Part shown: positions 1-64,000 of the stretch, one piece after another
Position numbering within the stretch: the stretch's first letter is position 1
How the letters are laid out: each line of letters opens with the position of its first letter
Origin: Bacteroidales bacterium
Lineage (GTDB): Bacteria; Bacteroidota; Bacteroidia; Bacteroidales; WCHB1-69
NCBI GenBank assembly: GCA_045222555.1
Contig: JBGUYY010000091.1
Location: 11,598 to 75,597 of the forward strand
Length of the DNA stretch: 64,000 bases
Reading direction: 5' to 3'
Program-made: the position numbers and the translations under genes
The notes under the pieces: generated by a model
What the model was told of the DNA's origin: nothing
Database searches by the model: none
The model's input: the letters and a program-made list of their open reading frames with translations, nothing else

Positions 1-403
1 CTGATGTGGTGCTTCGAAGGGTAACACCAAGCAAGGAACCGCTGGCAATGTAAGTATATCTTCCTTCTTCACGCAAGAACTTGAGCATCGTCAGCAAATG
101 GGGATAGGCCTGAATTTCATCTAAAAAGACCAGTGTGTCAGCCTTCGTACCGCCCATCTTTTCGCCTGCGATGGTGCTTAGGCGAAAATAAAATTCATCT
201 GTCGTGGTGGCATGTTCAAAAATTCTCGGACCATTTTTGTCTTTGACAAAGTCTATTTCAATCACATTCGGGAAAAGTTCCTGGGCAACATCTCTAATAA
301 TAAACGACTTGCCAATTTGTCGGGCACCGTCAATAACCAATATTTTATTGTTATTTCCTGACAAATGATCTAAGATGAAGGAGCGAATTTTTCTTTTTAG
401 CAT
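1..403 (-). CDS. AAA+ ATPase of the AAA_14/DUF4143 type; N-terminal part only, the 3' end runs off the window
   Basis: Reverse translation from ATG at 403-401 gives MLKRKIRSFILDHLSGNNNKILVIDGARQIGKSFIIRD... It has Walker A GARQIGKS and Walker B-like LVFLDEIQ. The frame is open to position 1. It is absent from the ORF track because it has no stop in the window. Confidence 0.7.
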   Translation of the reverse strand, partial: MLKRKIRSFILDHLSGNNNKILVIDGARQIGKSFIIRDVAQELFPNVIEIDFVKDKNGPRIFEHATTTDEFYFRLSTIAGEKMGGTKADTLVFLDEIQAYPHLLTMLKFLREEGRYTYIASGSLLGVTLRSTTS

Positions 404-422
404 CGTTTCAATATTTTGGCGG

Positions 423-430
423 CAAAAATA
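423..430 (-). promoter_or_regulatory. Bacteroidota -7 promoter box TATTTTTG (minus strand) for the AAA ATPase gene
   Basis: The reverse complement of caaaaata matches TAnnTTTG. It lies about 20 nt upstream of the ATG at 403. Confidence 0.4.
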
Positions 431-507
431 CGCTTTTCCAAGAAATTTACAATGCTTTTACCACGCTTTTCCAAAAATATTTATATCAAAACACCACGCT
501 TTTCCAA
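430..507. repeat. Three direct repeats with core ACGCTTTTCCAA at exact 33-bp spacing (430-441, 463-474, 496-507)
   Basis: Read directly from the sequence. Copies 2 and 3 share 17 bp (ACCACGCTTTTCCAAAA). Copy 1 abuts the -7 box at 423-430. Confidence 0.7.
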
Positions 508-629
508 AATACCCTCTCCTCACCGTCGATGAGAATGACTTTCCCTGTGATGCGGCACCAATTTTGCTGTGCGGCAGCGGTACAGCAGAGGAGCAGGAGG
601 CTGATGAAAAGCGCGAGGCGGCGGGGCAT
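486..629 (-). pseudogene. 5' remnant of a secreted CarboxypepD_reg / TonB-dependent-receptor-like gene, truncated after about 47 codons
   Basis: From the internal ATG at 629 the frame reads MPRRLALFISLLLLCCTAAAQQNWCRITGKVILIDGEERVFWKSVVF*. That is a signal peptide followed by the ITGKV..D..GE start typical of SusC/CarboxypepD_reg N-termini. The frame then runs into the 33-bp repeat array and stops. A TACTTTTG box lies upstream at 655-662 (minus strand). Confidence 0.3.
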
Positions 630-725
630 GGGGATTATATGTAAAATGATGTGGCAAAAGTACGATAATTTGTTGAAATAGCCCAAGCCTCTGCCTCCTT
701 TTTCCGTTCTTTAAAAGAAAAGACT

Positions 726-1283
726 ATGCGATTCCGGCTGCTTTTCTTCCTTCTTTTTATGGGGTTGATGATGATGGGGAACGCCCAGCACATCACCATG
801 AAAAACTACCAACAGAAGGTGCCGCCCAGTGGGCTGGTACGAATTTCACAAAACGCGTATCGAGACCGCAATCCCATCTCCAACCTCGACTGGCTCGAGT
901 ACCTCTATTGGTTGGAAAAGATTTATGGAAAAGAATCGGAAGAATACCGCGCCGCCCAGCCCGATATGCAGATTCTTCTCCAGCAGCTGCCCGACAGTAT
1001 CGCCACCTACTATTTTCGGAATCCGTGCTACAACTCGTTTCCCGTGTTGGGCATTCCGCCCCAGCAGGCCCGCGCCTACTGCCAGTGGCGCACCGACCGC
1101 GTGGCAGAATGGATGCTCGTCAAGTTGAAACTTTTACCCGACTACAGTGATTGGTCTCGTGAAAATTGCTTCACCATTGAGAATCAGGAGATTCCAAAGG
1201 ATTTGAAAATCCTCTACTTCTTCCTGCCCACCGAAAATACAGAAACCCGCTACGGGTTCGTCTGCTTCGCGGAGTGGAGGTAA
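726..1283 (+). CDS. Secreted FGE-sulfatase/SUMF1-like domain protein (short)
   Basis: Signal peptide MRFRLLFFLLFMGLMMMGNAQ. FPVLGIPPQQARAYCQWRTDRV resembles the conserved FGE-sulfatase core. Confidence 0.5.
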   Translation: MRFRLLFFLLFMGLMMMGNAQHITMKNYQQKVPPSGLVRISQNAYRDRNPISNLDWLEYLYWLEKIYGKESEEYRAAQPDMQILLQQLPDSIATYYFRNPCYNSFPVLGIPPQQARAYCQWRTDRVAEWMLVKLKLLPDYSDWSRENCFTIENQEIPKDLKILYFFLPTENTETRYGFVCFAEWR

Positions 1284-1309
1284 TTAAACATCGGATTGAT
1301 TTTTTAATT

Positions 1310-1325
1310 ATGTCGAATTCGACAT
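1310..1325. promoter_or_regulatory. Perfect 16-bp palindrome ATGTCGAATTCGACAT; candidate enhancer-binding-protein site or operator
   Basis: Read directly from the sequence. It extends to an imperfect 28-bp palindrome at 1304-1331. It lies about 140 bp upstream of the sigma54-type promoter. Confidence 0.35.
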
Positions 1326-1461
1326 GATTAAAAGCAGGATTGTTGCGTTCCTCTGGCATGAGTTGACGGATGTGTATCATTTTGTCACGCTTTCAGACAA
1401 ATCGTCATCCTTGCCGGACAGATTGTCGCCATTTGATCATCAAATGGGCGGGGTACCATTT

Positions 1462-1477
1462 TGGCACGCTCTTTGCA
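1462..1477 (+). promoter_or_regulatory. Sigma54 (RpoN)-type -24/-12 promoter TGGCACGCTCTTTGCA upstream of hsp20
   Basis: Matches the consensus TGGCACG-N4-TTGCW, with GG and GC correctly spaced. It lies 85 nt upstream of the hsp20 ATG. No TAnnTTTG box lies between it and the gene. Confidence 0.5.
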
Positions 1478-1561
1478 AATCCTATTAGCGGTTCGCCAAG
1501 GCGAAAGCGGAGGCGGCCGAAAAAAACAAAATGTCTAACAAATTAAAAATGGAGGTGTATT

Positions 1562-1987
1562 ATGCTACCAGTAATGTTTAAAAACAGTTGGTTTCCGACA
1601 GTGTTTGAAGATTTCCTGAACAATGATTTTATGCCTCGTGCCAATACAACCGCACCGGCAGTCAATGTGAGGGTAGATGACAAGGCCTACACGATGGAGG
1701 TGGCCGCTCCGGGTATCAAAAAGGAGTTCTGCCGCGTGAGCATCAATGACGAAGGCAACCTGCATGTCGCCATCGAGAACAAGGTGGAACACAAAGAGGA
1801 AGAGAAGAAACATCACTATCTGCGTCGTGAGTTCTCGTACACCAACTACGAGCAGGCCTACACCCTGCCCGAGGACGTGGACAAGGACCATATCGAAGCC
1901 AAGGTGGAGCACGGCATTCTGACCATCACCCTGCCGAGAATGCAGAAAGAGGTGAAGAAACTCGGCCGCAACATCAACATCGGATAA
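1562..1987 (+). CDS. Hsp20/alpha-crystallin family small heat-shock protein
   Basis: Alpha-crystallin domain: AVNVRVDDKAYTMEVAAPGIKKEF ... EHGILTITLP. Confidence 0.9.
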   Translation: MLPVMFKNSWFPTVFEDFLNNDFMPRANTTAPAVNVRVDDKAYTMEVAAPGIKKEFCRVSINDEGNLHVAIENKVEHKEEEKKHHYLRREFSYTNYEQAYTLPEDVDKDHIEAKVEHGILTITLPRMQKEVKKLGRNINIG

Positions 1988-2011
1988 TCTTCAACCCAAC
2001 ACCCAACGGAA

Positions 2012-2043
2012 AAGCCGCAGCTGAACAGTTGCGGCTTTTTTTC
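2012..2043 (+). terminator. Rho-independent terminator after hsp20
   Basis: Stem AAGCCGCA / TGCGGCTT with a 10-nt loop, followed by a T-run. Confidence 0.7.
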
Positions 2044-2055
2044 GTCAAAAAATTG

Positions 2056-2063
2056 TACTTTTG
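2056..2063 (+). promoter_or_regulatory. -7 box TACTTTTG
   Basis: Matches TAnnTTTG, 30 nt upstream of the ATG at 2093. Confidence 0.45.
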
Positions 2064-2092
2064 CATCTTCAACTTTCACCAACATTTTCGAT

Positions 2093-3172
2093 ATGGAAAA
2101 ACACAGAACCGTATTGTACCTTCATGGCTATGGCAGCGATAAGAACTCCTACACGGGCAACACCCTCAAGGATCTTTTCCCGCAGCATCGCTGGGTGCTG
2201 GAGACCTTCGACCTGCTCGACGTATTCGCCACCCGTGAGAAACTCCGCACGCTGATCGATGCGGAACAGATTGATACTGTGGTATCTTCGTCGCTCGGCA
2301 GCATCTACAACCTCTTTATCAAAAATCCCATCAACCCCAGCCGCGTCATCAACAAGGTGCTCATCAATCCCTGCTGTTTTCCCTCGAAAGTGTTGGGCAA
2401 TATCGCTCCGCTCACGCAGGAACAACTCGCCGTGTGCAGGGCTGTGGAAACCAATGTCTATCAGATTCATCGTGAAAACACCCCGCAGAATCTGTTCGGA
2501 ATTTTTGCCAAAAACGACGAACTGCTGCAGTACCACGACTTCTTTGTGGGGCGTTACGGCAATGCGGGGATCGACGGTCGCATCACCTCCACCAACGCTC
2601 TCTGGGTAGAGGGCGGCCACCATCATCTGGATCGCGAAGTGCTGCGCCAGTCGGTGGGTGAGGCCTTCCGCTACTTCGACTCCATGGCTGTGGAAGAACC
2701 TGCCGCGCCCCAGTCCGAAAAGCCGATTCTGTACATTGATATGGATGGCACCTTGGTGGATTTTGAAAGTGGCATTCAGCGACTTACCACGCTGGAGCGA
2801 CTGCAGTATGACGCTTACTTTGACGAGGTGCCCGGCATTTTCGCCCGTATGGAGCCGATGCCCGGTGCCGTGAATGCCCTCGCCCGGCTGTCGGAGCGGT
2901 ACGACGTCTATATCCTCTCCACCGCCCCGTGGCGCAACCCGACGGCCTGCAACGACAAGCTGCACTGGATACACCAACATTTTGGGAAAGAAGAGGATAG
3001 CTGTCTGTATAAACGGCTGATTTTGTCGCACCACAAGAATTTGAACAGGGGAGAGATTCTGATTGATGACCGACCTCACAAGAACGGGGCGGAAAAATTT
3101 CCCCGTGTGCTTCATTTCGGCGTGCCGCCGTACGACACGTGGGATGCGGTGCTGAAGGAGCTGCTTGGGTAG
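2093..3172 (+). CDS. Fusion protein: YqiA-like alpha/beta esterase (N-terminal) plus NT5C-type 5'(3')-deoxyribonucleotidase, HAD family (C-terminal)
   Basis: The N-terminus VLYLHGYGSDKNS...SSSLGS looks like a UPF0227/YqiA esterase. The C-terminal half has HAD motif I, YIDMDGTLVDF, and an NT5C-like ILSTAPW...LIDDRPHKNG. Confidence 0.65.
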   Translation: MEKHRTVLYLHGYGSDKNSYTGNTLKDLFPQHRWVLETFDLLDVFATREKLRTLIDAEQIDTVVSSSLGSIYNLFIKNPINPSRVINKVLINPCCFPSKVLGNIAPLTQEQLAVCRAVETNVYQIHRENTPQNLFGIFAKNDELLQYHDFFVGRYGNAGIDGRITSTNALWVEGGHHHLDREVLRQSVGEAFRYFDSMAVEEPAAPQSEKPILYIDMDGTLVDFESGIQRLTTLERLQYDAYFDEVPGIFARMEPMPGAVNALARLSERYDVYILSTAPWRNPTACNDKLHWIHQHFGKEEDSCLYKRLILSHHKNLNRGEILIDDRPHKNGAEKFPRVLHFGVPPYDTWDAVLKELLG

Positions 3173-3175
3173 TCG

Positions 3176-5470
3176 CTACTTCCCGAACGGCAAGGTCAAC
3201 TGCGCCCCCACCTCGAGGTGCGGACTGTCAACGTCTTCAAAGGGCGGATTGAGCAGCCTGCTGATGCGATATTGGAAGTAAACCGACACGATGTCGTAGC
3301 CCAAGCGCGCCCGCACGCCCCACTGTAGTCGCTTGACATCATCGGTGCTCAATCGGAGCAGTGTGTCTCGATTTCGGCTGGCGAGGAATTGTCGGGCAGA
3401 GAAAACGATGCCTCCATAGATGCCAGTATCGAGGAAAATACCGTATCCGAACAGCCCGCCCGCTGCCAAACGGAACCGCTGGTAGATTTCTAACGACAGA
3501 GTTCCCATCGACAATGTGACGCGTTTCCACCATGTGTATTCGGTCAACGAGGAATAGGGATCTAACCCCACAGGCCTGTTCAATCGGTACCAGGTGCCGC
3601 CTAACTCCAAGTTGCCGCCCAGGCTGTACCACTTGCAGAAGTTGTGCTTGTAGCGGATGCCCACCACAAAACTCACCGAGGAACCGCCTTTCACTATGTT
3701 TCCCATATTGGTGCTAATTCTTCCACCTGTAGGCACTGGAAAGCCCAACGAAAAATAGGGCGCGAAGTTGTAACGGGCATTCACCCCGCGCGTTTCGGGG
3801 CGATCGCTTTCGGCGGTGTGACTTTCAGCAATGCGCCAAAGAATGCGCCGGTTGTACAGCTCCTTCGGGACAGTTTCAAGGGTGTCTTGATCTGAATGAT
3901 ATTCAATGGTATATCCGTCATAATGGGCGCGCAACACCCAGCCGTCGATGGTTTTATATTGGGATTTTGGAATTCTGATGATGTTCTCCCGCTCCTTGAT
4001 GAGAATAGTTTTGTACACCACGATGCGGCCGTCGGCTTGGGCAATATGGTAGAGGAGTTGTCCGGTGCGGATGCACTCGTCAGGTACTACGATGAAGATG
4101 GCGGAGTCGTTCTCGTAGAGTTGTAGGGTGGATTTTTCCAATGCCTTTTGGGGATTGACGAAGTAGTCGGCTTGCGGCACGCCGTAGCCATATTGGTAGT
4201 CGTAGTAGGGATAGAGGCTTCCTGACTTTTCAATTTCTGCCAATAGCTGCTGGCAGCTCCATTCGCGGTGGTTTTGCCACGCGCAGGCAGCGAATCCTGC
4301 CGTGAGGGGACTGGCGAAGGAGGTGCCGGAAGCCTTGGTGTAGAGTTGTGAACGCGAGGGATTAGCCACCTCTACGCGGGTGGCCATGGCACTCACGTTG
4401 GGCTTGATCCGCCCGTCGGCGGTTGGCCCCAGCGAGGTGAAGGAGGAGGGGTTGCCGTCGCGGTCGATGCCGCCCACGGCTAGCACATCCTCTGCATCAG
4501 CAGGGGTGATGATGGTGCGCCAGCTGCGGTCGTCGCCCTCGTTACCCATCGAGTTGCACACGAGAATTCCCTTCGCGGCGGCCATCTGCGCGGCCTTCGC
4601 CACCAGCGAGGTGCCGTTCATCTCGTCAGGGTTGTAGCGGTCTTTGCCGTACCCCAACGAGCTGTTGATGATGTTGGCCCCGTTGCGGTCGGCCCACTCC
4701 ATGCCCATCTGCCACCACACCTCCTCAACGCGGTTCTCGAGGCCGGTCTCGGTGCGCGCCAGCAGGAACTCGGCGCCAGTGGCCAACCCTAACGGCCGCC
4801 CGTGCTCGTCGATACCCGCAATGCAGCTCAGCACCATCGTGCCATGCGAGTCCCAGCCATACACGTTCTCCTTCTTCAGCGGGAAGTTGTAGGTGGCCAC
4901 AATGCGATGTTCATCGCGCAGGTGTTGGAATGCCGGATGCGTGTCGGCCATCTTGAAGCCGCCGTCCAAAACAGCGATACGGAGACCTTTGCCGTCAATA
5001 CTCTGCTCGGTAAAAGCCTCTCCTTTCATCAGATAGAGCTGTTCTGTGAGCTGGGTAGGGGTGGAGGTGTTGTTATTGGCAATATCGGTTTCCATTGTGG
5101 CGGGCAAGAAATCGCCGTCAATACGCTGTGCATTTTTTACAAAAGGCAACGCAAGAATATCTTCTATTTGGAAAGTTTTGATTGCCAACGCATTGAACCA
5201 TCTGCTTTCGCCTATCACCTCTTCCGAAAGAGCGGCAGTTTGGCTCTTGTACTGTGCGTTGAGCGGGAAGTCGGTGGAGTCGCAGAGCGGAAGTCCCTGC
5301 TGCAGGCGGCGTTCGATGGCTTTGGGATGAAAGTACGTGGCGGGGTCGAAAGAGGTCTCCTTCTTATCCTTGAAAAATACCCAATAGCACTCTTGTGCAG
5401 AGACGGAGGGTGTATGAAGAATAAGTGTTAAGAGGGAAGAGAAAAGGACAAGAAGGCGGAAGTGTCTCAT
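3176..5470 (-). CDS. S8 (subtilisin) family serine peptidase with a C-terminal beta-barrel-like domain
   Basis: Signal peptide present. Catalytic triad motifs are RIAVLDGGF (Asp), DSHGTMVLS (His) and SGTSFASPLTAG (Ser). The last ~200 aa show alternating beta-strand patterns. Confidence 0.85.
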   Translation of the reverse strand: MRHFRLLVLFSSLLTLILHTPSVSAQECYWVFFKDKKETSFDPATYFHPKAIERRLQQGLPLCDSTDFPLNAQYKSQTAALSEEVIGESRWFNALAIKTFQIEDILALPFVKNAQRIDGDFLPATMETDIANNNTSTPTQLTEQLYLMKGEAFTEQSIDGKGLRIAVLDGGFKMADTHPAFQHLRDEHRIVATYNFPLKKENVYGWDSHGTMVLSCIAGIDEHGRPLGLATGAEFLLARTETGLENRVEEVWWQMGMEWADRNGANIINSSLGYGKDRYNPDEMNGTSLVAKAAQMAAAKGILVCNSMGNEGDDRSWRTIITPADAEDVLAVGGIDRDGNPSSFTSLGPTADGRIKPNVSAMATRVEVANPSRSQLYTKASGTSFASPLTAGFAACAWQNHREWSCQQLLAEIEKSGSLYPYYDYQYGYGVPQADYFVNPQKALEKSTLQLYENDSAIFIVVPDECIRTGQLLYHIAQADGRIVVYKTILIKERENIIRIPKSQYKTIDGWVLRAHYDGYTIEYHSDQDTLETVPKELYNRRILWRIAESHTAESDRPETRGVNARYNFAPYFSLGFPVPTGGRISTNMGNIVKGGSSVSFVVGIRYKHNFCKWYSLGGNLELGGTWYRLNRPVGLDPYSSLTEYTWWKRVTLSMGTLSLEIYQRFRLAAGGLFGYGIFLDTGIYGGIVFSARQFLASRNRDTLLRLSTDDVKRLQWGVRARLGYDIVSVYFQYRISRLLNPPFEDVDSPHLEVGAQLTLPFGK

Positions 5471-6477
5471 TTCTTGATTTTTGAACGGATGTTGATGATG
5501 TAATCGGCAACTTCCTCAATGGTTTCTTCACTTTGGAACAAGGCCATGGAGGGGTCGCGGGGGAGGAAGTATTCGTAGAAGAGATATACGTCAACAGCGT
5601 GATTGTCAAGCGCGATTTTGAACATCCGCATGGCAGGACTGTTCTTGAGCTGTTTTTTGTTGTAGGTGAGATAGGTGTTGACAATGGCCTCTTTTATCCG
5701 CAGGAAAGCGCTCCCGCCCATGTTCGCCGCGTAGCCGGGTTCATATTCCCAAACGGCATTCACCAAAGCATAGGCGAACCAGTCTTCATCGTACTCAATC
5801 ACTACGATATCTTTTTCCTTTTCTTCGTTGTATTCGGTGGAGATGTGGCACTTCGGGTCAAGGTACCAGTCCACGTAGGCCACCTTGTTGGATTTGAAAA
5901 TGCCGTTGAGCATGATATTCAGGTTCTGGTTGTTGCGGTTCAGCACCTTGGCGATGGCAATTTCTTTGAGCGCCCGTTTGGGCTCGCCCGTGTACATACA
6001 GGCGTGGGCCAAACCCCAGTGTGCGAGGTAGTCAACATAGTTGGCTTTTACAGCCTTCTCATACCATTGTTCAGCTTGGAAGTATTCTTTTTCATGAAAA
6101 TAGGTGTCGCCAATATACACGATGACGTTGTACAGGTTGGGATCGATTTCCAGCGCTTTCAGATAATAGTCGCGAGCACCTGAAAAGTCGTAGTCGCCGA
6201 AAAGCTCTTCCGCTTTGTCGTACATCTCCTTCGCTTTTCCTTCCATCACATACTCCTTGATGTCGTAAGAGGAGTCCTGTTGGACACGGAAAAGGGTGTG
6301 GGGGAGCACTTTGTTGGAAAAATCGGTGGCGAGGAAATGCCCGGATTTAAGTGTATAGCTGACCGGTGAGTCGGTCATGATCTGCACGATTTGTGACGGG
6401 GAGTGGATGTCGCGCGACTGGGCGGAAAGGCATAAAGTGGTTGCCAGACAGAGGATAAAAAGTGCTGTTTTTTTCAT
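5467..6477 (-). CDS. Secreted tetratricopeptide-repeat protein
   Basis: Signal peptide MKKTALFILCLATTLCLSAQ. TPR-like helices (ARDYYLKALEIDPNLYN, AEQWYEKAVKANY). A 4-nt ATGA overlap joins it to the downstream S8 gene. Confidence 0.7.
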   Translation of the reverse strand: MKKTALFILCLATTLCLSAQSRDIHSPSQIVQIMTDSPVSYTLKSGHFLATDFSNKVLPHTLFRVQQDSSYDIKEYVMEGKAKEMYDKAEELFGDYDFSGARDYYLKALEIDPNLYNVIVYIGDTYFHEKEYFQAEQWYEKAVKANYVDYLAHWGLAHACMYTGEPKRALKEIAIAKVLNRNNQNLNIMLNGIFKSNKVAYVDWYLDPKCHISTEYNEEKEKDIVVIEYDEDWFAYALVNAVWEYEPGYAANMGGSAFLRIKEAIVNTYLTYNKKQLKNSPAMRMFKIALDNHAVDVYLFYEYFLPRDPSMALFQSEETIEEVADYIINIRSKIKK

Positions 6478-6628
6478 GATGTAAAAGGATTAAAATTTAA
6501 CAGGGCAAAAATACATTTTTTTTCGATTTATAAAAGAAGAATATCTGATTTTTTATGTAACTTTGCCGTTGATTGTGGGATTTTGTGGAGGAATTATTAA
6601 TTAATTGTATATCAATAATTTATAAGAT

Positions 6629-7492
6629 ATGAAAATTCCAGCTTCTGAATTACCGCTGACTCCTGACGGCAGAATCTACCATTTGGGCATCTTTCCTGAA
6701 GATTTGGCCGACTATATTATTGTGGTGGGCGACCCGGGACGTGTGCCAGATGTGTCGAAGTATTTCGACACGGTGGACTTCACCCATGTGAACCGCGAAT
6801 TGGTGGTGCACACGGGCACTCTGCGCGGACAGCGCATCACTGCCCTCTCCACAGGCATGGGCACTGATAACATCGACATTGTGATGACCGAACTGGATGC
6901 CTTGGCCAATATCGACCTGAAGGCGATGGAGGTGAAACCCGAGCACCGCACGCTCAACATTGTGCGTATCGGCACCTGCGGCGCCTTGCAGAAAGAGATT
7001 GATGTCCACTCATTTATCGCTGCTGAGTACGGCTTCGGCCTGGACGGTCTCATGCACTTTTACCAACATGGTGAAGGCTTTGACAATGAGATTGTTAAGG
7101 CGTTCGTGGCGCATACCGGCTGGAACGAAAAGCTTCCCTATCCTTACTGTGCCCAAGGCAGTCCCGAGCTGTTCAATCGCATCGCTTTCGACATGGTGAA
7201 AGGCGTGACCGCCAGCGCCCCTGGCTTCTTCGGACCGCAAGGCCGTGCCGTGCGCGCACAGCTCCAATATCCGGATCTCAACTCCAAAATCGACTCCTTC
7301 CGCTTCGGCGACCGCAAGATTACCAACCTCGAGATGGAGACCTCCGCGCTCTACGGCTTCGGACAAATCATGGGTCACAACGTGCTCACCATCTGCCTCG
7401 CTATCGCCAACCGCATTACCCACGACTTCTCCAAAGACTATCATCCCCACATGGAAAAACTCATCCAAACCGTTCTCAATCGTATTTTCTAA
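6629..7492 (+). CDS. Nucleoside phosphorylase (PNP_UDP_1 family, uridine-phosphorylase-like)
   Basis: Motifs VVGDPGRV, RIGTCGAL and EMETSALY. Confidence 0.8.
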   Translation: MKIPASELPLTPDGRIYHLGIFPEDLADYIIVVGDPGRVPDVSKYFDTVDFTHVNRELVVHTGTLRGQRITALSTGMGTDNIDIVMTELDALANIDLKAMEVKPEHRTLNIVRIGTCGALQKEIDVHSFIAAEYGFGLDGLMHFYQHGEGFDNEIVKAFVAHTGWNEKLPYPYCAQGSPELFNRIAFDMVKGVTASAPGFFGPQGRAVRAQLQYPDLNSKIDSFRFGDRKITNLEMETSALYGFGQIMGHNVLTICLAIANRITHDFSKDYHPHMEKLIQTVLNRIF

Positions 7493-7503
7493 CCTTAACC
7501 ATT

Positions 7504-8061
7504 ATGAAAAGAAATACCCTCCTCTTCGCAATACTCTTCATCGCAGCAGCGGTGCTGTCAACCAGCTGCAAGCGCAAAGTGGAAGAACCAGAGAAAGCTC
7601 CCGAAAAGATAGTTTCTCTTGACCTCTCCGATAGCACGGCTTTCCACGAGCTGGTGCACTTCTACATTACGAACGACATCATTCCGAAGGAGGCCGTATT
7701 GTGCGACCACGAGAGCAAGGGCGGCATGCATACTTTCGAATGTCTTGCCGAAGACCTTGAACTGTGCGCTCCCGACTACCTGCAGGACTCGCTGCATGGC
7801 ACCTTCTTCCAAGAGATTGTCTATCACCCGGGTTCCTCTGGAGATAACAACATCTATATTTGTAAAAAAGACGAGGAGGGCTTCCACCTTCTCAAATCCA
7901 TCATCGGCACCACCAACCCTGACCTCGGTCCGCAAGACGAAATCATCAACGGATACAAAGTGCTCTACTTCCAGACCGAAGATAGTGCCTTCAAACTCTA
8001 TTACGACGGCAATGATTTTGTCACTGAGCCTGTCACCAACCCAACTTTAGCCATCAACTAA
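7504..8061 (+). CDS. Hypothetical lipoprotein
   Basis: Signal peptide with lipobox AAVLSTSC. Confidence 0.55.
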   Translation: MKRNTLLFAILFIAAAVLSTSCKRKVEEPEKAPEKIVSLDLSDSTAFHELVHFYITNDIIPKEAVLCDHESKGGMHTFECLAEDLELCAPDYLQDSLHGTFFQEIVYHPGSSGDNNIYICKKDEEGFHLLKSIIGTTNPDLGPQDEIINGYKVLYFQTEDSAFKLYYDGNDFVTEPVTNPTLAIN

Positions 8062-8066
8062 CCGTT

Positions 8067-10124
8067 ATGCAGTTCACGCAACCGCTATTTCTCATCGGCT
8101 ACGCCGCCATCCTGATCCCCATCCTCATCCACCTTTTTAATTTCAGAAGGTACAAGACCTACTATTTCTCTAATGTGAAGATGTTGCAGGATGTGGCGCA
8201 GAAAACCAAACGCGAGTCGCGGGTGAAGCACCTCATCGTGCTGCTGCTGCGCTGTCTCGCCATCATCGCCCTTGTAACGGCTTTCGCCCGTCCCTATTTC
8301 CCCAACCACAATGCCGATCAGAAAAGCGGCAACCTTGTCACCATCTACGTCGATAACTCCTTCTCCATGGAGGGCAACACCCCCGAAGGAACCCTCTTCT
8401 ACGACGGTATCGAGAACGCCCGGCAGATTGTCAGCCACTTCGACTATGCTGACCAGTTCATCCTCTACAACAACGATTTCACCTCGCGTCAGCGCATGAA
8501 ACTCACCAAAGAGGAGGCCTTGCAGGAACTCAACAACTGGAACATCTCTCCCAACAGCCGCACCTGGAAAGAACTCCTTCCTTTTGAGAAAAGTGCCTGC
8601 ACAGAGAGTGCTGATAAAAATATCTTCCATTATTATATTTCTGATTTTCAAAAGAATAACTTTAATTTTAATGAATTTTCGACGGCTGCAGGCAGTGCCT
8701 CCTACCTCATCCACAAGCCGGCGAAGAGTGTCAGCAACGTGTCGATCGACAGCTGCTGGTTCCTGTCGCCGGTGTTCCGCGCCGGTCAGCAGGTAACGCT
8801 TACGGTTCGTTTGCGCAACTGCGGCGAGGGCGAGGTCATCAAGCTGCCCATGAAGCTGCATGTGAATGGCGAACAGAAGGCCATGGCGGCAGTGGACATT
8901 GCAGCGGGCGGCACCGCCGAGTACCAGCTCAACTATACCCTGTCGGACGATGCCGTGCAGTGCGGCACCCTCTCCATCGACGATGCGCCCATCACCTTCG
9001 ACAACAACCTCTACTTCACCTACCGCGTGTCCGACAACACCCGCATCACTGTTATCGACGAGAAAGAACAGAACCGCTATGTGAACGCCCTCTACGGCAA
9101 AGACTCCATCTTCGAATACAGCGCCATGCCCGCCAGCCGCATCAACTACAGTGCCTTCTCTGGCAGCGCGGTGGTAGTGCTCGACGAGGTGAAATCGATT
9201 TCGTCGGGGTTGGCCGACGAGCTGTCGAAGTACCTGAACAGCGGCGGCACCGTATTGGTGCTTCCCGCGGAGGAGATGGAGGCCGCCTCATGGAACAGTT
9301 TCCTGTCGGGTATCGGGGCCAGCCAGTACGGTAGCCTCGTGCAGCAGGAGCTGAAGGTGGGCAGCATCAACTACGAAAGCATCTACTTCAAAGGCAGTCT
9401 CGACCAGAGCGATGAGCGCATCGACATGCCCACCTCCACGCAGCATTTCACCTTCAGCGACTTCCACACCGACGAGACGGTGATGTCCTTGGAGAACCAA
9501 GCTCCGCTGCTGACCGTGAACAAGGTGGGCAACGGCCGCATCATCCTGTCGGCAGTGGCCATGAACGACCGCTTCGGCAATGTTCACAAGCACGCGCTCT
9601 TCTTTATCCCGCTGCACAACATCGGCATCCGCACGCTGATGCAGCAGAAACTGTACAATACCATTGGCCGTGACCACTCGCAGAGCGTGGCCAAGCAGGT
9701 GGAAAGTTCCGAAAATGTGCTGTCGCTGAAGTCTCAGAAGGGCGGTCAGGAAATCATTCCCGAACAGAAAAACCTCGGCGGCGAAACCATGCTCTTCTTC
9801 AACGACCAGCTGTCGGAGGCGGGCATCTACGATGTGCTGCACGATGGCGCGAAGCAGGATGCGGTTGCCTTCAACTACGACAGGAAGGAGTCGCACCTTA
9901 CCTATCATACCGATAAAGAGTTGCGCGATGCGGTAGCCGCCCAGCCCAAGGAGAGCCATGTGCAACTCATCACCGGTGACTCGCAGGACATCAGCGGTCA
10001 GATTGTGGAAACCATACATGGCAAGCCGTTGTGGTTCTACTTTATCCTTATTGCCTTGGGGTGCCTGCTGGCGGAGGTGGCTATCCTCAGGTTGTGGAGG
10101 CACCGCGAAAAAACTCAAGTTTGA
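8067..10124 (+). CDS. BatA_N (N-terminal double-transmembrane domain) membrane protein
   Basis: MQFTQPLFLIGYAAILIPILIHLFNFRRYK is the typical aerotolerance-regulator N-terminal motif. There is an additional C-terminal TM helix. Confidence 0.7.
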   Translation: MQFTQPLFLIGYAAILIPILIHLFNFRRYKTYYFSNVKMLQDVAQKTKRESRVKHLIVLLLRCLAIIALVTAFARPYFPNHNADQKSGNLVTIYVDNSFSMEGNTPEGTLFYDGIENARQIVSHFDYADQFILYNNDFTSRQRMKLTKEEALQELNNWNISPNSRTWKELLPFEKSACTESADKNIFHYYISDFQKNNFNFNEFSTAAGSASYLIHKPAKSVSNVSIDSCWFLSPVFRAGQQVTLTVRLRNCGEGEVIKLPMKLHVNGEQKAMAAVDIAAGGTAEYQLNYTLSDDAVQCGTLSIDDAPITFDNNLYFTYRVSDNTRITVIDEKEQNRYVNALYGKDSIFEYSAMPASRINYSAFSGSAVVVLDEVKSISSGLADELSKYLNSGGTVLVLPAEEMEAASWNSFLSGIGASQYGSLVQQELKVGSINYESIYFKGSLDQSDERIDMPTSTQHFTFSDFHTDETVMSLENQAPLLTVNKVGNGRIILSAVAMNDRFGNVHKHALFFIPLHNIGIRTLMQQKLYNTIGRDHSQSVAKQVESSENVLSLKSQKGGQEIIPEQKNLGGETMLFFNDQLSEAGIYDVLHDGAKQDAVAFNYDRKESHLTYHTDKELRDAVAAQPKESHVQLITGDSQDISGQIVETIHGKPLWFYFILIALGCLLAEVAILRLWRHREKTQV

Positions 10125-10146
10125 AATCACTTTAAAATAATATAGT

Positions 10147-11604
10147 ATGAAAATGACAGATTTAGAACCCAAAGCGATTTTTCATTATTTCAATGAAATC
10201 TGCAAAGTGCCCCGTCCCTCCAAGAAAGAGGAGAAGATGACGGAATGGCTGCTGAAAACCGGCAAGGAGCTTGGCTTGGAAAGTAAACGCGACAAAGCTG
10301 GCAACGTGCTGATTTCCAAACCCGCCACCAAGGGCAAAGAGAATGTCACCCCCGTGATTTTCCAAGCCCACATGGATATGGTGTGCGAAAAGAACAATGA
10401 CACGAAGTTCGACTTCGAGAAAGATGCCATTCAGGCCTATGTCGATGGCGAATGGCTGAAGGCTAAAGGTACCACCCTCGGCGCTGACGATGGTATCGGT
10501 ATCGCCATTGCCCTCGCATTCCTCGCAGACAAGAAAATCAAACACGGTCCCATCGAATGCCTCTTTACCGTGGATGAAGAGACCGGCCTCACCGGCGCTT
10601 TCGCCCTGAAACCGGGCTTCATGACCGGCAAGATTCTCCTCAACCTCGACTCTGAGGACTGGGGCGAGATCTTCATCGGCTGTGCTGGTGGTAAGGACAC
10701 CGTGGCCACTTACGAGTGCGAGTATGAAGACCAGATTCCCGAAGACTCTGTCGCTTATAAAGTGACTGTTGGTGGTCTGCTGGGCGGCCATTCCGGTGAC
10801 GACATCAACAAGAACCGCGGTAATGCGGTGAAGCTGCTCAACCGCATTTTGTGGAATGCCTATCAGGAATACGATGCCCGTATCGCCGACATCAACGCTG
10901 GCAACCTGCGCAACGCCATCGCCCGCGAAGGCTGGGCCATCGTCACGATGCCGAAGGGCAAAGCTGCCGCTTTTCGCAAGTATGTCGCCAAGGCCGATGC
11001 TGACTTCAAGAACGAGTTCCATACCAGCGACCCTGGCGTGTATGCCGAGTGCAAGAAGATGACCAAGTTGCCGGAACGTATCCTCAACGAGATGTTGCAG
11101 ATCGACGTGATGAACGCCTTGTATGCCTGTCCTCACGGCGTGCTGGCCATGTCGCAGGACATCCCCGGCTTCGTGGAGACCTCCACGAACCTCGCTTCTG
11201 TGAAGCTGATCGACGACAAGATCGTCATCACCACCAGCCAGCGCAGCTCGGTGGAGAGCCGCAAACAGGATGCTTGCGACCATGTGTCATGCGCCTTCTA
11301 CGCCACCGCCGCCGACGATGTGGCGCAGGGTGATGGCTATCCGGGCTGGAATCCCAATCCCAACTCACAGGCTCTCAAATTGTTAGTGAAGGCTTACAAG
11401 AATATCTTCCACGAGGATCCTGCCGTCAAGGCCATCCATGCCGGCCTCGAATGCGGTCTCTTCTCCGAAAAATATCCTGAACTCGATATGGTATCCTTCG
11501 GACCCACTCTGCGCGGCGTTCACTCTCCGGACGAAAAGTTGGAGATTGCCACCGTACAGAAATGCTGGGACCTCATCCTCGAGTTCTTCCGTCTTCTGAA
11601 ATAA
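10147..11604 (+). CDS. pepD: Aminoacyl-histidine (Xaa-His) dipeptidase, M20 family
   Basis: Full-length colinear with PepD: LEPKAIFHYFNEICKVPRPSKKEE, FQAHMDMV, TTLGADDGIG. Confidence 0.9.
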   Translation: MKMTDLEPKAIFHYFNEICKVPRPSKKEEKMTEWLLKTGKELGLESKRDKAGNVLISKPATKGKENVTPVIFQAHMDMVCEKNNDTKFDFEKDAIQAYVDGEWLKAKGTTLGADDGIGIAIALAFLADKKIKHGPIECLFTVDEETGLTGAFALKPGFMTGKILLNLDSEDWGEIFIGCAGGKDTVATYECEYEDQIPEDSVAYKVTVGGLLGGHSGDDINKNRGNAVKLLNRILWNAYQEYDARIADINAGNLRNAIAREGWAIVTMPKGKAAAFRKYVAKADADFKNEFHTSDPGVYAECKKMTKLPERILNEMLQIDVMNALYACPHGVLAMSQDIPGFVETSTNLASVKLIDDKIVITTSQRSSVESRKQDACDHVSCAFYATAADDVAQGDGYPGWNPNPNSQALKLLVKAYKNIFHEDPAVKAIHAGLECGLFSEKYPELDMVSFGPTLRGVHSPDEKLEIATVQKCWDLILEFFRLLK

Positions 11605-11676
11605 TCTATTTCTAATCCGAGGAGGATTTGCCACAGCAAATCCTCCTCTTTTCATCTTTTCATCCATTAATCTTTC

Positions 11677-12825
11677 ATGAAACACACCCTCTTCCTCCTT
11701 TTCCTCCTTCCCTCCCTGCTTTTCGCACAAGTTTATCCCCAAAACAAACCTAATAAGAATCTCAGTGAACTGAGTGTCAGTGAATTGAATGAGCTTTTCG
11801 ACGAAGCCAATCTCGCTCACAAGACCAAGGCCGTGCAGGCGCATGCCGATACAATGTGCAAAAAACTCAACGGCACGCTGCTCATCGCGCAGAACGACGT
11901 GGTGTTGGCCCACAAAGCGGCAGGTTACAAGGTGCTGGACAAGAAAGACCAGCCCCTCTCCGAAAATACCTGTTTCGAGCTGGCCTCTGTCTCCAAGGAG
12001 TTCACCGCCGCCGCCGTACTGCTGCTAGTGCAGGAGGGGAAAGTCAGCCTCAACGACTATCTGGGAAAATATTTTCCTGGTTTGCCCTATTCGGGCATCA
12101 CGGTACACAACTTGCTGTGCCATACTTCCGGTCTGCCGGAGTACTTCAACTTCAAGGAGTCGTGGTGGCCGCAGGGACGGCTCACCAAGAACCAGGACGT
12201 GGTGGATGTTCTCATCAAATACCAACCCAAAAGAATCTTTGTCCCGGGAACCAGCTACAAATACACCAACACCAATTACGCCTTGCTGGCACTGATTGTG
12301 GAGCAGGCTTCGGGCAAGAAATTCGAGGATTTTGTCAGAGAGAACATTTTCGAGCCGGCAGGCATGACCTCCTCTTTCTACATCACCGAGCGGGCTTCCA
12401 AGATTGGCTATAGCATCGCCACGGGTCATAAAGCCGACCGTATTCCGCAGGTTATCAAAGGGTTGGATGGTACTTTCGGCGATAAGGGAATGTACTCCAC
12501 CATCCACGATTTGTTTGCATGGAAGAAAGCCTACTTCACCAACTATACCATTCTCCCCAAGGAGGTGGTGGAGATGGCCACCACGGCACAAAACCAACTC
12601 AAAGGTAGCGGTAAGCCTTCCGAGGACTATGGCTACGGCTGGCATTTGGAGGAAAATCCCTATTATGGTCACATCATCTATCATGGCGGGTTGTGGCATG
12701 GCTTCAACCATGTGCTGCTCTACTATCCTGAAAGAGATATTTTCATGGTTTTCCTTAGCAACTATTGCAATCGTGGGCATCGCGGACATACCGCCAATGT
12801 GCTGCATATCCTTTGTGGAGCATAG
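11677..12825 (+). CDS. Serine hydrolase, beta-lactamase-related (class C-like)
   Basis: Signal peptide present. SxxK motif ASVSKEF, a YxN-like YTNTNY, and a C-terminal HGG. Confidence 0.8.
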   Translation: MKHTLFLLFLLPSLLFAQVYPQNKPNKNLSELSVSELNELFDEANLAHKTKAVQAHADTMCKKLNGTLLIAQNDVVLAHKAAGYKVLDKKDQPLSENTCFELASVSKEFTAAAVLLLVQEGKVSLNDYLGKYFPGLPYSGITVHNLLCHTSGLPEYFNFKESWWPQGRLTKNQDVVDVLIKYQPKRIFVPGTSYKYTNTNYALLALIVEQASGKKFEDFVRENIFEPAGMTSSFYITERASKIGYSIATGHKADRIPQVIKGLDGTFGDKGMYSTIHDLFAWKKAYFTNYTILPKEVVEMATTAQNQLKGSGKPSEDYGYGWHLEENPYYGHIIYHGGLWHGFNHVLLYYPERDIFMVFLSNYCNRGHRGHTANVLHILCGA

Positions 12826-12963
12826 TCCTTAACTTCTCTGTTCCTACAACTGTTTTATACCCAATCTTTTAAAAATTGAAAAAATTTTTTCTCAATTGGT
12901 TGAGGGTATGATTTTTTTTTCTAATTTTGCACACTTGTAAATAGAATAAAACCGTTTTCAGAT

Positions 12964-13665
12964 ATGAGCGAGAAAAAATCATCTAAAGTTGACCTTGAAT
13001 CCAGGTTAGTCAACTTCTTTCTGTTGGGTTGCGCCATTGGTCTGACCCTCTCATTGCTGGCACTTGATATTTGGGCCAGCGTGAAAACTTCCACTGGTGC
13101 CTCTCTTGCTACCGAGGCAGAACCTGCCGTGGAAGACTTGCAGATGCCGAATACCGACATTGAAACTCCTCCGCCACCAGAACCGGAACAGGCTCCTGAG
13201 CAGGAAGAGGTTGTGGAACAGATTCTGAAGGAAACCCAGGAGGAAGTGGCCACCAACTTCGAGTTCAGTATGGAAGCTGATGATGAAACTTCCATTGAAG
13301 CAGATGACGAGGATATTGATACGGGTACTGAAATCGTTGAGATTGAGGAACCTATTGAACGTGTACCTCAGGTGCGTGCTGAGTTCCCCGGCGGTATGGG
13401 TGAATTGAGAAAGTATCTTGCTGAAAACTGCCAGTATCCTGAATCCGCCCGTCAAGCCGGATGGCAGGGTGTGGTCATGCTGGAATTTGTGGTTGAAAAG
13501 GATGGTAGCATCAAGCAAGTCAACGTGTTGAGAAGCGTTTGCCAAGCTCTTGACGAAGAGGCTATCCGCGTGGTGAAAGGTATGCCGAAGTGGAAAGCCG
13601 GTGAGAACAACGGTCAGAAGTGCCGCTCCTTCTTCCAGCTCCCCATCACCTTCTCGCTGCAATAG
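12964..13665 (+). CDS. TonB family energy transducer
   Basis: N-terminal TM helix, a Pro/Glu-rich linker (PPPPEPEQAPEQEE), and a TonB C-terminal domain AEFPGGMGELRKYL...GWQGVVMLEFVVEKDGS. Confidence 0.8.
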   Translation: MSEKKSSKVDLESRLVNFFLLGCAIGLTLSLLALDIWASVKTSTGASLATEAEPAVEDLQMPNTDIETPPPPEPEQAPEQEEVVEQILKETQEEVATNFEFSMEADDETSIEADDEDIDTGTEIVEIEEPIERVPQVRAEFPGGMGELRKYLAENCQYPESARQAGWQGVVMLEFVVEKDGSIKQVNVLRSVCQALDEEAIRVVKGMPKWKAGENNGQKCRSFFQLPITFSLQ

Positions 13666-13682
13666 TCTTTTTGCATAACAAT

Positions 13683-13718
13683 AAAAAAGCCCTGTAATTG
13701 ATTACGGGGCTTTTTTTT
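13683..13718. terminator. Bidirectional hairpin terminator between convergent genes
   Basis: Stem AAGCCCTGTAAT / ATTACGGGGCTT, flanked by an A-run and a T-run. Confidence 0.7.
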
Positions 13719-13748
13719 ATGTCTTTTTTTTAATGAATAATGTTCTGA

Positions 13749-14366
13749 TTAGAACCCCCACATATCATTGATGGCCATGTCATCGCTGTAGAAGTCGAGG
13801 ATATCGTAATCCACTTCGTCGAGGTCATTCTCATCAAGATTCTCCGTGATGAACTGGTCGGTGACGGGATCTGCCACGGGTTGTGCTTGGGCGGTGTACT
13901 GTGTTTTTTTCGCTGGTTCGGCAGGCGTGTCGGTATAGGCCAGCGCTTTGTCGAGGTTGAGCGTGTTTTGCGGGGCTTCAACGGGGGCGGGGTGAGTGCC
14001 TTTCACATGGGCCACCTTGCCACCAGACAGCTCTTCCGGATTTTGAAGCATGTTGAAAACATAGATGCCTGTACCCATCAGCAAACCTGCGCATGCGGCC
14101 ACGGAGGCGATACGCACCCAGCGGCGTTGCAGGAACAGCTTTTTGCTGGGTTCAGCGGCCACTTTCGCCATTACGGCATCCGGCAGTTGTGCAAAATAAT
14201 TCTCAGGAACGGGATATCCCTCGTTGGTGCGGTGCGCCTCTAAAAGGGCCTGCATCTGAGCATCCTCTTCAGCAATGCGCGCCAACACCTGGTCGGGCAG
14301 GCTATCGAAATAGCCCTCCGGCGTAGGAGCCTGACGATTCTTGTATTGGTCTAATATCTCTTCCAT
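13749..14366 (-). CDS. Single-pass membrane protein with a duplicated cytoplasmic PE-x-YF-xx-LPD-x-V motif and an acidic C-terminal tail; last gene of the HydS-like module
   Basis: ATG at 14366 (MEEILDQ...). The ORF-track start at 14456 is a GTG abutting the upstream stop and encodes an implausible leader. The two repeats are PEGYFDSLPDQVLARI and PENYFAQLPDAVMAKV. TM helix WVRIASVAACAGLLMGTGIYVF. Confidence 0.55.
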   Translation of the reverse strand: MEEILDQYKNRQAPTPEGYFDSLPDQVLARIAEEDAQMQALLEAHRTNEGYPVPENYFAQLPDAVMAKVAAEPSKKLFLQRRWVRIASVAACAGLLMGTGIYVFNMLQNPEELSGGKVAHVKGTHPAPVEAPQNTLNLDKALAYTDTPAEPAKKTQYTAQAQPVADPVTDQFITENLDENDLDEVDYDILDFYSDDMAINDMWGF

Positions 14367-14452
14367 TGAATTTTCGGGAAACGCTCTCTTGACGTGTAAG
14401 TTGCGGGAAAGTTTAAACGGATTTGAAAATTTTTTGAAAAATAAATAAAAAA

Positions 14453-15823
14453 TCACTCCAAGTCCAGATGCTTGATGGAATCCTTATCGACTTTGACCTC
14501 GCCCCACACCTTCTTGGTGATTTTGAGGGCTTCGGCAGTGGTGAGCTTGTCGGTCTGTTCGAGGATGCGCTGCACGAAGATGCATTGGCGGATGTCAGCC
14601 TGGTTGTTGACCACGGCTTCGGCGAGGGCCTTGCAGGTCTGGTAGCCACAGATACGGCAGTCCACCTTGGGCAGGTCGTTGGTGATTTCGAACACTTTCT
14701 TCATCTTGCGCATGGCGATGGAGATATTGTCGTCGAGTTTGTCCATGGAGCGGGGCTGTACTTCGCCCACAGCCAGGTTTTCCTTGAGGTAGTCTTTGTA
14801 GTTGAGGATGTTATTCTCTTGCGGGGTGACAGTTTTCGGACGCTGTTTGGCGCGTTTGCGCTGCCGTTCGGCGATGAGGAAGCGGTTGCCGGCGCACAGG
14901 ATGCCGCCCGCGCAGCTCTCGTCGCAGGCGCGCAGTTCGAGGAAGTCGATGCTGTCGAGGTCTTCGTTCTCTAGCTTGTCGAGAAAGGCCGACACGTTGT
15001 GTACCTCGTCGATAGCGAGGTTGCGGCCTACGGGGATGTCTTTGATCTCGCCGCCGGTGAGTGACCACAAGATGCTGTTTTTGGAGAGGGGATGGAAGTC
15101 AAACTCATCTTCCCTCAGGGTATAAACGCCCTGCTTGATAACACGGAACACCTTGTTGTACAGGTAGTTCATGTTGATAACACCATCAATGTTGGATTTT
15201 TCCTCTCCGACGGGGCTTTTCACAGCGGCGATCTTGGCGGCGCAGGGAGCCACGTAGAAGATGCCGATATCTTCGGGTGCGACACCGCGTTCCACGAGCA
15301 CCTCGCGGATATACAGGGCGGTGACATCCAACGGGGGTTTTGTAAGCAGCAGGTTGTCCACCAGGGAGGGGTATTTTACTTGGATGAGGCGCACGATGGC
15401 GGGACAGAAGGTAGAGATGATGGGCTTTTCTGCCGATTCGTCTTTTACTTTGTCATTGATGACCTCTTTCAACACATCCACGCTCTTCTCCACCTCATAC
15501 ACGAACTTGAAGCCGAGGTGGTAGATGGCGGAGAGGATGGCGCGTTGGCTCACCTTTTCCGGAAACTGCGCGCTGAAGATGGAGGGCACCAGCAGCACGG
15601 GGCATTTGAAGTTGTAGATGGTTTCGAAGTCGTCCTGCTCGATATAGATGGCATTCATGGGGCAGGTCTGGTAGCACATGCCGCAGTCGATGCAGCGGTT
15701 GGCATCGAGAATGGGATGGCCGTCCTCCACATGGATGGCACAGGTGGGGCACACGCTGGTGCAGTGCGAGCAGCCGATGCAGAGGTCGTATTTGAACTTG
15801 AGGGCGTGGTGAATGTGTTCCAT
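14453..15823 (-). CDS. [FeFe]-hydrogenase-like Fe-S protein: 2x[4Fe-4S] ferredoxin, Fe_hyd_lg_C-like domain and a C-terminal Cys cluster; putative sensory HydS-type
   Basis: Ferredoxin motifs CIGCSHCTSVCP and CIDCGMCYQTCP. H-cluster-like motifs STFCPAI, APCAAK and ELRACDESCAGG. C-terminal CRICGYQTC...C. Confidence 0.8.
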   Translation of the reverse strand: MEHIHHALKFKYDLCIGCSHCTSVCPTCAIHVEDGHPILDANRCIDCGMCYQTCPMNAIYIEQDDFETIYNFKCPVLLVPSIFSAQFPEKVSQRAILSAIYHLGFKFVYEVEKSVDVLKEVINDKVKDESAEKPIISTFCPAIVRLIQVKYPSLVDNLLLTKPPLDVTALYIREVLVERGVAPEDIGIFYVAPCAAKIAAVKSPVGEEKSNIDGVINMNYLYNKVFRVIKQGVYTLREDEFDFHPLSKNSILWSLTGGEIKDIPVGRNLAIDEVHNVSAFLDKLENEDLDSIDFLELRACDESCAGGILCAGNRFLIAERQRKRAKQRPKTVTPQENNILNYKDYLKENLAVGEVQPRSMDKLDDNISIAMRKMKKVFEITNDLPKVDCRICGYQTCKALAEAVVNNQADIRQCIFVQRILEQTDKLTTAEALKITKKVWGEVKVDKDSIKHLDLE

Positions 15824-15829
15824 GGTGGG

Positions 15830-16240
15830 TTAGAAATAGTTGACGATTTCCACGGTGGTGCCTTTGCCCACCACCGAGTTGACGGTGAGCTTGTCGGAAT
15901 TGCTCTGCATGTTGGGCAGACCCATGCCAGCACCGAAGCCCATCTCGCGCACTTCGGGCGAGGCGGTGGAGTAGCCCTTCTGCATGGCCTGGTTGATGTC
16001 GGGGATGCCGGGACCTTCATCCACCAGCTTGATGCTGACGCTGGTGTCTTCCAGATCCACATAGATAACCCCCCGGTAGGCGTGGGCCACAATGTTGACT
16101 TCGGCCTCATAGAGGGCCACCACGGTACGTTTCACAATCGCCGGGTCCACACCCAGCTGTTTCATCATCTTCTTCACTTTACTGGAGGTGGTGCCTGCAT
16201 TGGTGAAATCGCCACCTTCCACATTATATTCAAAATGCAT
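15830..16240 (-). CDS. GHKL/HATPase_c_2 ATP-binding protein (anti-sigma-factor-type Ser/Thr kinase-like)
   Basis: N-box EAEVNIVAHAY, G1 VDEGPGIPD, G2 GFGAGMGLPNM. Confidence 0.8.
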   Translation of the reverse strand: MHFEYNVEGGDFTNAGTTSSKVKKMMKQLGVDPAIVKRTVVALYEAEVNIVAHAYRGVIYVDLEDTSVSIKLVDEGPGIPDINQAMQKGYSTASPEVREMGFGAGMGLPNMQSNSDKLTVNSVVGKGTTVEIVNYF

Positions 16241-16252
16241 AATCTCTAATTT

Positions 16253-16600
16253 TTAATAAACCCCTGGAAGCCCTGCATTGAAAAGGGTTCCCGAAGTGCG
16301 GTACAAGGAAAGGTCTGTGGTGATGAGCAGCATGTCGTTGTCTTCGGCCAGCTCTTTCATCTCCTCAGTGACTTTTTTGCCACGGACGAACAACACCACT
16401 TTGATGTCAGACATCTCACACGTTCTGATGGTCTGCGTGTTGCAAAGACCGGTAATCAGCATTACTGATTTTTCGGTGCGCAGCGTCAGTACGTCGCTCA
16501 TCAGGTCCGAGGCGAAGGCGCAGTCAATTTCCCTGTCGCAGAACGCCTCGCCCTCTACGACAGTACCTGAAATTAGGGATGTGATTTCTTGTATTTTCAT
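16253..16600 (-). CDS. DRTGG-domain-like protein
   Basis: ATG at 16600 (MKIQEITS...). The longer TTG start at 16645 overlaps the -7 box. The pattern ASDLMSDVL...ITGLCNTQTIRT...VRGKK resembles the small DRTGG proteins found next to hydrogenase operons in Firmicutes. Confidence 0.65.
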   Translation of the reverse strand: MKIQEITSLISGTVVEGEAFCDREIDCAFASDLMSDVLTLRTEKSVMLITGLCNTQTIRTCEMSDIKVVLFVRGKKVTEEMKELAEDNDMLLITTDLSLYRTSGTLFNAGLPGVY

Positions 16601-16631
16601 GGGAATAATAAAATGGTCATTAAATCGGGTG

Positions 16632-16639
16632 CAAAGATA
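16632..16639 (-). promoter_or_regulatory. -7 box TATCTTTG (minus strand) for the DRTGG/HATPase/HydS-like operon
   Basis: The reverse complement of caaagata matches TAnnTTTG, about 30 nt upstream of the ATG at 16600. Confidence 0.45.
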
Positions 16640-16690
16640 CGACAATTTGTTGAAAGATGGGGAGAAAAATGAAGAGATGGCCGTGTCTTT

Positions 16691-17932
16691 TCAGCGGTTC
16701 AGGTAGAACAGGGTGTTGTCGTGCTGCGGGATGACGGTTTCGTGCATCAACCGCAGAATCTGCTCCTCACTCACGGCACGGTACTTTTCAAGGTCATCCT
16801 CAAAATCTTCGGCCTTGCTAATGGACTCTTCCACTGCGAGGATGGAGGTACGACCGTCGAGTTTGATTTCATTGCTGAGCAGGGATGACTCGTTTTTGTT
16901 CTTGACTTTCTGTAGGTTATGTGAAAGCTGTGAACCGAACTGCAAGTCGTGGTACAAAAATTGTTCAAGCTGGCTGTTGGCCTCGTGGATGTCCACCCCA
17001 TCGGCGGGACGGGCCACGAGGGCGAGGATGCCGGGGCCTGCCGTACCGGTCACGGTCACGGAGATGTCGGTGAAGAGCTGCCGTTTGGCGATAAGCTCGC
17101 GGTAAAGGTACGACGATTTGGAGTTGCCGAGCAGGTCGGAGAGCAGGTCGAAGGCGTAGAAGTCGGGATGCAGGCGGTGAGGCATCTTCCAACCTTTGAG
17201 AAGCATCGGGTACGGCACGTTGCGGCTGACCGTCTTGACGCGTCCTGCCCGCTGTTGCGGTTCGTGCGGGTATTCGTGCGGTATGGCTTCTCCCGCCGGG
17301 ATGCTGCCGAACCATTTCTCCACCATCGGCACCACCTCTTCAAAATGCACCGGTCCGCCCACCACCAGCGCCGCATTGTTGGGGGTATAGAAGCGGCGGT
17401 AGAAGTTGCGTACAATATCCATCGTAACCGACTCGATATGAGATATTTTCTTGCCGATAGGCATCCATTTGTAAGGATATTTCCGATATACAAAATCGTT
17501 GAACAGTCCCCACAGGTCGCCGAAAGGCCGGTTCAGCGAAACCTCCTTGAACTCCTCAATCACCACATGTTTCTGTGTGTCGAGGCCAACGGGTTCGAAG
17601 GCGAGCTCCATCATACGGTCGGATTCCAGCCAGAGTGCTGTTTCGAGATTCTCGGCAGGCAGAATCACGTAGTATTGGGTGTGATCTTGCGAGGTGTAGG
17701 CGTTGTTGATGCCCCCCACCATCTGCAGTGGTGCGTCGTAGTTGGGAATGTTCTTTGATCCGCAGAACATGAAATGTTCCATCAGGTGCGCCAAGCCGGT
17801 CTGCTGAGGATCCTCATCGCGTGAGCCGACACAATATATAATATTGCACGCCACCAGCTGTGTGGTAAAATCTTCATGTACGAGAAGTTTCAGTCCGTTG
17901 GGAAGCGTGTGTCTTCGGAAGGGTATCGGCAT
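16691..17932 (-). CDS. M16 (pitrilysin/insulinase) family zinc peptidase
   Basis: HxxEH motif in GLAHLMEHFMFCGS. N-terminus HTLPNGLKLLVHED. Confidence 0.85.
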   Translation of the reverse strand: MPIPFRRHTLPNGLKLLVHEDFTTQLVACNIIYCVGSRDEDPQQTGLAHLMEHFMFCGSKNIPNYDAPLQMVGGINNAYTSQDHTQYYVILPAENLETALWLESDRMMELAFEPVGLDTQKHVVIEEFKEVSLNRPFGDLWGLFNDFVYRKYPYKWMPIGKKISHIESVTMDIVRNFYRRFYTPNNAALVVGGPVHFEEVVPMVEKWFGSIPAGEAIPHEYPHEPQQRAGRVKTVSRNVPYPMLLKGWKMPHRLHPDFYAFDLLSDLLGNSKSSYLYRELIAKRQLFTDISVTVTGTAGPGILALVARPADGVDIHEANSQLEQFLYHDLQFGSQLSHNLQKVKNKNESSLLSNEIKLDGRTSILAVEESISKAEDFEDDLEKYRAVSEEQILRLMHETVIPQHDNTLFYLNR

Positions 17933-17936
17933 GGTA

Positions 17937-18362
17937 TTAGCTTTGGAAGGGTTTTGTCACCACGAAGGTGACGTTCTTTTCGATGCGCTTGCGGAAAACC
18001 CACAGCAGGACAAAGTACAGTGCGGTGAGGCCGAGCGACACGACCACGTTGACCCACTCCGCCGAGCAGACAAGGTACATGAGGCAGAAGGAGGCAAACA
18101 GCACGATGAACGGCACCAAGTAGCAGATGACCACCGCTTTCATGGCGAGGGTCTGTCGCATCTCCACCGCCACGGTGTCGCCCACGGACAGATCAAGGCG
18201 GTTGATGTTGATGGCGTTCACCACCTTGTCGCGGCTTTCGGCAGCCCCGCAGATTCCTTTGGCATGGCAGCCGGAACAGGCCGATCCGACGGTCATCTTC
18301 ACCGTAACTTTCAACCCATCAACAGATTGAACGATGCCTTCATGTTTGATGCTATTCTCCAT
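17937..18362 (-). CDS. RseC/MucC family (SoxR-reducing system) membrane protein
   Basis: HEGIVQSVDGLKVTVKM...SACSGCHAKGICG followed by two TM helices. The start is uncertain: ATG at 18362 overlaps the upstream stop by 11 nt, and the alternatives are 18392 and 18413. Confidence 0.65.
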   Translation of the reverse strand: MENSIKHEGIVQSVDGLKVTVKMTVGSACSGCHAKGICGAAESRDKVVNAININRLDLSVGDTVAVEMRQTLAMKAVVICYLVPFIVLFASFCLMYLVCSAEWVNVVVSLGLTALYFVLLWVFRKRIEKNVTFVVTKPFQS

Positions 18363-18987
18363 CTTCCTCTTGTCTTCTTTTAAGTTCTTCATCGATTTCT
18401 GCCGCCAGCTCAAAATTCTCAGCCTCCTCTGCTGTTTTCAGCAGTTGTCGCAACTGCCGTTCGGAAGCCATGGTGAGGTCGAGCGGGATGGATTCGCCGT
18501 TGCCCAGTTCAAAGTGGTCGGGTTCGCCGTCATCGGACAGCATGTCGGGCTGGGAGGTTGACTGCGATTGCAGGAACTTATCCTTCTGGTTGTAGGAGGT
18601 GGCGTTGAACACCGACTCCACAAAGCAGATGGGAGCATGGGCTTTGAGGGCCAGCACCACTGCGTCCGACAGGCGCGATTCGATTTGGAAAGCGCCCTGC
18701 GGACCCTGCAGTTCGAGATGGGCAAGATAAATGCCTTCGCGGAAACCGTCCACCAGCACCTTCTCCACCCTTGCGCCGGAGTGGTCGAGCAGGGTCATGA
18801 AAAGGTCGTAGGACATCGGACGGGGGAGTCGGATGTGGTTCAGTTCCAGCACCACACTCCTCGCTTCGTTGAGTCCGATAAGCACCGGCACGAAGCGGTC
18901 GCCGCCTTTCTCGTGCAGCACCAAGGTGAACGCATCGCCAGAAACAGGCATTCGCTGGGGGTAAACCACTTCGACTTCAATTTCCAT
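18352..18987 (-). CDS. Bifunctional nuclease (BFN/DUF151) with a C-terminal UVR motif
   Basis: FVPVLIGLNEARSVVLEL is a DUF151 core. RQLRQLLKTAEEAENFELAAEIDEELKRRQ is UvrB/C-type. A TACTTTTG box lies upstream at about 19007-19014. Confidence 0.8.
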   Translation of the reverse strand: MEIEVEVVYPQRMPVSGDAFTLVLHEKGGDRFVPVLIGLNEARSVVLELNHIRLPRPMSYDLFMTLLDHSGARVEKVLVDGFREGIYLAHLELQGPQGAFQIESRLSDAVVLALKAHAPICFVESVFNATSYNQKDKFLQSQSTSQPDMLSDDGEPDHFELGNGESIPLDLTMASERQLRQLLKTAEEAENFELAAEIDEELKRRQEEDGE

Positions 18988-19150
18988 TTTTGCGGATTTT
19001 GTGGGTGCAAAAGTACGATTTTTAATTCTAATTTGAAAAACAATCTTTCATTATCCCTTCGTTAAAAGGTTATTATTTATGTTTAAATCATTGATAAATA
19101 ATCAATTAAAATAATTTTTCAAAAAATATGAATAACTATTAAAAAATATG

Positions 19151-19158
19151 TATTTTTG
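19151..19158 (+). promoter_or_regulatory. -7 box TATTTTTG for tRNA-Gln
   Basis: Matches TAnnTTTG, 25 nt upstream of the tRNA 5' end. Confidence 0.5.
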
Positions 19159-19182
19159 CAGTCTGTTGATTTGACCAATTAT

Positions 19183-19256
19183 TGGGCGTTGGTGTAATGG
19201 CAACACTACAGATTCTGGTCCTGTCATTGAAGGTTCGAGTCCTTCACGCCCAACCA
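19183..19256 (+). tRNA. tRNA-Gln (anticodon CTG), 74 nt with encoded CCA
   Basis: Hand-folded cloverleaf. Acceptor TGGGCGT/ACGCCCA. D stem GTGT/ACAC. Anticodon arm ACAGA-TTCTGGT-CCTGT with one A-C mismatch at 31-39. T arm GAAGG-TTCGAGT-CCTTC. Discriminator A plus CCA. Confidence 0.85.
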
Positions 19257-19257
19257 A

Positions 19258-19287
19258 AAAGACCTGCCTGAAAGCAGGTCTTTTTTT
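19258..19287 (+). terminator. Rho-independent terminator after the tRNA
   Basis: Stem AAAGACCTGC / GCAGGTCTTT with loop CTGAAA, followed by a T-run. Confidence 0.75.
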
Positions 19288-19386
19288 GTTCAATATGCTC
19301 ATATTTTTTAATAATTTTGAGCGAAGTGTTACACAATGAAAAAAAACTTGTAAATTTGCAGCCTTAAATTTATAAACATAGTAAAA

Positions 19387-20169
19387 ATGGCAAATACCGA
19401 AAAATTAGGCGATTTGAAAGATAACGTGGAAAAAGAAAATGTAAAAAAACAGACCAATGCTGACAAATTAGGCTCTGTTCAGGGCGAAAAAGGCAAGTTG
19501 GCCGCTTGGTATGCTAAGAACAAGAAAATCATCGACATCATTTTCTTTGCAGTAATCATCGTGATTTTGCTGGCGATTGTTTATTACCAGTGGTTGGCTC
19601 CGAAGTGGAACAACGCTGCCTCTGAAAATGCGCAGCCCACCGTTGCCCAAGCTGTACAGAACTCCACTTTGAGCACCGACACTGCCGTGCTGAAGGCTGC
19701 TCTGGAAGGTGATGAGGCTGGCGAGACCGAAGGTTTCCTCTCTGTGATTGAGAGCTACGATCACCCCGGTTTCAAGACCGCCCGCGCTGCCAAGTTCAGC
19801 TTGAAATACTATGCAGCTCTCTGCTACCTCAACCTCGGTCAGGAAGATGAGGCCCTCGAGACCCTGCTGAAAATGAAAAAACGCGACAACTATCTCTGGT
19901 ATGAAGCCCAGATGCTGATTGGTGACCTGTACGATGATCAGGACGATATGGACAATGCCAAGAAGTATTTCGAGAAGGCTGCCAAGGGCGAGACCGATTT
20001 CGTGGCTCCTATCGCTCTCTGGAAACTCGGTATGCTCTGCGAGCGTGAAGGCGACTGGGACGGTGCTTTCAAGAATTACGAAGAGATTCAGAAAGAATAC
20101 CCCGAAAGATACAACCAGATGGGTGTCGCCAAGTATTACGAACGTGCTAAAATCAAAGCCGGAAAATAA
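19387..20169 (+). CDS. Membrane-anchored TPR protein (YfgM-like)
   Basis: Single TM helix IIDIIFFAVIIVILLAIVYY followed by TPR-like helices. Confidence 0.65.
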   Translation: MANTEKLGDLKDNVEKENVKKQTNADKLGSVQGEKGKLAAWYAKNKKIIDIIFFAVIIVILLAIVYYQWLAPKWNNAASENAQPTVAQAVQNSTLSTDTAVLKAALEGDEAGETEGFLSVIESYDHPGFKTARAAKFSLKYYAALCYLNLGQEDEALETLLKMKKRDNYLWYEAQMLIGDLYDDQDDMDNAKKYFEKAAKGETDFVAPIALWKLGMLCEREGDWDGAFKNYEEIQKEYPERYNQMGVAKYYERAKIKAGK

Positions 20170-20666
20170 TGGAGAAAAAGAAAAACCTTTCCGATATTTT
20201 CGTTCCCAACACCGATAATGCCAATTTCAAAATTGGCATTATTGTTAGTAAGTGGAATGAAACCATTACAGGTGCGCTGAAAGAGGGTGCCATGCAGACC
20301 CTTCTGGAGTCAGGTGTGCCGAAGAAAAACATCCTTGATTTCGAGGTGCCGGGCAGCTTCGAGCTTCCCAGTGCGGCCGCCATGCTGCTCGATGCCAACG
20401 AGGACGTTGACGCTGTCATTTGTCTCGGCTGCATCATCCAGGGCGAGACCCGCCACTTCGAGTTCATCGCGCAGGCGGTAGCCAACGGCATCGCCAAGGT
20501 GGGGATCGAGTACACGGTACCCGTCATCTTTGGCGTGCTGACCTGCAACACTGCCGAGCAGGCCGCCGACCGTTCGGGAGGCAAGCACGGCAACAAAGGC
20601 GTGGAGGCCGCAGCCTCGTGTCTGCAGATGCTCCACACCCATAAAATGATGTATAGCAAGAAATAA
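20169..20666 (+). CDS. ribH: 6,7-dimethyl-8-ribityllumazine synthase
   Basis: FKIGIIVSKWNETIT, EVPGSFELP, GCIIQGETRHFEF. Confidence 0.92.
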   Translation: MEKKKNLSDIFVPNTDNANFKIGIIVSKWNETITGALKEGAMQTLLESGVPKKNILDFEVPGSFELPSAAAMLLDANEDVDAVICLGCIIQGETRHFEFIAQAVANGIAKVGIEYTVPVIFGVLTCNTAEQAADRSGGKHGNKGVEAAASCLQMLHTHKMMYSKK

Positions 20667-20667
20667 C

Positions 20668-21615
20668 ATGAGAGTAGTTTTCATGGGAACCCCCGAATTC
20701 GCGGTGGGCGCCTTGGAGGCCATCCACCAGTCGCACCATGAGGTGCTGGCGGTGGTGACGGCTCCCGACAAGCCGGCCGGCCGCGGACTCAAGCTGAAGG
20801 CCTCCGAGGTGAAGGAGTATGCCCTCGCCCACCAATTGCCAGTGCTGCAGCCCGAAAAGTTGCGCGATGAGAACTTCCTCGCCCAGCTGCGGGCGTTGAA
20901 TGCCGACATTTTCGTGGTGGTGGCCTTCCGCATGCTGCCGGAGGTGGTGTACGCCATGCCGCCCTTCGGCACGTTCAACATCCATGCCTCGCTGTTGCCC
21001 AACTACCGCGGTGCCGCCCCCATCCACTGGGCGGTCATGAACGGCGAGACCCGCACCGGGGTCACCTCCTTCTTCCTGAACCACCAGATTGACACTGGCG
21101 ACATCATCGGTACCACCGAGGTGGAGATCGGTCCGGCGGAAACCACCGGCGAGCTCTATGAGCGGCTGATGCACTGCGGTGCCGAGCTGGCGGTACATAC
21201 CCTCGACCTCGTGGAGAGCGGGCAGGCCCATCCGCACCGGCAGGAGGAGACCGCCGACCTCAAGCCCGCCCCGAAGATTTTCAAGGAGGACACCTTCATC
21301 GACTGGAGCCTGCCCGCCCGCGACATCTTCAACAAAATTCGTGGTCTTTCGCCCTTCCCGGGCGCCTGCACCCGCATCACCAATAAGAAGGGAGAGGTGG
21401 AGCTGGTGAAGATTCTGGAGGCCGAAATCAAGCCCGTAAACGCTGTAAAACAAACGGGTACAATTGAGATAGAACAGGGCAATTCTTTCGAAATCTACGC
21501 CAAAGATGGCAAAATTTCAGTAAAAACTATCCAATTTCAGGGCAAATCAAGGCAGCAAATCGGTGATTTTCTGAATGGATTCCATCCTGAGAACTATGAA
21601 TTAACATTTTTATAA
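20668..21615 (+). CDS. fmt: Methionyl-tRNA formyltransferase
   Basis: MRVVFMGTPEFAV, VVTAPDKPAGRG, NIHASLLPNYRGAAPI. Confidence 0.92.
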   Translation: MRVVFMGTPEFAVGALEAIHQSHHEVLAVVTAPDKPAGRGLKLKASEVKEYALAHQLPVLQPEKLRDENFLAQLRALNADIFVVVAFRMLPEVVYAMPPFGTFNIHASLLPNYRGAAPIHWAVMNGETRTGVTSFFLNHQIDTGDIIGTTEVEIGPAETTGELYERLMHCGAELAVHTLDLVESGQAHPHRQEETADLKPAPKIFKEDTFIDWSLPARDIFNKIRGLSPFPGACTRITNKKGEVELVKILEAEIKPVNAVKQTGTIEIEQGNSFEIYAKDGKISVKTIQFQGKSRQQIGDFLNGFHPENYELTFL

Positions 21616-21710
21616 TATTGATTATGAATTATTTATAGTTTTTCATTTTCAATAGTTATCTTTTTTTTATAAAAATTGAGGAAAAAGAGTTGGAATATTA
21701 AAAATACTCT

Positions 21711-21718
21711 TATATTTG
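21711..21718 (+). promoter_or_regulatory. -7 box TATATTTG, with a TTG at 21690-21692 as a candidate -33 element, for hup
   Basis: Matches TAnnTTTG. The TTG lies 18 nt upstream. Confidence 0.5.
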
Positions 21719-21759
21719 CGCTGTAAAAGTTAATATATTAACCATTTAAAATTATTCAC

Positions 21760-22023
21760 ATGAACAAGAGCGAATTGATTGATGCCATTGCTGCAAAAGC
21801 TGGCCTGAAAAAAGCTGATGCCAAGAACGCCCTCGAGGCTTTCATGGCTGCCACTTCTGACACTCTGAAAGAAGGTGGTAAAGTTTCCCTCGTTGGTTTC
21901 GGTACCTTCTCTGTCACCGAGCGCGGTGCAAGACAGGGTCGCAACCCGAAAACCGGTGCTACCATGACCATTCCCGCAAAGAAGGTTGTGAAATTCAAAG
22001 CCGGTGCTGAAATGGGCCGCTAA
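21760..22023 (+). CDS. hup: HU family DNA-binding protein
   Basis: [11 protein letters not shown]...[21 protein letters not shown]. Confidence 0.92.
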
Positions 22024-22045
22024 GCGGATAGCATTCAAGCAGATT

Positions 22046-22075
22046 AAGCCCCATGAAAATGGGGCTTTCTTTTTC
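22046..22075 (+). terminator. Rho-independent terminator after hup
   Basis: Stem AAGCCCCA / TGGGGCTT with loop TGAAAA, followed by a T-rich tail. Confidence 0.7.
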
Positions 22076-22097
22076 TCTCATTAGAAAACAAACATCG

Positions 22098-23387
<1,290 letters not shown>

Positions 23388-23392
23388 AACGA

Positions 23393-23421
23393 AGGGCGGC
23401 CAAACGGTCGCCCTTTTTGTT
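23393..23421 (+). terminator. Rho-independent terminator after tyrS
   Basis: Stem AGGGCGGCC / GGTCGCCCT with loop AAAC, followed by a T-run. Confidence 0.7.
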
Positions 23422-23446
23422 TTGTTGTCATGAAACGCTCCGTCTT

Positions 23447-23890
23447 CTATTTGGAGAGATAGATGGTGAGGGTGGACTCTTCCACCTTCACAAACTCCTC
23501 TCCGAAGGTCTCCGACTCTTTCAGGTAGTCGGTGAGCTCCGACTGGGTGAACTGGTAGCTGTTGAGGTTCTTGCCTTTGTGTTTCACCAGCTCTTCCACC
23601 GAAAGGTTAAGTTGGCGGTTCGACTCGCGGAAGGCGGGGTTGAGCAGGGCGAACCCTTTGGCCTTGAAGGTAAGGCGGAGGTCAGAGGAGACATCGGCCT
23701 TGTTTTTGCCTGCCGGCAGGTCGATGCAGTTCACCTTGTAGTCGTACGTGACCGTGTATTCACGGGAGAGGGTGACGAACACCCATAGCATCGCACTGAT
23801 AGCCAAACAGAGAATGAAAGCCAACGAGGGCATCTTCAGATGCCCCTGGCCGTTGGTGATTTCTTGTCGGATCTGTTCAGCGGTTCTCAT
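23447..23890 (-). CDS. Small membrane-anchored protein, YbbR-like (short)
   Basis: TM helix LAFILCLAISAMLWVFV. It sits after yajC, where Bacteroidota usually carry a YbbR-like gene. The call is by position and weak similarity only. Confidence 0.45.
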   Translation of the reverse strand: MRTAEQIRQEITNGQGHLKMPSLAFILCLAISAMLWVFVTLSREYTVTYDYKVNCIDLPAGKNKADVSSDLRLTFKAKGFALLNPAFRESNRQLNLSVEELVKHKGKNLNSYQFTQSELTDYLKESETFGEEFVKVEESTLTIYLSK

Positions 23891-23896
23891 TGCACA

Positions 23897-24208
23897 CTAT
23901 TTAAGAGCTGCATCGTTGAAGGCGATGGCCGTCTTGTCAACTTCAATGTGGGTGTTGTCCTCAACGGCAATGACGAAGGTCTGCTCGCGGATTTCCACAA
24001 TCTTACCATGGATGCCGCCTGCGGTGACCACTTTGTCGCCTTTGGTGAGGGCTTCGCGGGCCTGCTGCAGTTTCTTCTGGCGTTTCTGCTGCGGACGGAT
24101 CATGAAGAAGTAGAAAATGACGATGAGCAGCACAATCATACCGATGGTCATCCAACCTTGTCCCTTAGGACTTTGAGCTTGCTGTTGCAATAAGAAAAGA
24201 GAATACAT
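23897..24208 (-). CDS. yajC: Preprotein translocase subunit YajC
   Basis: TM helix followed by RPQQKRQKKLQQAREALTKGDKVVTAGGIHGKIVEI. Confidence 0.85.
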   Translation of the reverse strand: MYSLFLLQQQAQSPKGQGWMTIGMIVLLIVIFYFFMIRPQQKRQKKLQQAREALTKGDKVVTAGGIHGKIVEIREQTFVIAVEDNTHIEVDKTAIAFNDAALK

Positions 24209-24237
24209 AATGAAAAATTTATGGATTAAAAAATGAA

Positions 24238-24702
24238 TTATTGTTTAATGACGTGGGCTTTGATGGTGAGCACGGCGGGCGATGGGTAGGCGTTGGAGGC
24301 CACGCGCACTTTGTTCTCCACGTCGCCCATTTTGGTTTTGGAGTCGAAGGTGACATCAATTTTCCCTTTTTCGCCGGGCTTGATGGGGGCGCGTGGGGGA
24401 GTGGAGGTGGTGCAGCCGCACGATGCGCTGGTGGAGGAGATGACCAATGCCGATTTGCCGGTGTTGGTGAAGGTGAAGGTGTGGGTGAGTTTTTCGCCCT
24501 GCATCACGTTGCCGAAGTCGTAGGAGGTGTGCTCGAATTGAATTTTCGGCCCGTTGGGATCCACTTTTGAGGCCTTGCCGTCCTTGGTGTCGGCGGTGGC
24601 GGGGATGTTGACCACCGAAGGGTTTTCCTGTTGGCCGCAACCCGACAGGAGGGCGGCGGAAAACAGCATTACAACACCTAAAAATATTTTTATTTTATTC
24701 AT
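24238..24702 (-). CDS. DUF1573 domain lipoprotein
   Basis: Lipobox LLSGC. FEHTSYDFGNVMQGEKLTHTFTFTNTGKSALVI...ASCGCT. Confidence 0.8.
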   Translation of the reverse strand: MNKIKIFLGVVMLFSAALLSGCGQQENPSVVNIPATADTKDGKASKVDPNGPKIQFEHTSYDFGNVMQGEKLTHTFTFTNTGKSALVISSTSASCGCTTSTPPRAPIKPGEKGKIDVTFDSKTKMGDVENKVRVASNAYPSPAVLTIKAHVIKQ

Positions 24703-24715
24703 TATTAATAACTTA

Positions 24716-25672
24716 CTAATTTAAACTACGATCCAGAAGACCTCTACCCTGCTTGTTGAGGCGCCCCTCTTCGCGCAGTTCGCGCGCAATCTTATCCACC
24801 AGTCCGTTGATGAACAGTCCGCTCTTTTCGGAGCCGTAGGTGCGGGCAATCTCGATGTACTCGTTGATGGTCACCTTGGTGGGGATGCTGGGGAATTCCA
24901 TCAGCTCGCACACGGCCATCTTCATCAGAATCATGTCGGTTTCGATGATGCGGTCGCTCTCCCAGTTTTTGAGGTTGGCCTCAATCATGCGCTGGTATTC
25001 GGCGTCGTTTTGAATGGTCTTTTTATAAAGATTTTTAAAGAAAAGCACATCCTCGACCTCGTCTTTGTAGAGCGGCGACATTTTCACCTGCTCTTGGGTG
25101 GCTTTCCAGAAGCTGATGCCCTGATACACCTGCAGCAGGGCGTCGTTGTAGTCGTCGAACCAGTGTACGAACTTCTCCTCGAAGTACCAGTGCAGGAGTT
25201 CGCTTTCGGCGAATACTTTTTCCAAGATGGTGAGGATGAGTTCTTTGTCGGTTTTGTAGTTGGTGTCGGAGGCGGCCATGTAAGCCTGATATTCGGGCAG
25301 GGCCTCAATCTGGTTGAACAGGTTGATGATGAGCTCCTTGTTTTCCACCCAGTTGATTTTGAGGGAGCGCCAGTAGCGGTTGAGTTGTTCGCTTTCCTCC
25401 ATCTGGCGGATCACGCGGTTATCGACGAAACGGGTGTTCGGGTTCAGATCCTCCTCCGTTGGGAAGATCTTGTTTTTGCGGTCTTCCTGCTTAGTTTCGA
25501 TATAATGTTTGATTTCTGGGAAGATGGAGTAGAAATAAACGGAGAGCACTTCGCACTGCCGGATGGAGTCTTCCAGCTGTTTTTCGCCCATAAACATCTG
25601 CGTGTCAGGGTTGGCTTGGCGGGCATAGATGGCTTGCATCACCTTGATTCTCAAATATCTTCTGCTAATCAT
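24716..25672 (-). CDS. nusB: Transcription antitermination factor NusB (long Bacteroidota form)
   Basis: ATG at 25672 (MISRRYLRIKVMQAIYA). The TTG start at 25696 lies inside the -7 box. The NusB domain is C-terminal (PTKVTINEYIEIARTYGSEKSGLFINGLVD). Confidence 0.8.
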   Translation of the reverse strand: MISRRYLRIKVMQAIYARQANPDTQMFMGEKQLEDSIRQCEVLSVYFYSIFPEIKHYIETKQEDRKNKIFPTEEDLNPNTRFVDNRVIRQMEESEQLNRYWRSLKINWVENKELIINLFNQIEALPEYQAYMAASDTNYKTDKELILTILEKVFAESELLHWYFEEKFVHWFDDYNDALLQVYQGISFWKATQEQVKMSPLYKDEVEDVLFFKNLYKKTIQNDAEYQRMIEANLKNWESDRIIETDMILMKMAVCELMEFPSIPTKVTINEYIEIARTYGSEKSGLFINGLVDKIARELREEGRLNKQGRGLLDRSLN

Positions 25673-25693
25673 ACTCTTTGACAAATTAGGCTG

Positions 25694-25701
25694 CAAAAGT
25701 A
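25694..25701 (-). promoter_or_regulatory. -7 box TACTTTTG (minus strand) for the nusB-DUF1573-yajC operon
   Basis: The reverse complement of caaaagta matches TAnnTTTG. Confidence 0.45.
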
Positions 25702-25776
25702 CATAAAATCTTTCATTCTTTCCCCATTATTTCAAGAAAATCACGTAATTTTGCACCCTCAATTCAAAAATAGTCT

Positions 25777-26517
25777 ATGGGAAATGAAGTACGGATGGGA
25801 GGATTTCAGATTCTTCCGCCAGTGATTAAGAATTTACTGATTATCAATGCGCTTTTTTTCTTGGCCGATGTGGTGTTCAGAATCAAGGGGATTGATTTGA
25901 GTGAATGGTTAGGATTGCACTATTTTGGAGCTTCCGACTTTGCCATCTGGCAGCCGGTAACCTATATGTTCATGCATCGCGATTTCGGGCACCTGTTTTT
26001 CAACATGTTCGCTTTGTGGATGTTCGGGGCGGCCATCGAAAACTATTGGGGCACCAAGCGGTTCCTCATCTTCTATTTTGTGGCGGGCATAGGAGCAGCA
26101 CTGGTGTACGAAATATGGCAATACATTGATATTACTTACGTTAAGCACCTTCAGGACTATATAATGGTGAGAGTTCCAAATCCGGAAACCAAAGGGGAGG
26201 AATTTTACACGGTTGATGAATTCATCAACAAGATGACCTTGGTGGGGGCTTCGGGAGCGGTGTACGGACTGCTGTTGGCTTTCGGCATGTTGTTTCCCAA
26301 CGCGCTTCTCTTTCTCTATTTTCTTATCCCCATCAAAGCCAAGTGGTTTGTGATCATTTATGGCGGACTCGAAGTTTTGTACTGCATCTTTGCCTCCAAC
26401 GATGGCATTGCCCATATCGCCCATCTCGGGGGTATGCTCTTCGGATTGTTTCTTATTCTTTATTGGAAAAGAAAAGACAAACGAAGAAATACCTTTTACG
26501 AATATCCTTTTCAGTAA
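25777..26517 (+). CDS. Rhomboid family intramembrane serine protease
   Basis: Multi-TM protein with GASGAVYGLLLAFG (catalytic Ser) and AHLGGMLFG (His). Confidence 0.85.
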   Translation: MGNEVRMGGFQILPPVIKNLLIINALFFLADVVFRIKGIDLSEWLGLHYFGASDFAIWQPVTYMFMHRDFGHLFFNMFALWMFGAAIENYWGTKRFLIFYFVAGIGAALVYEIWQYIDITYVKHLQDYIMVRVPNPETKGEEFYTVDEFINKMTLVGASGAVYGLLLAFGMLFPNALLFLYFLIPIKAKWFVIIYGGLEVLYCIFASNDGIAHIAHLGGMLFGLFLILYWKRKDKRRNTFYEYPFQ

Positions 26518-26550
26518 TCTTTATTCATCCCCCAGACCCTCCACAACCTT

Positions 26551-27705
26551 ATGGCACAGAAAGAGTTGGTAAAAAAAGTTTTATTTTGGATTGTATTGGT
26601 TTTCAATATAATAGCTGCCCTATTGCTGCTGATGTCGTGGATGGCAGGTTTTGTACATCCCTCCATTTCGCGGTTGGTGGTGTTCTGCGGGCTGGGCTTT
26701 CCCTATCTGCTGATCATCAACATCGGCTTTGTGCTGGCGTGGCTGTTTCTTGACTACCGTTTTTGCTTGCTTTCCATTGCTCTTATTTTATTGAATATTA
26801 ATACGATAGATAAGCATTTTCAATTCCGTGGCGCGGATGTGCCGGAAAACTGTCCCAACTCCATCAAGGTGTTGAGTTATAATACGAATTTGTTTGGCTT
26901 GTATCAGGACAGTGACATGGGGCGGCGGCGTGCCGACTTGCAGGAGATTATCGGATACCTGCAGGTGGTCAATCCCGATGTGGCCTGTTTTCAGGAATTC
27001 TTCTGGGACAAGAGCGAGACGTTGAATTTCCACACGCGCGACCAGGTGGCGGCGTTGATGAATGTGGAGGAGACGCCGCAGCACTGCTACCTGTACTTCA
27101 CCGACACGTCGCAGAGCAAATATTACTTCGGGGTGGCGATTTACAGCAAGTACAAGATTGTGGCTGCCGGTCCGGTGCTGGACGACCAGAGTTCGAATGC
27201 GATCATCTATGCGGACATCAAGTTCCGTGAGGATACGGTGCGGGTGTATAATGCGCACCTGTCGTCCATCCACATGAGTGCGACCGACTATGCCATCAGC
27301 CGGCAGCTCACGGCTCATGCGGGGCAGGACCCGGCTTTTGAGAAGAACGCGAAGAAGCTGTACCGCAAGGTGGCCGATGCTGCTGCCACCCGGCAGATGC
27401 AGGCCGACTCGTTGCGCAGCCATATCGACCTGTGTCCCTATCCGGTCATCGTGTGCGGCGACTTCAACGATACGCCGGCCGGCTACTGCTACAACACCGT
27501 TGCCCGTCACCTGGACGACAGTTTCCGCAAGAGCGGCAAGGGGCGCGGCATGACCTACCACGGCGGCTCCATGCCCAACTACCGCATTGACTACATCTTA
27601 CATTCGCCGTGCTACCTCTCCTACGGCTATACGGTGGGGAAAGAGATGGGGATCTCCGACCATTATCCCGTCACCACCACCATCTCATTATTGAAGAAAA
27701 AATAA
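26551..27705 (+). CDS. Endonuclease/exonuclease/phosphatase (EEP) family membrane protein
   Basis: N-terminal TM helices. EEP motifs VLSYNTNLF, VCGDFNDTP and ISDHYPV. Confidence 0.8.
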   Translation: MAQKELVKKVLFWIVLVFNIIAALLLLMSWMAGFVHPSISRLVVFCGLGFPYLLIINIGFVLAWLFLDYRFCLLSIALILLNINTIDKHFQFRGADVPENCPNSIKVLSYNTNLFGLYQDSDMGRRRADLQEIIGYLQVVNPDVACFQEFFWDKSETLNFHTRDQVAALMNVEETPQHCYLYFTDTSQSKYYFGVAIYSKYKIVAAGPVLDDQSSNAIIYADIKFREDTVRVYNAHLSSIHMSATDYAISRQLTAHAGQDPAFEKNAKKLYRKVADAAATRQMQADSLRSHIDLCPYPVIVCGDFNDTPAGYCYNTVARHLDDSFRKSGKGRGMTYHGGSMPNYRIDYILHSPCYLSYGYTVGKEMGISDHYPVTTTISLLKKK

Positions 27706-27788
27706 TTGATGCAATATTGGTAAAAATCCCGTATTTTTGCAGCCCTTTTGTAACAACCAATTTTATTCATTTCAATTCTTAAAATTTT

Positions 27789-29876
27789 ATGGAAGAAAAA
27801 GACCTTCTCCGCACGGAAAATGATGAAAATCAGCTTTCTAATGCGACTCCTGCTGCCGAAGAACCGGCGCAAGAAAATGTAATTGCAGACACTGCGGAAC
27901 AGCAGACCGAGCCGGCTGTTGCCTCCGAAGAAACGGCTCAAACCCAGTCGGAACAGCCTGCCGAGGAACCCGTTCAGGAAGCTGTTGAAGCTCCTGACGA
28001 AACTCCCGCTGAGGCTCCTGCTGCTACGGCAGAACCCGCCGGCGCACAGGCCATCATGGACGAGATTGAAAACGCCAACACGGAACCCGAAACCGATGAG
28101 GAAAGCGACATGCCGGAAGAGTCGGTGGAACAGCTGGAGGCCGAATATGCGAAACTCTCGCTTGAAGAAGCTGTGGAAGAGCTTCACCGCGTGGCCGCCG
28201 ATCCCGACTACAACCGCATCAAACAGCGCGTGGGCGTGCTCCGCTCCAAAATTATCGCCCTGCTGAAAGAGGACAGAAACCAGAAGTTGGAACAGTTCCT
28301 CGCCGAAGGCGGTCAGAAAGAGAATTTCGAACCTGAGAAGAGCGACATCGAACGCAAATTCGACAACGCCCTCCAGATTTTCAAAAATAATAAAAACAAG
28401 TTCTTAGAAAATATAGAAGCCGAGAAGCAGCATAACCTCGAGATCAAGAACGGTATCATAGAGGACCTTCGCAAGCTGCTCGAAGAGAACGAGGCCAACC
28501 CGAAAAACCTGAAAGAGCTCAATGATAAGTTCAAAGAATTGCAGGAGCGATGGAAGGGCGCGGGCCCCGTGCCACAGAACGAGTCCAACAACCTGTGGCA
28601 GAACTATCATTTCTATGTGGAGAAATTCTTTGACATTCTCCGCATGAACCGTGAACTCAAGGACCTCGACCTGAAGAAGAACCTCGAACAGAAAATCAAA
28701 CTCTGCGAACAGGCAGAATCGTTGCTGCTGCAAGATTCTATTAAGCAGTCATTCAAAGAGTTGCAAGATCTTCACGAGAAGTGGAAAGAGATTGGTCCCG
28801 TGCCGGAAGACAAAAAAGAGGAGCTGTGGGAGCGTTTCAAGAACGCCTCCGACAAGATCAACCAGCGCCGTCGTGAGCATTACGACCAGATTTATGCTGA
28901 ACAGCAGAACAACTACAATGCCAAGGTGGTGCTTTGCGAGAAGGCGGAAGAGGTTACCGCCCAGCCTGCTACCAACGCCAAGGAGTTCAACGCCATCAGC
29001 GACCAGCTCACCGAACTGCTGAAGGTGTGGAAGACCCTCGGCGCAGCACCGGTGAAGGTGAACGAGGAGATCTGGAATCGCTTCAAGGGGACACTCGACA
29101 AATTCTTTGAGAAGAAGAAAGAGTTCTTCGGCAAAATCAAAGACGAGCAGCAGACCAACTACAACATGAAGGTGAACCTCGCCATCCGTGCCGAAGCCAT
29201 CGCCAAACGCACCGACTGGCGCGCCGCCACCGACGAGATTCTGCAGCTCCAGAAGGAATGGAAAGAGATTGGCGCCACCTCGCGCAAGCACTCCGAAGCC
29301 ATCTGGAAACGCTTCCGCACCGCCTGCGACCAGTTCTTCGAAGCCAAATCCAACTATTTCAATAATGCACAAGAAATTGAGACTGAGAATCTTAAAAAGA
29401 AAGAAGAGCTCATCGAGCGATTGAAAAACCACGCTTTCGGTGCCGACCGCAACGAGAACCTTGAGGCCATCAAGGCCTACCAGCGCGAATGGACGGAAAT
29501 CGGTTTTGTTCCTAAAAAAGAAAAAGACCGCATTTATGCTGCCTACCGCGAAGCCCTCGACCAGCGTTTCGCCGACCTCAAGATCAGCGCGGAAGACCGC
29601 AAGCGCGACAACTACCGCAGCCGTATCAACAATATTCTCAGCGACCCCAATGCTGACCGTCTGCTCGACAAGGAGAAACGCTTCTTGATGAACAAGTTGG
29701 AACAGCTGAAGAACGACATCTCCATCTGGGAGAACAACCTCGGTTTCTTCGCCAATTCGAAGAATGCCGACCTGCTGAAGGCTGAGTTCTCGAAGAAGAT
29801 CGACGCCGCCAAGCAGGAGGTGAAAGAGCTGGAGTACAAGCTCAAGATGATGAACGAAAAACCGAAGGAGGAGTAG
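27789..29876 (+). CDS. DUF349 repeat protein
   Basis: Repeated W-K-x-x-G modules: LQERWKGAGPVP, LHEKWKEIGPVP, LLKVWKTLGAAP, LQKEWKEIGATS, YQREWTEIGFVP. Confidence 0.8.
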   Translation: MEEKDLLRTENDENQLSNATPAAEEPAQENVIADTAEQQTEPAVASEETAQTQSEQPAEEPVQEAVEAPDETPAEAPAATAEPAGAQAIMDEIENANTEPETDEESDMPEESVEQLEAEYAKLSLEEAVEELHRVAADPDYNRIKQRVGVLRSKIIALLKEDRNQKLEQFLAEGGQKENFEPEKSDIERKFDNALQIFKNNKNKFLENIEAEKQHNLEIKNGIIEDLRKLLEENEANPKNLKELNDKFKELQERWKGAGPVPQNESNNLWQNYHFYVEKFFDILRMNRELKDLDLKKNLEQKIKLCEQAESLLLQDSIKQSFKELQDLHEKWKEIGPVPEDKKEELWERFKNASDKINQRRREHYDQIYAEQQNNYNAKVVLCEKAEEVTAQPATNAKEFNAISDQLTELLKVWKTLGAAPVKVNEEIWNRFKGTLDKFFEKKKEFFGKIKDEQQTNYNMKVNLAIRAEAIAKRTDWRAATDEILQLQKEWKEIGATSRKHSEAIWKRFRTACDQFFEAKSNYFNNAQEIETENLKKKEELIERLKNHAFGADRNENLEAIKAYQREWTEIGFVPKKEKDRIYAAYREALDQRFADLKISAEDRKRDNYRSRINNILSDPNADRLLDKEKRFLMNKLEQLKNDISIWENNLGFFANSKNADLLKAEFSKKIDAAKQEVKELEYKLKMMNEKPKEE

Positions 29877-31069
29877 TGTTGACACCTGCTGAGCTCATCC
29901 GACAGCACCTCAACGACGACATCTACACGCTGTCGATGCAGCCCCGTTGGCACGAACCTTACGACAAGCGCTGGCTGCTCCTGCAGATCCAGTCGCGACA
30001 GAAAGCCAAGTCGAAGTTGCCGTCATGGTACGGCAACTTCGACTTGCTGTTTCCGCCCCCCTTGTCGGTGGAGCAGTGCTCGTCGGAGCTCACCGCCGGC
30101 TACAAGGCGGCCCTCGCGCACGGCGGCTCCTTGATCGACATGACCGGCGGGATGGGCGTGGACGCCGCCGCCTTTGCCTCCCGCTGCGATACTGTCACCT
30201 TCATCGAGCGGCAGCCCGAGGTGGCCGATGCCGCCCGCCACAACTTCCCCCTCCTCGGCCTTCGCAACATCGAAGTGGTTTGCGGCGACTCCACGGAGCT
30301 GCTCGCCACCCTGCCGCCCGCCGACCACATCTACCTCGATCCCGCCCGCCGCAACGCCGGTCGGAAGGTGTTCCGCCTGGAGGATTGCGAGCCCGACCTG
30401 CTGCAGTTGCTTCCTATGCTGCGCTCCCACACGCGCCATCTGCTTGTGAAACTGTCGCCCCTCATTGACCTCACGCTGCTGCAGCGCCAGCTGCCCGGCA
30501 TCACTGCCCTCCATATCGTGTCGGTACACCATGAGGTGAAGGAGGTGCTGGCGGAGGTGCGCTTCGACCAGCCCGCAACAGTGCCCGACATCGTGTGTGC
30601 CGAGCTGGCGGAGCCGTGTCGCAGCATCACCTTCCATGCCACAGAACAAAAAGACAACAAGATCGTGCTGGCCGAAAGCGTGGAGACCTACCTGTACGAG
30701 CCGCACCCCACGGTGATGAAATCGGGCCTGATGGATGTGCTGGCCATGCGGCATCATCTCAGCAAGTTGCATCCCCACAGCCACCTTTACACTTCCACGG
30801 AGCTGCATAGTGACTTTTTCGGAAGAATTTTCCGGGTGGAGAAGGTGTTTGGTATGGGGAAGAAGGAGCTGAAAGAGGGTTTGGATGGCTTGACGAAAGC
30901 CTGCATCACCACGCGCAACTTCCCCTTGTCGGCAGAACAGCTTCGGAAGAAACTAAAATTGGGCGATGGGGGAGATATCACGCTCTTTGCCACCACGATG
31001 GGCAGCAACCAGCATGTGCTGGTGCGCTGTGTGGCGGTTACTCCATCTTCAGCGTCTTGTAGCCGATAA
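29876..31069 (+). CDS. Class I SAM-dependent methyltransferase with a THUMP-like C-terminal region
   Basis: GTG start overlapping the upstream TAG. SAM motif I-like LIDMTGGMGVDAAAFA, and IYLDPARR. Confidence 0.65.
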   Translation: MLTPAELIRQHLNDDIYTLSMQPRWHEPYDKRWLLLQIQSRQKAKSKLPSWYGNFDLLFPPPLSVEQCSSELTAGYKAALAHGGSLIDMTGGMGVDAAAFASRCDTVTFIERQPEVADAARHNFPLLGLRNIEVVCGDSTELLATLPPADHIYLDPARRNAGRKVFRLEDCEPDLLQLLPMLRSHTRHLLVKLSPLIDLTLLQRQLPGITALHIVSVHHEVKEVLAEVRFDQPATVPDIVCAELAEPCRSITFHATEQKDNKIVLAESVETYLYEPHPTVMKSGLMDVLAMRHHLSKLHPHSHLYTSTELHSDFFGRIFRVEKVFGMGKKELKEGLDGLTKACITTRNFPLSAEQLRKKLKLGDGGDITLFATTMGSNQHVLVRCVAVTPSSASCSR

Positions 31070-32303
31070 GCCGGTCGTAGGCCCCGCCATCATCCAGCAA
31101 ATAAAGCAGGATGAAGTATTCGTTGCCGGTCTCCCAGTGGCTTCCTTCCACATAGGTTTCATCAATCTGCTGGGAGTTGTCGGGCACAAACACATACTGG
31201 TAGTTGTAATACCCCTGTTTGAGGTATAGGGTAGTCTCCCACGAGCTGATGGCGTTGTTGTAGTGCATCTCGGCCTCCGGCACGATGCGCCAGTCGGTGA
31301 GCTGGCCGAACACATACACCTTGCCGCCCGTCAGCGGATAGTCGGAGCGGAGGGTGAAGTAGGTGTGTACATACTCTTCGCGGTTCTCTCCATCGAAATC
31401 CTCGGTTTTGTAGAAACACTTGCCGGCAGCGGTGGTCCCAGACACGTAGGGTCCGTAGGGGCGCGCCATATCCTCCAGCACGTAGGCCACGTTGCGGCCG
31501 TGTTCCAGTCCGCACGACACGATGCGGGTGCCGTTGTATTTCAGACTTTTCAGGTCAAAGGTGCGGAACTCGGAGCCGCCGTTGAACACATTGCTGTTGT
31601 CGTCGTAGTCGAAGCTGTACTCGCCCGGCTTGCCAGCGCGGTAGCGCAGTCCCATGATGGCGTTGTCCCACCGGCCGTTTTGCAAGATGGTGGCATGGAG
31701 GTGCTGTGCAGGGTTGCGAACCGTCCAGCTGCCCGTGTTGGCCACAAAGTCCACCTCCTGTTTTTCGTACATCACGTTCACATCGGAGGCGCGGTGTACC
31801 GTGGCGCTAATGCCTGCCTGCAGCGGTTCCAATACCATGAAGCGGCGCGTCAGCACAGGATGCTCGGGGTCGTCTTCATACACATATAATATATAGTTGC
31901 CCGACCGTGTGATACGCATCAGCTCACCCGGGAACTGGAGCCTATAGTGAACATAGTACTGCAGGGTGTTCATCGAGTAGCTATACTCGGTAATCTCATC
32001 TTCCTGAAACCCTTCCAGATATTCAATCTGATTCATGCCGTCGAGTTTCCAGTCGTGCGTGCAGTGGATAAAGGTATATTTGAAATAGCGCGGCTCGCCG
32101 TTCAGGTCGTCGAAGGTGAGGGTGAGCGGTTCACCGCCCTTTAGGGTCATGATGGGGAAGCCCATCTGGTAGTTCCCGTTATAAAGCTGTACGCTGGTGA
32201 TACCGTCGGTATACACCATGTCGGTGAGCTGGAAGTTAGTGAAATCCTGCGCCCGTACAAGCGTGGCCGAAAGGAGCAGGACGAAGAGGGTGATTCTTTT
32301 CAT
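31038..32303 (-). CDS. DUF5103 protein (type IX secretion system plug-protein family)
   Basis: Signal peptide present. SVQLYNGNYQMGFPIMTLKGGEPLTLTFDDLNGEPRYFKYTFIHCTHDW matches the DUF5103 N-terminal pattern from memory. Its 3' end overlaps the convergent methyltransferase gene by 32 nt. Confidence 0.6.
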   Translation of the reverse strand: MKRITLFVLLLSATLVRAQDFTNFQLTDMVYTDGITSVQLYNGNYQMGFPIMTLKGGEPLTLTFDDLNGEPRYFKYTFIHCTHDWKLDGMNQIEYLEGFQEDEITEYSYSMNTLQYYVHYRLQFPGELMRITRSGNYILYVYEDDPEHPVLTRRFMVLEPLQAGISATVHRASDVNVMYEKQEVDFVANTGSWTVRNPAQHLHATILQNGRWDNAIMGLRYRAGKPGEYSFDYDDNSNVFNGGSEFRTFDLKSLKYNGTRIVSCGLEHGRNVAYVLEDMARPYGPYVSGTTAAGKCFYKTEDFDGENREEYVHTYFTLRSDYPLTGGKVYVFGQLTDWRIVPEAEMHYNNAISSWETTLYLKQGYYNYQYVFVPDNSQQIDETYVEGSHWETGNEYFILLYLLDDGGAYDRLIGYKTLKME

Positions 32304-32326
32304 AATCTATAGGGTAAATGGTTTGA

Positions 32327-33553
32327 TTACTCAAACCTGATGGCATTCACCGGTGTGATGCGTTTCGAGACGAATGTGGCAGGAATGAGAAGCACCAGCA
32401 GACAGATGAGCAGCAGGGCCACGTTGACAGCAATCAGGAAAATCCAGTCGAAGGAGATGGGCACGTAGGGCACGTAGTAGGAGTGTTCGTCGAGTTTGAT
32501 GAGATGGAAATATTTCTGTAATAGACAAATGCCAAATCCCACCACATTGCCGATGAGCATTCCTAACAGAATCATCCGCAGTCCCAAGCGGATGAACACC
32601 CCGCGCACGTCGGCAGTGGTCATGCCCATGGTTTTGAGGATGCCGATGGTGGGCGTGCGCTCTAAAATGATGATGAAGCAGGTGGAGATGAGCGTGATCA
32701 TGCACACGAGGAGGGTGATGGTGAGCAGCACGAACACGTTGGTGTCGAACAGGTCGGTCCATTCGAAGATGGCGGGATAGAGCTGCTTGATGGTATGGGC
32801 TTGCAGGTCGTAGCCGATATGCTGGTGAACATATTCGCCCACCTCGTCGAGCTTGTCGTAGTCGTTGATGAGGATTTCCACGCAGCCCACCTGATTCGTC
32901 TCCCAGCCGTTGATTTTCTGCACATGGCGGAGGTCGCCGATGACATAATGGTCGTCGTACTCGGGCATCCCGGTGCTATAGATGCCGCTGACACGGAAGG
33001 CGCGGTCGAATTTCTTGCCATCGTTCCAGAAATAGCCAAACACCTTGTCGCCCACCTTCAGTTTCAGGCGGTCGGCGATGCTGCGCGACACCAATATGCC
33101 TTTGGTGACGGTGTCGGCCGAAAGTTCCAGTGGCTTTCCTTCCACCAGATTTCTTTGGAACGCCTTCCAGTCGAAGGAAGCATCAATGCCTTTCAGCACG
33201 ATGCCCTCCACCTGCTCGTCGCTTTTGAGCACCCCGCACTTGGTGGCCGCATACTGGATGTGCGCCACATCGGGATTGCCCTTCAGCTCTTTCAGCAGTG
33301 CCGCATCTTTTGTGATGGGATGCACATCGTAGCTGGGGTTGTTTTCGTAATAGGTGATGCGGATGTGCGAGCCCATGTCGATCACCTTCTGTTCGATCAC
33401 CTCACGGTAGCCTGTGGAGATCGAGACCGCTGCGATGATGATGGTCAAACAGATGGCGATACCTGCCACCGAAAGTCGCACGATGGGGCGCGTTTGGCTT
33501 CCCTGCGATGATTTTAGCAGACGGCGCGATAGCAACTGTTTGACGGATTGCAT
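32327..33553 (-). CDS. FtsX-like ABC transporter permease (LolC/E-like)
   Basis: N-terminal TM helix, a MacB-type periplasmic domain, and a C-terminal three-TM FtsX domain (GILKTMGMT...). Confidence 0.8.
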   Translation of the reverse strand: MQSVKQLLSRRLLKSSQGSQTRPIVRLSVAGIAICLTIIIAAVSISTGYREVIEQKVIDMGSHIRITYYENNPSYDVHPITKDAALLKELKGNPDVAHIQYAATKCGVLKSDEQVEGIVLKGIDASFDWKAFQRNLVEGKPLELSADTVTKGILVSRSIADRLKLKVGDKVFGYFWNDGKKFDRAFRVSGIYSTGMPEYDDHYVIGDLRHVQKINGWETNQVGCVEILINDYDKLDEVGEYVHQHIGYDLQAHTIKQLYPAIFEWTDLFDTNVFVLLTITLLVCMITLISTCFIIILERTPTIGILKTMGMTTADVRGVFIRLGLRMILLGMLIGNVVGFGICLLQKYFHLIKLDEHSYYVPYVPISFDWIFLIAVNVALLLICLLVLLIPATFVSKRITPVNAIRFE

Positions 33554-33567
33554 TTTTATAATTTTTT

Positions 33568-34143
33568 TTAGAATTTGTAATTAAACCCTACTTTAATCTC
33601 CATGATGGAATAGACATTCAATTCATCGTAAACGGGGAACAGGAAGAGACCGTACGCCGACCAGTGATCGGTGATGTCCTGCTTGTAACCAGCACCCACG
33701 AGCACGCCATTGGTGTTTTCACGTCCGTCGGCACCACCCGGGAAGCTGAGCCACTCGTATTCGGCGTGCAGCACCAACCGTTTCCAGATATAGCCCTCCA
33801 CGAAGGCACGTGCCCCAAAGATGTGGGTGAAATACTTGATACCGTCTAAGCTTTTGTAATAGCTGAGGTGATAGGTACCGCCAATGCCCACGCAGATGAA
33901 GTCGATGCCGGGACAGATGCCGAAATGGGGAGATACCTGCATGTTGAGCTGGGAGTAGCTGACGCCGAAACCCACGTTGCCGCCCACCACGAACTTCACT
34001 TTCCGTTCGGCGAGGGGACTGTTGTCGCGCACCATGAGACTTTTGGGCAGCGGCACATTCTCCACATCTGTTTGCGCCACTACATCGCCGGCGGTCAACG
34101 CCAGCAAAAGCAGTCCGAAAATTAATCCAAAAATCTTTTTCAT
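33568..34143 (-). CDS. Small outer-membrane beta-barrel-like protein
   Basis: Signal peptide present, alternating beta-strand pattern, C-terminal ...VGFNYKF. Confidence 0.5.
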   Translation of the reverse strand: MKKIFGLIFGLLLLALTAGDVVAQTDVENVPLPKSLMVRDNSPLAERKVKFVVGGNVGFGVSYSQLNMQVSPHFGICPGIDFICVGIGGTYHLSYYKSLDGIKYFTHIFGARAFVEGYIWKRLVLHAEYEWLSFPGGADGRENTNGVLVGAGYKQDITDHWSAYGLFLFPVYDELNVYSIMEIKVGFNYKF

Positions 34144-34371
34144 TTTGTTTATATACAGGGACTTCTGTTTTACAATTCTTGCGCCAAAGCCTCAGACCTT
34201 GCGAGCCCTTTCAACAAAGCCTAAAAATATGACGCTGCAAAGATACGCATTATTTTGTCATCCCCTTCAAAAAAACATCAGAAGGTGGTGTAAAGACACG
34301 AAATATCACCGTCGCTACGATGCATCAGCAGCAGGCCCATCAATATCATTATAGCAATGATTATCAGAATT

Positions 34372-35481
34372 TTAATAACTTTCTTTTTCCAAAACATACG
34401 CTTTAATTTTCTGATAAATTAAATAAGCCCCATAGCTGGAATGATGCTGCCAGTCGTCGAAAGTGCCTGGGAGGGTAGAAAGGTCGGTGCAGTCGATATA
34501 AGCCGCATTTTCCTCTTTCAAAACTTGTACTATATTTTTAGAAACTTGCTGTATTTTAGCAACTTCTTCTGGATACACTTGACTAAAGGCAATCTGGTTG
34601 TAAGGACCTACCACAAACACAATATCCACTCCGCGCTCCTTGCACAGCCGTATCATTGTCCTGAGTTCGTCGGCGCGATAGGTCTCTTCCGGATGGGGTG
34701 TCAGGGTATAAGTGTGTAGGTTGAAAGATTTTAAAACATTCAGGTCGTAGCGATACACACTGCTGTCGGGCCGCGGGGCATGGTCGGGCAGGGGAACAAA
34801 GGTCATGGTATCCTGCCATTTCAAATCCTTCTCAAACGCTGCCCGATGAAGATGGAAACGTAAATCCTGATAGTATTTGCGGCGGGTTTGATCCACATAA
34901 TATCCCAAACCTTCTCCTATCCGATCCATCAGAGACATATTTCTTTTGTTGATCTTCAGGATTTTTATAATATCTTGATTCTTAGTATGATTTGCTTTCT
35001 GATATTCCACACAAGAGACATATCGGTTGAAATAATCAGTATTGCTGGATGCGAGTTGGCTACAGCCGTATGAGGGGTTGAGGTAAAAAATCACCTTCAA
35101 ATCCTTGACATTCTCGTTGCTCTGAATCAGCGGAAAATACACACAAGGAGTTCTGCCCGCGCCCGAAATCACCGAAAAGCCGCAGTGGAGGGCGGTGTCA
35201 CTGTTCAGGAAATCGAAATAGTTGCCCTCGGGTTTCAGTTTGGTTTCGGAAGTGCCTAAGATGAGATAGCCGTTGTGCTGCTTGATGCTGCGCAGAAGCA
35301 AGTCGGTGTAAAGCGGGTTGTTGTCCCGTAGGTCTTGATGCCGAATGGTATAGAGCTGTTGGCTGCTCTCTGGTGCGCGAAACGTGGGGATGCACCAGGC
35401 CACCACTCCCCACACAAGCAGCGAGGCCATTGCCACCACCCCGATTCGGGCCAGATTTTTCAAACGGTATATTTCCTTCAT
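34372..35481 (-). CDS. DltD-like / SGNH-type membrane-anchored acyl-transfer protein partnered with the MBOAT
   Basis: N-terminal anchor IGVVAMASLLVWGVVAWCI. Candidate catalytic Ser in YLILGTSET and Asp/His in FDDWQHH. One-nucleotide start/stop overlap with the upstream MBOAT gene. Confidence 0.5.
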   Translation of the reverse strand: MKEIYRLKNLARIGVVAMASLLVWGVVAWCIPTFRAPESSQQLYTIRHQDLRDNNPLYTDLLLRSIKQHNGYLILGTSETKLKPEGNYFDFLNSDTALHCGFSVISGAGRTPCVYFPLIQSNENVKDLKVIFYLNPSYGCSQLASSNTDYFNRYVSCVEYQKANHTKNQDIIKILKINKRNMSLMDRIGEGLGYYVDQTRRKYYQDLRFHLHRAAFEKDLKWQDTMTFVPLPDHAPRPDSSVYRYDLNVLKSFNLHTYTLTPHPEETYRADELRTMIRLCKERGVDIVFVVGPYNQIAFSQVYPEEVAKIQQVSKNIVQVLKEENAAYIDCTDLSTLPGTFDDWQHHSSYGAYLIYQKIKAYVLEKESY

Positions 35482-36677
35482 CAGAACAACAAGTTAAACA
35501 TCTCCGATAATTTATCGATAGAATAGTTGAAAAAGATCCATCCCACAGTCACAAACAAAAAGGTGGAACCGATGCCTATGGTTTTTCGGACTGGGGTTAG
35601 GGATTTCTCAGTTTTTTTATAGGTAAATAATTTATATACAGAAAGTCCGATACCGTGCCACAGTCCCCACAACAGGAAATTGAGCGTGCTGCCATGCCAC
35701 AATCCGCACACGGCAAAGGTAACCAGATAGGCGGTCACCGACACCACCATGCGATAGCGTGCGATGGACAGCCGGTTCAGCAGGGCGATGACGGGTTTGA
35801 AGACATAGATGCGCAAAAAGGTGGAAAAGGTGATGTGCCAACGTTTCCAAAACTCTGAGGGATTGGTAGAAAAGTAGGGATTGTTGAAGTTTTCCGGCGT
35901 TCGGATGCCCATCATGTAGGCCATGCCGATGGCGATGTCGCAGTAGCCGGAGAAGTCGATGTAGATGTAAAGGGAGTAGAGCAATGCTGCTGTAATGACG
36001 GCGCCCCAGGGACCGAAAAATGGCAGAAGCGCCTCATAATCCACTGCGTACGGCTTGATGAGGGAAACAATCAGCAGTACTTTGACCGCCCCGATGAAAA
36101 TGCGCCCCACGCCGGCGAGCAGCATCCGCACATTGAAGCGCACGCGGGTGGTGTTCACCCAGTAATGGAAATTGTTGAAGGTGTCGATAGGGCCGGCCGC
36201 GAAGGTGGGGAAGAAGAAGAGGTAGTTGAGGTAGGTCAGGGGGTTGCGGCTGCGCAGCGTTCCTTTATAGCTCTCCACCAACCAATGGATGATTCGGAAT
36301 AGAATATAGGAGAGCCCTATCTTCTCCACGGTAAGGAAATGCTTGCCGATGACGTCGGTCCACCAGCTGCCGAGCCACGATTGTACCAGCGGGTAGTTGC
36401 GCACGGCAAAAAAAGTGATCATCAGCAGCAACACACCTCCCAGCAGCCAGCCGCTTTTCCGGTGCTGGAGCAGGCAGCCCGCGCCGTAGGCTACCACCGC
36501 AAACAGGAATAGGAAGAAGAGGGATCGTGGCGAAACGATGTAGGTCAGTATCCAGACATTACCCCCCAACAAGAGCACATTATTCAGCCAGCCTCTCCGA
36601 AAAATCCACTTTCCGCATACAAAGACGAAGAGGAACAGCAGGATGCCGAAAAAGAGAGAATAGCTGGAGAATAACAT
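35481..36677 (-). CDS. MBOAT family O-acyltransferase (AlgI/DltB/PatA-like)
   Basis: Polytopic membrane protein with FWKRWHITFSTFLRIYVF and the conserved His region VCGLWHG. Confidence 0.85.
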   Translation of the reverse strand: MLFSSYSLFFGILLFLFVFVCGKWIFRRGWLNNVLLLGGNVWILTYIVSPRSLFFLFLFAVVAYGAGCLLQHRKSGWLLGGVLLLMITFFAVRNYPLVQSWLGSWWTDVIGKHFLTVEKIGLSYILFRIIHWLVESYKGTLRSRNPLTYLNYLFFFPTFAAGPIDTFNNFHYWVNTTRVRFNVRMLLAGVGRIFIGAVKVLLIVSLIKPYAVDYEALLPFFGPWGAVITAALLYSLYIYIDFSGYCDIAIGMAYMMGIRTPENFNNPYFSTNPSEFWKRWHITFSTFLRIYVFKPVIALLNRLSIARYRMVVSVTAYLVTFAVCGLWHGSTLNFLLWGLWHGIGLSVYKLFTYKKTEKSLTPVRKTIGIGSTFLFVTVGWIFFNYSIDKLSEMFNLLF

Positions 36678-36686
36678 TGCAGTGGA

Positions 36687-37646
36687 TTACACAAATTTCC
36701 GTCTCACCAGGTCGCAGAGGGAGAGGTAGGCCGAGGAGTCAATGTCCCACGAATAGTATTTCTTCAGCATGTCGATGGTCTGGAAAGCCTCGTCGATATT
36801 TTCGCACATGTTCAGTTTCTGGATGGCTTTGCCGAAGTCCTCACCTTTTCCTTTGAAGAGTTCTTTAATGTATAAGAATTTGTCGTTCAAGGAGATGGCT
36901 TTTGAGATATCGTCGATATGTCCGTGCTGGAACTTGGAGGCTAAGGAGTTGTCTTCCTGTCCGAGCAGGTCGTTGAGTGAGCGTTTGGCTTGTGGGGTGG
37001 GCTCTTCGGGGAAGAGTTCGGCAGGAGCAGGTTGGGGATGAGAAGCAGGGGCAGGTTCTTCTTTGATGACAGGAGCAGGTGTGGGGGCGGGGTGATGGAT
37101 GGGTTCCGGCTCCAGTTGTGGTTCGGGTTCACGGATTGGTTCCGGTTCGCGGATCGGTTCCGGTTCAGCGACAGGCTCCGGTTCAGTGGCGGGTTCTTCC
37201 ACTTCGAGGTAGGACAGGATATCGGGAACGGGTTCCGGTTCGGGCTCGACGACTTTGACGGGTTCGGATTTCGGGGCTGGTTGGGGAACCGGTGCGGGCT
37301 CTACCGTGCGGATAGGCTCCGGCGTAGGAGCGGGCTGTTCGTTCTTGATGGAGTGGATTCGGGGTTCAATTTTGAGGACACGAAAAGGTTTCGGCTCTGG
37401 TTTTGCCGCTGGCTCCGGCTCGGGTGTGGGTTCGGGTTTGATTTCGCGGACGGGTTCCGGTTGGACTGTCGGAGCGGGGGTGTTGGCGCACTGCAGCACG
37501 GTCATGTAGGCGTCGCGGAGCAGTTGCAGGGTCACGTCGCGCTCTATCGGTGACATCGGAAGTTGGTTTTCGGCGATAAGTTCCAGCTTGTGAGCGATTT
37601 TCGCCAAATCCTCATAAAAGTTTACATTTTGTTCAAAATTATTCAT
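36687..37646 (-). CDS. Pro/Glu-repeat protein with conserved N- and C-terminal domains
   Basis: No signal peptide. The central part is PEP/EPEP repeats ([22 protein letters not shown]). A 9-nt gap separates it from the MBOAT gene. Confidence 0.6.
37101..37245 (-). repeat. Coding short tandem/dispersed repeats (GGTTCCGGTTC units encoding EPEP)
   Basis: Read directly from the sequence, inside the Pro/Glu-repeat CDS. Confidence 0.6.
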
Positions 37647-37741
37647 GTTGAAAGTGGCTAATGGTATTAAAGTTTTTATAAATTTGCGTTCGCAAAAAAA
37701 GCGGCCAAAATTACAATTTTTTTTTCAATAATTTCATCAAA

Positions 37742-38341
37742 ATGTATAGGGAAACCAAAGTTAATCGCAATATCAACAGAGGATGGATTGAAGTGGTGTG
37801 CGGGTCGATGTTTTCGGGAAAAACGGAGGAATTGTTGCGACGCATCAAGCGGGCCAACTTCGCCAACCAGAAAATCGAGCTCTTCAAGCCCGCCATTGAT
37901 GTCCGCTACGACGAGGAGGAGGTGGTGTCGCACGACTCCAACTCCATGATCTCGACGCCGGTGCACAACTCGGCTGAAATCCTCCTGTATGTGAACATTG
38001 AGGGGGTGGAGGTGGTGGGCATTGACGAGGTGCAGTTCTTTGATGATGGTATTGTGGAGGTTTGTAATAAATTGGCTGACAGTGGAATACGGGTTATTGT
38101 GGCGGGTTTGGATATGGATTATTTGGGAAAGCCTTTCGCCTGTATGCCGAAGCTGATGGCCATTGCCGAGTACGTCACCAAGACGCACGCCATCTGTGTG
38201 AAGTGCGGCGAGCAGGCCCAGTTCTCGCACCGTCTGGTGGCCAACTCGCAGCAGGTGCTGTTGGGCGAGAAAGACAGCTATGAACCGCTTTGCCGACACT
38301 GTTTCAACGAGGTGAGGGAGGCGGAAAAGCAAGAACATTAA
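37742..38341 (+). CDS. tdk: Thymidine kinase
   Basis: P-loop GSMFSGKT. C-terminal zinc ribbon CVKCG...CRHC. A TAAATTTG box lies at 37679-37686. Confidence 0.92.
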
Positions 38342-38431
38342 AACATTTTCATTCATTTTTTCATTAATTCAAAAATAATTTGTATCTTTGCCGCGCAAAT
38401 TGCGCATTATAAAATACTTAAAATAAAAGTT

Positions 38432-38656
38432 ATGAAAAAATGCCTTGTGAGTGCCGCTATCCTGCTTTTTGCGGCCGTTCTGCTCTCTTCCTGCGAGAAG
38501 AATTGCTTATGCAAAACTACCCGCGTCACCGCCACCACCAACGAGTCCCGCACCGATGATATGGGCAAGATGTCGGAGAAAAAATGCCTCGAGTACAACG
38601 GCACTGTCAATGATGGCGAAGGCGTGGTGCGCACCATTGATTGTCATCTCGATTAA
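38432..38656 (+). CDS. Small Cys-motif lipoprotein (paralog A)
   Basis: Lipobox LLSSC followed by EKNCLCK, a later KKCLEY, and a C-terminal C. Confidence 0.55.
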   Translation: MKKCLVSAAILLFAAVLLSSCEKNCLCKTTRVTATTNESRTDDMGKMSEKKCLEYNGTVNDGEGVVRTIDCHLD

Positions 38657-38688
38657 TAATTGAAAATTAAAAACTTAAATATTGTATC

Positions 38689-38997
38689 ATGAAAAAAGTT
38701 CTTTGTATTTGCTTTGCTTTGGCTTTCGTAGTTGCTATGATTTCATGCCAAAAAGAGTGCGTTTGCAAAAAAAGTGTCAGCCAGCTGGAAAACACCGACA
38801 CCACTGCTGTTGTTGACAGCACCAATGTTGACAGCACGGCTACCATCACCACCGACAATTCCGCTACTATGGACTCCATCATGCTGAATGCTCACCATAT
38901 CTATGACAAGCGTGAATGTGAGTACCTGAACATCGCCGACACTACTGTCAACACGGTGACCACCCTCACCTGCACGATGCAGAAAAAAGAGAAATAA
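38689..38997 (+). CDS. Small Cys-motif lipoprotein (paralog B)
   Basis: Lipobox AMISC followed by QKECVCK, a later RECEY, and a C-terminal LTC. Confidence 0.55.
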   Translation: MKKVLCICFALAFVVAMISCQKECVCKKSVSQLENTDTTAVVDSTNVDSTATITTDNSATMDSIMLNAHHIYDKRECEYLNIADTTVNTVTTLTCTMQKKEK

Positions 38998-39015
38998 AAT
39001 TTGCTAAACCGTATA

Positions 39016-39046
39016 AAGGCCGTCTGCTTCAGATGGCCTTTTTTTT
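39016..39046 (+). terminator. Rho-independent terminator after the lipoprotein pair
   Basis: Stem AAGGCCGTCT / AGATGGCCTT (one G-U pair) with loop GCTTC, followed by a T-run. Confidence 0.65.
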
Positions 39047-39055
39047 CATATTGCC

Positions 39056-39595
39056 ATGAGTGATTTTAAAGATCAGGACAATCTTGTCCGCTCCAAATCC
39101 GTGCTGGAGGTCTTTGCCATTGCCTCCGAGTTCTGTATGTTTGTAGATAAAATCGAGCAGGCCGAGCCCGACAAAGCCCTGCTTTTTCTGCAGAGCATCC
39201 TGCCCGCGCTCTACCTCAAGGGGTCGATGCTGCCGGAGGTGGAGGTGCAGGACGACTCCGCCAGCGAGCGTTTCGTGACCGAGGAGGAGTACGAGACCCT
39301 GCGCTACCGCCTCGCCAAGTACTTCGACACCCGCGACTACTTCTCCACCGTGGACCTCAGCGACGGCAGCATCGAGTCGGTACCCACCTCGTTGTCGGAA
39401 CTGCTGGCCGACATCTACACCGACCTGAAGGATTTCCTCATCCTGTACGCCAAGGAGAATCCCAGCGCGAAAGAGAATGCCGTGGCCGCCTGCCACTACT
39501 ACTATCATGCAGGCTGGGGCAGCCGCATCGTCACTGCCCTCCCGCAGATCCATCACCTTGTGGCCGCCGCCGCGATTCCGGAAGAGGAGGTGTAA
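39056..39595 (+). CDS. Conserved hypothetical cytoplasmic protein (DUF5063-like)
   Basis: Clear coding frame. The family assignment is from memory of the N-terminal pattern only. Confidence 0.5.
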   Translation: MSDFKDQDNLVRSKSVLEVFAIASEFCMFVDKIEQAEPDKALLFLQSILPALYLKGSMLPEVEVQDDSASERFVTEEEYETLRYRLAKYFDTRDYFSTVDLSDGSIESVPTSLSELLADIYTDLKDFLILYAKENPSAKENAVAACHYYYHAGWGSRIVTALPQIHHLVAAAAIPEEEV

Positions 39596-39668
39596 CCCCT
39601 ATCCCATCCTCCGCAAATCATCCTCCTTTATTCTTGCAATTTTGCTTTTTAATTTTCAATTTATTTCG

Positions 39669-39676
39669 TAACTTTG
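39669..39676 (+). promoter_or_regulatory. -7 box TAACTTTG for pgk
   Basis: Matches TAnnTTTG. Confidence 0.45.
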
Positions 39677-39716
39677 CCGCGTTATTCTTGAAAATTAATC
39701 ATAAAAAATATTCATC

Positions 39717-40913
39717 ATGAAATCCATCGATTTGGCTCCCTTAAAGGGAAAGAAAGTATTGGTTAGAGTGGACTATAATGTCCCGCTGAATGAACAATTA
39801 GAGGTGACCGATACCACCCGTATCGTGCGCACCATCGCCACGGTGAAGAAGATCCAGGACGAGGGCGGCATCGCCATCCTTATGTCGCATCTGGGCCGTC
39901 CGAAAGGTGAGGCTTCCGACAAGTTCTCTCTGAAACATATCGTCAGCAAGGCCTCCGAGGTACTCGGCACGCCCGTGCAGTTCCTCGGCGATGTGCTCGA
40001 CGCTGACGTGGAAAAGAAGGTGGCTGCCCTGAAACCCGGCGAGGTGGCCCTGCTCGAAAACCTGCGCTTCCATGCTGAGGAAGAGGCCGGCGACGAGAAT
40101 TTCGCCCGCCAGATTGCCCGTCTCGGCGACCTGTACGTCAACGACGCCTTCGGCACCGCCCACCGCGCACACGCCTCCACCGCCACCATCACGAAGTTCT
40201 TCCCCGGCCAGTGCTACGCCGGCTACCTGCTCTATGAGGAGGCTTCCAACCTCGACATGGTGCTTAACAATGCCGGTCATCCCTTCACGGCCATCATCGG
40301 CGGCAGCAAGGTGTCGTCCAAACTCAAAATCATCACCCACCTGCTCGACAAAGTCGATAACCTCATCATCGCCGGCGGCATGAGCTACACCTTCCTTCAC
40401 GCCATGGGTGTCAAAATCGGCAACTCGCTGCTGGAAGAGGATATGATTCCCGTAGCCAAGGACATCATCAACCACGCGCACCTCAAGGGGGTGGACATCT
40501 ATCTGCCCATCGACAACATCTGCGCCGACAAGTTCGACAACAATGCCAACCAATACATCACCACCCATAACGACATTCCTGAAGGCTGGGAGGGTATGGA
40601 CATCGGCCCCCGCACTATCCGCAAGTTTGCGGCCATCATCAAGAATGCCAACACCATCCTGTGGAACGGTCCGGTAGGTGTGTACGAGTTCCCGAACTTC
40701 GAGAAGGGGACCCAGTCGGTGGCACTGTGTGTGGCCGTGGCCACCCTGTCGGGCGCATTCTCCCTCATCGGTGGTGGCGACTCCATCGCAGCCGTCAACA
40801 ACTACCATCTCGCCAACCAGGTGTCGTACATCAGCACTGGCGGTGGCGCTATGCTCGAGTACCTTGAGGGTCGCGAACTTCCTGGCATTAAGGCGCTCAA
40901 CGAAGACCGCTAA
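39717..40913 (+). CDS. pgk: Phosphoglycerate kinase
   Basis: VRVDYNVP, MSHLGRPKG, YISTGGGAMLEYLEG. Confidence 0.93.
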   Translation: MKSIDLAPLKGKKVLVRVDYNVPLNEQLEVTDTTRIVRTIATVKKIQDEGGIAILMSHLGRPKGEASDKFSLKHIVSKASEVLGTPVQFLGDVLDADVEKKVAALKPGEVALLENLRFHAEEEAGDENFARQIARLGDLYVNDAFGTAHRAHASTATITKFFPGQCYAGYLLYEEASNLDMVLNNAGHPFTAIIGGSKVSSKLKIITHLLDKVDNLIIAGGMSYTFLHAMGVKIGNSLLEEDMIPVAKDIINHAHLKGVDIYLPIDNICADKFDNNANQYITTHNDIPEGWEGMDIGPRTIRKFAAIIKNANTILWNGPVGVYEFPNFEKGTQSVALCVAVATLSGAFSLIGGGDSIAAVNNYHLANQVSYISTGGGAMLEYLEGRELPGIKALNEDR

Positions 40914-40955
40914 TTCTTTTATCAATATTGTTATTCACCCCTAATCAATAAAATT

Positions 40956-41330
40956 ATGGAAAACGATCCGAACATCCAACCTGAACAACCGCAGTATAGT
41001 TATCCGCCCCAGCAGCAATACAACTATCCTCAGCAGCAGTATAACTATCCTTATCCGATGCAGGCTCCCGATTTTCTCCCCATGGCCATTACTGCTCTTG
41101 TATTGGCTGAGATTCCGGTGGCCAGCATTGTGGCTATCATTTTGGGATCGAAAAACAAAAGAAGAATCCAGAACTATCTCGCAGAAGGTGGTCAGAGAAC
41201 AGCCAAGGTAAGAGTCAGCTCTATCTTGAGCACGGTAGGTCTCTGGTTGGGCGTCGGTATGACTATTTTCTACGCAGTTTATTTCTTCTACCTCTTTGCG
41301 ATATTTGCAGTAACGATGTCAGAGTTTTAA
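40956..41330 (+). CDS. Small membrane protein with a Gln/Pro/Tyr-rich N-terminus (DUF4190-like)
   Basis: QPQYSYPPQQQYNYPQQQYNYPYP followed by two TM helices. Confidence 0.5.
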   Translation: MENDPNIQPEQPQYSYPPQQQYNYPQQQYNYPYPMQAPDFLPMAITALVLAEIPVASIVAIILGSKNKRRIQNYLAEGGQRTAKVRVSSILSTVGLWLGVGMTIFYAVYFFYLFAIFAVTMSEF

Positions 41331-41343
41331 GCTCGAAGCGAGG

Positions 41344-42780
41344 TTAGGAGGCTTTTTCCTGCTCACGATGCCGCAACACTACGTTCACCTGCGGGTATTT
41401 TGCTCGCAGGTGGTCGGCAACGCTTTGGGCGAAATATACCGACCGGTGCTGTCCGCCCGTACAGCCGCAGCTGACGCACAGGTGCGTGAACTGCCGCTCC
41501 AAGTAGTTGTCCACGCTCATATCCACGATGGCAAACAGGTGCTGCTTGAATTCCGCCACCTCAGGATATTTCTCTAAGTACTCGATTACACAAGCATCCC
41601 TGCCCGTGAAGGTGCGGTAGGCTTTCTCGCGCCCCGGGTTGGGTAATGCCCGGCAGTCGAACACAAAGCCGCCTCCGTTGTCGGAGTCATCCTCGGGAAT
41701 GCCTTTCTTGAAAGAGAAGCTGTTCACCACTACCGTCAGTTTGCCATCCTCGCTCTTTTCGGGGGTCCACTGCCGTGCCGTGATGGCTTTCATCACCTTC
41801 TCTAATTCTGGAATATCAATCTTAATCTTTTTATTTTCAATTAAATAGCGAATGTTTTCTACCGCCGGCGGGATGCTTTGCAGGAAGTGACTTTTCCGCT
41901 CGAAGTAGCCGCGGTAGCCGTAGGCTCCCAGCACCTGCAACGCTCGAATCAGCACGAATCCGTAATAGCGCTGCCGGAAATCTTCCGCGTCAACGGACAA
42001 CTGTTTCTGAAGTTCCTCCAAGTAGTATTCCAACAGCGCTTCGCGCAACTGTTCCGACAAGCCTGCCCGCGCCTGAAAGAGCAACGAGGCGACATCATAT
42101 TGCAAAGCGCCTTTTCTTCCTCCTTGATAATCAATAAAATACACATCTCCATCTTTGAGCATAATGTTCCTCGACTGAAAATCTCGGAACAGGAAAAAGT
42201 TGGAGGGCGTCTCCTCAAGGTAGTCCATCAGCGTTTGGAAGTCGTTTTCCAGCAGCTGTTCATCAAAGGGAATGTAGGTCAGTTTGAGGAAGAAATATTT
42301 GAAATAGTTGAGGTCCCACTGCATCGACTGGCGGTCGAAGGCCTCGCGGGGGTAGCACACCGAGAAGTCGAAATTCTTGCGGCCGCACAGTTGTATGCGC
42401 ACCAGCTCGCGCAACGCCGCCTTGAAGTAGTTCACCACATCGTCCGGCAGCTCGCCGCCGCACTCCTCTTTCCGGCGCGACAGGTAGCTGAACAGCGTCT
42501 CGTCGCCGAGGTCGGAGAGCAGGTAGTACTGCCGGTCGTCGCTCACCGTCAGAAGCTGCGGCACGTTGATGCCTTCGCGGTAGAAGAATTCGGTGAAGGT
42601 GAAAAACGCCTCGTTCTCTTTCACATCGTCGTTGTAAACCCCCATCAGGGTGGTGCCGTCCGACAAGAACAGGCGGGTGTATATGCGGTGCGAGCCCGAC
42701 TGCGCAATGCGCTCGCTGTGGGTGATGGTCGCGGAGGTATAATGACCTACTAAATTATTGAATCGGGAGGAATCGAACAT
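41344..42780 (-). CDS. Fusion protein: APH-type (AmgK-like) phosphotransferase domain plus RapZ C-terminal domain
   Basis: ATG at 42780 (MFDSSRFNN...). Kinase motifs are GSHRIYTRLFL, LLSDLGDETLF, FRDFQSRNIML and FIDYQGG. The C-terminal FDCRALPNPG...CGCTGGQHRSVYFAQSVADHL is colinear with the E. coli RapZ C-terminus. Confidence 0.8.
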   Translation of the reverse strand: MFDSSRFNNLVGHYTSATITHSERIAQSGSHRIYTRLFLSDGTTLMGVYNDDVKENEAFFTFTEFFYREGINVPQLLTVSDDRQYYLLSDLGDETLFSYLSRRKEECGGELPDDVVNYFKAALRELVRIQLCGRKNFDFSVCYPREAFDRQSMQWDLNYFKYFFLKLTYIPFDEQLLENDFQTLMDYLEETPSNFFLFRDFQSRNIMLKDGDVYFIDYQGGRKGALQYDVASLLFQARAGLSEQLREALLEYYLEELQKQLSVDAEDFRQRYYGFVLIRALQVLGAYGYRGYFERKSHFLQSIPPAVENIRYLIENKKIKIDIPELEKVMKAITARQWTPEKSEDGKLTVVVNSFSFKKGIPEDDSDNGGGFVFDCRALPNPGREKAYRTFTGRDACVIEYLEKYPEVAEFKQHLFAIVDMSVDNYLERQFTHLCVSCGCTGGQHRSVYFAQSVADHLRAKYPQVNVVLRHREQEKAS

Positions 42781-42802
42781 GATGATAATCAATAGGTTGA
42801 TA

Positions 42803-43888
42803 TTAAAAATTACGCCCCATGTCGGCAATCTCATCGTCGCTCAGACCGTACAGGATTTTGCCGGCTTGCAGACAGTTGTTGAAGGTCTCGGTGTCGCGCA
42901 GCCGTTTGTAGCAAACCAGCTCGCCGGTCCAGATGTCCCAGATGTAATCCATACCCTGTTTGGCAGTATTGTAGGCGGAAAGGGCTTCCTTATATTGCTT
43001 GGCATTGGTCAGCGCCTTGGCATACAGCACCCAGTAGATGGGATCGTCGCCGGTGTAGTCGATGAGCTGCGAGATGTGCTGCATGGTGGCCTCCGCATTG
43101 CCGATACGGATGTCATGGCACAGCTGATGGTAGAGGTTGAACCGCTTGTCGGCGCCAAGGGCTTCGAGGTCGCCGGCGAAGTCGGTCGAGCATTCGTGCA
43201 GACCAATGGTGTAAAATTTGTAGAAGCTGGTGAACTGCTGCAGGTTAGCCCTCTGCTCGTTGAGCAGTTTCCACATTTTGCCATATTCGCCGTTGGCGCA
43301 AAGGGCCGTGGCCATAATCATGTTGCGGGCATCTTCGGTGGGATTGTCAATGGTCATGAAGACATTGAGCGTGCTTTCAGACGCGATTTTGTCGGACAGG
43401 TTGGAGGTGATGGAGTAGAGGAAGGCATCTTGGATGAGCGCTTTCCCGTTTTTATATCCTATCAGCAAATCCTCGAACTGGAAGTTGCCGTTGCCATCGT
43501 AGGTGCGCAGCACAACGTGGTGCTGGCCGTCCTTCACGTAGGTGGTGTCGAAGCGGAAGTTGCCGCCACTCTCTTCAATGTCGCAAAGGTAGTCGCCGAA
43601 ACTGCAGTTGCCGTAGAAAATTTCCATACCCGCACCAATGTCGAGGGCAGAACCTTTCTTCTCCACCGCCGCTTTCAGCGCGACCGTGTCAACGGCGTTG
43701 TTGAGGAAATCGGCCTTGCCATCGCGGACACTTTTTTCTGCCTGTTGGATGAAATCCTTCACTGCTTTGGTCATTTCGGCTTCTGTCAGGGTATGCTTCT
43801 TTTCCGACTGTTCTTTCTTTTTGCACGAAACGCCTACAAGAGCCAGGCATAATACGCAGGTGAGAATGAGGGTGATTTTTTTATACAT
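42803..43888 (-). CDS. Hypothetical lipoprotein with a TPR-like C-terminal part
   Basis: Lipobox LVGVSC. The opposite-strand 364-aa ORF has antisense-type V/G-rich composition. Confidence 0.65.
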   Translation of the reverse strand: MYKKITLILTCVLCLALVGVSCKKKEQSEKKHTLTEAEMTKAVKDFIQQAEKSVRDGKADFLNNAVDTVALKAAVEKKGSALDIGAGMEIFYGNCSFGDYLCDIEESGGNFRFDTTYVKDGQHHVVLRTYDGNGNFQFEDLLIGYKNGKALIQDAFLYSITSNLSDKIASESTLNVFMTIDNPTEDARNMIMATALCANGEYGKMWKLLNEQRANLQQFTSFYKFYTIGLHECSTDFAGDLEALGADKRFNLYHQLCHDIRIGNAEATMQHISQLIDYTGDDPIYWVLYAKALTNAKQYKEALSAYNTAKQGMDYIWDIWTGELVCYKRLRDTETFNNCLQAGKILYGLSDDEIADMGRNF

Positions 43889-43941
43889 AATGTGGACGCA
43901 AGATGTGATTATTAAATTATAATGAAATAGTGGGTGAAATA

Positions 43942-45174
43942 TTATTTTCCGCTATAAATTAATGATGAAAATTGGTCGGGGATGAAGATGCGGTTGGCGG
44001 CCTCCAAAATCTCATCGGCGGTGATGGCCTCCACCTTCTGGAACGAACTTTCGGTGGTCTCCACCTCGTTGAAAAACAGCGCACTACGCCCGATGGAGAG
44101 CATCTCGTTGAGTTTGGCCTCGTTGGTGATGGCCAGCTGTCCGATGAACTGCTTCTGTGCGGTGTGCAACTGTATGGTGCCCAATTTTTGGGTGCAGAGT
44201 TTTTGCAATTCTTTATAAGTCAAATCAATACATCTTTCCACCTCCTCTTTGTCGCAGCCGATATATACGGTGAAAAGACCGCTGTCGGTAAAAGGCGAGT
44301 AGTTGGCCTCCACCGTGTAGGCGAGGCCCCGTCGCTCGCGGATGCTTACGTTGAGGCGGGCGCTGCTGGCCTGTCCGCCCAGCAGGTTGGTGAGCAGCGT
44401 CAGGGGCAGTCGGCCCTCCTCCTGGAACGAGAAGGCGGTGTTGCACAGCATCACATGCGACTGTGTGGTGTTCTTGTGCTTCACCAGGTGGGTAGGGGAG
44501 TAGTGGCTGAATGGCGAGCGGCTGTTGGCGCACTGGGCGGCGATGGGCTGGTTGAAATATTGGTTACAATATTTTAAAAAGGAGGAATGCGAAAGATTTC
44601 CCACCGAGGCCACCACGATATGGTCGGCGGTGTACTGGCTTTTCACGAAGTTGAGAATGTCCTGCCGTCCGATGCGTTTGAGCGACTGCTTGCTGCCCAG
44701 GATGTTGCGCCCGAGGGGATGCCCGGCGAAAGCCATCTCTTCAATCTCGTCGAAGATGAGTTCGGCGGGCGTGTCCTTGTAGTAGTTGATCTCTTCCAGC
44801 ACCACATCTTTCTCTTTAATGATTTCTTTTTCAGGGAAGGTGGAATGGAAGAGGATGTCGGCGAGGATTTCGAAGGCGTGGCGGTACTCTGCCGACAGGA
44901 AGGAGGCGTGAAAGCAGGTCTCCTCTTTGGCGGTGCTGGCGTTGAGTTCGCCGCCGGCATTTTCGATGCGCTTGGTGAGCTGGTAACTGTTGCGGTGTGT
45001 GGTGCCCTTGAAGAGGGTGTGCTCCACAAAGTGGGCGATGCCGTTCAGGTTGTCGGCTTCGTCGCGGGTGCCGGCATTGATGATGACGCCGAGATGCGAG
45101 ATGGGCGACGCCACCGCCTCGTGGATCACGCGGATGCCGTTGGCTAAAGTGTAGATGGAAAGGTTTTCAGACAT
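43942..45174 (-). CDS. M16 (pitrilysin) family zinc peptidase
   Basis: HxxEH motif in GIAHFVEHTLFKGT. Confidence 0.85.
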   Translation of the reverse strand: MSENLSIYTLANGIRVIHEAVASPISHLGVIINAGTRDEADNLNGIAHFVEHTLFKGTTHRNSYQLTKRIENAGGELNASTAKEETCFHASFLSAEYRHAFEILADILFHSTFPEKEIIKEKDVVLEEINYYKDTPAELIFDEIEEMAFAGHPLGRNILGSKQSLKRIGRQDILNFVKSQYTADHIVVASVGNLSHSSFLKYCNQYFNQPIAAQCANSRSPFSHYSPTHLVKHKNTTQSHVMLCNTAFSFQEEGRLPLTLLTNLLGGQASSARLNVSIRERRGLAYTVEANYSPFTDSGLFTVYIGCDKEEVERCIDLTYKELQKLCTQKLGTIQLHTAQKQFIGQLAITNEAKLNEMLSIGRSALFFNEVETTESSFQKVEAITADEILEAANRIFIPDQFSSLIYSGK

Positions 45175-45264
45175 AGAGATAAAAAGAAGAAGTTAAGGAG
45201 GAAGCAGCCAGTGAACCAACTTCTTCTCCCCTTAACTTCTTGAATATCATTAAACTGTTGTCAG

Positions 45265-46884
45265 TTATTCAGCTTTCTTGATATTGGGTTCTTCCAGACC
45301 GAGATGTTGTTTCTTATCAACAGCTTTGAGTACGATACCCAAAATGAGGGCTGCAACACCGAGTCCTGCGAACATAGCAAGCGGAACTTTGTGGTCAAGT
45401 TCGGTGGCAGCAGTGCCCGGTGCGTTGGTCATATCAAGCATTTTACCATAAAGCAACGGGAACAGCCATAAGCCGATGTTCTGGATCCAGAAGATAAGGG
45501 CGTAGGCTGAACCGATGATTTTTTCATCCACCAGCTTCGGCACGCTCGGCCAGAGGGCGGCGGGCACCAAGGAGAAGGAGGCACCCAACACGAGGATGGT
45601 AGCGTATGCTACGACAACACCTCCCACTGCGCTTCCTTTGAACATGGGCAGGATGAAGGCAAAGGTGAGATGGCAGAAGATGAGCAGCAAAGAACCAATC
45701 ATCAGCATAGATGCGGCCTTACCTTTGTGATCTACATAGTTGCCCAAAATAGGAGTGATGGCCACAGCCAACAGCGGGAATACGGCAAAGATGGAACCTG
45801 GGGTGCCAATCATGAAGCCCATCCAGCAGTAAACCACCAGTGCTACAGCAGCGATGGCCATCAGGCCATACTTCAAACCTTTATTCTTGGAGAAGTTGCT
45901 GGTGAAGGAGCAAGCAGCCACCACCAACATGATGACATACTGAATGATGGTAACGGCTGAGCCACTCCAGAAACCACCGTGAGGAGTAAGCGTGAGGTTG
46001 CATTGCAGCACGTTTACAGCATATTTTTGGAAGGGGAAGATGGCGCTGTAGTAAAGCACGCACAGCAGAGCAACCAACCAGAAACCACCAGAAGAAAGGA
46101 TTTTACCAATGTCAGAGATTTTGAAAGGATCGTCTTTCTCTTCGGCTTCACCGGTCTGAGCATCCAATTTCTTATCCATGAAGAAATAAACGATGAACAT
46201 CATGAGGGCGATGCAGAGCAGCACCACGCCGAACTTCACGGCATTGTCAACATGCACTTCGCCGCCAAGGTTGGCGAAGAAGGGGGAGAAAATCATACAG
46301 GTGGCGACACCCAGACGGGCGAGGGCCATCTCAGAGCCCATGGCCAAAGCGGTTTCACGACCTTTGAACCATTTCACGATACCACGGCTTACGGTGATAC
46401 CGGCCATTTCCACGCCACATCCAAAAATCATAAAGCCGATGGCGGCCAATTTTGCAGATGCGGGCATTCCTTCATAGAAAGGTGCCACACCAATCTCTTG
46501 GAAACCGGGAATGTAGTTCAGATGTTCGGTGAACCAAACCTCCAAACCGCTACCGACAAATGCGTCCGACACAGCGTAGAATTTAATGATACCACCAATC
46601 AACATTACACCACCGGACAAAATAGCCGTGAAGCGCACACCCATCTTGTCGAGGATGATACCTGCGAAGATGAGGAAGAACACAAACACGTTAAGGAAGG
46701 TCTCTGCACCTTGCATGGTGCCGAAGGCCGTGGAATCCCAACCGCGTGTGGTCTGCATGAGGTCTTTGATGGGCGAGAGGATGTCCATGAAAATGTAAGA
46801 ACAGAACATGGCCAACGCCAACAGCAGCAAGGCTGTCCAGCGTATGCCCGCCTTGTCTCTTAATGTTGCAAGTTTTTCAGTCAT
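45265..46884 (-). CDS. MFS transporter
   Basis: About 12-14 predicted TM helices with MFS-like loop patterns. Confidence 0.8.
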   Translation of the reverse strand: MTEKLATLRDKAGIRWTALLLLALAMFCSYIFMDILSPIKDLMQTTRGWDSTAFGTMQGAETFLNVFVFFLIFAGIILDKMGVRFTAILSGGVMLIGGIIKFYAVSDAFVGSGLEVWFTEHLNYIPGFQEIGVAPFYEGMPASAKLAAIGFMIFGCGVEMAGITVSRGIVKWFKGRETALAMGSEMALARLGVATCMIFSPFFANLGGEVHVDNAVKFGVVLLCIALMMFIVYFFMDKKLDAQTGEAEEKDDPFKISDIGKILSSGGFWLVALLCVLYYSAIFPFQKYAVNVLQCNLTLTPHGGFWSGSAVTIIQYVIMLVVAACSFTSNFSKNKGLKYGLMAIAAVALVVYCWMGFMIGTPGSIFAVFPLLAVAITPILGNYVDHKGKAASMLMIGSLLLIFCHLTFAFILPMFKGSAVGGVVVAYATILVLGASFSLVPAALWPSVPKLVDEKIIGSAYALIFWIQNIGLWLFPLLYGKMLDMTNAPGTAATELDHKVPLAMFAGLGVAALILGIVLKAVDKKQHLGLEEPNIKKAE

Positions 46885-47041
46885 AGTTATTGATTTTTGT
46901 TAATAAATAAATTGTCAATTTTGGGCGCGCAAAAGTACGATTTTTTGTCGGATTATCATGCTATATTTTGCAAATTTTATCTTCTATAAAAAATTATGAA
47001 AAATAAAGATTTTGAGGATGTTGCACTTTCAATAAATTTTG

Positions 47042-47049
47042 TATATTTG
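47042..47049 (+). promoter_or_regulatory. -7 box TATATTTG for secDF
   Basis: Matches TAnnTTTG. Confidence 0.45.
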
Positions 47050-47110
47050 CAGGCTCAAAAATAATCTGAAAAAATATCATAAATAGTTAAAAATCAAATA
47101 AATAAGCTTT

Positions 47111-50107
47111 ATGCGAAACAAAGGTTTAGTTTTATTTTTTACCATTCTTATCTCACTCGCATGTCTTTATTGCCTCTCCTTTACCGTGGTGACGAAGAGT
47201 ATTGAGAAGTCTGCTAAGGAGTATGCCACTTCAGGAGATGCCTACGAAAAGGCTCTCAACAGCCAGATAGCGGTTTACAAGGCTGAGAACGGAAAAGCCC
47301 CTCAGGGTCTTGAGTATTCCCGCCTCGTGAACGACGTGCAGACCACCCTCGAACGCGAGTATCTCGACCGCATGAAGGACTCCTCCGTGTGGCTCGGATT
47401 CACCTATGGCCAGAGCAAAGAGAAAGAGATCAACCTCGGTCTCGACCTCCAGGGCGGTATGAGTATCACCCTTGTGGTCTCCTCACCGGAGCTCGTCGAA
47501 CAGAAGTGCAGCCGCCTCTATGCCGACTCACCCGAATTCCTCGAGCCCTTCAATGCTGCAGTGAAAGAATACAACAAGGGCGCTAACGGTACCGACTTCC
47601 TCGACATCTATGCTGAGAAGACGAAAAACCAGTCCCTCAACAAGTTCTTCGGCGGCAAGGATGAGCTGAACATGCCCAACGCCTCCAATAAGGAGATCAT
47701 CGACCGCTTCCGCGAGGAACGTGCCAATACCGTTGAGTCCACCCTCAAGATCCTCAGCAAGCGTGTGGACCGCTACGGTGTGACCCAGCCCACCATCCAG
47801 AAGGACGCTTCCGGCCGTATCGTGGTGGAACTCCCCGGCGTGAAGGATAAAGAGCGTATCGAGAACCTCCTCCAGAGCACCGCTCAGCTGGAGTTCTGGA
47901 AGGTCGTCTCCCTCACCGAGAATCATCCCGCCGCTTTCCGCAAGGCTGTCGTGGACCTCGCCCAGGAAGCTGGCGACAACAACGACCCCGAAATGCAGAA
48001 GGCCCTCACCAAAATTGCAGGCTACTGCACGGCCAACCCCTACGACCATGCTGTGATCAACATGCCGCTCGCCGACACCAGCATCACCAAGGTCAACCGT
48101 TACCTCCCCCTCATCAAAGAGAAACTCGGTGTCAACTATGTATATTATTGGACCAAGCTCGACAAGAACACCAAGATGGTCTCCCTCATCCCGCTCTCCG
48201 TGGCCAATGTCAAGGAGAATGAGGTGGTAGGCCCCGTGCTCAGCAGCAAGACCATCGGCGGCGACCGTATCATCCAGCACGCCGAGCAGAACCTCGACGA
48301 GTACCAGCGCGTGATCGTGAACATGACGATGGAAAGCCAGGCTGCCGATGAGTGGAAGAACATCACCACCGACAACAAGGGTGAGTGCATCGCCATCGTG
48401 CTCGACGAACTGGTCTATTCCTACCCGCGTATCAACGATGTTATCGCCAACGGTCGTTCCCAGATCAGCGGTAACTTCGACGTGCAGGAAGCTAAGGAGC
48501 TGGCCATCGTGCTCAACTCCGGCGGTTTGGATGTGCATCTCGACGTGATCGCCTCCGACGTGGTCGGACCCTCACTGGGTGAAAGATCCATCAAGTCAGG
48601 TCTTCTCTCCTTCGCACTGGCCTTCGTCCTCGTGCTCATTTACATGTTCTTGTACTACGACCGCGCCGGTCTCGTGGCCGACGTCGCCCTGCTCACCAAC
48701 GTCTTCTTCATGGTGGGTGTGCTCGCCTCCCTCGGTTCCGCCCTCACCCTGCCTGGTATGGCCGGTATCGTGCTAACCTTGGGTATGGCCGTTGACGCGA
48801 ACGTGCTGATTTACGAGCGTATCCGCGAAGAGGTGCGCAATGGCAAGGGTATGCGCCTCGCCGTCGCCGACGGTTACAAGAACGCCTACTCCGCCATTAT
48901 CGACGGTAACGTTACCACTCTCATCACCGGTTTCGTCCTCTATCTGGTCGGCTCCGGTCCTGTCAAGGGTTTCGCCATCACCTTGATCATCGGTATCCTC
49001 TCCTCTCTGTTCACCGCTATCTTCATCTCCCGTATGATTTTCGAGAGCAGACTTTCTCATGGCAAAACTCCGAGCTTCGGCAACAGCAAGACCCTCAACG
49101 CCTTTACCAACACGCATTTCGATTTCTTGGGTACCAAGAAAGCTTGCTACATCATCTCTGCTAGCTTGATCGGTATCGTCATCATCGCCTTCCTCACCTT
49201 CGGTATGCAGGTGGGTATCGATTTCGCCGGTGGTCGTACCTATATCGTCCAGTTCGACCATGCCCTCTCCACCGACGAGGTGCATCAGGCCGCTGAAGCC
49301 GTCACGGCTGAGTTTGGTGGCTCCCCGCAGGTCAAGACCTTCGGTTCTGCCGACCGTCTGCGTGTGCTCGTCAACTATCAGGTGGATGATCCTTCCAAGG
49401 AGATCGAGGCCAAGTGCCAAGACAAACTCTACAAGTCACTGAGCGGTCTCTATAAGGCTGAATCTCATATCAACAAGGCCAGATTTGAAGAGATTAACGA
49501 GAACGATATCGGAATCTTGAGTACCTCTCGCGTGCAGGCCGCTATGGCTCACGAGTTGATTCTCAAGGCTATCATCTCCGTGCTCATCTCCCTCGTGCTC
49601 ATCTTCATCTACATCGCCATCCGATTCCGCAACTGGCAGTTTGGTCTTGGTAGTATTCTCGTGCTCTGCCACGATACCTTGATCACTATCGGTATGTTCG
49701 CCATCTTCCGCCATGTGCTGCCGCTCGAAATCGACCAGCAGTTCATCGCCGCTGTGTTGACGGTGATCGGTTACTCTATCAACAACGTGGTGATCATCTA
49801 CGACCGTGTACGTGAGAACCTGACCCTTACCCCGAAGGCTGGCTACACTGCCAACTTCAACAATGCAGTGAACAGCACCCTCGGTCGTAACATCAACACC
49901 TGCGGTACTACCATCATGGTGTTGTTGGTCATCTTCATCATGGGCTTCTTCGGTGGTGAGAATATCCAGGGCTTCGTCTTCGCAATGCTCATGGGTATTA
50001 TCTGCGGTACATACTCCGGTATCTTCATCGCCCCGGCTATCGCACACGGCCTGCTCTCCCGTTCTTCCAAAAAAGCTAATGTCGCTAAAATCCAGCTGAC
50101 CAAATAA
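47111..50107 (+). CDS. secDF: Protein translocase subunit SecDF (fused)
   Basis: A 998-aa protein with both SecD and SecF halves: LGLDLQGG, GPSLGERSIKSG, GIDFAGGR. Confidence 0.93.
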   Translation: MRNKGLVLFFTILISLACLYCLSFTVVTKSIEKSAKEYATSGDAYEKALNSQIAVYKAENGKAPQGLEYSRLVNDVQTTLEREYLDRMKDSSVWLGFTYGQSKEKEINLGLDLQGGMSITLVVSSPELVEQKCSRLYADSPEFLEPFNAAVKEYNKGANGTDFLDIYAEKTKNQSLNKFFGGKDELNMPNASNKEIIDRFREERANTVESTLKILSKRVDRYGVTQPTIQKDASGRIVVELPGVKDKERIENLLQSTAQLEFWKVVSLTENHPAAFRKAVVDLAQEAGDNNDPEMQKALTKIAGYCTANPYDHAVINMPLADTSITKVNRYLPLIKEKLGVNYVYYWTKLDKNTKMVSLIPLSVANVKENEVVGPVLSSKTIGGDRIIQHAEQNLDEYQRVIVNMTMESQAADEWKNITTDNKGECIAIVLDELVYSYPRINDVIANGRSQISGNFDVQEAKELAIVLNSGGLDVHLDVIASDVVGPSLGERSIKSGLLSFALAFVLVLIYMFLYYDRAGLVADVALLTNVFFMVGVLASLGSALTLPGMAGIVLTLGMAVDANVLIYERIREEVRNGKGMRLAVADGYKNAYSAIIDGNVTTLITGFVLYLVGSGPVKGFAITLIIGILSSLFTAIFISRMIFESRLSHGKTPSFGNSKTLNAFTNTHFDFLGTKKACYIISASLIGIVIIAFLTFGMQVGIDFAGGRTYIVQFDHALSTDEVHQAAEAVTAEFGGSPQVKTFGSADRLRVLVNYQVDDPSKEIEAKCQDKLYKSLSGLYKAESHINKARFEEINENDIGILSTSRVQAAMAHELILKAIISVLISLVLIFIYIAIRFRNWQFGLGSILVLCHDTLITIGMFAIFRHVLPLEIDQQFIAAVLTVIGYSINNVVIIYDRVRENLTLTPKAGYTANFNNAVNSTLGRNINTCGTTIMVLLVIFIMGFFGGENIQGFVFAMLMGIICGTYSGIFIAPAIAHGLLSRSSKKANVAKIQLTK

Positions 50108-50127
50108 GACTTCAAATATTTTTTCAG

Positions 50128-50181
50128 ATTAGGTTGCTATAATTGGAAAATTTTTTCTATTTTAGCAACCTAATTTTTTTA
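50128..50181 (+). terminator. Hairpin terminator after secDF
   Basis: 12-bp stem ATTAGGTTGCTA / TAGCAACCTAAT with a long loop, followed by a T-run. Confidence 0.6.
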
Positions 50182-50199
50182 TGGGAAAAATTTTTTACT

Positions 50200-52725
50200 A
50201 TGAACATTAAAAAACTTATTGTTCTCTCCTTAAGTATTTTGTTCACAGGGATTTGCAGTGCGCAAGCTCCCGTTGTGAAAGATGCGGACAACGCTTTCAG
50301 AACTTGCAAATATGAAAAGGCTTTGCAGGAATATAAGAAGGTGACGAGTAAAATCAAGAAGAATAAGGTCGAATCGAGGCGTGTCGCTTACCAGATTGCC
50401 GAGTGTTATCGTATCATGGGAGATGTGAAACATGCCAAGAAACAGTACGAGAGTTTGTACAAGAAGAATTATCAGAAGGATAATCCGCTGATTCTTTATC
50501 ACCTTGGAAATATCTGCATCAACGATGGCGACTATGATGCCGCTTTGAAGTATTATCAGGAGTTCAAGAAGAAAGCTCCCGAGGATCCTCGCGCTGATGT
50601 GATGATTGAGTCGTGCGCCCGCGCCAAGTCGTGGAAGGAAACTCCCACCCGCTACGAGGTGTATCCCATGAAGAAACTCAACACCCGCTACGATGAGTGG
50701 GCACCGCGCTGGGGTAACCCCGACCGCAAGACGCAGATCATCTTCACCTCCAACCGCGACGGCTCCAACGGCAAGGGTACCGACCAGTGGACCGGCCAGG
50801 CGTTCTCCGACATCTATGTGTCTGAACTGCCCAAGAGCCGCAACACCGAATGGCCTGGCGATTGGTCTCCCGTGGCCTCCTACGATGACAATCAGGTCAT
50901 CAACACCGTGGTCAACGAAGGTGAAGCCTGCCCCAACCAGAAAGCTACCGCCATGTACTATACCTACTGTCCGCAGGACAAGAAAGAGGTGAAAGGCTGC
51001 TACATCTATGTCACCACCAAGAAAGGCAAAGATTGGACCGAGCCCGAAAAGGTGGAGCTGGGTGTGGATTCTTTCAACTATGTGCATCCCTTCGTTACAG
51101 GTGATGAGCTGACCCTCTTCTTCGCTTCCAACAAGCCCGGTGGTTACGGCGGATATGACCTTTACAAGGTGACCCGTAGCAAGAAATCCAAACCGTTTGC
51201 CGCTGCTGACGTGAAGAACTTGGGCAGCGTGGTGAACACCGCCGGCAATGAGGTCTTCCCCGCTCTCCGTGGCGACAGCCTCCTCTATTTCTCCTCCGAC
51301 GGTCATTACGGCTTCGGCGGTCTCGACATCTACTATTCCGAATTTGTGAACGGCCAGTACCAGACTCCCGAAAACCTGCTTTCACCTATCAACTCCGAGG
51401 CTGATGAGATTGGTATCATGTTCGATGACGCTCCGGCTATCGACCCGAAATCGAAATCTCCTTATGTTGAAAAGGGTTACTTCTCTTCCAACCGTGCCGG
51501 TGGCAAGGGTGGTGACGATATTTACTACTTCCTGCTCCGTCCGCTGGTTTACACCATCGCCGGTTTCGTGAAGGACGCCTCCAACCTCCAGCCCATCGAC
51601 GGCGCTACGGTTGAAATCGTCGGCTCCGACGGAACGACCTACAAGACCAAGACCGATGTCAAGGGTTATTATAAATTTGATAAGGATAAGATTCTCGGCA
51701 ACACCACCTACAGCATGGTCACCACCCGATCGGGTTATTATGCTGAGAACAATACTGCCAGCCAGACCACTGTGGGTTTGAGCGAAAACACCGACCTCAA
51801 GCAGGATTTCAAACTTACCCCGCTGCCGCGCGAACCTATCGTTCTTCCTGAAATTCTTTACGATTTCGACGATGCCACGCTCAAACCGCAATATCAGGAT
51901 TCCCTCCTGTTTGTGTATGACATCATGACGCAGAACCCCACCCTCGTAGTGGAACTCCGTTCCCACACTGATAACCGTGGTAATGATGATTATAATGAAA
52001 GACTTTCTCAGGATCGTGCTCAGGCTTGTGTAGATTACCTTATCAATGAGAAGGGGGTTGACAAGAACCGTATCAGTCCGAAAGGTTATGGTGAATACAT
52101 GCCGCGCGTGCTCACCAGCGACATGACGGTGACTTACAACAGAAAACAATATACCTTCAAGAAAGGTACGAAGCTGACGGAAGACTACATCAACAGCCTG
52201 TCCCCGAAGGATTATCAGGAGGCTGCCCACCAGCTCAACCGTCGTACCGAGCTCTACATCCTCCGCGACGACTATGTGCCGGGCGGCGATACCATCGCTC
52301 CGGTGGTGGATGCCGGTCAGATCAATGTGTACAGTCACAAGTCTATCCCGGTCAGCATCTCTAAGGGTGTGGTGAAGGGTGCCTGCTACGCCAACAACAA
52401 GACCTTCAACTTCGAGATGGTTCTGGGCGACACGGTCTATATGAACCATGCCGACGCTATGCGCTTCCTCAAGGATCACATCGTCTCTATCGACGATTTC
52501 GATGCTAAGGCCGCCGCTATCAATGAAGAAGATGGTCAGATTATTGAGAACTCGATCCTGACGCTGAAGAACTTCAACATGGGTGACAATGAGGCTGAGA
52601 ATGTGAAGGTGGTGGTGAAGAAAGGTCTTACCTCATCCTTCCTCGTCGGCGAGGGCTTCCTTACCCGTACCTTCGGTAACTTCACGGTTGACAAAGCTAA
52701 AAAAGTCATTATATTTGAAAAATAG
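50200..52725 (+). CDS. OmpA-family outer-membrane/periplasmic protein with TPR, TolB-like beta-propeller repeats, CarboxypepD_reg and an OmpA C-terminal domain
   Basis: ATG at 50200 gives the signal peptide MNIKKLIVLSLSILFTGICSAQ. PD40-like FSSNRAGGKGGDDIYYF. OmpA_C region ILYDFDDATL...ELRSHTDNRGNDDYNERLSQDRA. Confidence 0.8.
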   Translation: MNIKKLIVLSLSILFTGICSAQAPVVKDADNAFRTCKYEKALQEYKKVTSKIKKNKVESRRVAYQIAECYRIMGDVKHAKKQYESLYKKNYQKDNPLILYHLGNICINDGDYDAALKYYQEFKKKAPEDPRADVMIESCARAKSWKETPTRYEVYPMKKLNTRYDEWAPRWGNPDRKTQIIFTSNRDGSNGKGTDQWTGQAFSDIYVSELPKSRNTEWPGDWSPVASYDDNQVINTVVNEGEACPNQKATAMYYTYCPQDKKEVKGCYIYVTTKKGKDWTEPEKVELGVDSFNYVHPFVTGDELTLFFASNKPGGYGGYDLYKVTRSKKSKPFAAADVKNLGSVVNTAGNEVFPALRGDSLLYFSSDGHYGFGGLDIYYSEFVNGQYQTPENLLSPINSEADEIGIMFDDAPAIDPKSKSPYVEKGYFSSNRAGGKGGDDIYYFLLRPLVYTIAGFVKDASNLQPIDGATVEIVGSDGTTYKTKTDVKGYYKFDKDKILGNTTYSMVTTRSGYYAENNTASQTTVGLSENTDLKQDFKLTPLPREPIVLPEILYDFDDATLKPQYQDSLLFVYDIMTQNPTLVVELRSHTDNRGNDDYNERLSQDRAQACVDYLINEKGVDKNRISPKGYGEYMPRVLTSDMTVTYNRKQYTFKKGTKLTEDYINSLSPKDYQEAAHQLNRRTELYILRDDYVPGGDTIAPVVDAGQINVYSHKSIPVSISKGVVKGACYANNKTFNFEMVLGDTVYMNHADAMRFLKDHIVSIDDFDAKAAAINEEDGQIIENSILTLKNFNMGDNEAENVKVVVKKGLTSSFLVGEGFLTRTFGNFTVDKAKKVIIFEK

Positions 52726-53902
52726 TTTTCAAAAAGTAATTGCAATCCTTATCGTTCTTACGATAGCTGTCACTCCCACAATGGCTCAGCCTATTGTGGG
52801 AGCGGCTTTAATGGACGAGTATGTTCCCCAGCTGGAGGGGAAAAAAGTGGCTGTTTGTGGCAACCACACCTCCCTCGTGGGCACTACCCACCTGGTGGAT
52901 ACGCTGCTCTCTCTCGGCGTGAAAGTCACCAAGATTTTCTGTCCGGAACATGGCTTCCGGGGCGAGGCCGAGGCGGGCGCCAACATTCAGTCGTCCACCG
53001 ACCCGGCCACGGGTCTTCCCATCATCTCCCTCTACGGAAGCAACAAGAAACCCACGCCCGAGCAGGTCAGCGGCCTCGATGTGATTCTGTTCGACATACA
53101 GGATGTGGGCTGCCGGTTCTACACCTATATCTCAACCCTCACCTATGTGATGGAGGCTGCGGCGGAGAATGGCGTCGCTGTCATCATTCTCGACCGCCCC
53201 AACCCGAACGGTTACTTCGTGGACGGCCCCGTTCTGGATCCGAAATATCGCTCTTTCGTGGGCATGCACGCCATACCGGTGGTACACGGCATGACCATTG
53301 CCGAGTACGGACTGATGGTGAACGGCGAGGGCTGGCTGGCCGACAGCGTGCGCTGCGATCTGTCGGTGGTGAAGATGGCCTACTACGACCACACCACCCG
53401 CTACTCGCTGCCCGTTGCGCCGTCGCCCAACCTGCAGACCGATGAGGCCATTTACCTCTATCCCTCCCTCTGCCTTTTCGAGGGCACCTGCATCAGTTTG
53501 GGGCGCGGCACCGACCATCCGTTCGAGATGTACGGGCATCCCGATCTGACCGTCGGCGACTACCATTTCACCCCCCATCCCATCAAGGGCGTGTCGGAAA
53601 ATCCGCCCCTCAAAGGACGCGACTGCCGGGGCTTTTCGCTCACCGAAACCGCCCATGCTATGCTCGATTCCACCAACTGTTTCAACTTGGAGTATCTGCT
53701 GACGGCCTACCAGAATTTTCCGAACAAAGAGACCTTCTTCCTCAAAAACGGCTTCTTCAACAAGCTGGCGGGAAGTGGCGAGCTGAAGCGACAGATGGAG
53801 GCGGGTGAGAGCGCCGAGCAGATTCGGGCCTCGTGGAAGCCGCAGTTGGAGGCCTTCAAGAAAATCAGAGCTCAATATTTACTTTATCCCGATTTTGAAT
53901 AA
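52688..53902 (+). CDS. namZ: DUF1343 family protein (exo-beta-N-acetylmuramidase NamZ-like)
   Basis: GKKVAVCGNHTSLVG...CPEHGFRGEAEAG...LPIISLYG. The start is uncertain: the only in-frame starts upstream of the signal peptide are TTG at 52688 and TTG at 52715. Confidence 0.75.
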   Translation: MTKLKKSLYLKNSFQKVIAILIVLTIAVTPTMAQPIVGAALMDEYVPQLEGKKVAVCGNHTSLVGTTHLVDTLLSLGVKVTKIFCPEHGFRGEAEAGANIQSSTDPATGLPIISLYGSNKKPTPEQVSGLDVILFDIQDVGCRFYTYISTLTYVMEAAAENGVAVIILDRPNPNGYFVDGPVLDPKYRSFVGMHAIPVVHGMTIAEYGLMVNGEGWLADSVRCDLSVVKMAYYDHTTRYSLPVAPSPNLQTDEAIYLYPSLCLFEGTCISLGRGTDHPFEMYGHPDLTVGDYHFTPHPIKGVSENPPLKGRDCRGFSLTETAHAMLDSTNCFNLEYLLTAYQNFPNKETFFLKNGFFNKLAGSGELKRQMEAGESAEQIRASWKPQLEAFKKIRAQYLLYPDFE

Positions 53903-54489
53903 TGGCCTTCCCCGCTTTCGACACAGATATCTTTCTCTTTTTCAACGGGATGCACGCCCCGTGGGCCGATAAATTCTTCATTATTGTCACCAACACATGG
54001 ACGTGGTTGCCTGTTTATTTGGCTGCTATCTTCTTTATTTTCAAGAAATTCAAGAAAAAAAGCTTTTGGGTGTTGCTTACGGTGGCATTGGTGATTTTGT
54101 GTACCGACCAGACCTGTAATTTGGTGAAGCGCACGGTGCAGCGGCCTCGCCCGTCGCACACGCCCGAGTTGGCCGAAAATATCCAGCTGGTGCGGCAGTC
54201 GAATGGCGAATATTATCGGGGCGGGCACTACAGTTTTCCCTCCGGACATGCCGCCAATACGGCCGCTTTCGCGCTGTTTTTGATGCTCTTTTTCAAGGAA
54301 CAGCGTCGTTGGCTTATCCCCACGGCCATCGCCTGGAGCCTGTTGCTCTCCTACAGCCGTCTCTATTTGGGCGTGCACTACCCAATCGATATTTTCTGTG
54401 GCTGGTGCGTGGGCGTTTTCTGGGCGGTGCTACTGTCCTTCCTTTGTCTTCGTTTTTTTATCCAAAATAATCAAAATCATCATCCATGA
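53902..54489 (+). CDS. PAP2 family phosphatase (undecaprenyl-diphosphatase-like)
   Basis: KRTVQRPRP, PSGH, SRLYLGVHYPID. Confidence 0.85.
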   Translation: MAFPAFDTDIFLFFNGMHAPWADKFFIIVTNTWTWLPVYLAAIFFIFKKFKKKSFWVLLTVALVILCTDQTCNLVKRTVQRPRPSHTPELAENIQLVRQSNGEYYRGGHYSFPSGHAANTAAFALFLMLFFKEQRRWLIPTAIAWSLLLSYSRLYLGVHYPIDIFCGWCVGVFWAVLLSFLCLRFFIQNNQNHHP

Positions 54490-54854
54490 AACGACTTATC
54501 CTTTTGGCATTTGCCATCCCAGCATTCCTCTTATTTTCGTGTAATGGCGGTCCAGCCATTCCGGGTAACGATGCCTCCACAACGGGTAGCGACAGCACGG
54601 CGGTAGAGTCTGTGGAAGAGAGTGCGGGCTGCCAGGCGGTAAAGAAGCTGGTTACCGACTACAAGATGCGGGTGAATATGGCCAAGGATTGTGATGCGCT
54701 GATGTCCTGCCAGGTGAACTTCACCCGTGAGCTGGATGAAGTGTACCAACAGCATGAAGAGCTTTCAGCCGCGGAAAAGGCGAGCGTGCAAAACGACATC
54801 ACCTCATTAGGAATGCTGATCAACAAGAAAAAGACGGAGTTGGGCTGCCAGTAG
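54486..54854 (+). CDS. Hypothetical lipoprotein
   Basis: Lipobox LLFSC. ATGA overlap with the PAP2 gene. Confidence 0.55.
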   Translation: MKRLILLAFAIPAFLLFSCNGGPAIPGNDASTTGSDSTAVESVEESAGCQAVKKLVTDYKMRVNMAKDCDALMSCQVNFTRELDEVYQQHEELSAAEKASVQNDITSLGMLINKKKTELGCQ

Positions 54855-55027
54855 CCGCGGGGTAGGCGAGTGGTGTCGGTGATGAGATGGGGTTATATTA
54901 CCAGGAGATAGCCTTATTTCATTTCTCGTACATCAAACTCTCGACAAATTTTGTCTGTTATTAGTTTATGTTGTTTCGCAAGTATTAGTTTTTGACGTTG
55001 CAAAGTTGCATTTTTTTTATTCTCCCA

Positions 55028-56035
55028 TTATTTATCCCTGAATCTTTCTTCCAATTCGTGAATTTTCACCAGCAAACGGTCAAAAGTGGGTTTCTCCCCA
55101 TAGATCATGGTTTCGCACATATAGTGATAGTCTTCTTCCCAGGTCGATAGCACATTCGTTGGCGGAACCAGCATGATTTCTTTGCGAAAATCTCGGGTAT
55201 AGTCCACATTTTTAACAGATGTATAAATGCTCCGATGATGCTGGATGCTGTTCCACAAGTCATCGTCCTTTATGGCATCAACAGCGAATGTCATATCCAT
55301 CATACGCTCTAAATCATACAGATGACGAGACCGATGGTCGGCTTTGTCGGCATGTTCGTTTGCAGAAAACAGCTCATGTAACAAGCAGGCCTTCTCCAAA
55401 AATGTTTTTTTGGGTGCAGCGGTGGTTATTAGCGGATTCTGAACGGAAGTCCGTATGTTGGGGTAGTTGGTTTCTACCATACTTTGGACGTACAGCGGGA
55501 TTGTCGGCTCCATCAATGAACGCGCCCCGACTTCAAGAACTACTACATTCTTCAAATAATCGTATCGCTTTGACACAACGGATGGATACTTCACATAAAT
55601 GCGGCGTGGTTCCGGATATGTGGCATCGCCTGTGCCTTCGGGTTCGACAGAAACTTCCAAAAACTGTGACAGGTTATGTGATTGTATGACGTTCTCGAGT
55701 TTTGGAGCAAGCTGTTGTTCTACAAACAATGAAGACTCTTTGCGAAGACGCTTAATTTGCTTTTTTGTCAGGTCACCAGTGAGACCGAATAGAGCAGAGT
55801 TAACTGCAATGTCAATGTCTTCAGAAAAACGTTGAATGAGGTTGCCTGCTTTGCTCAAGGATGTGCCTCCTTTGAACAGGAAATCGTCGTGTGAATCAAG
55901 ACAGAAAAGCAATTGCAAAATGCATGTAACCCACAGGTCTTTTTCAATGGCGGCTGCAGGCAAACCGATCTGATTCTCAGTTGCATTCAGAATCAGACGT
56001 TTCTGTTCAATAGGCAGTATGTAAAAATCATTCAT
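55028..56035 (-). CDS. AbiEii/AbiGii nucleotidyltransferase toxin (type IV toxin-antitoxin system)
   Basis: FLFKGGTSLSKAGNLIQRFSEDIDIAV is the typical DUF1814 signature. Confidence 0.85.
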   Translation of the reverse strand: MNDFYILPIEQKRLILNATENQIGLPAAAIEKDLWVTCILQLLFCLDSHDDFLFKGGTSLSKAGNLIQRFSEDIDIAVNSALFGLTGDLTKKQIKRLRKESSLFVEQQLAPKLENVIQSHNLSQFLEVSVEPEGTGDATYPEPRRIYVKYPSVVSKRYDYLKNVVVLEVGARSLMEPTIPLYVQSMVETNYPNIRTSVQNPLITTAAPKKTFLEKACLLHELFSANEHADKADHRSRHLYDLERMMDMTFAVDAIKDDDLWNSIQHHRSIYTSVKNVDYTRDFRKEIMLVPPTNVLSTWEEDYHYMCETMIYGEKPTFDRLLVKIHELEERFRDK

Positions 56036-56633
56036 CGTACAGTTTGTTTATGAGTTTTCTAATCCAGACAGACATCAGTTTCAAGTCCATTTCAGATATG
56101 CGCGGTTGTTCTTGAAGCAAGTTTTTCAGGGTATTGCGCTGTTCTGTCGAGAGGTTGTCTTTGCCGATTTCTTTGAGTGCCACCGAAAGAAGTTGGGCAA
56201 AAGAGTTCTCAAAGGCGAAGTTTTTGGGCGCTGCGTGCTTGAAAAGGATTCCTCTGCCATTGCGTATTTCAATTTTACGACTTTCACCGCTGGTAAGGAA
56301 GACAGCATTCATCGGAATTTGTGTGCTGAGTCCGAGTTTGTTCACCGCATAGGCACCCGCCGGCACAATTTTTGCTTTGTCGCGTTTGGCAATGGCTTGG
56401 GCTATATCATCAAAACTGGGGTAGATAACGCCCAATCCCAATTCGGTGTCAATTTTGGGGTAACAGTAAATCCCTCTTGCCACACGAATAATAATGGACT
56501 CTTTCGTTAGCCGTTCGATGGCTTTTTGGACTGCTTCAGCTGTTCCATAGTGCGCAAAACGGGCTGGCGTAAAAGCGGTTCCCCTTCCGCATTTTCTTAA
56601 TGAATCAAATATTTTGTTCTCAATAGATTGCAT
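56028..56633 (-). CDS. AbiEi-type antitoxin (DUF6088/AbiEi_4-like)
   Basis: N-terminal wHTH-like region ...ERLTKESIIIRVARGIYCYPK. An 8-nt overlap joins it to the toxin gene. A TATTTTTG box lies upstream. Confidence 0.8.
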   Translation of the reverse strand: MQSIENKIFDSLRKCGRGTAFTPARFAHYGTAEAVQKAIERLTKESIIIRVARGIYCYPKIDTELGLGVIYPSFDDIAQAIAKRDKAKIVPAGAYAVNKLGLSTQIPMNAVFLTSGESRKIEIRNGRGILFKHAAPKNFAFENSFAQLLSVALKEIGKDNLSTEQRNTLKNLLQEQPRISEMDLKLMSVWIRKLINKLYDE

Positions 56634-56737
56634 GTAATATTTTTATAAAATATGTCGCAAAAATACAATATTTTCACGACATATTATATAATATTTTCAA
56701 AAAAAGACTATTTTCCATCTTTTCTCGCCAACGCATG

Positions 56738-57001
56738 TCATTTCCCCTTCTTCTTGAACTTCTCCCAAAATAGCGGCTCGTCATCGAATTCAAATGTGCA
56801 CCATGCTGCTCCAAGTATGCTTGTCGGTAACCAAATGTACCAAAAGCTTAAAATTTCACTCCAGGGGAGTGGCCCCATTCCTTTAGAACTAAAAAAATGA
56901 AGGGGCACTGTCAATCCTAAAATAAAGATGCAGAACATGATAGCAAATCTTATTATTCTAGTTTTGTTTTTTGGCTTCATTATTGCTGGTTTTTCATTCA
57001 T
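56738..57001 (-). CDS. Small two-TM membrane protein, hypothetical
   Basis: An 87-aa ORF with two hydrophobic helices, in the AT-rich islet. Confidence 0.4.
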   Translation of the reverse strand: MNEKPAIMKPKNKTRIIRFAIMFCIFILGLTVPLHFFSSKGMGPLPWSEILSFWYIWLPTSILGAAWCTFEFDDEPLFWEKFKKKGK

Positions 57002-57026
57002 AGTATCCGAATGAAAAAAAAGAATT

Positions 57027-57437
57027 TTACTGTAATGAGGGGGAATCGTTTGTGTACCATTTCACAACAGAATCATAAGAAAGTTCACTGTGTGAATAAT
57101 AACGCAAAACAGAGTCCAATGAAATCCCTTTCTTTTTTCTTTTGACGACTTCTTGATGATAAAATCGATAATACTCTTCTTCACCTTGCCAATTTTCGAA
57201 GTACCAAATCTCCGAATTATCATATTCCTCCTTTGTCATAATATGATCGGGTGATGTGCCTATAGTGGTATCTCCTGCTGTCAACTCATTCAAACTATCT
57301 TTATGAAGAAGTACGTTAGTGAAGGGAATACTATCTGAAACATTATTATCTGACACAGTATCTGCGTGTTTCTGACAGGAATATAGAATGGTAAAAGCAA
57401 ATACAGAAAGAATAAAAAGAGAGGTTGTTCTTTTCAT
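57027..57437 (-). CDS. Hypothetical lipoprotein
   Basis: Lipobox ILYSC, in the AT-rich islet. Confidence 0.5.
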   Translation of the reverse strand: MKRTTSLFILSVFAFTILYSCQKHADTVSDNNVSDSIPFTNVLLHKDSLNELTAGDTTIGTSPDHIMTKEEYDNSEIWYFENWQGEEEYYRFYHQEVVKRKKKGISLDSVLRYYSHSELSYDSVVKWYTNDSPSLQ

Positions 57438-57497
57438 AACTTTTCCAATAAGCTATGGGAAATGAGATCTAGTTGATTTGTCCTAAAATTCCTTTCA

Positions 57498-57944
57498 TCA
57501 TCGTTGAAGCTGCTTCACCGTGTTGTGGGCGAGGATTTCGGCGCGGTCGGCAACCGGGAAGGTGGGCGTCATCATGATGTCGAGCCACAACTCGCGGCCG
57601 TCGTTGCGCAGCTCGCGGCTGTCGGTGAGTTGGCTGACGATGAAACCTGCCGTTTCGGCATCCTCGAACGTGGCAGTGTCAATCATGCGGGCAATGTCGC
57701 CGAGACTTTGCGGGGCGAGCACCTGCACCGACACGCGGTCGTTCTGGATGTAGAAGTTGATGGCAAACTCGTCGTTCTGGTTCTCGAAAGTCCGCTCCAT
57801 CAGCGAAACGAGCTCGTGCATGCCGTACGACAATACACCGAACTGCTCTTCCAGCCCGAAACTGTCGCAAAGGTTTTCAATGGCACCCAATACGCGGCCT
57901 TGGGCGTTTTGTAAGTTAAGGTTTTGGATTTCAATGGTATACAT
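57498..57944 (-). CDS. Acidic 148-aa hypothetical protein; last gene of the rpiB/LutB-like/coiled-coil operon
   Basis: GC-rich coding frame, 12-nt gap to the upstream gene. No recognisable motifs. Confidence 0.55.
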   Translation of the reverse strand: MYTIEIQNLNLQNAQGRVLGAIENLCDSFGLEEQFGVLSYGMHELVSLMERTFENQNDEFAINFYIQNDRVSVQVLAPQSLGDIARMIDTATFEDAETAGFIVSQLTDSRELRNDGRELWLDIMMTPTFPVADRAEILAHNTVKQLQR

Positions 57945-57956
57945 GGTGGTGCGGTT

Positions 57957-60900
57957 TTATTCGATGTTATAAAAATATTGGTTGACTTTTTCTTTGTAAT
58001 AATAGTTGAGACTCGGCGGGATGGACTTGAGCATCTCAATCTGTTGTTGTGATTTCTTGTCCATATTCCACTCTTTGGGCGGGTTGGGGTTGATGACATC
58101 CCGTCCTTCATTGCTTTCCCGTTTCTCGTCCTGCTCGCGTTGCATCTGGGCGCGTTCGCTTTCCAGCATGCGCGTTTCGATGTTCTTCTGTCGGTTGATG
58201 GTTTCGGAGGTGATGTTGCGGTTCACGAGGTCTTTCTCCGTCTTCTCCATGTCGCGGATCATCTGCTCGATGGACTTGTCGCCCACGCCGTTCTCCGACT
58301 TGAGGGCGTCTTCGTACTCCTGCATCATCTTGCGGATGGCTTCCTGCTGGGCGGCCATCTTGGCGAGCTGTTCGCTGATGGACTGGCCGTTTTGTCCCTG
58401 CTGTCCCTCTTTCTTGCCCTGCTCCATGCTGCGCTTCAGGGCTTCCATCTGGCGGTTCAGCTGTTGCTGCAGTTCGCGGGCCGTCTTGGTCTTTCCCTTC
58501 CCGCCGGGATTGTTGCAGGAACCATTCCCGCTCTTGTTCTTATTTTTGCAGTTCTGGCACTCGCTCTGTTTCTGCTTCACCTCTTTCATCGATTCGGCGA
58601 GCATGAGGGCGAGGTTGTTCATGCTGGTCATGGCGAACTGCTGCTGTGAGAGGGCGTTCTGTACTTTCTGGTCTTTCAGGGAGGCGACAGCCGAATTGAT
58701 ATAGGAGTTGATCTTGCCGACCTCTTCGTTGATGAACGGCTTCACGGCACTCTGGCGGCGGGCCAGTGCGTTGAGCGAATCGGCAATCACCAGCATGTTT
58801 TCACGGATGTTGTGCTGCGTGCGGGCGATGTCGGGGAGCTGCGACGAGTGCTGGTTCAGCGGGCGCAGCCGCTCCATGGTGGATTCTTGGTTGAAGGAGA
58901 TCTGCACGAGATTGTCCAAGATCTGCCGCAGGCTTTCAATGTCCTCTTCCAAGTCCTCCTCTTCGTTATCCAGCATATTCTCTTCCATCTTTTCGGCCAT
59001 CTCTTCCATCTTCTCGCCGGCATCCTGCTGGCTCGAGGCCGCCTTGCTCCGGTTGTTCTTGTTCAGCGCATCCTTGCTGTCCTTGAAATCCTGCTCGATC
59101 TGCTGCTGCAACTCTTTCGTATCCAATAGCTTGTTGGGATCTTCCAGCTCCTTGTTGAGTTTGTTCAGGTCGTTGATGTCTTTTTTCAGCTCATTAAACT
59201 GATTCTCAATGTCTTGCTGTTTTTGCAGAAGTTCCTGTTTGTCAATGGCTTTCTGCTCGCTCTGCTTGGAGAGGGCTTTCTGTTCCTCCGACAGTTTTTT
59301 CGCTTTGTCGATAATGTCATTGTACTTCTTTTCAAACTCCAGTTGCTTGAAGAGTTCCAGCTGCTGGTCGAGGGTTTTGTTCAGTTCTTCCGTATTGTTC
59401 TTCACATCCTGAACCGTCTTCTTTACCTCTTCTTTGTTGCTGTTCTGCTGGTTGAGCTGGTCCATCATCCTCTGCAGTTTCTCGTACATCTCCTTGATTT
59501 CATCGGAAAGCACGTTGTTGAAACGCTCTTCTAACTCTTTCTGTTTTTTGATGAGGTTTTCAGGAATGTCCTTGTATTTATCCTCCATTATATTCTGCTG
59601 ATTCTGAGCTTGTTTCATCTCATCAATCTGCTTTTTCAGTTCCTCGTATTTCTCTGTCAGCTCTTGGAGTTTTTTCTTGTCCTGCCATGACATCTCCTTG
59701 TTCTGCATCATCTGTTGCTGCAGTTTGTCAATCTCTTTAAGCAGGTCTTTCGAGTCGTCAATGAGTTCTTTCAAGTCGCTCTTGGTCTGTGCGTTGCTGT
59801 TCTCCAGCTGTTCGTCAATCTCCTCTTCGGTCATCACGCGGTAGGTTTCGGCGGCGCTGCGGGCGGATTTGGGACCGTTGATGCCGTCGTTGTCGAACAC
59901 TTGGAAGTAGTAGTCGATGCGCTGGCCGGGTTCCAATCTCAGCACGCCGGCATCGAAATAGTGGTAGAAGTCCTGCACGGTGAGTTGGGAGTTGATGGGG
60001 ATGTTCTGTATTTGATTGGTTTCGAGAAGGTTGTCGTTTTTGTCGTATTTAGAATAGACGAACTGGGCTTTGGTGAAGCCGTAGTCATCGTGGATGGTGC
60101 CTTTGAAGTAGATGCGGTCGGGCAGCAGCGAGTCGGCCTGGCTCACCACGGTGATGTCGGGGTATTGGTCGGGCACCACGTTGATGTTGTGCTTGAGGGT
60201 GTCGGTGGAGGCGCAGAATTTGTTCTTGTTGGTGATGGCGTAGGAGAAGGAGTTGCGAATGGTTTTGGTGATTTTGTAGATGCCTTTTTCGGCGCGCACG
60301 GGTTCTTTTTCGTCCTCGAGGATGAATTGCAACTGGCTGGTGTTGCGGGTGTAAAAGGCCCAGGTCACTTGTGTGCCGTCGGGGATGGTGGCGTCGCCGT
60401 TGTTGTCGATGGTCTCGTCGTTCTTGTGGAGGTAGGCGGGGTAGTGGAGGGTCATGGCGAAGCTGACGATGACCGGCTTGGGCAGCACCGAGAGGGTGTA
60501 GTCGGGCGAGGAGGTTTCATCGGTGAAGAGGTGGAACTGGGTGTCGCCCTGCGGATTTTTAAAAGTATAGGTAAAATGAATGTTGTCGGTCTTGGTCATC
60601 TGGTACTTCCGTCCGGCGAGGTCGATGTAGAGGGCGTCGGGGGTTGCGTCGCCTTTGATTTTCACTTGCAGCACGAAGTCCTCATTTTGGAAGGTGGTGA
60701 GGGTGTCATTTTGAATTTCAAAAGAATAGGGAGCGGGTTTGGCGTAGAATTTGTCGTAATGGACGATTCTTTCGGTCGATTGGGTGAAAATTTCACTTCT
60801 GACGGAAAAGATGACGATGCAGAGCAGGATGGGGATGAGGGCCCATTTGATGTAGCGTCGGGTGTTTTTGAAGGGGATGGCCTTGACGAAGGGGAAGGGT

Positions 60901-61325
60901 TTGATTTTCTCGATCTTGGTGTCAATGGCGGCGGTGATGAGTTCTGCACTTTTGCATTCTCCCTTTTCGCGCATAGACTCTAACTGGAAGAGGTTGAGCA
61001 GTTTGTCGTCGATTTCGGGGAAATGCTGACCGATGATGGCCGCTATCTGTGTGGCGGTGAGTTGCTTGCCCACGCCGAAGATTTTAAGGAGGGGGATGAT
61101 GATGTAAAAGACGAGGGTGACGGCGAAGATGGCGAGGTAGGAGAAGAAGAGAACAGTGCGGACGGTGGTGTTGAAGTAGGAGAAATATTCGAGCAGGGCA
61201 TACGTGATGAACACCATCAGGGTGATGATGATGAAGATGAGCGCGCCGCGCAGGAGCCTGTTCAGGTAGTACTTGCGGACGAACTCCTTGATCTTCTGCC
61301 GTATGATCTCCTCGTTATTTGTCAT
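57957..61325 (-). CDS. 1122-aa membrane-anchored coiled-coil protein (DUF4175-like)
   Basis: N-terminal TM helices and a central globular region. A Gln/Glu/Lys-rich coiled coil of several hundred aa ends in a Cys cluster ECQNCKNKNKSGNGSC. Confidence 0.7.
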   Translation of the reverse strand: MTNNEEIIRQKIKEFVRKYYLNRLLRGALIFIIITLMVFITYALLEYFSYFNTTVRTVLFFSYLAIFAVTLVFYIIIPLLKIFGVGKQLTATQIAAIIGQHFPEIDDKLLNLFQLESMREKGECKSAELITAAIDTKIEKIKPFPFVKAIPFKNTRRYIKWALIPILLCIVIFSVRSEIFTQSTERIVHYDKFYAKPAPYSFEIQNDTLTTFQNEDFVLQVKIKGDATPDALYIDLAGRKYQMTKTDNIHFTYTFKNPQGDTQFHLFTDETSSPDYTLSVLPKPVIVSFAMTLHYPAYLHKNDETIDNNGDATIPDGTQVTWAFYTRNTSQLQFILEDEKEPVRAEKGIYKITKTIRNSFSYAITNKNKFCASTDTLKHNINVVPDQYPDITVVSQADSLLPDRIYFKGTIHDDYGFTKAQFVYSKYDKNDNLLETNQIQNIPINSQLTVQDFYHYFDAGVLRLEPGQRIDYYFQVFDNDGINGPKSARSAAETYRVMTEEEIDEQLENSNAQTKSDLKELIDDSKDLLKEIDKLQQQMMQNKEMSWQDKKKLQELTEKYEELKKQIDEMKQAQNQQNIMEDKYKDIPENLIKKQKELEERFNNVLSDEIKEMYEKLQRMMDQLNQQNSNKEEVKKTVQDVKNNTEELNKTLDQQLELFKQLEFEKKYNDIIDKAKKLSEEQKALSKQSEQKAIDKQELLQKQQDIENQFNELKKDINDLNKLNKELEDPNKLLDTKELQQQIEQDFKDSKDALNKNNRSKAASSQQDAGEKMEEMAEKMEENMLDNEEEDLEEDIESLRQILDNLVQISFNQESTMERLRPLNQHSSQLPDIARTQHNIRENMLVIADSLNALARRQSAVKPFINEEVGKINSYINSAVASLKDQKVQNALSQQQFAMTSMNNLALMLAESMKEVKQKQSECQNCKNKNKSGNGSCNNPGGKGKTKTARELQQQLNRQMEALKRSMEQGKKEGQQGQNGQSISEQLAKMAAQQEAIRKMMQEYEDALKSENGVGDKSIEQMIRDMEKTEKDLVNRNITSETINRQKNIETRMLESERAQMQREQDEKRESNEGRDVINPNPPKEWNMDKKSQQQIEMLKSIPPSLNYYYKEKVNQYFYNIE

Positions 61326-62403
61326 TTTCGTTGTTTTCTTGCATCCAAAGGATGTTGTAGAAGGGGTCTTGTTGTTGTTTAAAGTAGTTGTAGAGCATCT
61401 TGTTCTTGCCGAAGGTGGTCTTGTTGAAAAGCCAGCGATAGACTTTCCCGTTCATTTTGTTGAGTTTCTTTCGTTTGTCGAAAGTGTTGGCCAGTCGGCT
61501 CTTGCCGGGGTGTGACTGTCGGGCAAGTTCTATCTCTTTAAGTATCAAGTCGCAGAGGGGAATCTGTACGGGACACACTTGGTCGCAGTTCCCGCAGAGC
61601 ATGGCATTTTTGATGATGTGTTCGGTGTTGGTGGCGTGGTGGAGGAAGTTGTCGCGTACGAGATGGATGGGGGTATGTTCTTTGGTGTATTCGTACATGG
61701 GGCAGACCGTTTTGCACTTGTCGCAGTCGATGCAGTAGAGAGCCTCGCGCAGGGTGCTGTTCTGCATGATGTCGGTCACGCCGTTGTCGTACAGGAAGAT
61801 GGTGATCTGCACGGGGGTGTGGTTCACGCCTTGGCTGGGGTCGGCGAAGTTGGGTTCGATGAGGGAGAAGGGGCGGTTGATGAGTTTGACATCGTTGGGG
61901 AGATATTGCTGTTCTTGGGCGTGGGTGCGGAGGTAGAGGATGGTTTCGAGGTCGGAGGCCTTGTTGAGCAGTTTGCTGATGTCGAGCAGCACGAAGAGGT
62001 TGGGGATGCTGTTGAGGCAGTTCTTGGAGTTTTTGTTGAGCAGCACGAGGGTGCCAGTCTCCACGATGGCGAAGTCGGCCTGCACGAACAGGTAGGAGGC
62101 GCTGGACTTGCCGCTTTCCACGTCTGCGTAATGTACGGGGCGGATGGCTTTGGAACTGCGCAGCTCTTCCGGCACGTTGGGGAGGTCGAAGCACACCTTG
62201 TTGTAACGGGTTTGGGACAGAAGGCTGAGAACTGTTTCGGTGAGCTCGGTCTCATCGGATATCCAATACACTTGGTATCCCTTCTCCTTCATTTTACGGT
62301 CGAAGGAGGTGAGCTTGTTCTCCATGTCTTCTATATACTTCTGCCGTATGATGTTAGCGCGGGTGCGGCAGAACTCGAGGATTTCTTCGGGACTGAATTC
62401 CAT
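61315..62403 (-). CDS. LUD-domain plus 4Fe-4S protein (LutB-like)
   Basis: LUD-like QADFAIVETGTLVLL. Fe-S motifs CIDCDKCKTVCP and CGNCDQVCP. An 11-nt overlap joins it to the downstream gene. Confidence 0.7.
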   Translation of the reverse strand: MEFSPEEILEFCRTRANIIRQKYIEDMENKLTSFDRKMKEKGYQVYWISDETELTETVLSLLSQTRYNKVCFDLPNVPEELRSSKAIRPVHYADVESGKSSASYLFVQADFAIVETGTLVLLNKNSKNCLNSIPNLFVLLDISKLLNKASDLETILYLRTHAQEQQYLPNDVKLINRPFSLIEPNFADPSQGVNHTPVQITIFLYDNGVTDIMQNSTLREALYCIDCDKCKTVCPMYEYTKEHTPIHLVRDNFLHHATNTEHIIKNAMLCGNCDQVCPVQIPLCDLILKEIELARQSHPGKSRLANTFDKRKKLNKMNGKVYRWLFNKTTFGKNKMLYNYFKQQQDPFYNILWMQENNENDK

Positions 62404-62405
62404 AG

Positions 62406-62834
62406 CTATCGGAGGTTGATTTTTTCTACTCTTCTCTCGTGGCGGCCGCCTTCAAAGTCGGTGCTGAAGAAAGTCTCGACGAGGTCGAAGGCGGTCTCCG
62501 GCAGGATGAAGCGGGCGGGCATGACGAGCACGTTGGCATTGTTGTGCTGGCGGGCTAGGGCGGCGATTTCCTTGTCCCAGCAGAGGGCAGCGCGCACATT
62601 GGCATGCTTGTTGGCGGTCATGGCAACGCCGTTGCCAGTACCACAGATCAGGATGGCACGGGCTGTCGGGTCTTTTGAAACGGCTTCGGCAAGAGGATGC
62701 GCAAAGTCGGGATAGTCAACACTTTCTGTTGAATGCGTGCCGAAATCCATCCACTCATATTGGGAAGAAAAATGCTGTTTGATGGCCTCTTTTAACTCAA
62801 AACCAGCATGGTCAGATGCAATGTAAACTTTCAT
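62406..62834 (-). CDS. rpiB: Ribose-5-phosphate isomerase B
   Basis: ATG at 62834 (MKVYIASDHAGFELK). LICGTGNGVAMTANK. The TTG start at 62861 lies inside the -7 box. Confidence 0.88.
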   Translation of the reverse strand: MKVYIASDHAGFELKEAIKQHFSSQYEWMDFGTHSTESVDYPDFAHPLAEAVSKDPTARAILICGTGNGVAMTANKHANVRAALCWDKEIAALARQHNNANVLVMPARFILPETAFDLVETFFSTDFEGGRHERRVEKINLR

Positions 62835-62858
62835 GTCTATACATTTTTTCACAATCTG

Positions 62859-62866
62859 CAAAAGTA
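62859..62866 (-). promoter_or_regulatory. -7 box TACTTTTG (minus strand) for the rpiB operon
   Basis: The reverse complement of caaaagta matches TAnnTTTG. Confidence 0.45.
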
Positions 62867-62957
62867 CAAAATTTATCCGAATAAATTATCCACAATTTCA
62901 CCCAAAAATTGTGAAAAAAAATTCCAATTTGGGTTGAAGTGTGACAAAAAAATGCCG

Positions 62958-62965
62958 TATATTTG
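62958..62965 (+). promoter_or_regulatory. -7 box TATATTTG, with a TTG at 62934-62936, for the riboswitch-nrdD transcript
   Basis: Matches TAnnTTTG, immediately upstream of the riboswitch P1 stem. Confidence 0.5.
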
Positions 62966-62970
62966 CCACG

Positions 62971-63134
62971 CGATTCGGGTTCCTCGGATTAATAGGGAAT
63001 CCTGTGAAAATCAGGAGCTATTCCCGTAGCTGTAAAGTTCTACCCCCACTCTCTGTCTCAATGCCACTGACAAATCCTCCGATTGTCGGGAAGGCGGCAG
63101 AGAACAGAACAAGCCAGAAGACCTGCCCGCATCG
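62971..63134 (+). promoter_or_regulatory. Cobalamin (B12) riboswitch aptamer
   Basis: Hallmark blocks AATAGGGAATCCTGTGAAAATCAGGAGCT, GCCACTG, GGGAAGGC and B12 box GCCAGAAGACCTGCC. P1 pairs CGATTCGGG (62971-62979) with CCCGCATCG (63126-63134). Confidence 0.85.
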
Positions 63135-63229
63135 TCAAATGTAGCTTTCGGGATAAAAGCATACATGTCCGTGAGGATCCGTAATTATCCCTGTAACTTG
63201 CCATTAACCAACCAGTTAACCATAACCTT

Positions 63230-64000
63230 ATGATCGAAGAAGTGTACATTATCAAACGAAACGGAAAGAGAGAGCCGTTTTCGATTGACAAAATCCGAAG
63301 CGCCATCACCAAGGCCTTCATCTCCGTCGGGAGCTTTGCCACCCAGGAGTCGATGATTAACATCCTTAGCCGTCTCAACATTTACGACGGCATCCAGGAA
63401 GAGGAGATCCAGAACCAAGTGGAGCGTTCGCTGATGGCTGAGCGTTACTACGAGGTGGCCAAGGCCTTCATCCTCTATCGCCAGAAGCATTACGAAGACC
63501 GTGAAGTGAAGGAGAAACTTGACTTCCTGATCAATTATTGTAATGCCCAGAATGCGGCTACCGGCAGCAAGTACGACGCCAACGCCAACGTGGAGAAAAA
63601 GAACATCGCCACGCTCATCGGCGAGCTGCCCAAGTCGGGCTTCATCCGCCTCAACCGCCGTATGCTGTGCGACCGCATCAAGGAGGTGTATGGCAAAGAA
63701 TTGTCCGACAAGTATCTCTATTATCTTAACAATCACTTCATCTATAAAAATGACGAGACCAGTATTGCCAACTACTGCGCCAGCATCACCATGTACCCGT
63801 GGCTGCTCGGCGGTACCCAGAGCATCGGCGGCAATGCCTCCCGTCCTACCAACCTCAAGTCGTTCTGCGGCGGCTTCATCAACATGGTGTTCATGGTATC
63901 CAGCATGCTCAGCGGCGCCTGCGCCACCCCCGAGTTCCTGATGTACATGAACTACTTCATCGGTCAAGAGTACGGCACCGACTACTACAAGCGTGCCGAC
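63230..64000 (+). CDS. nrdD: Anaerobic ribonucleoside-triphosphate reductase (class III), N-terminal part; runs off the window
   Basis: ATG at 63230. ATP-cone MIEEVYIIKRNGKREPFSIDKIRSAITKAF. NrdD-like ...KYDANANVEKKN...NYCASITMYPWLLGG. The frame is open to the window end, so it is absent from the ORF track. Confidence 0.88.
   Translation, partial: MIEEVYIIKRNGKREPFSIDKIRSAITKAFISVGSFATQESMINILSRLNIYDGIQEEEIQNQVERSLMAERYYEVAKAFILYRQKHYEDREVKEKLDFLINYCNAQNAATGSKYDANANVEKKNIATLIGELPKSGFIRLNRRMLCDRIKEVYGKELSDKYLYYLNNHFIYKNDETSIANYCASITMYPWLLGGTQSIGGNASRPTNLKSFCGGFINMVFMVSSMLSGACATPEFLMYMNYFIGQEYGTDYYKRAD

Follow-up and report, generated by a model that had tools for sequence, protein, structure and literature searches.

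[quoted passage not shown]

Introduction

The group D (M2e) [FeFe] hydrogenases are represented by TamHydS of Thermoanaerobacter mathranii (PMC8163306, PMC10407848, PMC13104023). TamHydS turns over H2 slowly, and both H2 evolution and H2 oxidation proceed at low rates (PMC8163306). According to the same study, group D members carry a Cx2Cx4Cx16C motif, have no PAS domain, and have a residue other than Cys, mostly Ala, at the position of CpI C299. A putative proton path exclusive to the group consists of E252, E289, S/T249 and D265 in the TamHydS numbering (PMC10407848). [quoted passage not shown]

The group C (M2f) proteins (T. maritima HydS, R. albus HydS and T. saccharolyticum HfsB) have N-terminal clusters, an H-domain without the proton-relay Cys and a C-terminal four-Cys cluster, as does the protein described here, and their putative regulatory role is likewise placed near kinases and phosphatases. 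They differ in their C-terminal PAS domain and in their gene partners, a Ser/Thr kinase and a PP2C. A parallel in concept is found in Cupriavidus necator, where the low-activity regulatory [NiFe] hydrogenase HoxBC senses H2 and controls a kinase (HoxJ/HoxA). HoxBC has an unrelated metal site and belongs to an unrelated protein family. HoxJ is a PAS histidine kinase of the classical type that acts with a response regulator, and the locus reported below has neither of the two. As for group D, we know of no experiment that establishes any member as a sensor.

Here we describe a group D gene and its neighbours in a 64-kb stretch of a rumen Bacteroidales genome, the whole of which is called the window.

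Results and discussion

Organization of the locus

Four minus-strand ORFs are located downstream of the box TATCTTTG (16632–16639, minus strand). The box was read directly in the sequence and is located 31 nt 5' of the ATG of gene 1. It is of the Bacteroidota -7 type, for which TAnnTTTG is the promoter consensus. Gene 1 (16253–16600) encodes a DRTGG-fold protein of 115 aa, gene 2 (15830–16240) a SpoIIAB/RsbW-class GHKL ATPase of 136 aa, gene 3 (14453–15823) a HydS-type protein of 456 aa, and the fourth gene (13749–14366) a single-pass membrane protein of 205 aa from its ATG. The inter-gene gaps are 12, 6 and 86 nt. The coordinates agree with a sequence-only reading that preceded this analysis, in which four same-strand ORFs with these gaps were placed behind their own box. 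No hairpin terminator was found within the four genes. A strong bidirectional intrinsic terminator at 13683–13716 (15-bp stem, A-run and T-run) ends both this transcription unit and a convergent TonB_C gene.

The exact 8-mer TATCTTTG occurs three times in the window against 1.55 expected and is not enriched alone. A TAnnTTTG(C) box is present at the equivalent site 5' of gene 1 in seven of nine relatives, among them the loci L002, L004, L006, L007, L009 and L013, and the surrounding DNA is otherwise unalignable among the nine.

The 456-aa protein

According to its domains, alignment, fold and position in the tree, the gene 3 product is classified as a group D (M2e, TamHydS-type) [FeFe] hydrogenase, putatively sensory. 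Pfam detects Fer4, Fe_hyd_lg_C (80 bits) and PF04060 FeS (46 bits). The protein aligns with TamHydS from end to end (34% identity over 416 aa, E 4e-82), and the register was verified with the published residue numbers C20, A137 and C379. The domain order is common to both proteins: two [4Fe-4S] motifs, the H-domain and Cx2Cx4Cx16C. In the sequence, the full ligand set is present for two N-terminal [4Fe-4S] clusters, the H-cluster and a C-terminal [4Fe-4S] cluster. The two N-terminal motifs are C15x2C18x2C21x3C25P and C44x2C47x2C50x3C54P, and their Cys residues are invariant in the orthologues. The H-cluster motifs are STFCPAI (137–143), APCAAK (192–197) and ELRACDESCAGG (296–307). Their ligands C140, C194, C300 and C304 correspond to CpI C300, C355, C499 and C503, and do not vary among 78 Bacteroidales and 17 Bacillota/Coprothermobacterota sequences of group D. 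The C-terminal cluster C389x2C392x4C397x16C414 shows the exact group D spacing. No PAS domain was matched at E<=0.01, and the chain stops 42 residues past the last Cys.

The residues specific to the group D proton path are T256, E259, D272 and E296. The acidic residues are invariant in all 78 Bacteroidales members, and position 256 holds Thr in 77 of them and Ser in the remaining one. The position of CpI C299, the proton-relay Cys, is occupied by Phe139; Phe is present in 77 of the 78 instead of the usual Ala, also in proteins encoded next to hydABC, and thus is not a mark of the detached state.

The motifs quoted in the sequence-only reading were all located, including the two ferredoxin motifs and the Phe at the first Cys position of L1. 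Its proposal of a HydS-type putative sensory hydrogenase stands, and the cluster-ligating Cys residues are all present. The type is group D without PAS, not the PAS-bearing Thermotoga HydS (group C). It had also noticed the extra C-terminal Cys cluster, but the spacing given, CxxCxxxC, needs correction, as the second interval is four residues and not three.

The AF2 model of the protein (pLDDT 86) finds [FeFe] hydrogenases as its best Foldseek matches (TM 0.61–0.66). In a distance (NJ) tree, made without bootstrap or the HydDB classifier, the protein is sister to the Bacillota group D (the TamHydS-like clade), apart from A3 and the group C-like paralogues. The orthologue of locus L052 (49% identical, same neighbours) clusters with WP_016777702.1, which is entered as group D in PMC13104023 Table S6. 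The 456-aa protein is orthologous to an Anaerophaga protein published as group D, and is only 17–21% identical to the 621-aa group C-like paralogue adjoining Anaerophaga's own trio.

Several residues differ from TamHydS. The C299 position is Phe in the window protein and Ala in TamHydS, the M497 position is Arg (Arg298) and Leu, and the M353 position is Ala (Ala192) and Ser; at the last position, where a hydroxyl residue (Ser/Thr) is typical of group D, the 78 related loci have Thr (66), Ser (5) or Ala (7). The loop Cys-D-E-S-Cys replaces Cys-I-G-G-Cys, and the C-terminal tail is longer, with an invariant Trp-Gly. The presumed active-site pocket is thus lined by Phe139 and Arg298 where TamHydS has Ala and Leu.

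The ATPase and the DRTGG-fold protein

The gene 2 product matches HATPase_c_2 with 45 bits (cut-off 27.4). A profile of 66 gene 2 orthologues finds SpoIIAB structures (E 5e-12) and RsbW (E 1.7e-4), so that SpoIIAB is the best solved relative. N49 of the N box, D74xG76xG78 of G1 and G101xG103xG105xG107 of G2 are invariant in these orthologues; the ATP-binding boxes are intact, as had been proposed. The same amino-acid sequence recurs unchanged on 134 contigs. Both equivalog models, SpoIIAB and RsbW, score far under their cut-offs (TIGR01925 SpoIIAB, 63 bits against 135), no STAS or sigma-70 family was matched in the scanned ORFs of the window, and the partner has a DRTGG fold. For these reasons the product is described, from sequence comparison, as SpoIIAB-like in fold, and is not classed as an anti-sigma factor. 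To our knowledge, Bacteroidota have no SigF/SigB regulons.

For gene 1, the listed 130-aa form starting at TTG is regarded as an over-extension, because the orthologues have 114–115 aa. The 115-aa product scores 16.9–17.3 bits with Pfam DRTGG (PF07085), below the cut-off of 25.2, and the eponymous D-R-T-G-G residues are not retained. DRTGG is matched in 59 of 63 orthologues at E<=0.01 (best E 2e-11). The AF2 model (pLDDT 95) has as its best PDB match 2IOJ (AF1212, Pfam DRTGG; TM 0.79, r.m.s.d. 2.3 Å), and the DRTGG domain of C. perfringens CBS-pyrophosphatase is matched with TM 0.73–0.75. The predicted structure thus has the DRTGG fold. The orthologue alignment contains an invariant SDLMSDVLT motif at residues 31–39, whose Ser/Thr residues are suggestive as candidate phosphorylation sites; we know of no case of phosphorylation of a DRTGG protein.

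Conservation of the three genes

Eighty Bacteroidales loci were fetched out of at least 533 species hits. The order DRTGG, SpoIIAB-like GHKL ATPase, HydS on the same strand is kept in 80/80, and the DRTGG gene is upstream of the kinase-like gene in 79, the sole exception being truncated by a contig end. A homologue of the membrane-protein gene follows in just two, L002 and L007. The real conserved unit is therefore three genes, not four. The DRTGG and GHKL genes are genuine partners of the HydS gene, as the sequence-only reading supposed; of the four-gene neighbourhood it described, the trio is co-conserved and the membrane protein is not. The same trio order is found in Thermoanaerobacter, where the TamHydS gene has the same upstream DRTGG and HATPase_c_2 genes, in Caldicellulosiruptor (C. 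bescii) and in Coprothermobacter.

Among 78 loci, 48 are linked: the trio heads a cluster and is followed by a second DRTGG, a PHP, a second ATPase and HydABC. Eight are partial, and in 22 the trio stands alone. About a quarter of the related species, mostly from gut and rumen, keep the trio alone. These orphan loci are mostly from gut or rumen MAGs, like the source genome, and their surroundings are varied housekeeping genes. The window gene, in contrast to that of TamHydS, is not beside HydABC, PHP, the second DRTGG or the second ATPase. Relatives at 77–88% identity still adjoin hydABC, and the orphan state is accordingly interpreted as a derived loss of linkage. Judged from these comparisons, the ancestral and commonest position of the trio in Bacteroidales and Bacillota is at the head of the cluster with hydABC. 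The orphan trio, as read from the sequence, has its own promoter and sits in changing housekeeping surroundings. All cluster ligands are 100% conserved in the HydS of orphan loci. The dN/dS values of the trio are 0.021, 0.000 and 0.027 (gene 2, 0.000 against L002), compared with 0.08–0.23 in the flanks. Values of 0 to 0.03 place the orphan trio under strong purifying selection. In L052 and L059, a gene for a SpoIIE-type PP2C phosphatase is located immediately 5' of the trio, a hint of partner switching.

In the window, tblastn with HydG, HydA, HydB, HydC, PHP and Rex queries matched only the 456-aa gene itself. Pfam searches of 40 further ORFs, with annotation of 10–21 kb, gave housekeeping families only. 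Fourteen small scanned ORFs had no match, and the scan covered the window apart from six ORFs at 3176–10124 and a 1122-aa ORF at 57957–61325. Over the tblastn search and the scanned ORFs, the earlier statements of a Bacteroidota housekeeping neighbourhood, and of a 64-kb stretch without hydABC, hydEFG, STAS or sigma factor, hold. Group A3 HydABC was not found within the 64 kb around the trio; adjacency to it is described as 'often' in the literature and is not a strict criterion. No HydG was found at the site in the window where L002 has HydG. In the closest species representative, HydG (482 bits, cut-off 312) and a TM1266-like gene are 8 kb from the orphan trio, and a lineage without maturases is therefore unlikely.

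Proposed function and alternatives

On balance, and with moderate confidence, we favour a regulatory cassette of three genes with a group D HydS at its centre, present in the source genome as the trio alone, with its output elsewhere and the membrane protein as a local passenger. A sensing role of HydS, as in the group D literature, and a relay through the kinase-like and DRTGG proteins are inferred. H2 would bind HydS at a matured H-cluster and cause a conformational change, as reported for TamHydS. This change would gate the GHKL protein, which in turn would phosphorylate the DRTGG protein or bind it in an ATP-dependent manner. The logic would resemble partner switching, with DRTGG in place of the STAS protein of SpoIIAB/RsbW systems. 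In SpoIIAB/SpoIIAA and RsbW/RsbV, as here, a single-domain GHKL protein of the Ser-kinase class with intact boxes is encoded alongside a small single-domain partner, and the adjacent SpoIIE-type phosphatase of two loci adds to the likeness. Here, however, the partner is not STAS, no sigma factor is encoded nearby, and phosphotransfer is putative. The orphan form does not have the PHP protein, the obvious phosphatase candidate, which counts against the proposal, as do the slow H2 turnover of TamHydS, the failure of H2 to reduce its C-terminal cluster, Phe139 and Arg298 in the presumed pocket, and the missing HydG at the site where L002 has it. The trio proteins also contain neither a DNA-binding domain nor any other output domain; the target of the orphan form would be encoded elsewhere, most plausibly as the hydrogenase or fermentation genes or enzymes of the cell.

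Alternatively, HydS may not be a sensor but an active hydrogenase of low turnover, serving as a ferredoxin-linked redox valve that the GHKL and DRTGG proteins tune or assemble; it could even be the main [FeFe] hydrogenase in trio-only genomes. The slow catalysis of TamHydS in both directions agrees with this reading (PMC8163306). In other hydrogenases the N-terminal ferredoxin-like clusters carry the catalytic electrons, and here their conservation is complete. The proton-path residues of group D, on which turnover depends, are kept, and HydG is retained near an orphan trio. However, there is no canonical group A proton pathway, and the rates measured for the characterized member are low. In addition, 48 of the 78 trios head a cluster with a complete HydABC of its own, where a control role fits better than a redundant enzyme, and a catalytic subunit leaves the obligatory linkage to a SpoIIAB-class ATPase unexplained. 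We regard this alternative as rather unlikely.

Less probable by some distance is a HydS without the [2Fe] subcluster, a plain Fe-S redox or O2 sensor similar to Nar1/NARF, by which the trio would report redox and not H2. No maturase gene was found in the 64-kb window. Beside the [2Fe] site, small or hydrophobic residues give way to the bulky Phe139 and the charged Arg298, and the loop reads Cys-D-E-S-Cys where other group D members have Cys-x-G-G-Cys. On the other hand, the four H-cluster Cys, Lys197 and the group D proton-path Glu/Asp are invariant in 78/78, save two Lys197 exceptions, both in linked loci. Lys197 corresponds in the alignment to Lys358 in the L2 motif of CpI (MPCxxK), and the conservation of this Lys and the Glu/Asp counts against loss of the [2Fe] site, without which they have no role. 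Phe139 and Arg298 also occur in trios beside HydABC, and HydG and a TM1266-like gene share a contig with the orphan trio in the closest species.

Marginally weaker still is the suggestion of the sequence-only reading, an operon of four genes with the downstream membrane protein as the output through which the sensor signals. The membrane-protein gene is on the same strand, follows HydS after an AT-rich, terminator-free spacer of 86 nt and shares a terminator with the trio; it is thus probably co-transcribed with the trio in the source genome. The arrangement is preserved in L002, where the homologue is 73% identical, and in L007, where the identity is 45% in the best segment from tblastn and 38% when the full alignment is counted. 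The protein is missing, however, from 78 of the 80 related loci, and other orphan trios are followed by mutually unrelated genes (QueA, a T9SS cargo protein, an ArsP_2 permease, a thioredoxin-like protein, UvrA and others). A general role as the output is therefore not credible for this protein, and as a general rule the suggestion is largely refuted. The membrane protein has two N-terminal P-x-P-E-x-Y-F-x-x-L-P-D repeats, and no Pfam family or recognizable signalling domain was found in it. Its dN/dS is 0.23 against 0.02 for HydS, an evolution about ten times faster.

Finally, the trio might be a remnant in decay that stayed behind on loss or relocation of the HydABC cluster. This would explain the missing PHP, second DRTGG, second ATPase and hydABC, but it is ruled out by the selection data, and the absence of frameshifts, the intact ligands, the conserved promoter box and the trio-only state in 22 species representatives also stand against it.

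Conclusions

The three-gene regulatory cassette thus remains the preferred reading. At the core of the locus is a known type of putative H2 sensor, the group D HydS, here detached from the genes of the hydrogen-producing enzyme that it usually accompanies. The locus is a useful, not a surprising, variant of the known system.

Gene organization of the trio

Three genes on the minus strand (14453-16600) encode a DRTGG protein, a SpoIIAB-like GHKL ATPase and a group D [FeFe] hydrogenase, HydS, and are referred to here as the trio. The DRTGG ORF (16253-16600) encodes 115 aa from its ATG, the GHKL ATPase ORF (15830-16240) encodes 136 aa, and the HydS ORF (14453-15823) encodes 456 aa. A fourth ORF on the same strand (13749-14366) encodes a 205-aa single-pass membrane protein. 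The spacers between the four ORFs are 12, 6 and 86 nt. All the motifs quoted in the sequence-only reading were found in the sequence.

The box TATCTTTG (16639-16632, minus strand) is located 31 nt upstream of the first ATG and 90 nt downstream of the stop codon of the M16 peptidase gene that precedes the unit. The 8-mer by itself is not enriched, with 3 copies against 1.55 expected. A TAnnTTTG(C) box is found at the equivalent position in seven of nine relatives, in which the upstream DNA is otherwise unalignable. The Bacteroidota promoter consensus behind the TAnnTTTG box is well established. Because the position of the box is kept despite the unalignable DNA, the comparison supports a putative promoter of Bacteroidota type belonging to the trio itself. 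No hairpin resembling a terminator was detected within the four-gene unit, which is closed by a bidirectional terminator with a 15-bp stem (13683-13716). No RNA element was detected near the trio using Rfam.

Assignment of HydS to group D

According to the Pfam analysis, the 456-aa protein contains two Fer4 motifs, Fe_hyd_lg_C (80 bits) and the PF04060 FeS domain (46 bits). The NCBIfam matches were to group A and B hydrogenase models, and all of them were below threshold. Group D (M2e) enzymes have two N-terminal [4Fe-4S] motifs, the H-domain and a C-terminal Cx2Cx4Cx16C motif with no PAS domain; the proton-relay Cys299 is lost, and a hydroxyl residue is present at the M353 position (PMC8163306). 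A putative proton path exclusive to group D consists of E252, E289, S249 and D265 (PMC10407848).

A sequence search of the PDB yielded no solved structure from group C or group D, and the comparison with the type member TamHydS of Thermoanaerobacter mathranii therefore relied on a rebuilt protein sequence. It was translated back from codon-optimised DNA given in the PMC13104023 supplement, and indels in the machine-read text were repaired by eye; the register agrees with the published C20, K126, A137, E252 and C379, and a few residues may be wrong. HydS of the window is 34% identical to the rebuilt TamHydS over 416 residues, end to end (E 4e-82). The H-cluster motifs STFCP, APCAAK and ELRACDESCAGG of the window correspond to SSACP, SPCAAK and EGLACIGGCIGG of TamHydS, and T256, E259, D272 and E296 correspond to S249, E252, D265 and E289. 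The spacing of the C-terminal Cys residues is the same in both proteins. The C-terminal cluster noted in the sequence-only reading is present, but its spacing is Cx2Cx4Cx16C and not CxxCxxxC. The Phe at the proton-relay position, singled out in the same reading, is also present; it occurs clade-wide (77 of 78 loci) and is found beside HydABC as well.

The AlphaFold2 model of HydS (pLDDT 86, pTM 0.85) matched solved [FeFe] hydrogenases at TM 0.61-0.66. In a neighbour-joining tree, HydS is placed within a Bacteroidales clade that is sister to the Bacillota group D clade. This position is far from the HydA paralogues of group A3 and from a group C-like paralogue of 621 aa that bears a PAS domain. 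The orthologue of Anaerophaga thermohalophila is 49% identical, has the same neighbours and shares a 90% cluster with WP_016777702.1, which is included in a published list of 70 group D enzymes (list in PMC13104023). The list also includes Parabacteroides, Odoribacter, Marinilabilia, Alkaliflexus and Proteiniphilum (PMC13104023). The 456-aa protein is an ordinary member of the catalogued group D, and its Bacteroidota members were known before.

The hfs operon was considered as the closest system and rejected. HfsB of the Thermoanaerobacterium hfsABCD operon carries a PAS domain (PMC5707799) and is for that reason of group C type, which makes it unsuitable as a model.

The main rival to the sensory role proposed below is that HydS has a slow but genuine catalytic role. 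To our knowledge, none of the group D enzymes is a proven sensor, which cautions against over-confidence.

Partner proteins

The 136-aa protein is a GHKL ATPase with a single domain. A profile built from 66 orthologues matches SpoIIAB structures (E 5e-12) and RsbW, and the N box (N49), G1 box (D74xGxG) and G2 box (G101xGxGxG) are invariant among these orthologues. We did not file the protein as an anti-sigma factor, because the equivalog scores are far under the cut-offs and neither a STAS protein nor a sigma factor is present nearby.

The 115-aa protein alone falls under the Pfam DRTGG threshold, and 59 of 63 orthologues match DRTGG. When its predicted structure (pLDDT 95) is superposed on the DRTGG protein AF1212, the TM score is 0.79. 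The nine-residue motif SDLMSDVLT is invariant. No fusion of DRTGG with the ATPase or with HydS was found among the 120 best DRTGG homologues.

Conservation of the trio

One genome per species was scanned, a relative was detected in at least 533 species, and 80 loci were kept. The order of DRTGG gene, HATPase_c_2 gene and hydrogenase gene on one strand is observed in all 80 loci, the first gene being cut by the contig end in one of them. The order is repeated in a Thermoanaerobacter (its enzyme 96% identical to TamHydS), Caldicellulosiruptor bescii and Coprothermobacter. The comparison shows an invariant three-gene core across two to three phyla. No description of the trio was found in the searched literature on DRTGG, PHP or anti-sigma proteins with hydrogenases; PMC4374699 was rejected as a paper on a trio-like system, as anti-sigma is mentioned there only for flagella.

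The sequence-only reading had described a module of four genes, in which the membrane protein was the candidate output. The four ORFs share one strand and one terminator. However, the membrane protein follows the trio in only two of the 80 loci, L002 (the locus of the closest species representative) and L007, and the real unit is the trio. The 205-aa protein has no recognisable domain and evolves about ten times faster than HydS (dN/dS 0.23 vs 0.02). Downstream of the other trio-only loci are QueA, a T9SS cargo protein, an ArsP_2 permease, a thioredoxin-like protein, UvrA, a steroid-reductase-like protein or an M28 peptidase. These comparisons mark the fourth gene as a local passenger, and an operon of all four genes whose output is the membrane protein is a less likely explanation.

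Usual cluster and loss of linkage

The ORFs of all 80 loci were clustered to find the common gene arrangement. It starts sometimes with a second NuoE/NuoF/HydA set and sometimes with Rex, followed by the trio. After the trio come a second DRTGG protein (111 aa), a PHP protein (about 246 aa), an HATPase_c protein (180 aa), a 2Fe-2S ferredoxin-like protein, HydB (597 aa), HydA (590 aa) and HydC (160 aa). In the Bacillota loci the gene content is unchanged, with HydC located earlier.

Linkage was counted in the 78 loci whose HydS gene is intact. HydS has hydB or hydA no more than 10 kb away in 48 loci, and is accompanied only by the second DRTGG and PHP genes, with or without the second ATPase gene, in eight. 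The trio stands alone in 22, mostly gut MAGs from rumen, horse, yak and buffalo. Four loci with HydS 77-88% identical to that of the window (L003, L008, L009 and L013) are still linked, which makes the orphan state a derived one that arose through recurrent loss of linkage.

In 12 of the 80 loci (L034:152-802 and 11 others; ORF cluster c9), the trio is directly preceded by a gene for the redox-sensing repressor Rex (NF003994, 269 bits). This gene is absent from the window, and Rex may be the transcriptional arm of linked clusters. At L052:5822-8902 (Anaerophaga thermohalophila) and in L059, a group C-like HydS of 621 aa (Fer4, Fe_hyd_lg_C, FeS and a weak PAS_9) is encoded upstream of the group D trio, and between the two lies a gene for a 397-aa SpoIIE-type PP2C phosphatase, which directly adjoins the trio. 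A single locus can therefore combine two HydABC sets with two putative H2 sensors of different kinds.

Surroundings of the trio in the window

The window derives from a rumen Bacteroidales that is uncultured. Among species representatives, ruminal_MAG_166 (JBGUPJ010000036) is the nearest, and its version of the 456-aa protein is 99% identical. The other genes of the window are housekeeping genes (TyrRS, NusB, rhomboid, PGK, SecDF, RpiB, M16 peptidases, PepD, a beta-lactamase-fold protein and TonB_C, among others). In tblastn searches of the window, queries of HydG, HydA, HydB, HydC, PHP, the 181-aa ATPase and Rex from related loci matched the 456-aa gene only. No member of the Radical_SAM, HydF-type GTPase, STAS or sigma-70 families was found among the scanned ORFs. 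The earlier claim of an orphan context is thus correct within the 64 kb, as judged by tblastn and family scans of ORFs.

Synteny between the window and L002 is restricted to 6551-16640. At the spot syntenic to that of HydG in L002, the window has a TPR lipoprotein and an S8 peptidase in place of HydG. As the window diverges from L002 at this spot, the maturase genes of its genome, if present, would lie beyond the 64 kb. An RseC_MucC family gene (17937-18392, minus strand, 91 bits) is present two genes upstream of the trio. This family is linked to Fe-S and redox systems. As a redox partner of the trio it was rejected; it is kept in L007 only and is probably incidental.

Selection and maturation

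The sixteen cluster-ligating Cys residues, Lys197 and the group D proton-path residues are kept in all 22 orphans. Against L002, HydS has a dN/dS of 0.021, the ATPase 0.000 and the DRTGG protein 0.027, compared with 0.08-0.23 in the flanking genes. The amino-acid sequence of the ATPase is identical on 134 contigs. In L002, a gene for HydG (TIGR03955, 482 bits against a cut-off of 312) and a TM1266-like gene (PF21699, 'iron-only hydrogenase system regulator') are located on the same contig, 8 kb from the orphan trio. The orphan trio is alive, because the ligands are kept, dN/dS is low, the ATPase is identical on 134 contigs and HydG is present in L002. A redox sensor lacking the cofactor would fit a window in which no maturase gene was found, and it is less likely given the complete ligand set and the HydG gene in the closest lineage. 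That the trio is a decaying relic, as its separation from hydABC might suggest, is also a less likely reading given the low dN/dS.

The TM1266-like gene is paired with that of HydG at L082:9648-11455 (L082 is JBGUPJ010000036, of the L002 genome), with HydE and HydF not beside them. The pair was found again on two other contigs (L083 and L084).

The trio (14453-16600) was also compared with L002:9224-11371 at the nucleotide level. The dS values are 0.24 for the ATPase and 0.47 for HydS, whereas those of the flanking genes are 1.2-1.7. DNA identity is 87-96% for the trio against 65-89% for the flanks, and protein identity is 99-100% against 70-80%. Recent horizontal transfer of the trio was rejected, since dS is reduced yet not near zero (0.24-0.93). 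The low dS of the trio could reflect codon-level constraint or cassette recombination between lineages. Strong constraint, perhaps with some recombination, is enough to explain the identity of the trio to L002.

Other features of the window

A cobalamin riboswitch (Rfam RF00174, 102 bits) is located at 62960-63144 (plus strand), about 400 nt upstream of a small ORF (63543-63941) that has no Pfam match. A type IV toxin-antitoxin pair of AbiEii toxin and DUF6088 (AbiEi-like) is encoded at 55028-56633 (minus strand) and adjoins a GC dip (0.42 at 56-58 kb); the region may be a small mobile insertion. The 1122-aa protein encoded at 57957-61325 (minus strand) combines a membrane segment at its N-terminus with a very long coiled-coil region rich in Lys, Glu and Gln, and the extreme AT and GC skew at 58-62 kb is due to its gene. 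Between a BFN-domain gene and a TPR gene, at 19183-19253 (plus strand), lies a tRNA gene (Rfam, 54 bits), and the 66-aa ORF opposite it was rejected as an artefact of the tRNA gene.

Proposed mechanism and implications

The mechanism that we consider most likely starts from the established identity, cofactor-ligand set and fold of HydS, the obligatory linkage and selection of the three genes, and the maturase in the closest lineage. H2 bound at the H-cluster would change the conformation of HydS, as reported for TamHydS. This change would modulate the SpoIIAB-like ATPase, which may phosphorylate the DRTGG protein or sequester it, a step that PHP would reverse where the full cluster is present. 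In trio-only genomes, the output would act in trans. We tentatively suggest, as a possibility that we hold to be rather doubtful as a whole, that the trio is a minimal self-sufficient group D H2 sensor-transducer, working as a non-canonical partner switch in which a DRTGG protein takes the place of the STAS antagonist and the input comes from the hydrogenase. In gut and rumen Bacteroidales it would be uncoupled from HydABC, and the partial pressure of ambient H2, set by methanogens and other neighbours, would control targets elsewhere in the genome.

The partial pressure of H2 steers fermentation in the rumen and gut as well as methane output. The assumed H2 sensor need not adjoin the enzyme presumed to be under its control. 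Compared with the searched literature, two points were not described: the invariance of the trio across phyla, and its frequent stand-alone survival in animal-gut Bacteroidales. From the sequence comparison, the core survives alone under strong selection in many of these bacteria. Together with the invariance of the core, this makes the SpoIIAB-like ATPase and the DRTGG protein the partners to test, although the TamHydS locus itself already displays these candidates. What is gained is a sharper hypothesis and no new kind of system. In the latest (2026) TamHydS study, the interaction partners of the type enzyme are stated to be unknown, and the invariance of the trio bears on this question. If the proposed mechanism is true, the GHKL and DRTGG proteins would be the interaction partners that the study named as the missing piece.
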